Assembly (NCBI GenBank): GCA_026400755.1
Contig: JAPLOM010000011.1
Location: 14,815-78,814, forward strand
Direction of reading: 5' to 3'
Length of the DNA: 64,000 bases
DNA from: Alphaproteobacteria bacterium
GTDB taxonomy: Bacteria > Pseudomonadota > Alphaproteobacteria > CADEGL01
Part shown: piece after piece, positions 1 through 64,000 of the stretch
How the letters are laid out: each line of letters starts with the position of its first letter
Position numbering within the stretch: position 1 is the first letter of the stretch
Made by a program: the position numbers and the translations under genes
The notes under the pieces: model-generated
The model's input: only the letters and a program-made list of their open reading frames with translations
Databases searched by the model: none
Told to the model about the DNA's origin: nothing

Positions 1-702
1 CGTGTCGAGGCCGGGGTCCAGGCCGATATGCTCGCTGATGTTCTGAAGCTGATGGAACGGCTTGGCCGCGATCATGGGCAGAAGCCACAGCGTCACCGCC
101 AGCCACGAATCGAAGGCGACCGACAGCGCAGCGATGATCGCATAGCCGACCCAATGCCAGCGCACCTCGACGACCACATAGCGGCGCTGAGAGGCAGTCA
201 ACCAATACGCCCAGGACGGGATCGCGCCCCGCGCGATGTCGAACAACATCTTCACGCGGAAGATCCAGTAGCCGAGACCGGAAAGATAAAGGAGGAAATT
301 GCCGAGCGTGTATTTCAGCCGCATCAAAAGCTCGGCGTCCTTTTCCCAATTCCCAGTGTTGCGGTGATGGGCGAAATGGACCCAGCGTTCCCACATGCAG
401 GGATAAAGAAGAATGAATCCCGTGCAATGGGTCATGACGTTGTTGACCCGGCGCGTCTTGAACGCGGTCAGGTGGTTGCCTTCATGTTGGGCCGCGAACA
501 GCGTGTTGATGAGATAGCCGTGCAGCAGGAACAGCGGCACCGCCCACCAAGTGCCCCAGGTCGCCCACAGCGCCCAGCCCGTGGCGCCGAGCGCGCCCAC
601 ATGGCTCGCGAGTTGAAGCGCGCCGCGCAGATCCGAACGGCGTGACAATTCCTTCAACTGGCGCGGATTGATGATGTCCGTGCGCGAAACCCAACCGTCC
701 AT
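1..702 (-). CDS. Membrane fatty-acid desaturase-family (MocD-like) di-iron oxygenase, 3' end beyond window edge
   Basis: Manual translation from ATG 702: MDGWVSRTDIINPRQLKELSRRSDLRGALQLASHVGALG...QHECNHLTAFKTR...HFAHHRNT...QNISEH. His boxes and TM segments; SD-like AAGGGA upstream. The + strand ORF 28..645 is its shadow. Confidence 0.85.
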   Translation of the reverse strand, partial: MDGWVSRTDIINPRQLKELSRRSDLRGALQLASHVGALGATGWALWATWGTWWAVPLFLLHGYLINTLFAAQHEGNHLTAFKTRRVNNVMTHCTGFILLYPCMWERWVHFAHHRNTGNWEKDAELLMRLKYTLGNFLLYLSGLGYWIFRVKMLFDIARGAIPSWAYWLTASQRRYVVVEVRWHWVGYAIIAALSVAFDSWLAVTLWLLPMIAAKPFHQLQNISEHIGLDPGLDT

Positions 703-814
703 GACCGTCCCTTCATGCACGAGGTCCGGCCGCGGCCGGTCAGGGGATTCTGACCTTGGGGAAACTCCTGGAAATATGGACGTTTCGACCCATAAGTTCT
801 AACCTGACCAAACC

Positions 815-1789
815 ATGGCAGTGGAAGGTCGCGCATTCCGAGGGGCACTGGGCGATGCCGATCTTAGGCTGCTGCGCGTCTTTCGCGCGGTGGTCGAGGC
901 CGGCGGCCTGTCTGCGGCCGAATCGGTCCTGAACGTCGGCCGTTCGACCATCAGCACCCATATCGCGGATTTGGAGCGGCGGCTGCATATGCGGCTGTGC
1001 CGGCGCGGCCGGGGCGGCTTTGCCCTCACCGAGCACGGCCAAGTGGTCTATGACGCGACCCTCAAACTTCTGGTGTCCCTGGAGGATTTCCGCGCCGAGG
1101 TGAATGGCGCGCATGCCCAACTGGCGGGCGAGCTGAATTTGGCGTTCGTCGAGCACAGCACGCGCCATCCCGGCTTTCGCCTGGATGCCGCCTTGCGCGC
1201 CTTCAGCGAGCGCGCACCCAGCGTCCACGTGAACCTAGAGGCCCGCGGCATCGCCGAGATCGAGCAAGCCGTCCTGCACGGCCGTCTTCATGTCGGCATC
1301 GTCATTGCCAACCGGCGGCTGGCGGGCCTCAACTATCGCTATCTTCTGTCCGAAATTCAGGCGCCGTTTTGCGCCAAAGGCCATCCGCTGTTCAGCCGGC
1401 CGGATGCCTCGATCACCTTGGACGAGATCGCCAGCCAGGACTATGTCAGCCGGTCCTATATCGACGAATCCAAGGCGCGACAGGGTTATTTGCGGGGCGC
1501 GCCGGCCGCGACCGCGCACAATCTGGAGGCCGTGGTCACCCTGATTCTGAGCGGGCGCTATATCGGCATCATGCCAACGGATTTTCCCGAGGAATGGGTG
1601 CGCCAAGGCGCGATCCGCGCGATTCGGCCGGACCTGACATCCTACCCCCGCGATTTCGAGGTGGTGACGCGCAAGGGCACACCCCCGACGCCGGTGGTCG
1701 CCGCGTTTCTCGACGAATTGTTCAAATCGCACCAGGTCGCGAAACCAGCCGCGCCACGTGCGCCCGCGCCGGCACGGCGCAGGCGCTGA
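815..1789 (+). CDS. LysR-family transcriptional regulator
   Basis: N-terminal HTH (LRLLRVFRAVVEAGGLSAAESVLNVGRSTISTHIADLE...LTEHG) plus substrate-binding domain; divergent from the desaturase. Confidence 0.93.
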   Translation: MAVEGRAFRGALGDADLRLLRVFRAVVEAGGLSAAESVLNVGRSTISTHIADLERRLHMRLCRRGRGGFALTEHGQVVYDATLKLLVSLEDFRAEVNGAHAQLAGELNLAFVEHSTRHPGFRLDAALRAFSERAPSVHVNLEARGIAEIEQAVLHGRLHVGIVIANRRLAGLNYRYLLSEIQAPFCAKGHPLFSRPDASITLDEIASQDYVSRSYIDESKARQGYLRGAPAATAHNLEAVVTLILSGRYIGIMPTDFPEEWVRQGAIRAIRPDLTSYPRDFEVVTRKGTPPTPVVAAFLDELFKSHQVAKPAAPRAPAPARRRR

Positions 1790-1792
1790 GCG

Positions 1793-1999
1793 TCAGGGCG
1801 TGCAGCCCGGCGGATTGTCGTTGGGGTTGCCGTTGGGCGGCGGGCACGGCGTCACACCCATCATTCCCGCCTGGGCTTCGCGCTCGAGGCGGAGGACGAT
1901 CGGAGCGGCATAGGTCACGCCAACCGCCAGCCCCAGCTTGGCCAGGGCCTTACGGCGGCTGATCTCGACCTGAGCATCCGGCGCGGCGTGTTTCTTCAT
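1793..1999 (-). CDS. Small 68-aa peptide with twin-arginine-like leader and Cys-bracketed Pro/Asn-rich core
   Basis: SRRKALAKLG motif, hydrophobic stretch with YAAP, AQA cleavage site; SD GGAG upstream; sigma54 promoter upstream; fills the gap between lysR and mmcB. Confidence 0.8.
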   Translation of the reverse strand: MKKHAAPDAQVEISRRKALAKLGLAVGVTYAAPIVLRLEREAQAGMMGVTPCPPPNGNPNDNPPGCTP

Positions 2000-2025
2000 G
2001 AGCCCATTCTCCCATACCAGTACCT

Positions 2026-2041
2026 AGCAAACCATATGCCA
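2026..2041 (-). promoter_or_regulatory. sigma54 (-24/-12) promoter of the small peptide gene
   Basis: Minus strand TGGCAT-ATGGT-TTGCT versus consensus TGGCAC-N5-TTGCW; predicted +1 near 2015, just before the SD. Confidence 0.75.
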
Positions 2042-2087
2042 TGGCGCGTCTGGACCGCATTCATTCCGGTGATAAGATCGCTCATCC

Positions 2088-2558
2088 ATGAGCCAAGCCA
2101 TCGTCATCGCCGCCGGGCTTCCCAGCGCGGATACCGAAACCCGTCTGGCCATAGCACTTGCCCGTGGCATCAGCCGCGCCCTGGCCGACCAAGGCTACGG
2201 CACGTTAGTGGAATTCTCCCTCAACAACGGACGACGTGCCGACGTGATCGGCCTGGACGGCGCCGGCCGCTTTATCATCATCGAGATCAAGACCAGCGAC
2301 GCCGATTTTCGCGCCGACCGGAAATGGCCGGAGTATCGCGAGCATTGCGACCTGTTCTATTTCGCGGTTCCGGTGGGCTTTCCGCAGACCATCCTGCCGC
2401 CCGACTGCGGCCTGATGGTGGCCGACGCCTACGCGGCCGCGGTGATCCGCGAGTCCGAGGAAATCCCCATGAACGGCAGCCGGCGCCGCGCCCAGGTGTT
2501 GCGCTTCGGCCTGGTCGCCAGCGAACGGCTGCAGCGGCTGGCCGATCCGCGCCTTTAG
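2088..2558 (+). CDS. mmcB: MmcB family DNA repair protein (PD-(D/E)XK nuclease-like)
   Basis: GRRADV...IIEIKTSDADFRADRKWPEYREHCDLFYFAVP motifs. Confidence 0.88.
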   Translation: MSQAIVIAAGLPSADTETRLAIALARGISRALADQGYGTLVEFSLNNGRRADVIGLDGAGRFIIIEIKTSDADFRADRKWPEYREHCDLFYFAVPVGFPQTILPPDCGLMVADAYAAAVIRESEEIPMNGSRRRAQVLRFGLVASERLQRLADPRL

Positions 2559-2559
2559 G

Positions 2560-4026
2560 CTATTTCGTCAGCTTGGCGATGGTGCCGGTCGTGCTATGGC
2601 CAGGCAGAAGCTCGGCCAGGATGACGCGTCCGCCATGACGCTGGACCACCTCGGCGCCCACCACCGTCTCGATCGTGTAGTCCGACCCTTTCACCAACAC
2701 GTCGGGGCGGATTTGCTCGATCAGGGAAAGCGGCGTGTCCTCGCCGAAGATCGTCACCAGATCGACAGCGGCCAGCGAGGCCAGGACGGCGCTGCGCGCC
2801 GATTCGTTCTGCACGGGGCGCGTCGGACCCTTTAGGCGTTTGACCGAGGCGTCGCTGTTCAACCCGACGACCAGCCGGTCGCAGGCTGCCTTGGCTTGGG
2901 ACAAGAGCGTGACGTGACCTGGGTGCAGGAGGTCGAAGACGCCGTTGGTGAAGCCGACGACGAGGCCTTCCTTGCGCCAGCGCTCGACACGCGCCAGCGC
3001 GTCGTCGTGCGCCGCGATCTTGCTTTCGTCGGCCAGGAGATCCTGGGTGTGGAGGGCGGTGAAAACTTCGTCGGCCGTGGCGACCGCGGTGCCGGTCTTA
3101 CCCACCACGATGCCGGCCGCGACATTGGCCAAGCGTGCCGCGTCGGGCAGCGTCACACCCGCGGCCAGCGCCGCGGCCAGCATGGCCACGACCGTATCGC
3201 CCGCGCCCGAAACGTCGAACACCTCGCGCGCCTCGGCGGGCAAATGCGTGACCTCGCCCCCGCGCGCGAACAGCGTCATGCCGTCGGCGCCGCGCGTCAC
3301 CAAAAGGGACTCGAGCGCGCATTCGGCGATCAGTTTTCCGGCCGCCGCGCCGATCTCCTCGTCCGTGCCAACCGGCATGCCCGTGGCGGCCGCCAGTTCG
3401 GCGCGGTTGGGCGTCAGCACGGTGGCGCCACGGTAACGCGAGAAATCCTTGCCCTTGGGATCGACGACGACGGGCCGCTTCTGCGTCCGGCCGGCGTCGA
3501 TCAAGGCGCGCATCAGCTCGGGCGTCAGCACGCCCTTGCCATAGTCCGACAGCACAATCACGGACGCGTCGGCGACCGCGCCCACGGCCACGCGGCGCAG
3601 ATCCTCGGCGACCGAGGGCGCCAGCGGAGCGAGCGTTTCCCTGTCCGTACGCAGAAGCTGCTGGCCGCCCGCGACGTAACGGGTCTTGACCGTGGTCATC
3701 CGCCCGCGCTCGACCGACAGATATGGCTCGTGCTTGTCATGCGCCGCGACCAGGGCGCTGATCTCGCGGCCGGCCTGATCGTTGCCGACGACGGAGGCGA
3801 AGGCGACGTGGGCGCCCAGAGCCGAGAGATTGCGCACGACATTGCCCGCGCCGCCCAGCATGGCGGCCTCGCGCTCCATGCGCAGGACGGGAATCGGCGC
3901 CTCGGGCGAGATGCGTTCGACCGCGCCATAGACATACCGGTCCAGCATGACGTCGCCGACGCACAGCACATGGGCGTCCTTGAGCCGCTCGATGGCAGCG
4001 GCCAGATCCGAGCGCGTCGCCGTCAT
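2560..4026 (-). CDS. hldE: Bifunctional heptose-7-phosphate kinase / heptose-1-phosphate adenylyltransferase
   Basis: VGDVMLDRY...RISPEAP, DVSGAGDTV, GFTNGVFDLLHPGH; start MTATRSD overlaps the gmhA stop (ATGA). Confidence 0.95.
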   Translation of the reverse strand: MTATRSDLAAAIERLKDAHVLCVGDVMLDRYVYGAVERISPEAPIPVLRMEREAAMLGGAGNVVRNLSALGAHVAFASVVGNDQAGREISALVAAHDKHEPYLSVERGRMTTVKTRYVAGGQQLLRTDRETLAPLAPSVAEDLRRVAVGAVADASVIVLSDYGKGVLTPELMRALIDAGRTQKRPVVVDPKGKDFSRYRGATVLTPNRAELAAATGMPVGTDEEIGAAAGKLIAECALESLLVTRGADGMTLFARGGEVTHLPAEAREVFDVSGAGDTVVAMLAAALAAGVTLPDAARLANVAAGIVVGKTGTAVATADEVFTALHTQDLLADESKIAAHDDALARVERWRKEGLVVGFTNGVFDLLHPGHVTLLSQAKAACDRLVVGLNSDASVKRLKGPTRPVQNESARSAVLASLAAVDLVTIFGEDTPLSLIEQIRPDVLVKGSDYTIETVVGAEVVQRHGGRVILAELLPGHSTTGTIAKLTK

Positions 4027-4607
4027 GGCTGAACCAGACCCAGCTCGAGTTCCAGCGCGCCGCACAGCATCTGGCCGATGGTGATGTGCATTTCCTGGAT
4101 GCGCGCGGTGGTCTTGGACGGGACGATCAGCAAGGGATCGGCCAGGCCCGGCAGGGCGCCGCCGTCGCCGCCGGACAACGCCGCCGGCACGATGCCCATC
4201 TCGCGCGCGGCCTCCAGCGCCTTGAGCACATTGGCGCTGCGCCCGGAGGTGCTGATACCAATGGCCACATCCCCCTTGCGCCCGAGAGCGCGCACCTGGC
4301 GCGCGAACAACTGGTCGAAGCCCAGATCGTTGCCAATCGCGGTCAGGGCCGAGCTATCCGTCGTCAGCGCAATGGCCGCGATGGGCGCCCGGTCGCGCTT
4401 GTAACGGACGGTCAGCTCGGTCGCCAAATGCTGGGCGTCGGCGGCGCTGCCGCCGTTGCCGAAGAAGAGAAGCTTGTTGCCCGCACGAATGGCTTCGGCC
4501 GAAAGGTGCAAGAGCCGCGCGAACGGCTCGGCCAGCGCGGACCGGGCGGCTTCCGCCACCTTCATATGCTCCGCCCACTCGCTGTCATAAAACCGGCCGA
4601 GATCCAT
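4023..4607 (-). CDS. gmhA: D-sedoheptulose-7-phosphate isomerase
   Basis: GNGGSAADAQH, ISTSGRS, TARIQEMH motifs; start ATG 4607 (alternative 4619). Confidence 0.95.
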   Translation of the reverse strand: MDLGRFYDSEWAEHMKVAEAARSALAEPFARLLHLSAEAIRAGNKLLFFGNGGSAADAQHLATELTVRYKRDRAPIAAIALTTDSSALTAIGNDLGFDQLFARQVRALGRKGDVAIGISTSGRSANVLKALEAAREMGIVPAALSGGDGGALPGLADPLLIVPSKTTARIQEMHITIGQMLCGALELELGLVQP

Positions 4608-4683
4608 GCCTGCCCCCATGGCCGAGGGTATATCGGATTCCGGCCCCGGCCAGAAGCGCACCTTGCAAGCGGGACGCCAGGAA

Positions 4684-5880
4684 CTAGGCCCGGGAGGCCG
4701 CCAGGACGCGTTCGAATTCGTCGCCGATACGCCCCATGCCGAAGCGGCTTGCAGCATAGGCCGCGGCGTTGGCGCCGAGGCGCACCCGCTCGGCCTCGTC
4801 GGCCAAAAGCCGGTCGGCGGCGGCCAGAAAGCCCCGTTCGTCGTCAGGCGCCACGACCACGCCCAGTCCATTGTCGCGCACCATACGGGCGGCCAGGTTC
4901 TCGGCCGGCATGGCGCCCAGCACCGGCCGGCCGGCGCACAGATAACTGAGCACCTTGGACGGCACGGAGAAAACGCCCGCGTCCGCGCCCAGGACCGCCA
5001 ACATCACATCGCCCGTACCCAGCACGTCCGGCATTTCGCCGTAAGGTTGGAAGGGAAGCACGTGCAACGAATCGAGCCCTTCGTCACGCTTGTACGCCGC
5101 CAGGACGTCGGCGCCACGCCCTTCGGAGACCACCACCACGGCCGCGTCCGTGCGCCCCTTCAGATGGCGCGCCAGCGCGACCAGCAGGCCGGGGTCGTGC
5201 TTCAACCCCATGCTGCCGGTGTAGAGAAAGACGCGGCGGTCGATGAGCCGGTGCTTCTCCGCCCATGGGTTGCGGCGCGGGCGGGGGACAATCTCACCGA
5301 GCGGCCCCCAATTCTCGATGACATGCAGCCTTTCCGCAGGAACGCCCCAGCCGCGCAGGATCGGCGTGAAATCGTCGGTGATCAGGACCAGCGCATCGGC
5401 CTCGCGCGCGAAGCGCTTTTCCATCGCGATGTGGTAACGGCCGACGATCTCGCCTGCGATGGGCAAGCGCGCGCGCAGGATTTTATGGGAAGCGATGCCG
5501 AGCAGATCCTGCACCCAGAAAACAAAGCGCGCCCCGACGGCCTTGAGCGCGGGGCGGGCGGGCGCCAGCACGTCGAGAGGAGTGTTGCCGATAATGGCGA
5601 CCTCAGGCCGCCATTCGCGGATCACGTCAGCCAGCACCGCGCCATAGGCACGCTCGTCGCGCCAGCGCTGGCCGAAACTGTTGCGCCGATAGTCCTGGCC
5701 GGCCGCCAGCGGCCGAATCTCGAGACCCGCCGGATCGTCAGCCTGGTGCGCCAGGGCACCCTTGGGGGTCTTGTTGACCGAGGAATAGAGGTGGAGGACG
5801 GCATGGCCGCGCCGCGCCAGTTCGCGGCTCAACTGGACCGCGAAGGGGTGGCCTGCGAAATCATGCACCAGGATGCGCAA
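4684..5880 (-). CDS. Glycosyltransferase family 4 (WcaI-like)
   Basis: TTG start LRILVHDFAGHPF with GAGG SD; WVQD, YTGSMGLKH, VPSKVLSYLCAGRPV motifs. The 680-aa track ORF is over-extended into the opposite-strand GT2. Confidence 0.88.
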   Translation of the reverse strand: MRILVHDFAGHPFAVQLSRELARRGHAVLHLYSSVNKTPKGALAHQADDPAGLEIRPLAAGQDYRRNSFGQRWRDERAYGAVLADVIREWRPEVAIIGNTPLDVLAPARPALKAVGARFVFWVQDLLGIASHKILRARLPIAGEIVGRYHIAMEKRFAREADALVLITDDFTPILRGWGVPAERLHVIENWGPLGEIVPRPRRNPWAEKHRLIDRRVFLYTGSMGLKHDPGLLVALARHLKGRTDAAVVVVSEGRGADVLAAYKRDEGLDSLHVLPFQPYGEMPDVLGTGDVMLAVLGADAGVFSVPSKVLSYLCAGRPVLGAMPAENLAARMVRDNGLGVVVAPDDERGFLAAADRLLADEAERVRLGANAAAYAASRFGMGRIGDEFERVLAASRA

Positions 5881-6033
5881 CAGGGTCAGCCTCGACGATG
5901 AATGCCGGAAAGATAGCCGTTCCACAGGCGTCCGGGCGAGCCCGGCTTGCCCTCCGCGCGCGGCTGCCGATAAGGTCGGCCCGCCTGGCGCGGGACCTGC
6001 ATAGGATAGACTTCCATTCCGTCTGGAAACGCG

Positions 6034-6801
6034 ATGCACGCCCATATCACCCCAGCCGTTTTGACCTTCAACGAGGCGTCCAATATCGGGCGCATGCTCG
6101 AACGCCTGGCCTGGGCCAAGGATGTTGTGGTCGTCGACAGCGGGTCCAGCGACGAAACCGTGGCCATCGCCAAGCGGTTCCCGAATGTGCGCGTCTTCGT
6201 CCGGCCTTTCGACACCCATTGGAACCAATGGACCTTCGCGCAGAAGGAAACCGGCATCCGCACGGAATGGATGATGCGACTCGACGCCGACTACATCCTG
6301 TCGGAACCGTTGATCGACGAGCTGGGCGCTCTGCGACCCACGGACGATGTTTCCGCCTACAACACCCGCTTCGTTTATTGCATCCATGGGCGGCCGCTGC
6401 GCGCGTCGCTCTATCCGCCGCGCCCGCGCCTGTTCCGTGTCGCGCGCGGACGCTTCTACGAGGACGGGCATGCCGATGAAACGGCGATCGAGGGACGAAT
6501 TCTCGACCTGGTTCATCCGATCTTCCACGACGACCGCAAGCCCATGCTTTATTGGATCGGTTCGCAGGCGCGCTACATGGCGCTCGAGTCCGAGAAGATC
6601 GCGCAATCGAATGCACTGTCGCTGCCGGATCGGCTGCGACGCGACACCGTGCTGATGCCATTCGTCGCCTTCGTCTACCTCTTGTTCGTGCGCGGCCTCA
6701 TCCTCGATGGGCGAGCAGGGCTGCATTACTGCCTGCAGCGGACGCTGGCCGACTTCATGTTGAAGCTTTATCTCGTCGACCGCCGCATGCGGGACCGATG
6801 A
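6034..6801 (+). CDS. Glycosyltransferase family 2 (beta-1,4-glucosyltransferase-like)
   Basis: LTFNEASNI, VVDSGSSDET, LDADY (DxD) and LILDGRAG motifs. Confidence 0.92.
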   Translation: MHAHITPAVLTFNEASNIGRMLERLAWAKDVVVVDSGSSDETVAIAKRFPNVRVFVRPFDTHWNQWTFAQKETGIRTEWMMRLDADYILSEPLIDELGALRPTDDVSAYNTRFVYCIHGRPLRASLYPPRPRLFRVARGRFYEDGHADETAIEGRILDLVHPIFHDDRKPMLYWIGSQARYMALESEKIAQSNALSLPDRLRRDTVLMPFVAFVYLLFVRGLILDGRAGLHYCLQRTLADFMLKLYLVDRRMRDR

Positions 6802-8570
6802 GCAAGCCCGTTCATATCCTCGGCCTCAATGCCTATCACGCCGACGCCTCCGCCTGCCTCGTCAGCGACGGCGTCCTTGTCGCGGCGGCGGAAGAGGAGC
6901 GCTTTCGCCGCATCAAGCATTGGGCGGGGTTCCCAAGCGAAGCCATCCGCTACTGCCTAGAAGCTGGCGGCATAAGCCTCGATCAAGTCGCCCATGTCGC
7001 GATCAACCGCGATCCGCGCGCGCATCTGTGGCGGAAGGTTTCCTACAGCGTGGCCAACCGGCTGAACGCCTCGTTCCTGCGCGGCCGCTTAAAGAACGCG
7101 CGCAAATGGGCCGGCGTCGAGGACGAATTGACCGCCGCATTTCCCGATCAGCGTTTCGCGGGTGTTGCGCATAACGTGGAGCATCACCGCGCGCATCTCG
7201 TTTCGGCCTACCACCTGTCGCCGTTCGATGACGCCACCGTCGTGTCGATCGACGGGTTCGGCGACTTCTGCTCCGCGGCATGGGGGCGTGGACGGAACGG
7301 CACGCTCACGGTCGAAGGGCGCGTCTTCTATCCCCACTCGCTGGGCCAGTTCTACGAAGCCATGACCCAGCATCTGGGTTTTCCCCATTACGGCGACGAA
7401 TACAAAGTGATGGGGCTGGCGCCCTATGGCGAGCCACGCTTCATGGAGCAGATGCGCCGCATCGTGCGGCTGGAGGAAGGCGGCAGTTTCGAGCTCGATT
7501 TGCGTTTCTTCGGTTACGCCACCGGCAATTACACCTACCAATGGTCCGGCGGCTCACCCCATGTGGGCACGCTGTTCACGCCCGCCGTGGAGGCGCTTCT
7601 GGGTCCCGCCCGCAAGCCGGAGGAAAAGCTGGACCAGCGGCATTTCGACATGGCGCGCTCGACCCAAGCCATGTTCGAGGAGGCCGCTTTCCATCTCTAC
7701 AACACGCTGCACCGGCGCCATGCGGTCGACGCCATCGCCATCGCGGGGGGGTGCGGCTTCAACTCCGTGGCCAACGGGCGGCTTTATCACCGCACGCCCT
7801 ATCGGCGCTGCTACGTCCAGGCAGCAGCCGGAGATTCCGGCGGCGCGGTCGGTGCGGCCTATGACGTGTGGCACCGCCATGCAGGCGAAGGCGCACGCTG
7901 CTTCACAATGAACCATGCCTATTGGGGCCCGGAGTTCGGTGACGATGCCATCGCCGCCGCCATCGCCGCGCGGCAAAGCGAAATCGACGCCAAGGGTTGC
8001 GCGGTCGAAACGATGACGGGCGATGCCCTCTATACGCGTACCGCCGCCGCCATCGCGGCCGGCAAGGTGATCGGATGGTTCCAGGGACGTTTGGAGTGGG
8101 GGCCGCGGGCGCTCGGCAACCGCTCGATCCTGGCCGATCCGCGTCGCGCCGACATGAAGGACATCTTGAATCTCAAGATCAAACGCCGAGAGTCCTTCCG
8201 GCCCTTCGCGCCTTCGATCCTGCGCGAAGCCGTGTCCGATTGGTTCGAGACCGATGACGACGTGCCGTTCATGATGCAGGTGTTCCAGATTCGCGAGGAC
8301 AAGCGGTCGCGCATCCCCGCCGTGACCCATGTGGACGGCTCTGGCCGGCTGCAGACCGTCACGCGCGAGACGAACGAACGCTATTACAGACTCATCCAGG
8401 CCTTCGCCGACGAGACCGGCGTGCCCATGCTGCTGAACACCTCGTTCAACGAGAACGAACCCATGGTGTGCAAGCCGGAGGAAGCGCTCGACTGTTTCCT
8501 GCGCACCAACATGGACGTTCTAGTGATGGGCGATTACCTGATCGAGCGCCGCGCCGCGACATCCGCGTAG
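6798..8570 (+). CDS. NodU/CmcH-family O-carbamoyltransferase
   Basis: ILGLNAYHADASA, EEERFRRIKH, VEHHRAH, EYKVMGLAPYG, EWGPRALGNRSILADP, LLNTSFN; ATGA overlap with the GT2 gene. Confidence 0.93.
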   Translation: MSKPVHILGLNAYHADASACLVSDGVLVAAAEEERFRRIKHWAGFPSEAIRYCLEAGGISLDQVAHVAINRDPRAHLWRKVSYSVANRLNASFLRGRLKNARKWAGVEDELTAAFPDQRFAGVAHNVEHHRAHLVSAYHLSPFDDATVVSIDGFGDFCSAAWGRGRNGTLTVEGRVFYPHSLGQFYEAMTQHLGFPHYGDEYKVMGLAPYGEPRFMEQMRRIVRLEEGGSFELDLRFFGYATGNYTYQWSGGSPHVGTLFTPAVEALLGPARKPEEKLDQRHFDMARSTQAMFEEAAFHLYNTLHRRHAVDAIAIAGGCGFNSVANGRLYHRTPYRRCYVQAAAGDSGGAVGAAYDVWHRHAGEGARCFTMNHAYWGPEFGDDAIAAAIAARQSEIDAKGCAVETMTGDALYTRTAAAIAAGKVIGWFQGRLEWGPRALGNRSILADPRRADMKDILNLKIKRRESFRPFAPSILREAVSDWFETDDDVPFMMQVFQIREDKRSRIPAVTHVDGSGRLQTVTRETNERYYRLIQAFADETGVPMLLNTSFNENEPMVCKPEEALDCFLRTNMDVLVMGDYLIERRAATSA

Positions 8571-9172
8571 AGCGTCTCCAGCTCGATGGCGATCCGCGGC
8601 CAGGTGAACTTCTCCCGCGCGAGTTTGCGGCCGGCCTCGCCCATGCGCCGCGCCGCCGTCGGATCGCCCAGCAGCTGCTCCAAAAGCCCCGTAAACGCGT
8701 TCGTATCGCAAGGGCTGACCAGGCCAGCGCCGCCCAGTTCCACCTCACGCCAAAGATTGACCTGATCGGAAATGGCGACGGGCACTCCAGCCGCCATGGC
8801 CTCTAGAACCGCGATGCCGAAATTCTCGCTGTAGGACGGCAAGACGAAGACCGACGCGGCGGTCAGAGCGGCGCCTTTGTCTTCGCCTTCGAGCATGCCG
8901 GTGCGCGTGGCCTTGTGCGCGACACCGGCCTTCCGCAGCCATTCGTCCACCTGGGCGCCCATTCCGTCATCAGGCCCGGCCAGCACCAGGTGGGTGTCGG
9001 GAAATCTCTGGGCGATGCGCCCAAACGACGACGCCAAGATGTCGAGGCCCTTCTTCTCATGCAGGCGGCTCAGGAACAGGACGATGCGCTTGGCGCGCGT
9101 CTCCGGATGCCGCGCGAAGAATCGATCAGGCGACGGCAGCGAAGCGGGCCACGATCGGCCGCGCGAAACCAC
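8534..9172 (-). pseudogene. Truncated glycosyltransferase family 4 (C-terminal nucleotide-sugar-binding domain only)
   Basis: FLSRLHEKKGLD, PSYSENFGIAVLEAMAAGVPV and FTWPRIA are present; the N-terminal acceptor domain is absent, only ~130 bp separate it from the divergent ABC gene, and there is no clear SD. Confidence 0.7.
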
Positions 9173-9300
9173 GGAACTCGATCACGGCCGGCGCATTGTC
9201 GGGAGATACCGTTCTCGTCATCGTGCACGAGTGTGCCACAGCGGCAGCGGCCGCGCCTACGTCCTGGCCCGTCGCAGCGATTTCACGCATAGTCCGGCCC

Positions 9301-10050
9301 ATGCTCGAACCCGCCATCCGCGTCACGCGCCTGACCAAGCGCTATAAGACGGTCTTGGCCGTCGCCGCGCTCGATTTCGAAGTCACGCGCGGCTCGGTGA
9401 CCGCGCTTTTGGGCGGCAACGGCGCGGGCAAGACCACGACCCTGTCCATGATCATGGGCCTCGTGCTGCCGACGTCCGGCGCGATCGAGGTGCTGGGCCA
9501 GGACATGGTCCATCACCGGTATCGCGTGCTGCCGCGTATGAATTTCTCCTCGCCCTATGTGGAACTGCCGCGCAGCCTGACGGTGCAGGAGAACCTGGCG
9601 GTCTTCGCCCGGCTTTATGGCATTCCCGACCGCACGAAAGCCTGCGCACGCCTGGCCGAGGAACTGGATCTGACCGCTTTCCTCAAGCGCGCCACGGGCA
9701 CTCTGTCCGCCGGCGAGAAGACGCGCGTGATGTTGGCCAAGTCTCTCCTCAACCAGCCCGAGCTTCTGCTGCTGGACGAGCCGACAGCGTCGCTGGACCC
9801 GGATTCCGCCGATTGGATCCGCACCTATCTGCAGGACTATCAGCGCCGGTATGGCGCGACCGTGCTCATGGCCTCCCACAACATGCTCGAGGTCGAGCGG
9901 ATGTGCGACGACGTGATGGTCATGCGCGAAGGCAAGATCGAACATCGCGGCACGCCCGCTGAATTGATCCGGCAATTCGGGCGCGACACGCTGGAAGAGG
10001 TCTATCTGGACATCCACCGCCGCGAAGGCGGCGCGAGGGCCGCACAATGA
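9301..10050 (+). CDS. ABC-2 exporter ATP-binding subunit (NodI/DrrA-like)
   Basis: Walker A GGNGAGKTT, LSAGE signature, LLLLDEPT Walker B, SH switch. Confidence 0.93.
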   Translation: MLEPAIRVTRLTKRYKTVLAVAALDFEVTRGSVTALLGGNGAGKTTTLSMIMGLVLPTSGAIEVLGQDMVHHRYRVLPRMNFSSPYVELPRSLTVQENLAVFARLYGIPDRTKACARLAEELDLTAFLKRATGTLSAGEKTRVMLAKSLLNQPELLLLDEPTASLDPDSADWIRTYLQDYQRRYGATVLMASHNMLEVERMCDDVMVMREGKIEHRGTPAELIRQFGRDTLEEVYLDIHRREGGARAAQ

Positions 10051-10883
10051 GTGCGTTCCGGGACAAGGTGTCGCGCGCGGGCGCGCACGGGTTTTCGCCC
10101 ACGCGCATCAGCGCCATGGTCATGCGCCACGTCTATCTATTGCGGCGGTCATGGCCGCGCCTTTTGGAGCTGGCGTACTGGCCCATCGTCCAGGTGTTGC
10201 TGTGGGGTTTTATCAGCAAGTTCTTCGCCACCAACAGCACCTGGGTCGCGCAAGCCGCCGGTGTGCTCTTAGCCGGCGTGTTGTTGTGGGACGTGCTGTT
10301 TCGCAGCCAGTTGGGCGTCACGATCTCCCTTCTGGAAGAGCTGTGGTCGCGCAACCTGGGCCACCTCTTCATCAGCCCGCTGCGGCCTTACGAGTTGTGC
10401 ATTTCGCTCACCACCATGAGCTTGATCCGCACGCTGATCGGCATTCTCCCAGCAGCGTTGATCGCCATTCCGCTTTACGAATACTCCATCTTCGACATGG
10501 GACTGCCGCTGCTGGCGTTTTTCTCGACGCTCCTGGTCTTTGGCTGGGCGCTGGGTCTGGCCATCGCGGCCGTTCTGATCCGCTTGGGCATGGCGGCAGA
10601 GAACCTGGCGTGGCTCCTGGTGTTCGTGCTGGCGCCGATTTCGGGCATCTATTACCCCATCGACGTCTTGCCCGGCTGGGTTCAAGTGATCGCTTGGATG
10701 TTCCCGGCACCCTATGTGTTCGAAGGCATGCGCGAGGTGCTGTTCCACGGCGTCTTCCGCGTCGATCTGATGCTGGCCGCGCTGGCGCTGGATCTCGTCT
10801 ATCTCCTCTTGGGCGCGGGCGCTTTCCTTTACAGCTTCCGCGTCGCGCGGGTGCAGGGATTGCTCCTGCGTACGGGCGAATGA
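10047..10883 (+). CDS. ABC-2 type transporter permease
   Basis: About six hydrophobic segments, SGIYYPIDVLPGWVQ ABC-2 signature; ATGA overlap with the ATPase. Confidence 0.92.
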   Translation: MSAFRDKVSRAGAHGFSPTRISAMVMRHVYLLRRSWPRLLELAYWPIVQVLLWGFISKFFATNSTWVAQAAGVLLAGVLLWDVLFRSQLGVTISLLEELWSRNLGHLFISPLRPYELCISLTTMSLIRTLIGILPAALIAIPLYEYSIFDMGLPLLAFFSTLLVFGWALGLAIAAVLIRLGMAAENLAWLLVFVLAPISGIYYPIDVLPGWVQVIAWMFPAPYVFEGMREVLFHGVFRVDLMLAALALDLVYLLLGAGAFLYSFRVARVQGLLLRTGE

Positions 10884-10887
10884 TCGC

Positions 10888-11916
10888 CTAGACGTCGCGG
10901 CCGCTGACGCGCGCTTCCTCGAATGTCGCCATGCCGGTGTGGCAGGCCACCGCCGCGCGCAGAATGCCGACCGCGAGGGCCGCGCCCGACGCCTCGCCCA
11001 GCCGCATGCCGAGATCGAGCACCGGCCGCTTGCCAAGCCGCTCTAGAAGCCGCGCATGGCCGGGTTCGGCCGAACGATGCGCGACGATGCAATGATCAAG
11101 CGCGCCCGGCCGCGCCTCGTGGATGATCGCGGCGGCGGCGGTCGAGGCATAGCCATCGAGCACGACGGGCACATGCGCCAGCCGCGCGGCCAGCACGGCG
11201 CCCGCGATGGCGGCCAATTCGTGCCCGCCGACGCAGCGCAGAATCTCGAACGGATCGGTCATCATCGCGCGGTTGCGCGCCACGCCCGCCGTCACGGTCT
11301 CGACCTTGCGCGCGAGCGCAGCGCCCTCGGCCCCCGTGCCCGGCCCGACCCAATCGGTCGCGGTACCGCCGTAGAGCGCATGACACAGGGCCGCGGCGGA
11401 GGTCGTGTTGGCGATGCCCATTTCGCCGAGGCAGAGAAGGTCGACGCCCGGCTCCACCGCCATCATTCCGTAGGCCGCGGCGCGCGCGCATTCCTCGCCC
11501 GACAGCGCTGGTTCTTCGGTGAAGTCGCGCGTCGGGTGATCGAGCGCCATCTCGTAGACGCGCAGGTCGGCATCGACCGCCTTGCAAAGCTGGTTGATGG
11601 CGGCGCCGCCTGCGATGAAGTTCTGCACCATCTGAGCAGTCACGGCGGGCGGATAGGCGCTGACCCCGCGCGCGGCGACGCCATGGTTGCCCGCGAAGAC
11701 GGCCACGCGCGGCCGGTCGATGCGCGGCGGATGGCGCCCCTGCCAACGCGCGAGCCAAGCCGACAACTCCTCCAGCCGCCCGAGCGCGCCGGCGGGTTTG
11801 GTCAACAGCTTCTCGCGCGCGGCGGCGGCCTCCGCGGCGGCTTCGTCGCCGTCCGGCAACGATGCGATCAGGGCGCGCAGCTCGTCGAGCGACGCGGGTG
11901 GAGACGGTTGGGTCAT
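10888..11916 (-). CDS. cobT: Nicotinate-nucleotide--dimethylbenzimidazole phosphoribosyltransferase
   Basis: LTKPAGALGRLE, FAGNHGV, GEMGIANTTSAAA, LGMRLGEASGA motifs; start MTQPS. Confidence 0.95.
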   Translation of the reverse strand: MTQPSPPASLDELRALIASLPDGDEAAAEAAAAREKLLTKPAGALGRLEELSAWLARWQGRHPPRIDRPRVAVFAGNHGVAARGVSAYPPAVTAQMVQNFIAGGAAINQLCKAVDADLRVYEMALDHPTRDFTEEPALSGEECARAAAYGMMAVEPGVDLLCLGEMGIANTTSAAALCHALYGGTATDWVGPGTGAEGAALARKVETVTAGVARNRAMMTDPFEILRCVGGHELAAIAGAVLAARLAHVPVVLDGYASTAAAAIIHEARPGALDHCIVAHRSAEPGHARLLERLGKRPVLDLGMRLGEASGAALAVGILRAAVACHTGMATFEEARVSGRDV

Positions 11917-11918
11917 GG

Positions 11919-12083
11919 TCAGTCCAAAATTTCGGCGAAGGCGCGGATGGGGAACGAGGTCGCGTCGCGCACCCGCGGGGGCACGGCGAAGAAACAGAAT
12001 TGCCACACACGCACGGCATAGCGCGGATTGATGCCACCCATGCCCTCGAAAATCTCCCGGCTCAATTCAACGAAGCGCGTCAT
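11919..12083 (-). pseudogene. 54-aa in-frame remnant of a cyclase/kynurenine formamidase-family gene (N- and C-termini fused)
   Basis: Manual translation MTRFVELSREIFEGMGGINPRYAVRVWQFCFFAVPPRVRDATSFPIRAFAEILD*; SD AGGGA; stop 2 nt before the cobT ATG; both ends resemble cyclase-family termini. Confidence 0.6.
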
Positions 12084-12151
12084 GGCAATCCCTGTTCGCG
12101 GACCCGTACCTGTCCTATAACCACGATCATGCTTGGCGCTAGAGGAATCCC

Positions 12152-12967
12152 GTGACGACGGTCGAGGAACCAGGGCCCCCGCGCAACCGCCTGGACGTGG
12201 GCGGCTGGCTGGCCGACCTCACGGTGGCGGCGGCGTTCCTGACGCGATTGCGGCCGCCGGGCGCTTTGGCCCCAGCGGACCTGGCGCCCGGCCGCCTGGC
12301 TGGGACGGTACGCGCTTTCCCGCTGGTCGGGGCGGGCGTGGGTCTGGCGGGCGGAATCGTGTACGCCCTGGCCTATTGGCTTGGTTTACCCCCCCTCGCC
12401 GCGGCGTTGTGTGCGCTGACGGTGACCGCCTTGGCGACCGGCGCCTTGCACGAAGACGGGTTGGCCGACACGGCCGACGGACTCGGCGGTGGCAAGACGG
12501 TGGAAGATCGTCTGCGCATCATGCGCGACAGCCATATCGGCGCCTTCGGCGTCCTGGCGTTGATCTTCAGCGTCGGCCTGCGCGCGGCGGCGCTGGCCAC
12601 CCTCGGCACGCCATGGCTGGCTGCGGCCGCCCTGATCGCGAGCGGCGCTGGCTCCCGTGCCTTGCTCGGCCTGCTCATGCGGCGGCTTGATCCGGCGCGG
12701 CCTGACGGGCTGGCTGCCGGCGCCGGCCGGCCTTCCGAGGAAGGCGCCCTGACCGCAGCCGCGATCGGCGCAGCGTTCGCCGTTCTCTTTCTCGGTCTTG
12801 GCGCTGGGATTGTGGCGGCCGCCGCTGCGGCGGTCGCAGCGGCGGCCGTCGGCCAATACGCACGGCGTGGCATCGGCGGCTATACCGGCGACGTGTTGGG
12901 GGCGACCCAGCAGGTCGCCGAGATCGCCATCCTGCTGGTCGCCGCGGCGAAGCTCGGATCGGCATGA
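12152..12967 (+). CDS. cobS: Adenosylcobinamide-GDP ribazoletransferase (cobalamin synthase)
   Basis: FLTRL, TGALHEDGLADTADG, IMRDSHIGAFG, GGYTGDVLGA; GTG start with GAGG SD. Confidence 0.95.
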   Translation: MTTVEEPGPPRNRLDVGGWLADLTVAAAFLTRLRPPGALAPADLAPGRLAGTVRAFPLVGAGVGLAGGIVYALAYWLGLPPLAAALCALTVTALATGALHEDGLADTADGLGGGKTVEDRLRIMRDSHIGAFGVLALIFSVGLRAAALATLGTPWLAAAALIASGAGSRALLGLLMRRLDPARPDGLAAGAGRPSEEGALTAAAIGAAFAVLFLGLGAGIVAAAAAAVAAAAVGQYARRGIGGYTGDVLGATQQVAEIAILLVAAAKLGSA

Positions 12968-13614
12968 GCAAGGTCACCCGCTGGTGGTGGATCCGGCACG
13001 CGCCCGTGCCGGACGGCGGCTGCATCTATGGCCAGCGTGATCTTTCAGCCGACTGTACCGACAGCGCGGCCTTCGCCTACCGCGCCGCGTCCCTGCCGGC
13101 GGGCGCCGTGTGGGTTGCGAGCCATCTGCGCCGCACCCATGAGACCGCGGCGGCCATTTGCGCCGCGGGTTACGGTGAGGCGCAACCGGCAGTCGAACGC
13201 GATCTGGCCGAGCAGCATTTCGGCGAATGGCAGGGACTGCCGCGCAAGGAAGTCTTCGCCAGCCAATCGCGCTGGCCGAACTTTTGGCTGGCGCCGGCCG
13301 ACCAGGCGCCGCCGGGCGGCGAAAGCTTCGCCCAAGTGGTCGCGCGCGTGGCGCCCGCGATCGAACGGCTGACCACATCACACGCGGGCCGCAACATCGT
13401 GGCCGTCGCCCACGGCGGCACGATTCGCGCGGCACTGGCGCTGGCGCTCGGCCTGACGCCATCGGCGGCGTTGGCCTTCTCCGTCGACACAATCTCGCTG
13501 ACGCGCCTCGACCATATCGCCGGGCCGGACGGCGCGGCGTGGCGCGTGGTCGCCGTCAACCAAGCGGCCAGTGCCCTTCCCGCCGGCCGCGACATCCCCA
13601 TCACCTTCGCGTGA
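12964..13614 (+). CDS. Histidine phosphatase family protein (CobC-like alpha-ribazole phosphatase)
   Basis: IRHAP, EQHFGEWQG, PPGGES, VAHGGTIR motifs; position in the cob operon. Confidence 0.88.
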   Translation: MSKVTRWWWIRHAPVPDGGCIYGQRDLSADCTDSAAFAYRAASLPAGAVWVASHLRRTHETAAAICAAGYGEAQPAVERDLAEQHFGEWQGLPRKEVFASQSRWPNFWLAPADQAPPGGESFAQVVARVAPAIERLTTSHAGRNIVAVAHGGTIRAALALALGLTPSAALAFSVDTISLTRLDHIAGPDGAAWRVVAVNQAASALPAGRDIPITFA

Positions 13615-14135
13615 CGGCGCCGCTCGCTCGCGTAACCCTGGTCCTCGGCGGCGCGCGGTCGGGCAAAAGCCGTTACGCCGAAACGTTGTTGCGCGAGGCA
13701 GGTGGCGGCATCTACCTGGCCACCGCCCAGGCGCTGGACAGCGAGATGACAGCGCGCATCGCGCGCCACCGGGCCGAACGGGGCCATGGATGGACAACGG
13801 TGGAAGAGCCGTTGGAATTGGCCGCCGCGCTCGAACGCGGCGCGCAGGCGGGACGCCCGATTCTGGTCGACTGCCTGACCTTGTGGCTGTCCAACCTGAT
13901 GGGCGCCGGGCGCGCGACGGAAGCGGAAACCGCGCGGCTGCGGGCGGTTTTAAAGATTCTGCCGGTCCCCGTGGTGTTCGTCTCCAATGAGGTTGGCCTG
14001 GGCATCGTGCCCGACAACGCACTGGCGCGCGCTTTCCGCGACGAAGCCGGACGGTTGAACCAAGCCATAGCCGCCGCCGCGGATCGCGTGGTGTTCCTGG
14101 CCGCGGGCCTTCCCTTGGTTCTCAAGGGCGGCTGA
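13611..14135 (+). CDS. cobU: Bifunctional adenosylcobinamide kinase / cobinamide-phosphate guanylyltransferase
   Basis: GTG start overlapping the upstream stop; GGARSGKSRYAE, VDCLTLWLSN, VSNEVGLGIVP. Confidence 0.95.
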   Translation: MTAPLARVTLVLGGARSGKSRYAETLLREAGGGIYLATAQALDSEMTARIARHRAERGHGWTTVEEPLELAAALERGAQAGRPILVDCLTLWLSNLMGAGRATEAETARLRAVLKILPVPVVFVSNEVGLGIVPDNALARAFRDEAGRLNQAIAAAADRVVFLAAGLPLVLKGG

Positions 14136-14701
14136 TGCCCGCGTTCGATCCGGCAAGCCTCGTTCACGCCTTGGGCATCGACGCGCAAGCAGGCCGCCGG
14201 ATCGGCTTGATTTTGGTCGAAGACGAAAACATGGGCGGCGCGGCCACGGCCGTCCTCCGCACGCTCTCGGCACTCGCGGCCTCGGGCTGCCGGGTCGAAG
14301 AATTGCCCGCGGACGGGCGGGCGCTTCTGCGCCGTCTTTGGCGCGGCATGGAGGAGACGTCTCCGGACCGTGAAACGTTGCCCTTGCCCGACTATGTGCG
14401 TTGGCTGACCACGCTTCCCGCCGGCTATGAGCAAGAGCTTGCCACCGGATGGAAGCGTCCGGAGGACGACCCCTTGTTCCGCGCCGGAACGCTGGATTGC
14501 GGTCATTTCCTCATTCCCGCCGCGCGGTTCGGCGATGCCGCCATCGTCGCCTGGAGCATGCGCGCCAAGCCTTCCACCGCCTCGACGCCGCCCCACGGCC
14601 ATCTGGCCGCGGTCGCATGGTTGCGCGACATCTTCGGCGCCCAAGCCGTCCTGACCATCGATGGAAAGGGCGCTGTCACCGTCGCGCCGCCACCATTTTG
14701 A
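14135..14701 (+). CDS. Stand-alone fragment of cobaltochelatase CobN (mini-CobN, 188 aa)
   Basis: LPADGRALL, LPLPDY..W...LP, PEDDPLF...DCGHFLIPAARFG and PPHGHLAAVAWLRDIFGAQAV resemble an internal CobN region; TGATG overlap with cobU. Confidence 0.72.
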   Translation: MPAFDPASLVHALGIDAQAGRRIGLILVEDENMGGAATAVLRTLSALAASGCRVEELPADGRALLRRLWRGMEETSPDRETLPLPDYVRWLTTLPAGYEQELATGWKRPEDDPLFRAGTLDCGHFLIPAARFGDAAIVAWSMRAKPSTASTPPHGHLAAVAWLRDIFGAQAVLTIDGKGAVTVAPPPF

Positions 14702-14885
14702 TGCCGCATTCCCAACCTAGACCCCCACACGATCCCTGGTCCCCGAGGAATCCCAAACGCGTTATGATGGCCCGCCTGCCTGCGACGGAGCGAAATTTGG
14801 AAATAAATCCAGGGGTTTCCGCGTCGTCATCACGGGCGGAGGCGCCGATGCGGCGGCGCCGGACCCTGCAAGGAGAAGAAGAAAC

Positions 14886-15578
14886 ATGAGAATACCCCTC
14901 CGGACCGTCTTCGGATTTGCCCTCGTCCTCACCATCGCCACCAGTTCAGCAGCGCGCGCGGAAACCAACCAGGAAGAGCTGGTCAGCAAGGCGCGCCTGA
15001 CCATTGAGCGCCTGTCGGCCAATCCGGATTTCGGACGCATGAACGCCGCCGTCAAAACCTCGCAGGCGGTGATGATCTTCCCCTCTGTGCTGAAGGGCAG
15101 CTTCATCATCGGCGCCGAGGGCGGCAACGGCGTGCTTCTGACCAAGGACGCCAACGGCGAATGGAGCTATCCCGCCTTCTACACGCTGGGCGCGGGCAGC
15201 ATCGGGCTGCAAGCCGGGTTCCAGGATTCCGAGGTTGTCCTCGTCATCAACACGCTGAAGGGCTTGAACGCGATCCTGAACAACAATTTCAAGTTCGGTG
15301 TTGATGCCAGCGTAGCGCTCGGTCCGGTCGGCCAAGGCATCGAAGGCTCGACGACGACCGCGTTCGGCGCAGACATCGAGGCATATTCCGCAACCCGCGG
15401 CCTGTTCGCGGGCGGCTCCCTTGAGGGGGCCGTGACATACGAACGCTCGGATTGGAACCGGAACTATTACGAGGTCGGCGCCTCGGCACGCGGCGTCGTG
15501 ATGGAACGCGCGTTCCGCAATCCGCAGGCCGACGGCCTGCGCGAGGCCTTGGCGAAGATCAGCAGCGCCGCGCCCTAG
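14886..15578 (+). CDS. Exported lipid-binding SYLF (Ysc84) domain protein
   Basis: Signal peptide (ARA), KGSFIIGAEGGNGV, GSIGLQAG, GLFAGGSLEG, NRNYY; strong AAGGAG SD. Confidence 0.9.
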   Translation: MRIPLRTVFGFALVLTIATSSAARAETNQEELVSKARLTIERLSANPDFGRMNAAVKTSQAVMIFPSVLKGSFIIGAEGGNGVLLTKDANGEWSYPAFYTLGAGSIGLQAGFQDSEVVLVINTLKGLNAILNNNFKFGVDASVALGPVGQGIEGSTTTAFGADIEAYSATRGLFAGGSLEGAVTYERSDWNRNYYEVGASARGVVMERAFRNPQADGLREALAKISSAAP

Positions 15579-15584
15579 ACGCCT

Positions 15585-16571
15585 TCAATCGAATCCCAGC
15601 CAAGCAAGCGCGACCGCAAGCACGAAGAGCGCGCAAGCCCCGACATAGAGCCGCAACGCGCGTGCGACATCGCGCGCTTCCAAATTGGGCGCGCCGTCGC
15701 CGAGCCAGGGATCATCGATGGTTTGGGTGCCGTAGCGGCGTGGCCCCGCGAGAGCGAGCCCAAGCGCGCCGGCCGCCGCGGCCTCGGGCCAGCCCGCGTT
15801 GACCGAACGGTGTTTGCCCGCGTCGCGCCAAGCGACGGCGAGGGCGCGGGACGGCCGCGCGCCTGGCACGAAGACGGCCGCGGCCGCGAGGAGAATGGCG
15901 GAGAGGCGCGCCGGAACGAAGTTCAGCACGTCGTCGAGACGCGCCGAGGCGCGTCCAAAATACAAATGACGCGGCGAGCGATGGCCCAACATGCTGTCCA
16001 GCGTGTTAGCCGCCTTATAGGCGAACAGTCCAGGCAAGCCGAAGACCGCATAGAAGAGCGCCGGCGCGATCACGCCGTCGGAGAAGTTCTCGACCAGAGA
16101 CTCCACGGCCGCGCGCGCCACACCGTGCCGATCGAGGCTGCGCGGATCGCGACCGACGATATGGGAGACAGTGTGGCGCGCGCCCTCCAGATCACCGCGC
16201 GCCAACGGGCGCTCGACGCGGCGCACATGGGCAAACAGGCTGCGTTGCGCCAGCAGCGCCACGACCGCGGCCAATTCGACGACCCAGCCGAACGGAACGG
16301 AATTCGCCAGCACGTGCAGCGCAAGGCCGGACAAAGCGGCGCCCGCGACGACAATGAACGCCGCCACGGCGCCCCACACGAGATTTTGCGCTGGCCCACG
16401 CGTGGGCCAGTTCAGCATGCGGTCGAGATGCGCGATGACAGCGCCGAAAAGGCGGACGGGATGGCCGGGCCAGGAAAAGGGCCAGCGCCGCTCCGGCAAG
16501 GCGCCATCCAGAAAAAGCGCGGCGACGAGGACGGCCAGCGCGTCCGGGTGCGAAGCGCATTCGAAAATCAT
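15585..16571 (-). CDS. cbiB: Adenosylcobinamide-phosphate synthase CbiB/CobD
   Basis: HPVRLFG, IVGRD, ESLVENFSDGVIAP, NTLDSMLGH, RLDDVLNFVPARL, NAGWPEAA; start at 16571 is inferred. Confidence 0.93.
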   Translation of the reverse strand: MIFECASHPDALAVLVAALFLDGALPERRWPFSWPGHPVRLFGAVIAHLDRMLNWPTRGPAQNLVWGAVAAFIVVAGAALSGLALHVLANSVPFGWVVELAAVVALLAQRSLFAHVRRVERPLARGDLEGARHTVSHIVGRDPRSLDRHGVARAAVESLVENFSDGVIAPALFYAVFGLPGLFAYKAANTLDSMLGHRSPRHLYFGRASARLDDVLNFVPARLSAILLAAAAVFVPGARPSRALAVAWRDAGKHRSVNAGWPEAAAAGALGLALAGPRRYGTQTIDDPWLGDGAPNLEARDVARALRLYVGACALFVLAVALAWLGFD

Positions 16572-16623
16572 GGCCCGAAAAAGGAAAGCGCGGTCCGGCG
16601 CATCAATGCCGGCCGCATCGAGA

Positions 16624-17205
16624 TCAACCGCCGGCGTCGCGAAGATAGCGCACGGTCGCCGTCTGGCGATTCCGTTCGGCCCATTCCAACGCCGTGACGC
16701 CTGTGAAGTCACCGCGCTTGAGATCGACCTTCTTCGTCGTAACCAGCAGCTTGAGAATGTCCACGTTGCCGATCTTGGCGGCCTTGATCAGCGGCGTGTT
16801 GCCCGAACGGTCGATCGTGTTCGGATCCGCGCCGGCATCAAGCAGAACCTTCACGGCATCAATATTGCCCCGTTCCGCGGCCCAATTCAGCGCCGTGTTC
16901 CCGCTCTTGTCCTTGAGATCGACCAACACCCGGTCGCGAATCAGGACCTCCATGATGTTGACATGGTTGCCCTTGGCCGCCGCGATCAGCGCGGACGTAC
17001 CGTCAAGCTTATCGACTTCATTCGGATTCTTTCCGCCATTCAGCGCCTTTTGCACGCCTTCGAGATTGCCGTTGCCGGCATCCACCAAGAACGCGTCAGG
17101 CCCGAAACCGCCGGGAGGCGGCGCCAAGCCCTGGGCCAGGACGGGGGCCGCCAAGAAAAGGGGGAGAAGAAGCGCGGACAGGCGGGCAATCGATTTGATC
17201 TGCAT
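16624..17205 (-). CDS. Exported ankyrin-repeat protein
   Basis: Signal peptide (LLLPLFLAAPVLA) and ~4-5 ankyrin repeats (GTSALIAAA, GNTALNWAA, GNTPLIKAA, GVTALEWA). Confidence 0.9.
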   Translation of the reverse strand: MQIKSIARLSALLLPLFLAAPVLAQGLAPPPGGFGPDAFLVDAGNGNLEGVQKALNGGKNPNEVDKLDGTSALIAAAKGNHVNIMEVLIRDRVLVDLKDKSGNTALNWAAERGNIDAVKVLLDAGADPNTIDRSGNTPLIKAAKIGNVDILKLLVTTKKVDLKRGDFTGVTALEWAERNRQTATVRYLRDAGG

Positions 17206-17292
17206 GGAAGGTTTGTCAGGCGGAGCAGCGGTCAAGTCAAGGTTTTGCGGCGTCACAACCCCGTCAAGTGCGCGTGTGAATCCGGCGGTTGG

Positions 17293-17321
17293 CTTGAACC
17301 CGTTGGATTTTGCGCCTATTT
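17293..17321 (+). promoter_or_regulatory. Putative RpoH/RpoD-type promoter for the lipoprotein gene
   Basis: CTTGAA-N16-CCTATTT in an AT-rich divergent intergenic region. Confidence 0.45.
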
Positions 17322-17405
17322 TAAAAAAAGTAACAATTGCAACTTCTTGCCTGCGCAAGCCCGAAACGATCGGGTCGTGGCGGGCGGCTTTGGAGGCTCG
17401 AGATC

Positions 17406-17738
17406 ATGGCGTTGTCCCCGCGCATCGCGCGCGCCGCGACAGTAATGGCTGCGCTGGTGTTCGTCACCGCCTGCGGCCAGCGCGGCGTATGGACGAAGGA
17501 AGGCGCCACTCAGAGCGAGGTGACGTCGGCCCAGAAGGATTGCTCCCGCGATTCGAACGACTATGGCTTTCTGAACAACCAAAGCGCGGCCGAAGGCGCC
17601 AGCGCCCGCTACGAATCGGACAACCGCAACAGCCTGTACCGGCTCTGCATGTCCTCCAAGGGCTTCGGACAGATTCCGGAATCCCAGGCGAAACAGCAGC
17701 AGCAACAGCAGCAGCAGAAACCACAGCAAAGCCAATAG
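17406..17738 (+). CDS. Small lipoprotein with poly-Gln C-terminal tail
   Basis: GGAGG SD, lipobox VTA-C, WTKEG...DC...CMSSKGF pattern, tail QQQQQQQQKPQQSQ. Confidence 0.82.
   Translation: MALSPRIARAATVMAALVFVTACGQRGVWTKEGATQSEVTSAQKDCSRDSNDYGFLNNQSAAEGASARYESDNRNSLYRLCMSSKGFGQIPESQAKQQQQQQQQKPQQSQ
17694..17717 (+). repeat. (CAG)n-type trinucleotide repeat encoding Q8
   Basis: CAG CAG CAG CAA CAG CAG CAG CAG. Confidence 0.9.
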
Positions 17739-17801
17739 CAGCCGCTTGACCGCTGGCTGGCCGACGCCTCAAATGGCTCCGCAGTCCCGACGGAGCCCGC
17801 C

Positions 17802-18716
17802 ATGTCCAAAGTTCCCCTTCGCGGCGTCTATGCCGCCGCCCTCACGCCCCTCAACGACGATCTTAGCCCTGATTTGAAGTCCCTGGTGCGCCACTACAAG
17901 TGGCTGCTGGCGAACGGCTGCGACGGTCTGGCGCCCTTGGGCACCACGGGCGAGGCCAATTCCTTTTCCGTCGACGAGCGGCTTTCCGTCATCGATGCGT
18001 TGGGCGGCTCCGGCATCCCGATGGATCGCTGCATCGTCGGCACGGGAAGCTGCGCCCTGACCGATTCCGTGCGGCTGACCAAGCGCGTTTTGGACGCCGG
18101 CGGGCGGGACGTGTTGGTGTTGCCGCCGTTCTACTACAAGAAGGTCACGGACGACGGGCTGTTCGCCTCCTTCTCTGAAGTGATTCAGCGCGTGGGCGAT
18201 TCGCGCTTGCGTCTCTACATTTACCAATTCCCCCAGATGACCGGGCTCGATCTGAGTCTGGATCTGATCGGCCGCCTGATCGACGCGTTCCCGAAGACGG
18301 TCGTGGGTGTCAAAGACAGCTCGGGTAACTGGCCGAACATGGAAGCCATGTGCAAGCGCTTCCCCGGCTTCGAGGTTTTCCCCGGCAGCGAGCGCTTCCT
18401 CCTGTCCGCGCTCAAGGCCGGCGGCGTGGGCTGCATCAGCGCGACCACCAACGTGACCGCGCCCATGGCGGCCAAGGTTTACGCCAACTGGAACAGCGAC
18501 AACGCCGACGCGCTGCAGACCGCGCTGATCGCGGTGCGCGACATCCTGGAAGCATTCCCACCCATCGCCGCCCTGAAGCAGCTTCTGGCGCGCACGACCA
18601 ACCAGGCCTCGTGGCTCAATATCCGTCCGCCGCTCATGCGCCTGACCGAGGCGCAGGTCCAGGCCCTGTTCGCCAAACTCGAGGCCGTCTCCTTCGAGAC
18701 CGCGCGCGCGGCCTGA
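17802..18716 (+). CDS. Dihydrodipicolinate synthase-family (class I aldolase) protein
   Basis: LGTTGEA, LPPFYYK, YQFPQMTG, GVKDSSG (Schiff-base Lys). Confidence 0.92.
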   Translation: MSKVPLRGVYAAALTPLNDDLSPDLKSLVRHYKWLLANGCDGLAPLGTTGEANSFSVDERLSVIDALGGSGIPMDRCIVGTGSCALTDSVRLTKRVLDAGGRDVLVLPPFYYKKVTDDGLFASFSEVIQRVGDSRLRLYIYQFPQMTGLDLSLDLIGRLIDAFPKTVVGVKDSSGNWPNMEAMCKRFPGFEVFPGSERFLLSALKAGGVGCISATTNVTAPMAAKVYANWNSDNADALQTALIAVRDILEAFPPIAALKQLLARTTNQASWLNIRPPLMRLTEAQVQALFAKLEAVSFETARAA

Positions 18717-19423
18717 TGGCGAAGCGGGCCACGGCCCCTACCCATCTCGACCTCAACGGCCGGACGGTTCCGTTCAGCATCCGCAAGGTCGCGCGGGCGC
18801 GCCGCATGACGCTGCGCGTCGACGCGGCCGCCGACGGCGTGGGTCTGACCTTGCCGCGATGGGTCAGCATCGACGAGGGGCTGCGCTTCGTGGAAACCAA
18901 GCGGGGCTGGCTCGAAAGCCGGCTGGCCCGCCTGCCGCCGCGAACCGCGATCGCGCATGATGCCGCCGTGCCGATCCTGGGCGTGCCCCACCGTATCCGC
19001 CATTGCGCCGACGCCTTGCCCTTCGTCTGGCAGGCGGAGGGCGAGCTGCGCGTCGGCGGGCCCGCGGACACCATGAGCATGCGCGTGCTGGCCTGGCTGC
19101 GCGAGCAGGCGCGAGCGGAGATCCCGCGCCGGGCGGCGGAGAAGGCCGCGCGGATCGGCCTCGGCCCTCCGCCCGTGGGATTGCGCGATACGCGCAGCCT
19201 GTGGGGAAGCTGCTCGCCTCGCGGTCGATTGTCCTTCTGCTGGCGCCTGGTGATGGCGCCCGAATCCGTTCTGGACTATGTGGTCGCGCACGAGGTCGCG
19301 CATCTGCGCCACCTCAACCACGGCAAGCGTTTCTGGGCGCTGGTCGAGACGCTGACGGGCGACATTGACGCCGCGCGCGCATGGCTCAATCGCGAAGGGC
19401 CGGGCTTGCACCGCTTCGGCTGA
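18716..19423 (+). CDS. M48/YgjP (DUF45) family metal-dependent hydrolase
   Basis: SLWGSCS, DYVVAHEVAHLRHLNHGKRFW (HExxH); TGATG overlap with the upstream gene. Confidence 0.9.
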   Translation: MAKRATAPTHLDLNGRTVPFSIRKVARARRMTLRVDAAADGVGLTLPRWVSIDEGLRFVETKRGWLESRLARLPPRTAIAHDAAVPILGVPHRIRHCADALPFVWQAEGELRVGGPADTMSMRVLAWLREQARAEIPRRAAEKAARIGLGPPPVGLRDTRSLWGSCSPRGRLSFCWRLVMAPESVLDYVVAHEVAHLRHLNHGKRFWALVETLTGDIDAARAWLNREGPGLHRFG

Positions 19424-19437
19424 AGCCGATATCCGGA

Positions 19438-19478
19438 GCAAGAGTCGGATAGAGGCGCGGCGCCCGACGCCTCATAGT
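19438..19478 (+). promoter_or_regulatory. Ada-type box (GCAA..CGG) and -10 element of the ada promoter
   Basis: GCAAGAGTCGGAT at 19438-19450 and CATAGT at 19473-19478, 6 nt before ATG 19485. Confidence 0.55.
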
Positions 19479-19484
19479 CCGGTC

Positions 19485-20570
19485 ATGGATATGGAAAGAC
19501 AGACCGACGTGAACGCAGACGAAAAATGGCAAGCCGTGATGGCGCGCGATGCGCGGCGCGACGGCGCGTTCGTCTTCGCCGTGCGCTCGACGCACATCTA
19601 TTGCCGCCCCTCCTGCCCCAGCCGCCGGCCGCTGCGCCGCAACGTCGCGTTTTATGCTACGCCCAGCGAGGCCGAGGCCCATGGCTATCGCGCCTGCCGC
19701 CGCTGCAAGCCGGCGCAAGCCGTACGGCCGGACGCGGCGGGCGACATGGTGCGCAAAGCCTGCGCCTTCATCGACGCGCGGCATGATGGGCCGCCGACCC
19801 TGGACGAGATCGCCGTCCATGTGGGGCTGAGCCCATTTCACGTTCAGCGTACGTTCAAGCGCGTGCTTGGCCTGAGCCCGCGCGCTTACGCCGATGCACG
19901 ACGACTGGGGCGGTTGAAGCAGAAATTGAAGCGCGGCGACGATATCGCGGGCGCCCTTTATGAATCGGGCTATGGTTCATCGAGCCGGCTTTACGAAGGC
20001 GCCGCGGCGAAGATGGGCATGACGCCCGCGACCTATCGCAAAGGAGGACAGGGCATGCGGATCGGCTACACGATCGTTCCATCGGCGCTGGGCAAGTTGC
20101 TGGTGGCCGCGACCGAGCGCGGCGTCGCCTATGTGGCGCTGGACGACCGCAACGCCCCGCTCGAGGCGCGTCTGCGCGAGGAGTTTCCGGCCGCGGCCAT
20201 CGCGCGCGACGACAAGGGGCTGGCGCGCTACGTGCGCCCGCTGACCGGATACCTGGATGGACGCGCGGCGGATATCGACCTGCCCGTGGACGTGCGGGCG
20301 ACCGCCTTCCAGCGCCGCGTGTGGGACGCGCTCAAGGACATCCCCGTTGGCGAGACACGAACCTACAAGGAGATCGCGCGCAAACTGGGCGATCCCAAGG
20401 CCGCGCGCGCGGTGGGCAGCGCCTGCGGACGCAATCCCGTGTCGCTGGTCGTGCCTTGCCATCGCGCCGTGCGCGAAGATGGCGGCTTGGGCGGCTACGC
20501 CTGGGGCCTGCCGCGCAAGGAGAAGCTGCTGGCCGCCGAACGCAAACGCGCGGGCCGCCGGGCCTCGTGA
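19485..20570 (+). CDS. ada: Bifunctional transcriptional activator / O6-methylguanine-DNA methyltransferase
   Basis: Zn site CRPSCPSR...RACRRC, AraC HTH, active site PCHR. Confidence 0.95.
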   Translation: MDMERQTDVNADEKWQAVMARDARRDGAFVFAVRSTHIYCRPSCPSRRPLRRNVAFYATPSEAEAHGYRACRRCKPAQAVRPDAAGDMVRKACAFIDARHDGPPTLDEIAVHVGLSPFHVQRTFKRVLGLSPRAYADARRLGRLKQKLKRGDDIAGALYESGYGSSSRLYEGAAAKMGMTPATYRKGGQGMRIGYTIVPSALGKLLVAATERGVAYVALDDRNAPLEARLREEFPAAAIARDDKGLARYVRPLTGYLDGRAADIDLPVDVRATAFQRRVWDALKDIPVGETRTYKEIARKLGDPKAARAVGSACGRNPVSLVVPCHRAVREDGGLGGYAWGLPRKEKLLAAERKRAGRRAS

Positions 20571-20581
20571 CGCGCTGAACG

Positions 20582-22618
20582 TCAGCGCTTGTCGATGGGC
20601 ACGTCCCGGACAGCCGGCGCACCACCTTCGCGCGTGACCGTGACGGATGGACGCGTGGGCGTGGCTCCGCCCGCCGCGGGCGCCATGCCGGCAGGCTGGG
20701 AGCCGCGCTCGCCGGACTTGGCCGGCGTCTGTGGCGCACCACCCGATTCGGCCACCGGCGCCGCGGCGGCCATCGGCAGGGGCTTCACCGGCTGGCCTTC
20801 CAACGCGGCCGCCATGTAGTCGTGCCACAGGGCGGCCGGCAGACGGCCGCCGGTGACCGCGCGCATCGGCGCACCGTCGTCGTTGCCGAACCAAACGCCG
20901 GTGACCAGCTCAGCCGTAAAGCCGACGAACCAAGCGTCGCGGAAATCCTGACTGGTTCCGGTCTTGCCCGCGGCGGGGCGGCCGATCTGCGCGGCGCGGC
21001 CGGTGCCTTCGGTGACGACCGCCATCATCATGTCGTCCATCTGGGCCACCTGCCGCGGCTCGACGACACGGCCGGGGCCGGAACCCTGGCGCTTGTAGAG
21101 GACGCGGCCTTCCCGGTCGCGTATCTCCTCGATGCCATAGGCCCAGACGCCGTTGCCCATGTTGGCGAAAGCCGCATAGGCCTGGGTCAGTTCGATCAAG
21201 GTCACTTCGCTGGTGCCGAGCGCGATGCTGGGCATCGGCTTCAAATCGGCCGTGATGCCGAGCCGGCGCGCGACGTTGACGACGTTGCGGCGGCCTGCCC
21301 GTTCGGACACCTGGACCGCCACGCTGTTAAGCGATTGGGCGAAGGCCTCGCGCAGCGAAACCTCGCCGCGATATTTGTTGTCGAAGTTGCGCGGGCTCCA
21401 GCCCTCGACCGAGATGGGCGTATCGACCATGCGTTCGGCCGGGTCCATGCCACGTTCGAGCGCAGCCAGATAGACAAAGGTCTTGAACGCCGAGCCCGGC
21501 TGCCGCAGCGCCTGCGTCGCGCGGTTGAACTGGCTGAGCGCATAGTCGCGCCCGCCGACCATGGCGCGCACCGCGCCGTCGGGCGACATGGACAGAAGCG
21601 CGCCCTGGCTGACGCCCGCGCTCGGCCCTTGCGCCGCCAGCACCGCGCTCAGCTTGGCCTCGGCCACGCGCTGCAACTGCGCATCCATGGTGGTGACGAC
21701 GATCAGGTCGCGGTCGGGATAGCCGACGAAGCTGGACACCTGGTCCAGCACCCAGTCGCCGAAATACCGGCCACCCTGCCCCGACAGCGCATAAGCCAAT
21801 TGCGGTCGCGTGGACTTGGCGATCTCGGCCTGCCGGCCGGTGATGAACCCCGCATCCACCATGTTGGCCAGCACCTGGTCGGTGCGGCGTGCCGAGAGAT
21901 CGCCGTCGCGCGAGGGGTTGTAGCGCGAGGGCGCCTTCAGGAGGCCGGCCAGCATGGCCGATTCGTAGAGCGTGAGCTGGCGCGGAGACTTGCCGAAATA
22001 GCGCCGCGCGGCGGCGTCGACACCGTAGGTGCCCGCGCCGAAATAGACCCGGTTCAGATAGATGGTAAGAATCTGCTCCTTCGTGTAGCGCTGTTCGAGC
22101 CACAGCGCGAGCAGCGTCTCCTGAACCTTGCGGCGGATGGTGCGCTCGGGATTGAGGAACAGGTTCTTGGCCAGCTGCTGCGTGATCGTGCTGCCGCCCT
22201 GGACCACGCGGCCCGCGCGCAGGTTGACGACCAACGCGCGTCCCATGCCCCAAGGATCGAGCCCGCCATGCTCGAAGAAGCGCCGGTCCTCGGTGGCCAA
22301 CAAAGCCTTGGGCAGATAATCGGGCAGATCGCGGACCTGGATCTGCTCGCCGTAGATGTCGCCGAACGACAGCAGCACCTGGCCGCGCGCGTCCACCAGC
22401 GTGATGCTGGGCTTGCGCTCGGCCTCGGTCAGCCGGCCAACCTCGGGCATGTCATAGGCGAAATAGGCGACAGCCGCCGCGCCCAGCGCGACAAGCCAGA
22501 TCAGCGCGGTGGCGGCCAAGCGCAGGGCGCGTGCGGGGCCCGAGCGGGGCGGCCGAGCGGTCGAGACCGGCTTGGCCGGTTTGGGCTTGCGCGCGTCGCC
22601 GCTTGGTTTAGGAGGCAT
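20582..22618 (-). CDS. Penicillin-binding protein 1A family (transglycosylase/transpeptidase)
   Basis: EDRRFFEH, QGGSTITQQLAKN, RQPGSAFK (SxxK), SLN and KTGT motifs. Confidence 0.95.
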   Translation of the reverse strand: MPPKPSGDARKPKPAKPVSTARPPRSGPARALRLAATALIWLVALGAAAVAYFAYDMPEVGRLTEAERKPSITLVDARGQVLLSFGDIYGEQIQVRDLPDYLPKALLATEDRRFFEHGGLDPWGMGRALVVNLRAGRVVQGGSTITQQLAKNLFLNPERTIRRKVQETLLALWLEQRYTKEQILTIYLNRVYFGAGTYGVDAAARRYFGKSPRQLTLYESAMLAGLLKAPSRYNPSRDGDLSARRTDQVLANMVDAGFITGRQAEIAKSTRPQLAYALSGQGGRYFGDWVLDQVSSFVGYPDRDLIVVTTMDAQLQRVAEAKLSAVLAAQGPSAGVSQGALLSMSPDGAVRAMVGGRDYALSQFNRATQALRQPGSAFKTFVYLAALERGMDPAERMVDTPISVEGWSPRNFDNKYRGEVSLREAFAQSLNSVAVQVSERAGRRNVVNVARRLGITADLKPMPSIALGTSEVTLIELTQAYAAFANMGNGVWAYGIEEIRDREGRVLYKRQGSGPGRVVEPRQVAQMDDMMMAVVTEGTGRAAQIGRPAAGKTGTSQDFRDAWFVGFTAELVTGVWFGNDDGAPMRAVTGGRLPAALWHDYMAAALEGQPVKPLPMAAAAPVAESGGAPQTPAKSGERGSQPAGMAPAAGGATPTRPSVTVTREGGAPAVRDVPIDKR

Positions 22619-22740
22619 GCTCGGTCTCTGGGCAGGGGGGCGGCGCCATCGTGGCGTGCGTGGATATCCGCGAAGCCGCAGCGTTTCCCCTTAGGCGGGG
22701 AAAACGGCGAATCTGCGGCACGGTTCCCGCCGCAGCTTCC

Positions 22741-26390
<3,650 letters not shown>

Positions 26391-26409
26391 CGTAAACGCA
26401 AGCGCAGCG

Positions 26410-27528
26410 TCAGACCCTCATGGGCATGAGAACGTAGAGCGCGCCGGGTTCGGACGCGTCGCGCACGATCGTGGGCGACGCCGCGTCGGACATGGCGAAC
26501 TCGGCCTCCTCGCCCTTGATCTGCTCGGCGATGTCGAGCAGGTAGCGCGAGTTGAAGCCGATCTCGATGGCGCCGCCGGCATAGCGGGCCTCGATCTCTT
26601 CCGTCGCCGTGCCGGTGTCCTGGCCGCTGGCCGAGAGCGTCAGCATGCCTTCGGACAATGCCATCTTCACCGCGCGCGACTGGTCCTTGGCGATGGTCGA
26701 GACGCGATCGACGGCATCCTTGAAATCCTTGGGGCGCACGCCCATCAGCTTGTCGTTCTGCTGGGGGATGACGCGCTCGTAGTCCGGGAAGGTGCCGTCG
26801 ATCAGCTTGGAGGTCAGCACCACGCCATCGAAGGCCAGGCGGACGCGCGTCTCGCTGAGCGAGACCTTGACCGCGTCCGAGCTTTCGTCGACCAGTTTGC
26901 GGATCTCGCTGACCGCCTTGCGCGGCACGATCACGCCGGGCATGCCCTTGGCGCCGTCCGGCAGCGGCATCTCGAAGCGCGCCAAGCGGTGGCCGTCGGT
27001 CGCGACCGCACGCAGCATGTCGACCTTGCCGCTTTTCGCCGCGTGCAGGTAGATGCCGTTCAGATAGTAACGCGTCTCCTCGGTCGAGATGGCGAAGCGC
27101 GTGCGGTCGATCAGGTCGCGGAAGGCGGACGCCTCGAGCGAGAATTCGAAGGGCAAGTCGCCCGCGCTCATGACCGGAAAATCCTCGATCGGCAGGCAGG
27201 ACAGGCTGAAGCGCGCGCGGCCCGCGCGCAGCACCATCTGCGCGTTGCCAGCGGTCAGTTCCATCTGCACCTGGGCGCCCTCGGGCAGCTTGCGCACGAT
27301 GTCGTAAAGCGTGTGGGCCGAGGTGGTGGTGGCGACGGGCTTGGAAACCTCCGCCGCGACCTCTTCGCGCATGGCCAGATCCATGTCCGTGGCGCTGAGC
27401 GCGAGCTTGCCGTCCTTCGCTTCGATCAGGACGTTGGAAATAATGGGGATGGTGTTGCGCCGCTCGACGACGCTTTGGACGTGGGACAGGGCCTTCAACA
27501 GCGCTGCGCGCTCAATCGTGACTTTCAT
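26410..27528 (-). CDS. dnaN: DNA polymerase III beta clamp
   Basis: ATDMDL, TEETRYYLNG, ATDGHRLA, GTFPDY, VLMPMRV. Confidence 0.98.
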   Translation of the reverse strand: MKVTIERAALLKALSHVQSVVERRNTIPIISNVLIEAKDGKLALSATDMDLAMREEVAAEVSKPVATTTSAHTLYDIVRKLPEGAQVQMELTAGNAQMVLRAGRARFSLSCLPIEDFPVMSAGDLPFEFSLEASAFRDLIDRTRFAISTEETRYYLNGIYLHAAKSGKVDMLRAVATDGHRLARFEMPLPDGAKGMPGVIVPRKAVSEIRKLVDESSDAVKVSLSETRVRLAFDGVVLTSKLIDGTFPDYERVIPQQNDKLMGVRPKDFKDAVDRVSTIAKDQSRAVKMALSEGMLTLSASGQDTGTATEEIEARYAGGAIEIGFNSRYLLDIAEQIKGEEAEFAMSDAASPTIVRDASEPGALYVLMPMRV

Positions 27529-27591
27529 GGGTTTTGCGCACTCCGCCGGACGGTTCGACGCACGAAAAGAGGCCGATTCCCCCGGTCGAAC

Positions 27592-27620
27592 AGAATACGG
27601 TTCGCGGCCCTTTTGGGCAA
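27592..27620 (-). promoter_or_regulatory. Putative sigma70 promoter of dnaN
   Basis: TTGCCC-N17-TATTCT on the minus strand. Confidence 0.55.
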
Positions 27621-27728
27621 TGAAAAAGGGGAGCGGAACAAAGGCCTAAGCCCTTGTCCCGACTGAGATTTAATGGGTTATCCCGGGGCGGTCCCGGGCG
27701 GCTCGAAAGAGGGGGCGAAGGGGACCCT

Positions 27729-27750
27729 AAAAGCGCCCGCAAGGGCGCTT
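27729..27750 (-). terminator. Hairpin terminator after dnaA
   Basis: AAGCGCCC-TTGC-GGGCGCTT followed by a short T run. Confidence 0.6.
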
Positions 27751-27758
27751 CAAAAGGG

Positions 27759-29159
27759 TCAGTTTTCGAGCATCCGGCGCAAAAGCTCGACATCGTCGCC
27801 AAAGCTGGCGTCGAGGGAGCGCAGCTCCTCCACCTTCTTCACGGCATGCATCACCGTGGTGTGGTCGCGGCCGCCGAATTTCCGGCCGATTTCGGGCAAG
27901 GAGCGCGTGGTCAGCTGCTTGGCCAAGTACATGGCGACTTGGCGCGGCCGGGCCACCGCGCGGGCACGGCGGGCGGAATGCATCTCGGAGAGGCGGATAT
28001 TGTAGTGCTCGGCCACGCGCTTCTGGATTTCCTCGATGGTAACGCGGCGGTCGGTGGCGCGCAGCAGGTCGTGCAGCACCTCCTGGGTCATCTCCAGGCT
28101 GATGTCGCGGCCAACCAGGGTGCCGTGGGCGACGATGCGGTTCAGCGCACCCTCCAGCTCGCGCACGTTCGACGTGATGCGATGGGCCAGGAACTCCATC
28201 ACCTTGCGCGGGATCGCGGCGCCCAATTGCTCGGACTTCGAATCCAGGATGCCCAGGCGCAGCTCATAGGTCGTGGGGTGGATGTCGGCGACCAAGCCCC
28301 AACCCAGACGCGAGCGCAACCGCTCTTCCATCCCCTCCAGATCCGACGGCGATTTGTCAGCCGAGATGATCACCTGGTGATTCTGATCCACCAAGGTGTT
28401 GAAGGTGTGAAAGAATTCTTCCTGGGTCGATTCCTTGCCGCTGATGAACTGGACATCGTCAATCATCAGAACGTCGACGCTGCGGAACTGCTCCTTGAAC
28501 GCCATCGTGTCCTTGAAACGCAGCGCACGGATGAACTGATACATGAACTTTTCGGCGGAAAGATAGATCACGCGCCGATTCGGCTGGCGCATCCGGAGAT
28601 GCCACGCGATCGCGTGCATGAGGTGCGTCTTGCCCAGACCCACGCCGCCATAGAGGAACAGCGGGTTGAAGGAGACCTTGTCGGCCTCGGCCACCCGGCG
28701 GGCCGCTGCGTGCGCGAACTCGTTCGGCTTGCCGACGACGAAATTCTTGAACGTGAAGCGTGGGTCGAGCGGCGCGCTGAAGGCGTTGCGGTCATCGGCG
28801 GGCACCGGCAGCGGCGCGTCCTCGGCTTCGGCGGCGGGTTTGGCCGCGGCGATGCCCTTGGGAAGCGTCCTGTCCTCGGACGGGCGCGTGGCGTCGACCA
28901 CGACCTCGATGCGCCGCACCTCGGTGTTCATCTGATTCCAGACCGCGGTGATGCGATCGGCGTAATTTTGGGCGACCCAATCGCGGACAAAGCGCGTGGG
29001 CACCGAAACGCTGACGCAACCGCCGTCGACGTCCTTGAGAGTCAAAGGCTTGAGCCAGCTTCTGTAGGTGGCTTCGCCGAATTCCGCGCGCAGGCGGCCG
29101 CGCACGCGCGCCCACTCAGCCCGGATTTCCGCATCGTTGCGGCGGTCGGCGGCGCTCAT
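27759..29159 (-). CDS. dnaA: Chromosomal replication initiator DnaA
   Basis: NPLFLYGGVGLGKTHL, IDDVQF, NVRELEGAL, GGRDHTTV; start MSAADRR overlaps the rhodanese stop (ATGA). Confidence 0.98.
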   Translation of the reverse strand: MSAADRRNDAEIRAEWARVRGRLRAEFGEATYRSWLKPLTLKDVDGGCVSVSVPTRFVRDWVAQNYADRITAVWNQMNTEVRRIEVVVDATRPSEDRTLPKGIAAAKPAAEAEDAPLPVPADDRNAFSAPLDPRFTFKNFVVGKPNEFAHAAARRVAEADKVSFNPLFLYGGVGLGKTHLMHAIAWHLRMRQPNRRVIYLSAEKFMYQFIRALRFKDTMAFKEQFRSVDVLMIDDVQFISGKESTQEEFFHTFNTLVDQNHQVIISADKSPSDLEGMEERLRSRLGWGLVADIHPTTYELRLGILDSKSEQLGAAIPRKVMEFLAHRITSNVRELEGALNRIVAHGTLVGRDISLEMTQEVLHDLLRATDRRVTIEEIQKRVAEHYNIRLSEMHSARRARAVARPRQVAMYLAKQLTTRSLPEIGRKFGGRDHTTVMHAVKKVEELRSLDASFGDDVELLRRMLEN

Positions 29160-29581
29160 TCCTGCACCCAAGGCAGGGCGGCAGCCTTCCAACCGTCGAC
29201 CGCGCCGCGATGGCGCTGGCCGTCGTGCGGACCTTCGAAGCCGCCCGCGACATTGTGGCAACGCGCATAACCGGCGGACGTCATCGCGATCGCAGCGGAT
29301 TTAGAGCGCACGCCGGAACGGCACAAGAACAGCACCGCCTTGTCCGGCGAAACGCCGGCCGCGGAAAGCTGCGCGCCGAAATCAGGGTTGGGCTTCATGC
29401 CCGGAAAGGTCTGCCAAGACACAAGCGCTACTTTCTTTCCCAAGGATGAAAGGTCGGGAACACCCACGAACGACCATTCCGCCTGACTGCGGACGTCGAC
29501 CAGGACGGAATTCGGATCGCGTGCGAGCATTTCCCAGCTCTCTCGCACCGTCAAATCGCCGGTATAGTATTCGCCTTGCAC
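29156..29581 (-). CDS. Single-domain rhodanese-like sulfurtransferase
   Basis: LVDVRSQAEW, active loop CRSGVRS, NVAGGFEG, GWKAAALPW. Confidence 0.92.
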   Translation of the reverse strand: MQGEYYTGDLTVRESWEMLARDPNSVLVDVRSQAEWSFVGVPDLSSLGKKVALVSWQTFPGMKPNPDFGAQLSAAGVSPDKAVLFLCRSGVRSKSAAIAMTSAGYARCHNVAGGFEGPHDGQRHRGAVDGWKAAALPWVQE

Positions 29582-29818
29582 GCCGCGCCCCTAAATCAAG
29601 CACGTCCGTTGTCGCGGACTTCGTCTTCGTTTCGTGCCGGTGATCTCTCAGCGAGATCTCCGTGCACCGCCCAAACGCCTATCACCCAATGAACAGGAAC
29701 CGAAAGCGCGGCCCGTTCTTTTTTTTCGTCTCTTAAACTCGTTCTATGGGAGACGATGCAACCTGATTTCAGAATGCACCGTCGAAAGGTGCGACTGCCC
29801 CCCGCGTCGACATCGGCG

Positions 29819-29847
29819 AATGTATCCACGCACGTCTGGACTGACAA
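29819..29847 (-). promoter_or_regulatory. Putative sigma70 promoter of rhodanese-dnaA with an overlapping DnaA-box-like site
   Basis: TTGTCA-N17-TACATT on the minus strand; GTATCCACG (7/9 match to TTATCCACA) at 29822-29830. Confidence 0.55.
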
Positions 29848-29939
29848 CGGGATCGAACGCCGAACGTGCCAAAAAGTTTTTGTGCGACGATTAAGAATCG
29901 TCTTGAAAAAACTTCGCGCAGGGAATCCCGAGAATCGAA

Positions 29940-29970
29940 ACGGCCGCGTCGCTTTCGCAACGCGGCCGTC
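29940..29970 (-). terminator. Terminator hairpin after rpsT
   Basis: GACGGCCGCGTTGC-GAAA-GCGACGCGGCCGTTT on the minus strand. Confidence 0.7.
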
Positions 29971-29996
29971 GAGACTTGCAAAGAACGTTCCGGTGT

Positions 29997-30263
29997 TTAG
30001 GTCTTCAACGTCTTAATGCGCTTCGCAAGACGCGAAACCTTGCGCGCGACCGTGCGCTTCGACGTGATGCCCTTGCGCGCGCCGCGCTGAAGCGCGGGCT
30101 GTGCCGAGCGAAGCGCCGAGCGAGCCGCGTTGGCATCGCCGGAGGCGATCGCCTCTTCGACTTTGCGCATAGCCGAGCGGACACGCCCCTTGCGCGCGGT
30201 ATTAATGGTCTGGCGCCGCGCGTTGCGACGAATCCGCTTCTCGGCCGATTTATGTTGAGCCAT
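29997..30263 (-). CDS. rpsT: 30S ribosomal protein S20
   Basis: [13 protein letters not shown]...N...RKVSRL; basic 88-aa protein upstream of dnaA. Confidence 0.96.
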
Positions 30264-30331
30264 GAGTTTCTCGCTTTTTCGGGAATATTTGCTGGCGAAT
30301 CCGGTAAACCCACGGATCGCCCCTGCGCGGG

Positions 30332-30361
30332 CTTATATCGCCCGCGCGCGACATGGGTCAA
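30332..30361 (-). promoter_or_regulatory. Putative sigma70 promoter of rpsT
   Basis: TTGACC-N18-TATAAG on the minus strand. Confidence 0.5.
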
Positions 30362-30397
30362 GGCAGCCGTCCTAGCGTGTGCCGCGCCGCAAGACCC

Positions 30398-31174
30398 CTA
30401 CAGGTTGCGGAACTTTGGTGGACGCTTATCGGAAAAGGCCGCCATCCCTTCCTTTTGGTCATCGAGCGCAAAAGTGGAATGGAATACGCGGCGCTCGAAC
30501 TTGAGCCCCTCGGCCAGCGTCGTCTCGAAGGCGCGGTTGACGGATTCCTTGGCCATCATGGTCACGGGCCGCGACAGAGCAGCGATCTTGCCCGCGGTCT
30601 TGAGCGCTTCGTCGATCAGTTCGGCGGCGGGCACGACGCGGCTGACCAATCCGCAACGCTCGGCCTCGGCCGCGTCCATCATCCGCCCCGTCAGGCACAT
30701 TTCCATCGCCTTCGACTTTCCGACGAAACGCGGCAGGCGCTGGGTGCCGCCCGCGCCGGGAATGGTGCCGATGGTGATCTCGGGCTGCCCAAAGCGCGCC
30801 GTGTCCGCCGCGAGGATGAAATCACACATCATCGCGACCTCGCAGCCGCCGCCGAGCGCGTAGCCAGCCACCGCCGCGATGATCGGTTTGCGGCAGGTCG
30901 TGACACGCTCCCAACCCCTTGTGATGAAATCGGACAGGTATACGTCCATGTAGGTCTTGTCGCGCATCTCCTTGATGTCGGCGCCCGCGGCAAAGGCCTT
31001 GTCGCTGCCGGTCAGCACGATGGCGCCGATGCCGTCATCCGCTTCGAAAGCGTCGAGCGCGTGGCCAAGATCCACGATCAGCGCCGCGCACAGCGCGTTC
31101 AGCGCCTTAGGACGGTTGAGCCGGATCAATCCGACGGCGCCGTGGGTCTCGACGATAATATTTTCGTAAGCCAT
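30398..31174 (-). CDS. Enoyl-CoA hydratase
   Basis: [39 protein letters not shown]. Confidence 0.95.
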
Positions 31175-31195
31175 AGGTGTGGTTCTCCCTGAAAA

Positions 31196-31564
31196 TCAGC
31201 TAACCGGAGAAAGCAGGTACCGTACCGCCACCCCCGAATCGGCGCCGACGAATTCGATCAGCAGCATTTCCTTATCGGGGCGATAGCGCCCTGGGCCCAG
31301 TTCGGCCCAGCCCAAACCGGGCAACGTGGCGCGATAGAAGGTGGTCACCGCATCGCGCGTCGTCTGGCCTGCGGCGAAGGCCTCGACGATCCGGCCGGCC
31401 GGATCGTCGAACGTGACACCCGTGTTGGGCAACTCGTTAAGCCCCGGCGCCAGCGGCACATCGCCCATGGTCGACAGGAAGGCTTGCGGGCCTTGCGCCC
31501 ACGCGGCGAAAGACGCCGAGACGAGCCAGATCGCGAACAACGTTCGACCGACGATGCGGGACAT
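31196..31564 (-). CDS. Conserved hypothetical exported protein
   Basis: Signal peptide (AWA), then DVPLAPGL..FDDPAGRIVEA..FYRATLPGLGW; fills the gap after mutM. Confidence 0.75.
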   Translation of the reverse strand: MSRIVGRTLFAIWLVSASFAAWAQGPQAFLSTMGDVPLAPGLNELPNTGVTFDDPAGRIVEAFAAGQTTRDAVTTFYRATLPGLGWAELGPGRYRPDKEMLLIEFVGADSGVAVRYLLSPVS

Positions 31565-31580
31565 GCAGCGGGCTTTTATC

Positions 31581-32414
31581 CTAGCGCTGGCAACGCGGAC
31601 AATAAAATGTCGAGCGGTTCGACTGGACGACACGGCGGATGCGCCCTTCGCAGCCCTTGGTCGAGCAATTCTTGCCCTCGCGGTCATAGACCGCCCAGCG
31701 ATGCTGGAAATAGCCCAGTTCGCCCGAGGCCTGGACGTAATCGCGCAGCGATGAGCCCCCGGCCGCGATGGCGTCCGCCAGGACGGCGCGGATCGCCCCG
31801 ACCAGCTTTTCCGCGCGCGGCCCCTTCACGGTGCCCGCCAGGCGGCGCGGCGACAGGCCGGCGCGGAACAGCGCTTCGCTGACATATATGTTGCCGAGAC
31901 CGGCCACGACGCCCTGATCGAGGAGCGCGGCCTTGAGCGGCGTGCGTTTGCCCTTGAGCGCGGCCGCCAGCACCGCGCCGTCGAAGGTCTCGTCCAGCGG
32001 TTCGGGCCCGAGCGCGCGCAGGAACGGATGAGACGGAAGCTCGGCCTCGGTGGTCAGCGCCATCAGGCCGAAGCGCCGGTGATCGTCGAAGCGCACCTCG
32101 GTGCCGTCGTCCATGACGAAGACGACATGCTCGTGCTTGCCCGGCGGCTCGTTATGGCCCCGCGCATGCAGCACCAGCCTGCCCGACATGCCGAGATGAA
32201 TGAAAAGAACCTGGCCGTCGTCGAGATGGAGCAGGAGATACTTCGCGCGGCGGTCGATGCGGGACAGGCGGCGGCCCTGGACGCGGGCGGCGAAATCGGT
32301 CGGCAGGGGCACGCGCAGATCGGGACGCCGCGCCTCGACCCGCGCAAACCGGCGGCCTTCGATGCGGGCAATCAGCCCGCGACGCACGGTTTCGACCTCG
32401 GGAAGCTCGGGCAT
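31581..32414 (-). CDS. mutM: Formamidopyrimidine-DNA glycosylase
   Basis: [24 protein letters not shown]-terminal Zn finger CPRCQ. Confidence 0.97.
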
Positions 32415-32464
32415 GGGACGGCTAACCTAGCGCGGGGGGCTACGCCCGCGCTATGGTCCCCGCC

Positions 32465-33283
32465 ATGGCGAGAGCGCGGGAAAACGGACATCCGAACGGC
32501 GCGGAGGAGGTCGATTTCGGCTTCCAGCGCGTGCCCGAACGCGAGAAGGCCGGCCTCGTGCGCGAGGTCTTCGACAACGTCGCGCCGCGCTACGACCTGA
32601 TGAACGACCTGATGTCGCTGGGCGTCCACCGCCTGTGGAAGGACGCCATGGTGGCTGAGCTGGCGCCCCAGCCCGGCATGCAGGTGCTGGACGTGGCCGG
32701 CGGGACGGGCGACATCGCCTTACGGGTGCGTCCGCATGTGACACGCCGGCCCGATCAGGCCGCCAATGACCCGGGCCGGCCGGTTAAGGACGGCGTGGTC
32801 TATGTCTCCGACATCAACCCCGAGATGCTGACCCATGGCCGCGACCGCGCGCTGGACAAGGGCATCGTCGACGGCATCGTGTGGCTGTGCGGTGATGCCG
32901 AGGCGCTGCCGCTCGGCGACATGACGGTGGATGCCGTAACCATCGCCTTCGGCATCCGAAATGTGACCCATCTGGACCGCGCGCTGTCCGAAGCGCGTCG
33001 CGTGCTGCGCCCGGGCGGGCGGTTCCTGTGCCTGGAGTTCAGCCGCGTCTCGCTGCCCTTCGTCGACCAGATCTACGACCGCTATTCCTTTTCAGTGCTG
33101 CCGGCGCTGGGGCGGATGGTGGCCGGAAGCGAGGATGCCTACCGCTATCTGGCCGAAAGCATCCGGCGTTTTCCGCCCCAGGAGGAATTCGCCAGCATGA
33201 TCGCGAAAGCCGGCTTCGACCGCGTGCGCTACCGCAACCTGTCGGCGGGCGTCGCCGCGTTGCACGGCGCCTGGCGGTTTTAG
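32465..33283 (+). CDS. ubiE: Ubiquinone/menaquinone C-methyltransferase
   Basis: YDLMNDLMSLGVHRLWK, LDVAGGTGDIA, YRYLAESIRRFP. Confidence 0.95.
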   Translation: MARARENGHPNGAEEVDFGFQRVPEREKAGLVREVFDNVAPRYDLMNDLMSLGVHRLWKDAMVAELAPQPGMQVLDVAGGTGDIALRVRPHVTRRPDQAANDPGRPVKDGVVYVSDINPEMLTHGRDRALDKGIVDGIVWLCGDAEALPLGDMTVDAVTIAFGIRNVTHLDRALSEARRVLRPGGRFLCLEFSRVSLPFVDQIYDRYSFSVLPALGRMVAGSEDAYRYLAESIRRFPPQEEFASMIAKAGFDRVRYRNLSAGVAALHGAWRF

Positions 33284-33302
33284 GAACGCGCGGACCGATC
33301 CG

Positions 33303-34853
33303 ATGATCCGTGCCGTGCGCCACGTCGTCCGCCTGTTCGGTATCGCCCATCGCCTGGGGCAATACGACGCATTGTTTCTGTTGGAGCGGTTCGGCATCGC
33401 GCCGACCGTGACCGCCGCGGCTGGCCTGTTCGCGCGACGGCCCCGCGGCATCGCCGCCCTGCGCCCCGGCCAGCGCCTCGCGCTGGCGATCCAGGGGCTC
33501 GGCCCCAGCTTCATCAAGTTCGGCCAAATTCTCTCAACCCGCTCGGACCTGTTGGGCGAGGAGATCGCGACCGACCTGGCGGAATTGCAGGACAGTCTGC
33601 CGCCATTCTCCGGCGCCGAAGCGCGCGCCATCATCGCGCGCGAGTTCGGCCGGCCGCTGGAAACCCTGTTCGCGCAGTTCGACGAAGTGCCCGTGGCCGC
33701 CGCCTCGATCGCACAGGTGCACATGGCGGTGACGGCCGACGGGCGCGAGGTCGCGGTCAAGGTTCTGCGCCCCGGTATTGAGGAAGCCTTCACGCGCGAT
33801 CTGGGCCTCTTCTTCTGGCTGGCCACCATCGCCGAGGGCACCGGCCCGCGCATGCGGCGCCTGCGGCCGATCGAGGTGGTGCAGACCATGGCCGACACGG
33901 TGGCCATGGAGATGGACCTTCGCTTCGAAGCCGCGGCGGCGTCGGAGCTGGCCGAGAACTTCAAGGACGATCCGACCTTTCGCGTGCCCAAGATCGATTG
34001 GACGCGCACCTCCAAGCGCGTGCTGACGCTCGAACGCGTCATCGGCATTCCGATCGACGAACGCGAACGCATCGTCGCGGCCGGCCACGATCCGCGCGAT
34101 GTCCTAGCCAAAGCCGGCGCGGCCCTGTTCCACCAGGCGTTCCGCGACGGCTTCTTCCACGCCGATCTGCATCCCGGAAACCTGTTCGTGGACGCGCAGG
34201 GCAACGTGGTCGCGGTCGATTTCGGCATCATGGGACGGCTGGACAAGCACACGCGCAACTATCTGGCCGACATGCTGTTGGGCTTCATGACCGGCGATTA
34301 CCGCGCGGCGGCCGAAGCGCACTTCAAGGCCGGCTATGTCCCCGCGCATAAGTCGGTCACGGCCTTCACCCAGGCCTGCCGCTCGATCGCCGAGCCGATC
34401 CTGGGCCTGCCGCTTCACGAGATTTCCGTCGCGCGCCTTTTGGGTCAGCTGTTTCACGTCGCCGAGACGTTCGAGATGGAGACGCAGCCGCAGCTTCTGT
34501 TGCTGCAAAAATCCATGCTGATCGCGGAGGGTGTGGGCCGGAAGCTGGAGCCTTCGGTCAATATGTGGGAACTGGCGCGACCGCTGATCGAGACCTGGAT
34601 GCGCGAGAATCGGGGACCCCAGGCGCGGCTGCGCGAGGTGGCGACCGAAACGCTGGGCACGCTGGAGCGTCTGCCGACCGTGCTCGCGGACCTCCAAACC
34701 ACGCTGGGCATGCTGTCGAGCGGAGGGCTGCAGCTTCACCCCAACACGGTGCGCGCCCTGACCGAGGCCAGCGGGCGGGACAACAAGGCCTATCTGTGGG
34801 CCCTGTGGGTCGCGGTCGCGCTGATCGCGCTGATCGCCTTCACCCAGGTCTAG
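33303..34853 (+). CDS. ubiB: Ubiquinone biosynthesis kinase-like protein UbiB
   Basis: LGPSFIKFGQ, AAASIAQVH, FFHADLHPGN, DFGIMG, QPQLLLLQK. Confidence 0.96.
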   Translation: MIRAVRHVVRLFGIAHRLGQYDALFLLERFGIAPTVTAAAGLFARRPRGIAALRPGQRLALAIQGLGPSFIKFGQILSTRSDLLGEEIATDLAELQDSLPPFSGAEARAIIAREFGRPLETLFAQFDEVPVAAASIAQVHMAVTADGREVAVKVLRPGIEEAFTRDLGLFFWLATIAEGTGPRMRRLRPIEVVQTMADTVAMEMDLRFEAAAASELAENFKDDPTFRVPKIDWTRTSKRVLTLERVIGIPIDERERIVAAGHDPRDVLAKAGAALFHQAFRDGFFHADLHPGNLFVDAQGNVVAVDFGIMGRLDKHTRNYLADMLLGFMTGDYRAAAEAHFKAGYVPAHKSVTAFTQACRSIAEPILGLPLHEISVARLLGQLFHVAETFEMETQPQLLLLQKSMLIAEGVGRKLEPSVNMWELARPLIETWMRENRGPQARLREVATETLGTLERLPTVLADLQTTLGMLSSGGLQLHPNTVRALTEASGRDNKAYLWALWVAVALIALIAFTQV

Positions 34854-34931
34854 CCGCCCTTGCCAATCCGCGGGCACGGCACTAGCTTCCCTGCAGCCAT
34901 TCTTCTTTGAATTTCCGAGGCTTGCGCGGCG

Positions 34932-36133
34932 ATGCTCCACGGCAAACGCGTGCTTCTGATCGTCTCGGGCGGGATCGCGGCCTATAAGAGCCTCGACCTG
35001 ATCCGGCGCTTGCGCGAACGCGGTGCGGGCGTGCGATGTATCCTGACCGCGGGCGGCGCGCATTTCGTGACGCCCCTGTCCCTCGCCGCCCTGTCGGAAG
35101 ACACCGTCTTCACCGACCTGTTCTCCCTCACGACCGAAAGCGAGATGGGCCATATCCGCCTCTCGCGCGAGGCCGATCTTCTCGTCGTCGCACCCGCCAC
35201 CGCCGACATCCTGGCCAAGATGGCCCATGGCCGCGCCGACGATCTGGCCACGACCGCCCTTCTCGCCACCGACAAGCCCGTCTTGATCGCGCCCGCGATG
35301 AACGTGCGCATGTGGAACCACACCGCGACGCAGGACAATCTGCGCACACTCGAAGCACGCGGCGTCCTGCGCGTGGGGCCGGTCGAAGGCAACATGGCCT
35401 GCGGCGAATACGGGCCCGGCCGCATGTCGGACGTGATGGAGATCGTGGCCGCGGTCGAAGGCTTCTTCGCCGACCGCTCGCCGCTGGCAGGCAAGCGCGC
35501 GCTGGTGACCAGCGGCCCGACCCACGAGCCGATCGATCCCGTCCGCTATATCGCCAACCGCGCTTCGGGCAAGCAGGGCCACGCCATCGCCGCCGCCCTG
35601 GCGCGCGCGGGTGCGGCGACCACGCTGGTCACGGGCCCCACCCACGAACCCGATCCCGCCGGCGTCGCCGTCGTGCGCATCGAATCGGCGGCCGAGATGC
35701 TGGCCGCCTGCAAGGCCGCGTTGCCGGCCGACGTGGCCGTGTTCGCCGCCGCCGTGTCCGACTGGCGCATCGCCGCGCAAGCCGGCCAGAAGATCAAGAA
35801 GAGCGCGGGTGCGCCGCCCAAGCTGGAACTGGCCGAGAATCCCGACATCCTGGCCACGCTGGCGGCACCCGGAAATCTGCGGCCGCGCCTGGTCATCGGC
35901 TTCGCCGCCGAGACCGAAAAGGTGATCGAGAACGCCACGGCCAAGCTGAAGAAGAAGGGTTGCGATTGGATCGTGGCCAACGACGTTTCGCCCAACACGG
36001 GCACCTTCGGCGGCACCGACAACACGGTGCATCTGGTGACCGGCAAGGGCGTCGAGGACTGGCCGCCCATGAGCAAGACCGACGTGGCCGCGCGGCTGAT
36101 CGAGCGCATCGGCATGGCATTGGCGGGCGGCGC

Positions 36134-36137
<4 letters not shown>
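34932..36137 (+). CDS. coaBC: Phosphopantothenoylcysteine decarboxylase/ligase
   Basis: [40 protein letters not shown]. Confidence 0.97.
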
Positions 36138-36592
<455 letters not shown>

Positions 36593-36593
36593 G

Positions 36594-37382
36594 ATGGCGC
36601 CGCGCGCCAAGCCCGCGCCGGACGAGATCAGCGACGCGCAGCTTCTTCGCTATGCCCGCCATGTCGTGCTCGACGAGATCAGCGAGGAAGGCCAAGCGCG
36701 CCTGTTGGCCGCGCGCGTCCTCGTGGTTGGCGCGGGCGGGTTGGGCTCGCCCCTTCTTCTCTATCTGGCCGCGGCCGGCGTGGGCCGCTTGCGCGTGGTC
36801 GACGACGACACGGTCGACCTGACCAACCTCCAGCGCCAGGTCATCCACACCACCGCTCGGATCGGCGCGCCGAAAGCCGACAGCGCGCGCGAAGCCGTCT
36901 TGGCCCTGAACCCCGAGGTGCGCGTCGAGGCCCATTCCGCGCGCCTGACGGAAGAGAACGCGGCCTCGTTGGTCGCCGGTTGCGACGTCGTGGCCGACGG
37001 GACCGACAATTTCGCCGCGCGCTTCATCCTGTCCGACGCCTGCGCCGCCGCGCACGTGCCGCTGGTCTCGGCCGCGTTGCAGCGTTTCGAAGGCCAGATC
37101 ACGACCTTCCGTCCTTGGCTTGGCGGACCCTGCTATCGCTGCCTGTTCCCCGAACCGCCGCCCGAGGACCTGATCCCGCGCTGCGAGGAGGCCGGCATCC
37201 TGGGCGCCGTGGCCGGCGTGCTGGGCACCTTGCAGGCGACCGAAGTGATCAAGGAGATCCTGGGCTTGGGCGAAAGCCTGGACGGAACGTTGTTGTTCTA
37301 TGACGCCCTGGCGACGTCATTCCGGCGCATCGCGATCCGGAAGAATCCGGCCTGCCTGGCCTGCGGCCAGGCCGCCCGCTAG
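36594..37382 (+). CDS. moeB: MoeB/ThiF-family adenylyltransferase
   Basis: RYARH, VGAGGLGSP, NLQRQ, PCYRCLFP, C-terminal CLAC. Confidence 0.9.
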   Translation: MAPRAKPAPDEISDAQLLRYARHVVLDEISEEGQARLLAARVLVVGAGGLGSPLLLYLAAAGVGRLRVVDDDTVDLTNLQRQVIHTTARIGAPKADSAREAVLALNPEVRVEAHSARLTEENAASLVAGCDVVADGTDNFAARFILSDACAAAHVPLVSAALQRFEGQITTFRPWLGGPCYRCLFPEPPPEDLIPRCEEAGILGAVAGVLGTLQATEVIKEILGLGESLDGTLLFYDALATSFRRIAIRKNPACLACGQAAR

Positions 37383-38365
37383 AACTCGGTTTCCAGCACC
37401 CGGTCGGGCGGCGCATGGCCGTCGCAGAAGGTGCGGATGTTGATCAGCACCTTTTCGCCCATGTCGATGCGACCCTCGATCGTGGCCGAGCCCATGTGGG
37501 GCAGCACGACGGCGCTGGGCAACTCCAACAGCTTCGGGTTAATCGCGGGTTCGTGCTCGAAGACGTCGAGCCCTGCTCCAGCCAGCTCGCCCGCCGCCAG
37601 CATCTGCGCCAGCGCGGCTTCGTCGATCACCTCGCCGCGCGAGGTGTTGACGATATAGGCGTGGGTGCGCAGGAGCTTCATCCGCCGGGCCGAGAGAAGG
37701 TGATAGGTCGCCGGCGTGTGCGGACAGTTCACCGAGACGATATCCATGTGGGCCAGCATCTGGTCGAGGCTTTCCCAATAGGTGGCCTCGAGCTGGGTCT
37801 CGAGCGCGGCATGAACGCGGCGGCGGTTGTGATAGTGGATCGAAAGCCCGAAGCCGCGCGCCCGGCGGGCGACCGCGGTGCCGATACGGCCCATGCCGAT
37901 GATGCCGAGGCGCTTGCCCCACAAACGATGACCCAGCATGGCCATGGGGCTCCACCCGGTCCATTTGCCGGCGCGCGCCAGATGCTCGCCCTCGGTCACG
38001 CGCCGCACCACGGCCAGGATCAGGGCCATGGTCATGTCGGCCGTGTCTTCGGTCAGAACGCCGGGTGTGTTCGTGACGGCGACGCCGCGCTCACGCGCGG
38101 CCGCCAGGTCGATATGGTCGACGCCGGTGCCGAAGGAGGCGATCAGCTTGAACTGGGGGCTGCCCTGGGTGATGACCTCGCGGTCGATCCGGTCGGTGAC
38201 CGTAGGCACCAGGACGTCCGCGTGTTTCACGGCCTCAATCAGCTCGGCCCGCGTCATGGGCTTGTCGTCGCGATTGAGGCGGGTGTCGAACAGCTCCATC
38301 ATCCGGGTCTCGATGACCTCGGGAAGCTTGCGGGTAACGACGACGACAGGTTTGCGTTGCGCCAT
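37379..38365 (-). CDS. D-2-hydroxyacid dehydrogenase (glyoxylate/D-glycerate reductase family)
   Basis: TNTPGVLTEDTAD, GIIGMGRIG, NTSRG, GLDVFEHEP, LPHMGSAT. Confidence 0.95.
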   Translation of the reverse strand: MAQRKPVVVVTRKLPEVIETRMMELFDTRLNRDDKPMTRAELIEAVKHADVLVPTVTDRIDREVITQGSPQFKLIASFGTGVDHIDLAAARERGVAVTNTPGVLTEDTADMTMALILAVVRRVTEGEHLARAGKWTGWSPMAMLGHRLWGKRLGIIGMGRIGTAVARRARGFGLSIHYHNRRRVHAALETQLEATYWESLDQMLAHMDIVSVNCPHTPATYHLLSARRMKLLRTHAYIVNTSRGEVIDEAALAQMLAAGELAGAGLDVFEHEPAINPKLLELPSAVVLPHMGSATIEGRIDMGEKVLINIRTFCDGHAPPDRVLETEF

Positions 38366-38502
38366 GATCCGGTTCGGCAGCGAGACGGCGCACGTGCCAT
38401 AGCAGGGTGTCCGCCCCCTTGTCCAGGAAGCGGAGGCGCTTGACCGGCCGGAACGGCGCGGTCCAAATAGCGAGGCGAAGGGGACGGGGCGTGGCCACGA
38501 CG

Positions 38503-39036
38503 ATGCGTTATCGGAACATCTTATCCGCGCTGTTTATGGCGCTGGCGCTGTGCGCCGGTTCCGCCGCCTTCGCCGCCTTCGCCGTGGCGCCTTCGGAGAC
38601 GGAAGGTTCGGACAAGGGCGCAAGCGGCCTGCCGATCCCGCGTTTCGTCTCCTTACGCGCCGACGAAGTCAAGCTGCGCACGGGTCCCGGCGTCCGTTAT
38701 CCGGTCGATTGGGTCGTGCAGCGCCGCGGCCTGCCTGTCGAGGTGGTGGCCGAGTTCGAGGCGTGGCGGAAAATCCGCGACCAGGAAGGCGTCGAGGGTT
38801 GGGTCAACAAGGCCATGCTGTCGGGCCGCCGCACCATCCTGGTCACGGGCGATATCCGCACCATCCGCCGCAGCCGATCGGCCGATGCGCCCGCGGTGGC
38901 GCGCGTCGAGCCCGGCGTCGTCGCGCGCCTGGTCAAATGCGACGACAGTTGGTGCAAGGTGGAAATCGAAAGCTACGAGGGCTGGCTGCAGCGCAGCGAG
39001 CTGTGGGGCCTCTACCCCAATGAAAAGGTCGAATAA
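38503..39036 (+). CDS. Exported SH3-domain protein
   Basis: Signal peptide, SGLPIPRFVSL, LRTGPG, two SH3_4-like modules, LWGLYP end. Confidence 0.9.
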   Translation: MRYRNILSALFMALALCAGSAAFAAFAVAPSETEGSDKGASGLPIPRFVSLRADEVKLRTGPGVRYPVDWVVQRRGLPVEVVAEFEAWRKIRDQEGVEGWVNKAMLSGRRTILVTGDIRTIRRSRSADAPAVARVEPGVVARLVKCDDSWCKVEIESYEGWLQRSELWGLYPNEKVE

Positions 39037-39042
39037 AGACCT

Positions 39043-39630
39043 TTAGGCGAAGTCGCCCGCCAGCGCCTGGCGGGTGGCATCCGGCATCACCGACATATGA
39101 CCGTAGTTGGGATGGGTGAAGCCCAGCACGACGCGCGCGCCGTCCTTGCGGAACGATGCGGCCTGCTCCGCCGTGAACGGAAAGTGGATGAACTGGACCG
39201 AGGACGCCTTGCCTTCCTCGTTGGTGCGCTCGGCGTCGGCTTCAGCCACACCTTGCATCCGCACACCGTCGACCTCGATGAAGGCCGTGTTTTCGACGCC
39301 GCCCAGTTGCGCCAACACGCGCGCGCGGCGCGCGGGGTCGTCGATTTCGAACATGACCGTCGCCACCAGCTCGCGCCCGTTGGGAATCAGCGGATTATAG
39401 GCGGCCAACTCGTCGGGGATCTGCGCTTCGCCACCCTTCTCGATGAAGAGCATCTCGTGGATCTGATTCAGCATGGTTTCGTAGGACTCGAAATAGAACG
39501 TCGCGACAGGGCCGACGTCCATCCGGCGCGCACGTTTGTAAGCTGACATTTCGCGCCGGCGCTCGCCGCGGATCTTGCCGTATTCGGCCACCGGCATAAG
39601 GTCGGCGCGCGTGATCTCCCGCTTGGCCAT
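39043..39630 (-). CDS. DUF3501 family protein
   Basis: FESYETMLNQIHEMLFIEKGG, ELAAYNPLIP, KASSVQF, HPNYGH. Confidence 0.9.
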   Translation of the reverse strand: MAKREITRADLMPVAEYGKIRGERRREMSAYKRARRMDVGPVATFYFESYETMLNQIHEMLFIEKGGEAQIPDELAAYNPLIPNGRELVATVMFEIDDPARRARVLAQLGGVENTAFIEVDGVRMQGVAEADAERTNEEGKASSVQFIHFPFTAEQAASFRKDGARVVLGFTHPNYGHMSVMPDATRQALAGDFA

Positions 39631-40988
39631 CAGCCACGCTCCGCCGCTAGAAACCCATAGGCCTTGGCGAACAGCTCGATCGGATGGAGCGTGCGTTCAG
39701 GCGGCGTCGCCTTGGCATCGCCGCCCAGCCTCTCCACACCCTGGCGGATATGGTGGGCGGCCAGCGGACATTCGGAGGCCAGATAAGCCTTGTCCGCGCC
39801 GGCCGCTTGTCGCGCCACGGGTTTGCCGACCTTGAGCGCCACGGGAAAATTCTCCTTTCGCACACCCCACGCGCCACCATGGCCCGAACAGCGTTCGATC
39901 ACGGCCACGTCGGCATCGGGGATGAAGGACAGCATCTCGGCCGCCTTGCGGCCCACATTCTGCGCCCGCGCGTGGCAGGCGATATGGAGCGCCACGCCGC
40001 CATCGAGCGCTTTAAGACCGGGCGCCAGCCCTTCCTTGTTGGCGATCTCGACGATGTACTCGGAGGCGTCGTAGGTGGCGTCCGCCAGATGCTTCACAGC
40101 CGCATTGTCCGGCACGATCAAAGGCCACTCGAACTTCAGCATCAAGGCGCAAGACGGCACCAGCGCGACGACGTCATAGCCCCTGTCGATATAGGGCGCG
40201 AGCGCTGCGGCCACTTCCGCGGCGCCATCGGCCACGCGGGCGATGTCGCCCTGCTCCAACTGCGGCATGCCGCAGCAGCGCGGATAGAGCACTTCCGTCT
40301 CGACGCCGTTATGCGCGAGAACCGCGCGCGCGGCCAAGCCGATCGAGGTCTCGTTGAAGTTGGCGAAGCAGGTGGCGTACAGCACGGCCTTGCGCCCGAA
40401 GGCAGGTGCGTCCCGGTTCACCGGCGGCGCGGTCTTGGCCTCGCGCATCAGCGTCTTGGGCGCGTATTCGGGCAGTTCGGCGTCCTTGTGGACGCCCGCG
40501 ACTTTTTCCAACAGCGGCCGGGTCAGGTTGTTCTTCAAACCCGACGCCCAATTGGCCAAGCCCGACGTGTGGCAACCGACATGGCCGTTACGGTCGGTTT
40601 CCGTCAGCTGCTTCTCGAAGAAGCCGACCTTGCCCTTTTTCTGCTCGACCGCGCGGTAACGCAGCATGAGATGCGGGAAGTCGAGATTGAATTCGTGGGG
40701 CGGAACATAGGGGCACTTGGTCAGGAAGCACATGTCGCAGAGCGTGCAGGCGTCGACGACTGGTTTGAAATCCTCGCTCTTAACCGTATCCAACTCGCCC
40801 GACTCCGAACCATCGATCAGGTCGAACAGGCGCGGAAAGGAATCGCACAGATTGAAGCAGCGACGGCAGCCGTGGCAGATGTCGAAGACGCGGCGCAACT
40901 CCGCATCCAGTTTCGCTTCGTCGTAGAAGTCGGGATCCTGCCACGCGATCGGATGGCGTGTGGGCGCCTCGAGGCTGCCTTCGCGCAT
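39630..40988 (-). CDS. Rubrerythrin-associated Fe-S oxidoreductase (HdrD/GlpC-like)
   Basis: CHGCRRCFNLC, CTLCDMCFLTKCPY, CCGMP, CSGHGG, SECPLA. Confidence 0.92.
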   Translation of the reverse strand: MREGSLEAPTRHPIAWQDPDFYDEAKLDAELRRVFDICHGCRRCFNLCDSFPRLFDLIDGSESGELDTVKSEDFKPVVDACTLCDMCFLTKCPYVPPHEFNLDFPHLMLRYRAVEQKKGKVGFFEKQLTETDRNGHVGCHTSGLANWASGLKNNLTRPLLEKVAGVHKDAELPEYAPKTLMREAKTAPPVNRDAPAFGRKAVLYATCFANFNETSIGLAARAVLAHNGVETEVLYPRCCGMPQLEQGDIARVADGAAEVAAALAPYIDRGYDVVALVPSCALMLKFEWPLIVPDNAAVKHLADATYDASEYIVEIANKEGLAPGLKALDGGVALHIACHARAQNVGRKAAEMLSFIPDADVAVIERCSGHGGAWGVRKENFPVALKVGKPVARQAAGADKAYLASECPLAAHHIRQGVERLGGDAKATPPERTLHPIELFAKAYGFLAAERG

Positions 40989-41043
40989 GCTCGCACCTGT
41001 TCAACGAGTGTCGCCCGCAAGCGGGCGCAACGGAAAAGAGGCC

Positions 41044-41072
41044 GGCGCGGATGCCCGAAGGCGATCCGCGCC
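41044..41072 (-). terminator. Hairpin with UUCG loop between rubrerythrin and the Fe-S oxidoreductase
   Basis: GGCGCGGATCGCC-TTCG-GGCATCCGCGCC then GGCCTCTTTT; terminator or mRNA stabiliser. Confidence 0.55.
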
Positions 41073-41097
41073 GCGAACCCGTAAGGGGCCGTTAAGC

Positions 41098-41520
41098 CTA
41101 CTTCAGTTCGTTGAGAGCCTTCTGGAAGCGGCCGGCGTGGGACTTCTCGGCCTTCGCCAGTGTCTCGAACCAGTCGGCGATCTCGTCGAAGCCTTCCTCA
41201 CGCGCGGTACGGGCCATGCCCGGGTACATGTCGGTGTACTCGTGCGTCTCGCCCGCGACGGCGGCGGCCAGATTGTTCGAGGTGGAGCCGATCGGCTTGC
41301 CCGTGGCAGGATCACCCACGATCTCAAGGAACTCGAGATGGCCGTGCGCGTGGCCCGTCTCGCCTTCCGCGGTGGAACGGAACACCGCGGCCACGTCGTT
41401 ATAGCCCTCGACGTCAGCCTTCTGAGCGAAATAAAGATAACGACGGTTGGCCTGGGACTCGCCCGCGAAGGCGGCCTTCAAGTTGCCTTCCGTCTGACTG
41501 CCTTTGAGTTGCTTCGCCAT
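41098..41520 (-). CDS. rbr: Rubrerythrin (short aerobic type, no rubredoxin domain)
   Basis: [38 protein letters not shown]; GGAGGA SD. Confidence 0.95.
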
Positions 41521-41649
41521 GGTGTCCTCCCTTTGCAAAGCGGTGGTCATCGTCACGCCGTGGTCCAGGCCCCCTGCTGAGCCCGGGAGTCGCCGAAGCA
41601 ACTCCAGCGTCCCTTAAAGGGTGTCTCTCTCCAAAGCTTTTGTCAATAT

Positions 41650-41666
41650 TCTATAATAATTCTAAT
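41650..41666. promoter_or_regulatory. Iron control element (ICE/Irr box) beside the -35 of the rbr promoter
   Basis: ATTAGAA-TTA-TTATAGA (minus) versus ICE TTTAGAA-N3-TTCTAAA; TTGACA (minus) at 41641-41646. Confidence 0.7.
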
Positions 41667-41671
41667 GAAGC

Positions 41672-42047
41672 TCAGACGTCGTCGCGCGGTGCGATCCGGC
41701 GCACACGCACGACCACGTCGACGCTGTCGACGACAGTGCCGGGGGGCGTCTCGGGCAGACCCGACAGCGCGACCTGATGGCCGGGGATATCGAGCAACTG
41801 CCCATCCGCCTACCACGACCTCACGCAGAAGGCCGGCGTCAGTGAACTGATGCAGGCTGTTGTAGACGGTGGCCAGTGAGACGCGGATGCCTTCGCCGGT
41901 GGCTTCGGCATGAAGCTGTTCGGCCGTCACATGCCGATCGCCCTTGCCGAACAGAAGCCGCGCCAAGGCCAAGCGCTGGCGCGTGGGCCTCAGGCCCGCT
42001 GCGCGCAGGCGGCCGATGCTTTCGGTATAGGGGCGCGTCCGGCTCAT
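41672..42047 (-). pseudogene. irr: Iron response regulator Irr (Fur family), frameshifted by an internal deletion
   Basis: N-half GLRPTRQR...SLATVYNSLHQF..AGLLREVVV; C-half ADGQLLDIPGHQV..LPETPPGTVVDSVDVVVRVRR in another frame after 41810; the YFDTN..HHHF segment is absent; span 376 bp is not a multiple of 3. Confidence 0.85.
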
Positions 42048-42099
42048 GAAACGGATATAGCGACCTTTGGCGCTGATTTCCAGATCAACTCCAAGCTAC

Positions 42100-42126
42100 C
42101 CTATAACCAATTATAATAGTTGTATG
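42100..42126. promoter_or_regulatory. AT-rich ICE-like site upstream of irr
   Basis: CCTATAACCAATTATAATAGTTGTATG, overlapping imperfect 7-3-7 inverted repeats. Confidence 0.45.
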
Positions 42127-42130
42127 TTTT

Positions 42131-42943
42131 TCAGGATTCCGCGGGGCCACCGGCGCGCGGATCGGGCATGCCGATGGCGTGATAGCCACAATCGACCCGC
42201 AGCACTTCGCCCGTGACGCCCGAGGACAGATCGGACGCCAGATACAGCGCGGCCGCGCCGACCTCGTCGAGCCTCAGATCGCGGCGCAGCGGCGCATGAT
42301 CGCGGTGCCAGTTGAGGATGCGGCGCGCGTCGCTGATGGCTGCACCCGCGAGCGTGCGCATGGGGCCGGCCGAGAGCGCGTTGACGCGGATGCCGCTGGG
42401 GCCGAGATCGACGGCAAGATAGCGCACGCTCGTCTCCAACGCGGCCTTGGCCACACCCATGACGTTGTAACTGGGGATGACGCGCTGCGAGCCCTCGAAG
42501 GTCAGCGTGATCAAGCTGCCGCCGACCGACATGAGCGGCGCCGCGCGGCGCGCGACCTCGGTGAAGGAAAAGCACGAGATCAGCAGCGTGCGGCGGAAAT
42601 TCTCACGCGTGGTGTCGCTGTAGCGGCCCTTCAATTCGTTCTTGTCGGAAAAGGCGATGGCGTGGATGACAAAATCGAGCGCCCCCCATTCCTTGGCCAG
42701 CGTGCCGAAGGTCTGGTCCATGCCGGCCGCATCCTCGACATCGCACGGCAGGATGAGGCGCGCGCCCAGGCTTTCCGCCAGCGGCCGCACGCGTTTGCCC
42801 AGCGCGTCACCCTGATAGGTGAAGGCCATTTCGGCCCCCGCCGCGTACAGCGCGGTCGCGATGCCCCAAGCGATCGAGTGATCGTTGGCGACGCCCATGA
42901 TCAGGCCGCGCTTGCCCTTCATGATGCCGTCGATGCCGGTCAT
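42131..42943 (-). CDS. fabI: Enoyl-ACP reductase
   Basis: GVANDHSIAWGIA, YNVMGVAKAALE, VNALSAGPMRTLA. Confidence 0.95.
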   Translation of the reverse strand: MTGIDGIMKGKRGLIMGVANDHSIAWGIATALYAAGAEMAFTYQGDALGKRVRPLAESLGARLILPCDVEDAAGMDQTFGTLAKEWGALDFVIHAIAFSDKNELKGRYSDTTRENFRRTLLISCFSFTEVARRAAPLMSVGGSLITLTFEGSQRVIPSYNVMGVAKAALETSVRYLAVDLGPSGIRVNALSAGPMRTLAGAAISDARRILNWHRDHAPLRRDLRLDEVGAAALYLASDLSSGVTGEVLRVDCGYHAIGMPDPRAGGPAES

Positions 42944-43006
42944 GGACAAAACGCCGGGCGCAAGCGCGCCGAAAGATGAGGGACATTCACGTCGATTGCT
43001 CGGCGA

Positions 43007-44230
43007 TCAGCCGTCGTACCGCTGGAAGGCCAGGGTCGCGTTGGTCCCCCCGAAGCCGAAGCTGTTGGACAGGACGCAGTTGATGTCCACGTTGTCCTGC
43101 CGTTCGCGGACCAATGGCATGCCTTCCGCCGCAGGCTCCAGATTATCGACATTCGCCGACGCGCAGATGAAGCGGTTTTCCATCATCAACAGCGCATAGA
43201 TGACTTCGTGCACGCCCGCCGCGCCCAGTGAGTGGCCGGTCAGCGCCTTGGTCGAATTGAACGCCGGGATGCGGTTACGCTTGGCGAAGACGGCCTTGAT
43301 GGCCTCCAACTCCTTCACATCGCCGACCGGCGTGCCGGTGCCGTGGGTGTTGATGTAATCGACCGGCGTGTCGAGATCGCGCATGGCCATTTCCATGCAG
43401 CGCCGCGCGCCGTCGCCCGAGGGCTGAACCATGTCGAAGCCATCGGAGGTGGCGCCATAGCCAACCAGTTCGCCATAGATCTTGGCGCCGCGCGCCTTGG
43501 CGTGCTCTAGCTCTTCCAGCACCACCGCGCCGCCGCCGCCCGCGATGACGAAACCGTCGCGGTCGCGATCGAAGGGGCGCGAGGCCGCCTGGGGCCGGTC
43601 GTTGTATTTGGAGGACAGCGCCGGCATGGCGTCGAACAGGACGGAAAGGCTCCAATGCAGCTCTTCGCCACCGCCCGCGAAGACGATGTCCTGCTTGCCG
43701 AGCTGGATCAGTTCCGCACCGTTGCCGATGCAGTGGGCCGAGGTAGAGCAGGCCGAGCTGATCGAATAATTGACGCCCTTGATCTTGAAGAACGTGGAAA
43801 GGGTCGCGGAGTTGGTGCTCGACATGGCGCGCGGCACCATGAACGGGCCAACATGCTTGGGACCCTTGGTGCGCGCCGCGTCGGCGGCCGCGACCTGGTT
43901 CTTCGTGGACGGGCCGCCCGAGCCCATGATGAGGCCCGCGCGCTCGTTGGAGACCTCGTCATCGCCCAATCCCGAATCGGCGATCGCCTCCTTGAGCGCG
44001 ATGTAGTTATAGGCCGCGCCGTCGCCCATGAAGCGGCGGTGACGGCGGTCGACTTGCGCATCGATGTCGATGTTGGGCTTGCCGTGCACGTGGCTGCGGA
44101 AGCCCATCTCCTTGTATTCCTCGGCGAAGCTCAAGCCCGAGCGGCCCTGGCGCAGCGAGTCCAGCACTTCGCCCTTGTTGGCGCCAATGCTGGACACGAT
44201 GCCCATTCCCGTGACGACAACTCGTCTCAT
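43007..44230 (-). CDS. fabB: Beta-ketoacyl-ACP synthase I
   Basis: [48 protein letters not shown]. Confidence 0.96.
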
Positions 44231-44252
44231 GGCCTTTTCTCCCGCGCCGCCG

Positions 44253-44780
44253 TCATTCCGGTTTCGGCGCCGCCGCAAACAATCCGACCCGCATATCCTT
44301 GGCTTCGTAAGTCAACTGCCCGTCCGCGGTGACCGTTCCGTCCGCGATGCCCAGCACGACCTGACGCGCGACGACGCGCCTGATGTTCAGGTGATAGACC
44401 AGCTTCTTGACCGTGGGCAGGATCTGGCCGCTGAAGCGTACCTCGCCCACGCCCAACGCGCGGCCGGCACCGGGCGCACCGGTCCAGCCCAGGAAGAAAC
44501 CCAGAAGCTGCCACATGGCATCGAGCCCGAAGGCGCCAGGCATGATCGGGTCGGACACGAAGTGATATTTGAAGAACCACAGGTCCGGCTTGATGTCCTG
44601 CTCGGCGATCAACTCGCCTTTGCCGTATTTGCCGCCCTTGTCCGTGATCTGGACGATGCGGTCGAGCATGAGGAGCGGCGGCAGCGGCAGCCGCGCGTTG
44701 CCAGGACCGAAGATGCGGCCATGGGCGCATTCCAGCAGGTCCTCGTACCCGTAACTGTTTTTCTTTTTCGTGGAATCCAC
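44253..44780 (-). CDS. fabA: 3-hydroxydecanoyl-ACP dehydratase/isomerase
   Basis: [44 protein letters not shown]; start is GTG 44780 or ATG 44804. Confidence 0.95.
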
Positions 44781-44903
44781 GTCACACGCCGGCTGGTCAC
44801 ACATAAAGGCCCCGGCAGTTCGCGAGAACGAACCGTGACCGTGGGCCCTTGCCCTATGGAGGAATGTATATATGAACGGGTCCGAGAAAAAACCACTCGA
44901 AGG

Positions 44904-45728
44904 TCAGGGCGCGGCCAATAAACGGGGCGGATCGTCGGTAAAAATTGCGGTCGCGCCCCAATTCCACAGGCTGCGCGCCCGCCGGACGTCGTTCACCGTG
45001 TAAATCGCGACCGGCAAACCCGCCCCTTTCAGGATTTCGACGCCGGCTCGGTCGAGCCCGCGCGCCCCGCAATGGATGGCGGCAGCACCAACGCGCACCG
45101 CCCAGGCCCGCCACTGGGGCTGGCGTGGGGTTCGGATCAAAAGCCCGCGCGGCCAACCCGCATCCTCGGCCGCGAGCGTGGCTAGGACGCTCCAATCGAA
45201 CGAGGAGAGCAGCGGGCGCGGCCGATCGCGTGGCCACCTCTCGCGCAACACGGCCAGCACCGCGCGCGCCGTGGCGGCGCCCTGGGCTTCCTCCGGTTTC
45301 AGCTCGATATTGGCCGCGAGATTGAGTGCAGCCAGCACCCTGATCGTCTCGACAAGCGTGGGAACGCGCTCGTCCGCGAAGCGGGGGGCGAACCAGGCGC
45401 CCGCGTCCAGCCGGCGCACCTGAGACAAGGTCAACGCGCCAAGCCGGCCGCGCCCGTCGGTGGTGCGCTCGACCGTGTCGTCATGGAAAAGAACGGGCAC
45501 GCCGTCCCGGGTCAGGCGCACGTCGAACTCGACGCACGCAACGCCCATGGATGCGGCGGCGCGCAAGCCGGCCAATGTGTTTTCCGGCGCATGGCGCGCG
45601 GCGCCGCGATGGCCGATGAAGGGTGGGAAAGCAAAGCCCGAAGAAAAAAAGGACGGCCCCGAGGGACCGTCCTTTTCCGACGTCTTCTTTGTTCGCGCGG
45701 GCGTCTTAGCCTTCGGCGCGGTCGCCAT
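44904..45728 (-). CDS. Glycerophosphodiester phosphodiesterase (UgpQ-like)
   Basis: [44 protein letters not shown]; the nearest in-frame start is ATG 45728 inside pnp. Confidence 0.88.
45644..45676 (-). terminator. Rho-independent terminator after pnp (inside the GDPD ORF)
   Basis: AAAAGGACGGTCC-CTCG-GGGCCGTCC-TTTTTTT on the minus strand. Confidence 0.85.
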
Positions 45729-47850
45729 CTTCACGCTTTTCGCGTGGCGGCGGTGCGATCTCCTGACCGGTCTGCTGGTCGACGACCTTCATGGAGAGGC
45801 GAACCTTGCCGCGGTCGTCGAGACCGATGCACTTCACCTTCACGACGTCGCCTTCGTTGACCACGTCGGTGACCTTCTTCACGCGCTGGGCCGCCAGTTC
45901 GGAAATATGGACCAGCCCGTCGCGGGTGCCCATGAAGTTTACGAACGCGCCGAACTCGGCCACCTTCACGACCTTGCCGGTGTAGATGGTGCCGACCTCG
46001 GGCTCGGCCACGATGCCGCGGATGCGCTCGAGAGCGGCATCGATCGACTTGGTATCCACGGCCGCGATCTTGATCGTGCCGTCATCCTCGATGTCGATCT
46101 TCGCACCCGTGGTCTCCACGATGTCGCGGATGACCTTGCCGCCCGTGCCGATAACTTCGCGGATACGATCCTTGGGGATCGTGATGGTCACGATGCGCGG
46201 CGCGTGCTGGCTGACGCCCTCACGCGAGGTGGTCAGCGCGCGCGCCATCTCGCCCAGGATGTGCAGGCGGCCGTCGCGTGCCTGCTTGAGCGCGATCTCC
46301 ATGATCTCGCGCGTGATGCTCGTGATCTTGATATCCATCTGCAGCGCGGTGACGCCGTTCTCGGAGCCGGCCACCTTGAAGTCCATGTCGCCGAGATGGT
46401 CCTCGTCGCCCAGGATGTCGGAGAGAACGGCGAACTTGTCGTTCTCCTTGATCAAGCCCATGGCGATGCCGGCCACCGGACGTACGAGCGGTGCGCCCGC
46501 GTCCATGAGCGACAATGAAGCGCCGCAAACGGTCGCCATCGAGGAGGAGCCGTTCGATTCGGTGATCTCGGAGACCACGCGCATCGTGTAGGGGAACGCC
46601 TCCTTGGTCGGCAGGAGCGGACGGATCGAGCGCCAGGCCAGCTTGCCGTGGCCGATTTCGCGACGACCCGGAGAGCCCATGCGGCCCGCTTCGCCCACCG
46701 AGTACGGCGGGAAGTTGTAGTGCAGCATGAAGTGCTCGCGGTACTCGCCCGCCAGCGCGTCGATGATCTGCTCGTCCTGACCCGTGCCGAGAGTCGCGAC
46801 CACGAGGGCCTGCGTCTCGCCGCGGGTGAAGAGCGCGCTGCCGTGCGCGCGGGGCAGGATGCCCACCTCGGCCACGATCGGGCGCACCGTCTTGGTGTCG
46901 CGGCCGTCGATGCGGCGGCCGGTGTCCAGAATCTGGCCGCGTACGATGTCGCTCTCCAGCTTCTTGAAGACCTGGCCGGCCAACTGCGCGTTGGCGTCAG
47001 GGCCGAGCGCCTCGATCAGCGAAGTCTTGGCGGCACCCAGCTGCGCCACGCGCTGCTGCTTCACGGTCGTGCCGTAGGCGTCGCGCAGCTTGCCGGCGAC
47101 GAGATCGCGCACGCGCGTCTTCATCGCATCGAACTCCGGCGAAGGCTGCGGTATCGGCCACGGGTCCTTCGCGGACTGCTCGGCCAAGGCGATGATGGCC
47201 TGGATGACCGGCTGGAACTGCTCGAAGCCGAACATGACGGCGCCGAGCATGATTTCCTCGGACAGCTCATGGGCTTCCGATTCGACCATCAGGACGCCTT
47301 CGGCCGTGCCCGCGACGACGAGGTCGAGCTTGGAGTTGACCAGGTCCTCGATGCGCGGGTTCAGCACATACTGGCCATCGATATAACCGACGCGCGCGGC
47401 AGCGATGGGACCCAGGAACGGGATGCCCGAGATGGTGAGCGCCGCCGAGGTGCCGACCAAGGCGACGATGTCTGGATCGTTCTCGAGATCGTGGCTGAGC
47501 GTCGTCGCGACGATCTGCGTCTCGTTGCGGAAACCGTCCGCGAAGAGCGGGCGGATCGGCCGGTCGATCAGACGCGAGGTCAGCACTTCCTTTTCTGTCG
47601 GACGGCCTTCACGCTTGAAGAAGCCGCCGGGGATCTTGCCCGCGGCGAAGGTCTTCTCCTGGTAGTTGACCGTGAGGGGGAAGAAGTCGATCCCTTCGCG
47701 CGGCTTTTTCGCGCCAACCGCGGTGCAGAGAACCGTCGTCTCGCCGTACGTCACGAGAACCGCGCCGTCGGCTTGGCGGGCGATCTTGCCGGTCTCTAGG
47801 ACCAGCGTGCGTCCGCCCCACTGAATTTCTTTACGATGCACTTGAAACAT
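45706..47850 (-). CDS. pnp: Polyribonucleotide nucleotidyltransferase
   Basis: [43 protein letters not shown] and S1 domains. Confidence 0.98.
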
Positions 47851-47871
47851 TTCTTTCCATTCCTTCCGCTG

Positions 47872-48025
47872 GACGGGTCCGTGTCAGCGGCTCAAGGACG
47901 TCCTGCCGTGCGCCTGTTACCTTCTCCGCGCCCGAGCGTCCCGCCGCCATGTGGCGACCCGTCATACATATCCGCCTGCTGCCAGCACCCACGGCCGGCG
48001 CACGCACATGTGCGCGCGCCGCCGT
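47872..48025 (-). promoter_or_regulatory. Structured rpsO-pnp intergenic leader (post-rpsO hairpin plus a long stem, likely RNase III site)
   Basis: Hairpin at 47991-48025; long-range pairs GACGGGTC/GACCCGTC, GGCGGC/GCCGCT and GGGACG/CGTCCT across 47872-47963. Confidence 0.55.
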
Positions 48026-48046
48026 CGAGGCATCCAGCCGGTCGGG

Positions 48047-48316
48047 TTATCGGCGCAGTCCGTGCCGTTCGAGAACGGAGGCGTAGCGCGCCTGGTCTTT
48101 TCCCTTGAGATAGTCGAGCAAGCGCCGGCGCTGGCCGACGAGCACGAGCAGGCCGCGCCGGGAGTGCACGTCCTTCTTATGCGTGTTGAGATGCTCGGTG
48201 AGGTTCTTGATGCGCTCCGACAGGACGGCCACCTGAACTTCCGGCGACCCCGTGTCTCCGTCCTTGCGCGCGTTTTCCTTGATGAGCGCAGCCTTGCGCT
48301 CTGCAGTAATCGACAT
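48047..48316 (-). CDS. rpsO: 30S ribosomal protein S15
   Basis: [30 protein letters not shown]; AAGGAG SD. Confidence 0.98.
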
Positions 48317-48333
48317 CGGGTTCTCCTTGCGAT

Positions 48334-49254
48334 TTAGAGGTTGAAGCCGCGCACGGACCGGATCTGGTTGCCATCGACCCGGATGATCGCCACCGTCCGA
48401 TCGCCCCAACAGGCACGGACGACGACGCCCGGTTCCAAACGGCCCAACAGAGCCTGGTCTTCCGTGCGAAGCACCTCGACCGATTGGCCGCAACGCAGCC
48501 GTTCAGCTTCCATTTCGGTCAGGGCCAGAGCCGGGATGTCGTCCAGCACGGTCTCGACCGAAAAAAGGTGCTTTGAGTGCGCCGCACTATGGCCGAGAGA
48601 CCCTAGTTCTTCCAGTGAAATCGCCTGTTTTTCGTTGAACGGGCCGGCCTGGTGACGGCGCAGGTGGACGATATGACCCGCAGTTCCTAAATCTTGCGCC
48701 AAATCCCGTGCAAGACTCCGGATATAGGTACCCTTGCCGCAATCCACGCTGAAATCGGCGTGATCGGCGTCCGGCTGGCCAATCAACTCCAGCCGATAGA
48801 CCTCGACCTCACGCGCGGCCAATTTGGGTGACTTGTCGGCCCGGGCGAGCTTATACGCGCGGCGGCCGCCAACCTTGATCGCCGAATAATCGGGCGGCAC
48901 TTGGCGGATACGACCGGTGAATCGCGGCAGAGCGGCCAGAATGGCGTCGCGCGTGGGCCGCACTTCGCTCTCGGTCACGATTTGGCCCGCCGCATCGTCA
49001 GTATCGCGCGCTTGGCCCCAGCGCACGGTGAAGCCGTATTGCTTCCGGGCGTCCATGACATAGGCCACGGTCTTGGTGGCTTCGCCGAAGGCCAGCGGCA
49101 GGACGCCGGTGGCCAAAGGGTCGAGCGTGCCGCCATGGCCGACCTTGGCCGCGCCCGTCGTGCGCTTGGCGATGCCGACGATCGCGGCCGAGCTCAAGCC
49201 TCGCGGTTTGTCGATGATAAGCCAGCCGTTGATCGAAAGGCCGATTCGCGCCAT
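48334..49254 (-). CDS. truB: tRNA pseudouridine(55) synthase
   Basis: [33 protein letters not shown]. Confidence 0.97.
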
Positions 49255-49694
49255 CAGCCGCCCTTTGCGCTCTTGGTGCGGCGACGACGCGGCTTGGGCT
49301 TGCCGGGCGCGGGCGGCTCGAGGTCGCGCACAACCGCGGGACTGCGCAGCAACGCATCGATGCGCGCCGCCTGACCGAAGGAGGCATCCTCGCGGAAATG
49401 GAGATCGGGCAGAACGCGCAACTGCAAGGCCGGCGCGATCTGGTGGCGCAGATAGAGGGCCGCGCGATTGAGCGCCTTGACCAGCTCCGCCGCGTCGCCA
49501 CCCGCGGCGAACGGCACGATGAAGGCGGTCGCATGACGCAAGTCCGGGCTCATGCGCACCTCGGTCACGGTGACCGAGGATTCGACCAGGACCGGATCGC
49601 GGAAATGCGCGCGCTCCATGGCCGCGATCAGCGCATGACGGACAACCTCGCCCACGCGCAGCTGGCGCTGGGACGGCTCATGCGGGTTCTGCAT
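49254..49694 (-). CDS. rbfA: Ribosome-binding factor A
   Basis: RQLRVGE, VTVTEVRMSPDL, PDLHFRED. Confidence 0.96.
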   Translation of the reverse strand: MQNPHEPSQRQLRVGEVVRHALIAAMERAHFRDPVLVESSVTVTEVRMSPDLRHATAFIVPFAAGGDAAELVKALNRAALYLRHQIAPALQLRVLPDLHFREDASFGQAARIDALLRSPAVVRDLEPPAPGKPKPRRRRTKSAKGG

Positions 49695-49756
49695 GTCTCT
49701 CTCGACCGTTCGCAGGCCGCCGGTTCAAGCCGGCGGCGCGAACAAGCCGCGGCGGC

Positions 49757-52387
<2,631 letters not shown>

Positions 52388-52402
52388 TTCCACTCAGCCG
52401 TT

Positions 52403-53029
52403 TTACGGTGCAATTTGTTTGATACGGAAGCCCGCGAGGCGATCGGCCTCGCGGCGGATGGCGTCTGCCAGCGGGCCTGCGGCCACGGCGGCATGGACGG
52501 CGTGCGAGCGCCCGAAGGCGGCGCCCAGCTCACCGCTGGTGAAAGTCTCCAGAACCGGAAGATCCGGCGCCAGGGCCTTGAGTTTCGCAGCGCCGCCCTG
52601 AGCGCCGTCGGACGCGGCGAACAGAACAGCCACGCGGCCCCCGCGCAACCATTTGTCGACGGTCATGAAGCCAGCCACCGCCGTGCCGGAACGGCGGGCG
52701 AAGCCGACATAGTCGAGAACACGCGAGGCCAGAAGCGATGCGACCTGACTGACCAGATCATCCGGCGCCCTGACGGAGGCTTTCAGGGCTCGCGAGAATG
52801 CGCCCGTCTTGATTGCCTTTTCGAGAGAAACGCTATCCGCCGAAACCCAGACGCCACGGCCCGGCAGACGTTCGGCTACATCCGGCACGACCGTGCCGTC
52901 GGGGCCGGCGACGAAGCGAATCAGCGCATCCTTGGGTTGCGCCGCGCCGGAAACGATGCAGCGCCGCTCGGGCGAGTCCTCGCGCGCCGCTATCGTCCGA
53001 TCCAGTTCCTGCCTGAGGCGTTCCGCCAT
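52403..53029 (-). CDS. YlxR/DUF448 + L7Ae-like RNA-binding protein
   Basis: PERRCIVSG..LIRFV..LPGRGVW, ASDG, ELGAAFGR; located between nusA and infB. Confidence 0.9.
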   Translation of the reverse strand: MAERLRQELDRTIAAREDSPERRCIVSGAAQPKDALIRFVAGPDGTVVPDVAERLPGRGVWVSADSVSLEKAIKTGAFSRALKASVRAPDDLVSQVASLLASRVLDYVGFARRSGTAVAGFMTVDKWLRGGRVAVLFAASDGAQGGAAKLKALAPDLPVLETFTSGELGAAFGRSHAVHAAVAAGPLADAIRREADRLAGFRIKQIAP

Positions 53030-53042
53030 GAAGCCGGGGCCC

Positions 53043-54608
53043 TCACGCTGAGCCTGCGTCGGCCGACGCATCGGCCTTGGCCGGCTCGTCGTCGAACCAA
53101 TGCGCGCGCGCCGCCATGATGATGGCGTTGGCGTCGTCCTGGCTGAGGTCGAAGCCCTTGAGGATGCCGCTCTCGCGGTCGACCAGCTCGTCGGACGCCA
53201 GGTCCGCCAGGTCTTCGCGCGTCTTGATGCCGGCTTCACCCAGCGCGACCAACATCGCGGAGTTGAGGCCCGGAATCTCGACCAGATCCTCGGCCACGCC
53301 CAGTTCGTTGCGGCGCTGGAGCAGACGCTCCTCGCGCTCGTCGATGAACCTCTGCGCGCGGTCCTTCAGTTCGACGGCCACGTTCTCGTCGAAGCCCTCG
53401 ATCGAGCCCAGTTCCTCGACGGGCACGAAGGCCACGTCCTCGACGGTCGCGAAACCCTCGGCCACGAGCAAATGCGCGATGACATCGTCGACATCGAGCG
53501 CCTCGATGAAGACGTGCGAGCGCTCCTTCAGCTCCTTCGTGCGCTGCTCGGATTCCTCGGCCTCGGTCATGATGTCGATTTCCCAGCCGGTAAGCTGAGA
53601 CGCCAGGCGAACGTTCTGGCCACGGCGGCCAATGGCCAGCGACAGCTGCTCGTCGGGCACGATCACGTCGATGCGGTGCGCTTCCTCGTCGAGCACGACC
53701 TTGGTCACTTCAGCCGGCGCCAGCGCGTTCACGACGAAGGTAGCCGGATCCTGCGACCAGGGGATGATGTCGATCTTCTCGCCTTGCAGCTCGCCGACCA
53801 CGGCTTGGACGCGGCTGCCGCGCATACCGACGCAGGCGCCGACCGGATCGATGCTGGAATCGTGCGACACCACGGCGATCTTGGCGCGGCTGCCCGGATC
53901 GCGGGCGACGGCCTTGATCTCGATGATGCCGTCGTACATCTCCGGCACTTCCTGGGCGAACAGCTTCGCCATGAACTGCGGATGGGTACGCGACAGGAAG
54001 ATTTGCGGGCCGCGGGGCTCCTCGCGCACGTCCTCGATGTAAGCGCGCACGCGGTCGCCCTGACGGAACGTCTCGCGTGGTATCAGCTCCTCGCGGCGGA
54101 TGATGGCCTCGGCGCGACCCATGTCGACCAGGATGTTGCCGAACTCGATGCGCTTGACCAAGCCATGGACGATTTCGCCGACGCGGTCGCGGTATTCCAC
54201 GTATTGGCGTTGACGTTCGGCCTCGCGCACCTTCTGCACGATGACCTGCTTGGCCGTCTGGGCGGCCACGCGGCCGAAATCGATGGGCGGCAGCGGATCG
54301 ACGATGAAGCCGCCGATCTCGATCTTGGCGTCGAGCTTGCGACCGGCCTCGAGCGTCAGCTGCGTGGCCTCGTTCTCGATCGTCTCGACGACCTGGCGAT
54401 AGCGATAGAGCTTGATATCGCCCGATTTGCGGTCGATCTCGGCGCGGATGTCGTGCTCATGCCCGTACTTGGAACGGCCTGCCTTCTGAATGGCCTGCTC
54501 CATGGCAATGACCACTTCCTCGCGGTCGATGCTCTTGTCGCGCGCGACGGCGTCGGCGACCTGGAGAAGCTCAAGACGTTGAATCTGTTCGATGGCTTCG
54601 CCTGCCAT
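53043..54608 (-). CDS. nusA: Transcription termination/antitermination factor NusA
   Basis: [45 protein letters not shown]. Confidence 0.98.
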
Positions 54609-54612
54609 GGTC

Positions 54613-55101
54613 TCAGTGTTCCTTCTTGTTCGCGGCCGCGATCAACTCGTCCGTCAGGACCAGCTTCGCCGCCGAAATAACTTCCAGAGGCACCGCCATC
54701 TCACCTTCCGGCATGGCGATGCGCACCTGTTCGCCCGCCAGTCCCAGGATCCGTCCGCGGAAGCGGCGGCGTCCTTCGACCGGCTCGCGCAGTTCGACCT
54801 TGGCCTCGTGGCCGGCGAACCGCTCATAGTCCTGCGCCCGCACCAGCGGACGGTCGATGCCGGGCGAGCTGACTTCCAGCGTGTAGGCGCCCGCGATGGG
54901 GTCTTCCACATCGAGATGGGCCGACAAGGCCCGGCTGATCTCGGCGCAATCATCCACCGACATGGCCTGTCCATCGCGGCGCTCGGCCATGACCTGAAGC
55001 GTCTGCTGATGCCCGCCCGACAGACGCACGCGCACGAGATCGTAGCCCATGGGCTCGATCGCTGACGCGACCACCGTTTCGATCCGCGCTTCGCTGCTCA
55101 T
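54613..55101 (-). CDS. rimP: Ribosome maturation factor RimP
   Basis: GYDLVRV, DCAEISR, YTLEVSSPGIDRPL. Confidence 0.96.
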   Translation of the reverse strand: MSSEARIETVVASAIEPMGYDLVRVRLSGGHQQTLQVMAERRDGQAMSVDDCAEISRALSAHLDVEDPIAGAYTLEVSSPGIDRPLVRAQDYERFAGHEAKVELREPVEGRRRFRGRILGLAGEQVRIAMPEGEMAVPLEVISAAKLVLTDELIAAANKKEH

Positions 55102-55150
55102 ATCCTGCCTTCGCCGGGCGACGGCCCCATGACCATGCCCAGAAACAATT

Positions 55151-55175
55151 AAGGCGGGCACCGAGGCCCACCCTT
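55151..55175 (-). promoter_or_regulatory. rimP-nusA-infB leader hairpin (attenuator-like)
   Basis: GGGTGGGC-CTCGGT-GCCCGCCT followed by TAATTGTTT; sigma70-like TTGCCG-N16-TATATC upstream. Confidence 0.55.
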
Positions 55176-55263
55176 CCCGTGGCTTTAATCAGCCAATCTA
55201 ACGATCTTGGGGTGATTTATTACCCAGTAGATATAACGGCTTCCGGCCCAACGGCAAGATGAA

Positions 55264-55968
55264 TCAGGGCCGCGGCCGGCGCCGAAAGCTCAAAAAATAA
55301 GGTTTTCGGCCACTTTGGCTGGCCTTTTCCTCGTAACGGGTGGGCGGCCAGTCCGCCGGCCGCGAGCGCCAGTCCGAGGGATCCCGGGCGGTCCAAACGA
55401 AGGCCGGATGATCCAGAACATGGGCCAGAATCCAGCCCAGATAGGCCGGATCGTCGGTCGCGACCCGGAATTCCGCGCCGTCCGCCAGGATTCGGGCCAG
55501 GGCGTCCAAATTAGCGGGATTTACGATTCGCCGCTTGTGATGACGCGCCTTGGGCCAGGGGTCGGGGAACAGAAGGAACGCCCGCTCGATCGAGGCGTCC
55601 GCCAAGGCGGCCAAAAGGGCCCCGGCGTCGTCCGGCCAGACCCGCACGTTACGCAAATCCTGCCGCGCGACCTGGGCCAGCAGGCTAGCGACCCCGTTCA
55701 CGAAAGGCTCGGCGCCCAGGATGCCCACATCCCGGTTGGAAGCCGCCTGCCAAGCCAGGTGCTCACCACCGCCGAAGCCGATCTCGAGCCATGCCGCCCT
55801 GGGGGCCGGCACGAACAGGCCACGCGGGTCGAGCGCACCGTCGGCCGGCAGCGCATCGAGCGAAACCGAGGCCAGGCCGCTGTCGAGAGCGGCCTGGCGC
55901 GCCGGGCGCAGCTTGCGGCCGCGCCGGCGGCCATAGCTCCGGATGCGGCGGGGTTCCGCCGCGTTCAT
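55264..55968 (-). CDS. trmB: tRNA (guanine-N7)-methyltransferase
   Basis: LEIGFGGGEH, FPDPWPKARHHKRR, ATDD, TRYEEKA. Confidence 0.96.
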   Translation of the reverse strand: MNAAEPRRIRSYGRRRGRKLRPARQAALDSGLASVSLDALPADGALDPRGLFVPAPRAAWLEIGFGGGEHLAWQAASNRDVGILGAEPFVNGVASLLAQVARQDLRNVRVWPDDAGALLAALADASIERAFLLFPDPWPKARHHKRRIVNPANLDALARILADGAEFRVATDDPAYLGWILAHVLDHPAFVWTARDPSDWRSRPADWPPTRYEEKASQSGRKPYFLSFRRRPRP

Positions 55969-55972
55969 GGCA

Positions 55973-57199
55973 TCAGCGGGCGTTGAAGGCCGACTTCAGG
56001 TCCTTCACCAGATCCAGCTTCTCCCACGAAAAGCCGCCGTCCTTCTCCGGATCGCGGCCGAAATGCCCGTAGGAGGCGGTGCGCAGATAGATCGGCTTGT
56101 TGAGGCCGAGATGCTCGCGGATGCCGCGCGGCGACAGGTTCATCACCTGGCGCAGCGTGTCGGACAGCTTGTCCTCGTCGACCTGGCCGGTGCCGAACGT
56201 GTCGACATAGACCGACAGCGGGTGGGACACGCCGATGGCGTAGCTCAACTGGATGACGCAGCGCGAGGCCAGGCCTGCAGCCACCACGTTCTTGGCCAGA
56301 TAGCGCGCGGCGTAGGCGGCCGAACGGTCGACCTTGGTGGGGTCCTTGCCCGAGAAGGCGCCGCCGCCATGGGGCGCCGCGCCGCCGTAAGTGTCGACGA
56401 TGATCTTGCGCCCCGTCAGGCCCGCGTCGCCGTCGGGTCCACCGACCACGAACTTGCCGGTCGGATTCACATAAAAATGCGCGCGATCGCACATCCAGCC
56501 CTCGGGGAGGATTTTGCGCACGTAAGGCTCGACAGCCTCGCGCACATCTTCCTGCTCGACCTCCTGGCCAGCCTTCGAGCCCTTGCCGAACTTGGCGGCA
56601 TGCTGGGTCGAAACCACGATCGCCGTGGTGCGCACCGGCTTGCCCTTTTCGTATTGCAGGCTGACCTGGCTCTTGGCGTCGGGCGCGAAGAGCGGCTCCT
56701 TGCCCGCATGGCGTGCATCGGCCATGGCGCGCAGGATGTTGTGCGCGTACTGGATCGGCGCGGGCATCAGCTCCGGCGTCTCGTTGCAGGCATAACCGAA
56801 CATGATGCCCTGGTCGCCCGCACCCTCGTCCTTGTTGCCCTTGGCATCGACGCCCTGGGCGATGTCGGGCGACTGGCCGTGCAGGTAGACGGAAACCTTG
56901 GCCTTCTTCCAGTGAAAGCCCTTCTGCTCGTAGCCGATCTGCTTCACGGCCTTGCGCGCGATGGCTTCTATTTTTTCCTTTTTAACGTGGCCGTTCTTCT
57001 CGACGAGCGAGCGCGGACCGCGCACCTCGCCGGCCACGACGATGCGGTTTGTGGTGACCAGCGTTTCGCAGGCCACGCGCGCATGGGGGTCGGCCGCCAG
57101 AAAGGCGTCGACGACGGCATCCGAGATGCGGTCGCAGACCTTGTCCGGATGGCCCTCGGAGACGGATTCGCTCGTAAAAACGTAGCTGCCCTTGGGCAC
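55973..57199 (-). CDS. metK: S-adenosylmethionine synthetase
   Basis: [41 protein letters not shown]; GTG start with AAGGAG SD. Confidence 0.98.
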
Positions 57200-57328
57200 G
57201 GTCGGCTCCTTCAAAAAATCGGGGGACTTTCGGTCGCGTGCGCGATCAGCGGAACGATGGGCGCCTTGCGGGGCGAACTTTTCCCAATCCGGACCGACCC
57301 CGTCAAGAGAATTGGCCCCGGCGGCGCC

Positions 57329-58915
57329 TCAACGGCGGCGTGATAAAGCGGGGCTTGTGATCAGGATGAGCAAAACTATCGCGATCACCGGCCAACTGCC
57401 GGTGCGCGAGAACAGCGTGGGCGCCAGCGCCGCCGGCAACGGCGCGTCCAGCACGCCGCGCTGGCCGAGGCCCAGCCGGCCGACGATGCGGCCGTAGGGG
57501 TCGATCACCGCCGAGATGCCCGTATTGGCCGCGCGGACCAGAGGCAGCCCCTCCTCCACCGCGCGAACGCGCGCGCTGAAGAAATGCTGGTAGGGCCCGG
57601 CGCTTTCACCGAACCAGGCGTCGTTCGTGACGTTCAGGAGCCAGCCCGGCCGCTTGCCGTCCTCGGTCACCGCACCCGGAAAAATGGCCTCGTAGCAGAT
57701 CAGGGGCGAGACGGGCGGCGCGCCCGGCACCTCCAGCGTGCGGGGCCCCGGCCCCGCTGAGAAATCCGTCATGCCCGGCGTGATCTTGTCGATCGGCAGA
57801 AGCCAGCGCAGCGGAACGTATTCGCCGAAGGGCACCAGATGAAACTTGTCGTAGCTGACGACGACGTTGCCTTTCGGATCGATGCCTTGAAACGAGTTCC
57901 AGACGCGAAAGGGTGTCGTTTCCGTGCGCGGCTCAGCGCGCAGCGTGCCGGTCAACACAGCGCCGCCCTTGGGCGTCACCGCCGCGATGGCTTGGCGCAA
58001 CTCGGGCTCGTGATCCAGAAAGTAGGACATGGCCGTCTCGGGCCAGATCACATGGGTGACCTGCTCGAAGCCGGGTGTGACCGTCATGGCCAGATGGGTG
58101 CGAGCGTTGGCCAGCCGCTGGTCCTCAAGCCATTTGAGCTGCTGGGCGATGGCAGGTTGGACAAGACGCAGGCGGATGCCCGGAACGGCGTCGGTGCCGG
58201 CCGTGGGCAAGGACGCGAGCCGCGCCTCACCGCCAGCCCATATCAGTGCAGGGGCTAGGATCAGGACACCAAGAACGGAGAACACACGCCGTTTGGGCGG
58301 CGCATCGGTGTCCGCGATGAGCGCAGGCCACGCGGCGACAAGCACAGTCCAAAGGGTAAGGCCGTACGCGCCGGTCAAGGATGCGACCTGCAGCATGGCG
58401 GGCGAATCGGCCCACACGTATCCGACCAGGTTCCAAGGAAATCCGGTCAGCACATGCCCGCGCAAAATTTCGAGCAGGGTCCAGGCAGCGGCCAGCACGA
58501 AGATGCGCAGGGCGCCGCGTGCGTGCAGGCGCCAAGCCAGCCACGTTGCAATAGCCGTGAAAATCGCAAGGCCGCCGGGCACGCCGAGAAGCGTGAACGG
58601 CACGAGCCATGCAAAGCGCTCTGGGTCGGTGAGGAGCGACAGCATGATCCAATAGAAGCCGAGCACGAACTGGCCGAAGCCGAACCACCAGCCGAGCGCC
58701 AGCGCGGCGCGCCCAGGCCGGCGCGCATTCGACGAGCCGTCCAGCAGCCAGACGAGGCCGGTGAAAGCCGGCACCAGCACCGGCCAGATGAAGAAGGGCG
58801 CATCGGCCGCGGCGGAGATGATGCCGAGCGCCAACGCCAGGGCATAACGGCGCCAGCCCGCGAGCACGCGGACGCGTTGGCCGAGCCCGGCCACCCAAGC
58901 GATCACGCGCTCCAT
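57329..58915 (-). CDS. lnt: Apolipoprotein N-acyltransferase
   Basis: [46 protein letters not shown]. Confidence 0.97.
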
Positions 58916-58917
58916 GT

Positions 58918-59811
58918 TCAGCCGCCGTCCGGCGTCGGCGTGCCGCCGCGCGGCAGATTGCGTACCCGCAAGCGGCGCACGCGCCGCGCGTCGCTTTCCA
59001 GCACTTCGAATTCGAGCCCGTCCGGGTGGCGGACCAGCTCACCCCGGCGCGGCACGCGCCCGGCCAGCGCCGTGACCAGGCCACCAAGCGTGTCGATCTC
59101 CGCCCGCTCGTCCTCGGTCAGGACACTGCCCACCGCCTTCTCGAAATCATCGAGCGTCGTACGCGCATCGGCCAAAAGCGTACCGTCCGGCTTTGGTTGC
59201 AGCACCGGCGTCTCATCGATGTCGTGCTCGTCCTCGATCTCGCCGACGATCTGTTCGACCAGATCCTCGATCGTGATCAGCCCGTCGATGCCGCCATATT
59301 CGTCGACGACGAGCGCGATGTGGGTGCGCGACTGGCGCATCTCGAGCAGAAGATCGAGCGCGCGCATGGACGGGGCGACGAACAGGACCTTGCGCAGGAC
59401 CTGAGCCAGCGAGAACTGGTCCTTACGGTCCCAATAGGTCAGCACGTCCTTCATGTGAACCATGCCGATCACGTCGTCCAAATTGGCGCGATAGACCGGC
59501 ATGCGCGAATGGGCTTCGGCGCTCATCGCCTTGACCAGATTGTCGAGCGAGGTGTCGGCCTCGACGGCCACGATGTCGGCGCGCGGCACCATGACATCCT
59601 CGGCGCTGAGTTCGCCCAGCTTGAGCACGTTGCGGATGAGCTGCGGTTCGTCGAAATCGCCGGAGGCGGTTTCCTCCTCGAAATCCTCGATCAGCTCCTC
59701 GACGCTTTCGCGCAAGGTATTTTCGTCGGCTTTGCCGCTGCGCCGCGCGCGCAACCACGCCAGGAAAGCGCCGACCGCGCCGGGATTGGGTTTGTCGCCA
59801 GGCTCGCTCAT
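58918..59811 (-). CDS. corC: CBS/CorC-HlyC domain protein
   Basis: [35 protein letters not shown], CorC domain. Confidence 0.9.
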
Positions 59812-59820
59812 CGCGTCATC

Positions 59821-60363
59821 TCAAACAGAGGCGCGGTCGGCATAGGGATCGGGAATGCCGAGGGAGGCCAGGCTTTTCCGTTCCAGCCGCTCCATCCGCC
59901 GCGCCTCCGCGTCGCCCTGGTGGTCGTGGCCGAAAAGATGGAGTACGCCGTGGACGACCAGATGGCTCAGATGGTGTGACGGTTTCTTGCCGCCCGCGGC
60001 TGCTTCGCGCAGCACCGTGCCGCGCGCCAGCACGACGTCGCCGAGCAGGATCGGCACGTTCACCGGCGGACGTGGCGTGGTTCCATCGAGGCTCGGGAAC
60101 GACAGCACGTTGGTCGGCTTGTCCTTGCCGCGGTGGCGGCGGTTGAGCGTGCGCACGAAGGCGTCGCCAGCCAGCACGATGCCGATCTCGCCCTTGGGCA
60201 CGGCCTTACCCAGATGGCCGAGCGCGGCGCGCGTCGCCGCGCGGCACAAGGCCGGCGCGCGCGGCAGGTCGCGCAGCCATGCCGAATCGGGCACGGACAC
60301 GATGACGCGCACGGGCGAGCGCCGCGCCGCGCGCGGCCGCCGTCTTGGCGGAGGTTCGCTCAC
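59821..60363 (-). CDS. ybeY: rRNA maturation endoribonuclease YbeY
   Basis: RGKDKPTNVLSF, HGVLHLFGHDH. Confidence 0.96.
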   Translation of the reverse strand: MSEPPPRRRPRAARRSPVRVIVSVPDSAWLRDLPRAPALCRAATRAALGHLGKAVPKGEIGIVLAGDAFVRTLNRRHRGKDKPTNVLSFPSLDGTTPRPPVNVPILLGDVVLARGTVLREAAAGGKKPSHHLSHLVVHGVLHLFGHDHQGDAEARRMERLERKSLASLGIPDPYADRASV

Positions 60364-61346
60364 TTTGTGCTGCCCGCGCCGGCCTTGTCGCGCGAATCGT
60401 AGGCGCGGACGATGCGGGCCACGATCGGGTGACGCACCACGTCGGCGTCGGTGAAGGTGACGATGGTGGCGCCTTCGATGTTGCCCACCACCTGCAGCGC
60501 ATCGACCATGCCCGAGACGGCACCGGGCGGCAGGTCGATCTGGCTGACGTCGCCGGTCACGACCATGCGCGAGTTCTCGCCCAGACGGGTGAGGAACATC
60601 TTCATCTGTCCGGCCGTGGTGTTCTGCGCCTCGTCCAGGATGACGAAGGCGTTGGCCAGCGTGCGGCCGCGCATGAAAGCCAGCGGCGCCACTTCGATCT
60701 CGCCGCTTTCGAGCCGCTTGGCCACCTGCTCGGCCGGCAGCATGTCGTAGAGCGCGTCGTAGAGCGGACGCAGATAGGGGTCGACCTTTTCCTTGAGGTC
60801 GCCGGGCAGGAAGCCCAGCCGTTCGCCGGCCTCGACCGCGGGGCGCGACAGGACGATCCGGTCGACCTGGCCGCGCAGCATCATGGCGACCGCCATCGCG
60901 ACCGCCAGATAGGTTTTTCCGGTGCCGGCGGGACCTTGCGCGAAAACCAGCTCGTGCTGTTCCAGCGCGGTCATGTAGGCGGCCTGGGCTTGCGTGCGTG
61001 GCGCGATCAGCCGGCGGCGCGTGTGGATGGAGGTGCGCTCGGCGCCGCCACGGCTTTCGACGTGTCCGGCCAGGCGGACGGCCGCATCTACCTCGCCCGA
61101 ATCGACGACCATGCCGCGCTTCAATCGCGCGTAAAGCTCATTGAGGGCGCGGCGGGCCAGTTCGACCGCGTCTTCGGACCCGAAGATGGCGACCCGATTG
61201 CCGCGCGTGGTGACCGAGACGCCCAGCTGCTTCTCGATGCGCGCCAGGAACTCGTCGTGCTGACCGAACAGGGATGGCAACAGGCGGTTGTCGTCGAATT
61301 GAAGATGCACGGGCTTGGCACCCGCCGTGACCGACACCTGGCTCAA
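60360..61346 (-). CDS. phoH: PhoH-family ATPase (YbeZ)
   Basis: [37 protein letters not shown]; TTG start. Confidence 0.95.
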
Positions 61347-62722
61347 CCAATCCCCTCCATGGTGATTCGCCGTCCCCCGCCGTCCGAGGCGCCGAACGGC
61401 ACCGTTGGATCCGATAATACCACGTCGCCTGCGACACTGTTGTTATAAGCGGCGTCGATGCGAACCGGCGCCAGAACACCCCGTGCGGCGCCCGTGGCAT
61501 GCACCGACTGCATATATGGGCTGCGTCCGATGGACTGGCCAGGGCGCGAGCCCGGCCGGTCGAACAGGACCTCGACTGTTTGCCCGATCGTGGCCCGGTT
61601 GAAGGCCAGCTGCATCTCGTTGAGGGCGGATTGCAGCCGCTCCAGCCGCTCGGATTTGACCTCTTCCGCGACCGTCTCCGCCATCTCGGCCGCGGGCGTG
61701 CCCGGCCGGGGGCTGTATTTGAAGGAATAGGCCTGGGCATAGCCGACCGCGCGAGCCAGCGCGAGGGTGGCCGCGAAATCGGCCTCGCTCTCGCCCGGAA
61801 AGCCCACGATGAAGTCGGACGACAAAGCCAAGTCGGGCCGCGCGTGGCGCAACCGGTCGATCGCACGCCGGTAGTCGTCCACCGTGTGACGCCGGTTCAT
61901 GGCGGCCAGGATGCGATCCGAACCCGACTGCACGGGCAGATGCAGGAAGGGCATGAGCTGCGGCACGTCGCGGTGGACGGCCACCAGATCGTCATCCACG
62001 TCGCGCGGGTGCGAGGTCGTGTAACGGATGCGCGCGATGCCGTCGATATCGGCCAGGCGGCGGATCAAGTCGCCGAGCCCCGTCGCGCCGTGCCGGTAGG
62101 CGTTGACGTTCTGGCCCAACAGCGTGATCTCGCGCGTGCCGCCAGCGGCCATGCGCCGCGCCTCGTCCAGGATGTCGGCCACGGGACGCGAGAACTCCGC
62201 GCCGCGCGTATAGGGCACGACGCAGAAGGTGCAAAACTTGTCGCAGCCTTCCTGGACGGTCAGGAACGCCGCCGCGCCGCGCACAGCACCATCGCCCGCG
62301 CCGGCGAACTTCGCGGCGGCCGTGAAATCGACGTCGATCGCGCCCGCTTTGGTGCGCGCGGCCTCCTCCAGCAACGCAGGGAGGCGGTGATAGGCCTGCG
62401 GCCCCACCACGACGTCGACATGGGGCATGCGGCGCCGGATCTCCTCGCCCTCGGCTTGCGCCACGCATCCCGCGACGCCCACGGACAAGATGCGGCCCTC
62501 GCGCGCGCGTTCTTCCTTGAGCATGCGCAGGCGGCCCAGTTCGGAGAAGACCTTCTCCGACGCCTTCTCGCGGATATGGCAGGTGTTAAGGATCACCATG
62601 TCGGCATCCACCGGTGAATCAGCGGAGACATAGCCGAGCGGCGCCATGACGTCCGCCATGCGGGCGGAGTCGTAGACGTTCATCTGGCAACCGTAGGTTT
62701 TTATGAAGAGCTTTTTCGCCAC
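61343..62722 (-). CDS. miaB: tRNA-i6A37 methylthiotransferase
   Basis: [35 protein letters not shown] domain. Confidence 0.97.
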
Positions 62723-62790
62723 GCGCTTACGAACGGTGCGTGGCGCCGCGCGGGACGCCGTACTTCGCGAGAAGAGTGAACATAATCAAG

Positions 62791-62818
62791 ACACTAGCAT
62801 CGCTCGACCGGGAGTCAA
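62791..62818 (-). promoter_or_regulatory. Putative sigma70 promoter of the miaB operon
   Basis: TTGACT-N16-TAGTGT on the minus strand. Confidence 0.45.
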
Positions 62819-62827
62819 GCGAGCCCC

Positions 62828-63628
62828 TCATGCGGGCAGCGGCACGGACAGGGCGCGGCCCGAAAGCGCCGAGGCGATGCCGTTCGCGATCACCGATTCG
62901 CAATGGCGGGCTAAGGCCTTGCGGTTGGGGAAATCGGGCGGGCTGACGGGCGGATGGAACTCGACCACGACGGTCGCCGTGCCCAACGCCATCACGTTGA
63001 GAACGTGGGAGGCCAGGTTCATGTCGCCGTACCAGGCATAGAATGGGCGCAGGTTGCGCCCGAGCGGCATGCCGTCCAGCCGCGTATAGGTGACCGACAC
63101 AGGCTGCACCACCACCGGCCGGCCACGCACTTCGATGGCGGCCGCGCTGAACAAGGCGCTCTTGAACGGCAGCGTGCCGTGGCCGTGGCTGCTGGTGCCT
63201 TCCGGAAACAGGATCAGATCGTCGCCGCCTTCCAGGCGACGGGCGATCTCGTCGCGCTGGACGCTGGGGTCGCGCGCGCTGCGATCGACGAAGACGCTGC
63301 GCTGCAATCGGGCCAAAAGGCCGAACAGTGGCCAGTCCTTGACTTCGGCCTTGGACACGAAGGAGCCGTGGGTGGCGGCGCCGAGGACCGTGATGTCGAG
63401 ATAGGAGGTGTGATTCGCGATGAAGAGTGTCGGGCCATGAGACACGCGCTTGCCCCGAATCTCGAGCTTGAGCCCCAGGATGCCGCAGCAGAGCCGGTGA
63501 AAGGTCGTGGGCAATGTTTTCGCACGCCGTGAGCCCACGGTCAGGAACAGGGCCTGCACCGGGATCAGGGCGAAGGTCAGGCTGAGATAGGCGACGAGAC
63601 GGCAGAAGGCGCGGAGCGGAGAGCCCAT
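62828..63628 (-). CDS. olsA: Lyso-ornithine lipid O-acyltransferase (PlsC family)
   Basis: NHTSYLD, FVSK.EV..WP, FPEGTS, WYGDM; directly downstream of an olsB-like gene. Confidence 0.85.
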   Translation of the reverse strand: MGSPLRAFCRLVAYLSLTFALIPVQALFLTVGSRRAKTLPTTFHRLCCGILGLKLEIRGKRVSHGPTLFIANHTSYLDITVLGAATHGSFVSKAEVKDWPLFGLLARLQRSVFVDRSARDPSVQRDEIARRLEGGDDLILFPEGTSSHGHGTLPFKSALFSAAAIEVRGRPVVVQPVSVTYTRLDGMPLGRNLRPFYAWYGDMNLASHVLNVMALGTATVVVEFHPPVSPPDFPNRKALARHCESVIANGIASALSGRALSVPLPA

Positions 63629-63631
63629 GGC

Positions 63632-64000
63632 TCAGTCGAGCAAGCCTGAACCGCGGCCTTCCTCACGCGCGTAATGGCGCGAGTATTTCTCCGTGACCCA
63701 GTCGGTCTTCACGATGATGCAAACGTCGGTCGTATTGAACTGCTCGTCGACCACGGCGCCGTCGCCGATGAAGCCGCCGACGCGCAGGTAGCCCTTGATC
63801 AAGGGCGGCAGCGCGGCTTGGGCCCGTTTCGGGTCGATCTCGGGCCGCTCGACCAGGCGCATGTCGGTGTAGCGTTCGGTCAGCGCGCGCGGGCGAAGCG
63901 CCGGCGGCGCCAGATGATAGTGGTAGAGATAGGCCAACGATGTCGCGATGTGCGACGGATCGGTGCCCGGCAGGCTGGCGCAGCCGAACATAATCTCGAT
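63632..64000 (-). CDS. olsB: Ornithine N-acyltransferase (GNAT), 5' end beyond window edge
   Basis: MFGCASLPG, LPPLIKGYLRVG, VVDEQFNTTDV. Confidence 0.88.
   Translation of the reverse strand: MEIMFGCASLPGTDPSHIATSLAYLYHYHLAPPALRPRALTERYTDMRLVERPEIDPKRAQAALPPLIKGYLRVGGFIGDGAVVDEQFNTTDVCIIVKTDWVTEKYSRHYAREEGRGSGLLD

Follow-up and report, generated by a model that had tools for sequence, protein, structure and literature searches.

A 68-codon gene in the genome of a lake alphaproteobacterium (G000) is probably a real precursor gene, the proteobacterial counterpart of those of the pathway for linear polyphosphorylated peptides (LPPs), orphaned in this species by a deletion. The gene lies in a stretch of 64,000 nucleotides that we analyzed as a whole and refer to as the window. 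What the deletion took, namely a kinase, an RRE and neighboring genes, could be read from two related genomes in which these genes are still present.

The peptide gene and its family

The features of the window around the peptide gene are as follows.

1793..1999 (stop codon included), minus strand: peptide gene of 68 codons, from the ORF listing and 16 close homologues
1868..1999, minus strand: leader, residues 1-44, with RR at 1952-1957, an h-region, YAAP at 1901-1912 and AQA at 1868-1876
1796..1867, minus strand: predicted core, residues 45-68, with Thr50-Pro51-Cys52 and Cys66
2007..2013, minus strand: Shine-Dalgarno-like GGGAGAA, read from the sequence, 7 nt before the ATG and kept in both congeners
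2026..2041, minus strand: -24/-12 sigma54-type element TGGCATATGGTTTGCT, the lone match in the window, starting 42 nt before the ATG
2088..2558, plus strand: mmcB, divergent neighbor (PF06319, 152 bits), in conserved synteny

The initial annotation had described a 68-residue ORF with a Shine-Dalgarno site, a leader of the form RR...YAAP...AQA and a 24-residue tail bracketed by cysteines. The translation of 1793..1999 on the minus strand was identical to that reading, and all of these elements could be placed in it: the twin arginine at residues 15-16, YAAP at residues 30-33 (in the context Y30-A-A-P33-I-V), AQA at residues 42-44, and the tail GMMGVTPCPPPNGNPNDNPPGCTP with Cys52 and Cys66. The peptide would be cleaved after AQA. 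A Pfam scan of the peptide gave no match and an NCBIfam scan only a weak match to the Tat model TIGR01409; Rfam and tRNA scans of the 64-kb window were both empty.

A LysR-type gene (815-1789) is convergent to the peptide gene, and the two stop codons, within 1787-1795, are 3 nt apart. Neither a sigma70-like promoter nor an intrinsic terminator was found in the interval 1400-2300. Given the spacing of the stop codons and the missing terminator, transcripts of the peptide gene would run antisense into lysR. On the other side, mmcB is followed by an ORF (2560-4065) that we take to be hldE from the first reading and from its length.

The first homologue search with the window peptide yielded 16 matches of 62-69 aa. 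Most of them have the ending TPCPPPNGNCxDNPPxCxC, with four cysteines, and the window copy has proline in place of cysteine at two of these four positions; the two-cysteine form of the tail is also found in P0001, P0003, L013 and L014. Among 17 close relatives, T50, P51 and C52 are invariant and C66 is nearly so. A profile built from the close homologues matched eight of the 12 genomes of the organism's family, which are at the same time all sampled genomes of its order, and 31 of the 401 sampled genomes of its class. Several of the peptide-bearing genomes of the class contain two to four tandem copies of the gene. One such locus, in G318 (L054 / L020, C15:808402-809261), carries three to four tandem precursors with Arg-rich tails, one of them with an in-frame TAG.

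The alignment of 39 members shows R15, R16, L19, L22, Y30 and P33 (window numbering) to be invariant. When the profile was searched against 1.84 billion cluster representatives, there were 792 matches at E<=1e-3, of which 174 also passed E<=1e-10. Lengths among the top 150 run from 47 to 191 aa (median 81; seven exceed 120 aa), and 147 of these 150 share the pattern RR..L..LG..YxxP. The tails of these 147 contain at least two cysteines in 104 cases and none in 40. The sequence after the AxA-like site is hypervariable, most often (S/T)-P-C-x(n)-C; the commonest tail opens with x3-P-(S/T)-P-C and has its second cysteine 5-25 residues further on. Since the commonest tail has this arrangement, the Cys-bracketed loop singled out by the initial annotation is a trait of the family. 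The quasi-symmetry TPC...CTP remarked on together with it is not conserved, as close relatives end in C-x-C.

We also considered that the ORF might be the truncated N-terminus of an ordinary large Tat protein, the finding that would have spoken against the original reading. This candidate was rejected because the family stays small, the best 150 representatives spanning 47-191 aa, and because no homologue turned up when proteins of 120-2000 aa were searched. The latter result is weak evidence alone and agrees with the sizes of the representatives. Judged by these sequence comparisons, the peptide ORF is a real gene, one of a large family whose members are small proteins.

Enzymes that accompany the peptide family

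We mapped about 8 kb on each side of the peptide genes of 36 relatives and clustered the neighboring ORFs. A protein of 280-420 aa recurs downstream of the peptide gene; its best-scoring curated model is TIGR04352, HprK-related kinase A, at 41-49 bits. This score is set against a 200-bit cut-off, so that the relatives' kinases form a related but separate family. The name 'HprK-related kinase A' presumably goes with the label 'HPr-rel-A system'. A PqqD domain was found in the 13 loci in which it was examined, either fused to the kinase or encoded next to it by an ORF of its own, about 90 aa long; the domain reaches 39 bits on PF05402 and is likewise recognized by the lasso-type PqqD models. In six loci the kinase is adjoined, mostly convergently, by an NTP_transf_5 protein (PF14907, 99 bits). 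A protein combining TPR and SAM-methyltransferase parts directly adjoins the peptide gene in five loci (L045, L046, L052, L053 and L057) and may be a further tailoring enzyme. The search with the leader that had been proposed initially thus led to many paralogues with variable cores and with PqqD/RRE, HprK-like kinase and NTP_transf_5 proteins as recurrent neighbors. The reading of the gene as a leader/core precursor was borne out by the conserved leader, the variable core and the RRE and kinase neighbors of these paralogues.

Searched with a profile built from ten kinases, 31 of 36 peptide-bearing genomes gave matches at E<=1e-26. Weaker matches over the catalytic part were obtained in G191, G260 and G361, and G006 retains only an N-terminal piece (profile positions 11-99). 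Within the class sample of 401 genomes, the kinase was detected at E<=1e-20 in 27 of the 31 peptide-bearing genomes versus eight of the 370 peptide-free ones. The 27 genomes with both genes are spread over 19 families; we attach no test statistic to this co-occurrence because related genomes in such counts are not independent. The congener G001 possesses the kinase and gave no peptide match, which is uninformative because the stretch corresponding to 1200-2900 is missing from its assembly.

These data bear on the possibility that the peptide family is unconnected with the kinase cassette, that both merely lie in a cell-envelope/polysaccharide region, and that the gene encodes an ordinary Tat-exported peptide. 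The distances between the two genes lend this idea some substance: kinase and peptide are 25-41 kb apart on the same contig in six genomes, more than 100 kb apart in two, and on different contigs in the remaining ones. The steadiest neighbors of the peptide gene are in fact hldE and mmcB, the latter adjoining it in at least nine loci from several families, and G000 itself keeps the peptide without the cassette. Yet the kinase is directly adjacent to the peptide gene in 12 genomes (less than 2 kb), tandem precursors with variable tails stand beside it, and the co-occurrence across the class is far from even. The invariant YxxP is, moreover, the motif bound by RREs (PMC13381572). Taken against this evidence, independence of peptide and kinase is highly improbable.

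Between mmcB and the tandem peptide genes, L058, L064 and L067 (G391, G274 and G111) encode giant RTX-repeat proteins of 1508-1977 aa.

Deletion of the putative tailoring genes in this genome

The features at the site of the deletion are as follows; the kinase stump lies about 7 kb from the peptide gene.

8534..9172, minus strand: truncated GT4 glycosyltransferase, the C-terminal half, 212 aa (PF00534, 105 bits; the G002 orthologue has 391 aa)
9126..9338, minus strand: stump of the HprK-like kinase, consisting of its first 66 residues, five foreign codons and a stop
9134..9146, no strand: deletion joint, from the split alignment to G002 and G003, bridged in runs X4 and X6

The initial annotation had noted that no maturation enzyme is adjacent to the peptide gene. 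This is correct, but the kinase stump is found further along the window. The stump (P0018) corresponds to the N-terminus of the 328-residue kinase P0017 of G002. Window positions 1-9146 align with G002 contig C50 (88%), and positions 9134-17242 align with G002 contig C34 (87%), starting inside the kinase gene; G003 is split at the joint in the same way. Both congeners keep kinase and PqqD at the position of the joint. Beyond it, G002 carries the rest of the kinase, a PqqD protein of 88 aa, a type I secretion HlyD/ABC pair and a FecR-domain protein, and nothing in G000 corresponds to these 8.7 kb. The same G002 contig carries a PF14907 gene another 17 kb on. The assembly of G000 is rated 100% complete (87 contigs), and genome-wide we found no PF14907, no PF05402 and no kinase match beyond a 55-residue P-loop (28.8 bits). 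In G005, a genome from another genus, a fused kinase-PqqD gene borders this flank, and the contig that bears it also carries the peptide gene at a distance of 25 kb. As G005 keeps the fusion at this flank, the intact arrangement is ancestral and G000 carries the deletion.

Metagenomes of freshwater and lakes from 11 studies contain the window stretch. Logan contigs of two runs, from two further studies, cover the joint, X4 over 8340-9313 and X6 over 8827-9500. Since it is bridged in two runs, of which at most one could be the source sample, the joint is not an artefact of one assembly. A DNA contig of run X2 ends at 9142, and a contig from the RNA library X20 has unrelated letters before 9147; these two contigs may mean that another allele of the joint exists in the population. 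The window also encodes an ABC ATPase and an ABC-2-type permease (9196-10883) in divergent orientation to the kinase stump, the permease being named from its ORF only. In G002 and G003 the flank with this ABC pair is retained in synteny, and G005 shares the first part of it.

The kinase, the RRE and the neighboring genes were thus lost by deletion in this species. The suggestion that modifying enzymes for the peptide might be encoded elsewhere did not hold: stump, joint and the genome-wide searches indicate that the deletion removed them. The window precursor is therefore an orphan, and since no pathway enzyme is left in the genome, the term precursor describes its ancestry rather than its present function.

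An obvious question is whether the gene is a relic, that is, a peptide that has been without a role since the loss of kinase and RRE and whose gene has not yet decayed. The deletion itself speaks for this reading, as does G006, a member of the same order. There (C17:360797-361057) the peptide is fragmentary, lacks the RR and lies in an open frame of 148 aa; the fragments of both peptide and kinase in this genome hint that the two are usually lost together. The window peptide also evolves faster than its neighbors. It shares 78-81% identity with its counterparts in G002 and G003 at a dN/dS of 0.18-0.24, compared with 90-95% and 0.05-0.12 for LysR, MmcB and GmhA; this pattern fits a variable core and would fit relaxed constraint as well. 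A dN/dS of about 0.2 is nevertheless far below 1, though most of the divergence may predate the deletion. The ORF, the Shine-Dalgarno site and the -24/-12 box are, furthermore, all intact, and the contig pieces listed for three other metagenome DNA runs have no differing letter in the gene where they cover it. The two-cysteine core is no lesion either, given that this form recurs in P0003, L013 and L014. On balance, we regard the relic as a somewhat unlikely outcome.

Transcription, export and relation to known systems

According to the initial annotation, a -24/-12 box precedes the Shine-Dalgarno site, and an exact TGGCAT-N5-TTGCT, with the GG-N10-GC core and hexamers like those of TGGCAC-N5-TTGCW, indeed stands correctly placed at 2026-2041. 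The pattern TGGCAY-N5-TTGCW has one match in the 64-kb window; 0.10 are expected, and ten of 100 shuffles contained at least one. In the genome as a whole, a relaxed box occurs nine times in 3.36 Mb versus about 13 estimated for uniform base composition. Because this count is at chance level, the motif alone is not significant genome-wide and the argument for the box rests on its position and its conservation. A GG-N10-GC element is retained, with changed spacers, at six of eight loci of the order, in three genera. Three genomes of the genus read TGGCATATGG(T/C)TTGCT, G008 reads TGGCATGGCGATTGCT, and G004 and G005 read TGGCCTGGTAGTTGCA; in G009 (L008) the G008 version carries AG for GG, and no element precedes the degenerate peptide gene of G006 (L010). 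The box is absent from most peptide loci outside the order, where only L013, L021 and L028 reach nine of 11 box positions, at scattered distances. As the box is kept only within the order, the putative sigma54 control is a local acquisition and no family trait. The joint conservation of box and leader that had been anticipated consequently applies to the organism's order and does not extend across the family. Neither the kinase gene nor the kinase stump is preceded by a sigma54 box in the window, G002 or G005.

The genome contains rpoN and only three activator genes, encoding NtrC, NtrX and a LuxO-like response regulator; with 660 bits, the last of these stays below the cut-off of the LuxO model (800). 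Activator genes are located on contig C21 (L082:1154-2599) and contig C1 (L083). In the one metatranscriptome run considered, X20, no contig lay over 1767-2300, a result that is neutral on expression.

Descriptions of the LPPs (LppA/K/B/S/D/N; Popov et al., Nat Commun 2026, PMC13381572) date from 2026 and are confined to Bacillota. In this system the YxxP leader is bound by the RRE LppB, Ser3 of the core is polyphosphorylated by LppK, and the leader is cut off by a SipW-type peptidase; an NTP transferase without known role also belongs to it, and the clusters are situated in capsule loci (PMC13381572). LPP precursors are short, with conserved YxxPx(L/V/I) leaders and hypervariable C-termini, and come in one to three copies at each locus; their leader is cut at a signal-peptidase-type site, and polysaccharide genes surround the loci. 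The window family resembles the LPPs in this organization, its leader ending in a predicted site of that type. Under the LPP definition of a precursor, a YxxPx(L/V/I/F/A) leader followed by a variable C-terminus, both the window peptide and its family qualify. The enzymatic counterpart, an HprK-like kinase with a discrete RRE, is reduced to the 66-residue stump in G000, its enzymes having been deleted altogether, whereas 27 of the 30 remaining genomes with the peptide in the sample possess the kinase. The conserved S/T-P-C after the AxA site may, by analogy, be the counterpart position to the LPP core serine. The window family differs from the LPPs in belonging to another phylum and in a leader that adds an invariant twin arginine and an h-region; the terms twin-arginine, Proteobacteria and Pseudomonadota are absent from the text of the LPP paper. 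Neither a SipW-type peptidase nor an MsbA-like pump recurred among the gene clusters in the 37 mapped neighborhoods.

Phosphorylated lasso peptides of the paeninodin type share a YxxP/WxxP leader, a PqqD-like B1 protein, an HprK-type kinase and an NTP transferase with the window family (PMC13381572). The mapped neighborhoods of the peptide family, in contrast, showed no lasso cyclase and no B2 peptidase, and its leader ends in AxA, whereas lasso leaders have a penultimate threonine (PMC10368454, abstract).

By analogy with the LPPs, we propose that in the relatives the leader is recognized through its invariant YxxP (Y30-x-x-P33), which would be the docking site of a PqqD-type RRE, and that the HprK-like kinase would modify a Ser/Thr just after the leader, which would be Thr50 in the window peptide; the NTP_transf_5 enzyme may add to this modification. 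The leader with its RR, h-region and AxA site would then carry the peptide across the membrane by Tat and be removed by signal peptidase I. In the species studied here, transcription, if any, would start at the sigma54 promoter peculiar to the order, and the product would be an unmodified Pro/Asn-rich peptide of 24 residues with a single Cys52-Cys66 loop.

The docking step was modeled by complex prediction. The PqqD protein of G002 with the window peptide scored 0.51, compared with 0.02 for the best of three controls, and passed a mark that 58 of 80 solved complexes and two of 110 mismatched pairs reach; at scores of 0.60 or below, only seven of those 80 solved complexes reach it, as do both mismatches. 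At least 91% of the contacts agreed between runs, with a partner pLDDT of at least 59. Solved RRE-leader complexes exist, so that the pass may reflect prior exposure of the predictor to such structures. The prediction gives weak support to a docking of PqqD on the leader of the window peptide.

Export by Tat is plausible from the leader sequence, and TatC is found in the genome. As in the signals described by TIGR01409, the leader has S-R-R-x-A-L-x-x-L-G, an h-region, a charged c-region and AxA; it differs from them in that its passenger is a 24-residue peptide and not a folded cofactor enzyme, and in scores below the cut-off. The window peptide reaches 11.7 bits against a cut-off of 16.7, and 13 of 17 relatives match at E<=10 (best E-value 0.023). 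These low scores could mean that the RR leader serves only as a docking site for RRE and kinase, with the peptide leaving the cell by another route or staying inside. LPPs are exported and cleaved by a dedicated ABC pump and peptidase (PMC13381572), and in G002 an ABC/HlyD pair of the type I secretion (LssB/HlyB) kind adjoins PqqD. Such a pair may, however, serve RTX proteins at these loci instead, and the gene clusters of the 37 mapped neighborhoods, of which a selection was scanned against Pfam or NCBIfam, included no recurrent dedicated peptidase or pump. All 39 aligned members have the RR, followed by about 18 mildly hydrophobic residues and a small-x-small site, and this combination exceeds what YxxP docking to an RRE requires. 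A leader restricted to docking therefore appears distinctly improbable to us.

Going one step beyond Tat export, the leader may play a dual role, in RRE docking and as a Tat signal, and thereby mark out a class of peptides in proteobacteria that are tailored by a kinase, exported by Tat and trimmed by the cell's housekeeping signal peptidase, with the unmodified disulfide-loop peptide keeping a sigma54-controlled (NtrC/LuxO-like) role in the species studied here. We put this forward as a speculative and, in its entirety, rather unlikely proposal.

We found no paper that joins a twin-arginine leader to an RRE precursor-peptide pathway (the supplements of the LPP paper were outside this search), and none with the term 'HprK-related kinase'. 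New in the present analysis are the mapped deletion that orphaned a precursor and the order-specific sigma54 box. The peptide family would extend the logic of RRE, kinase and NTP transferase to another phylum, in combination with a Tat-like leader. The window amounts to a knockout made by nature: nearly the same precursor occurs in closely related genomes whether or not they retain the tailoring genes, so that the role of the modification could be tested by comparing them.
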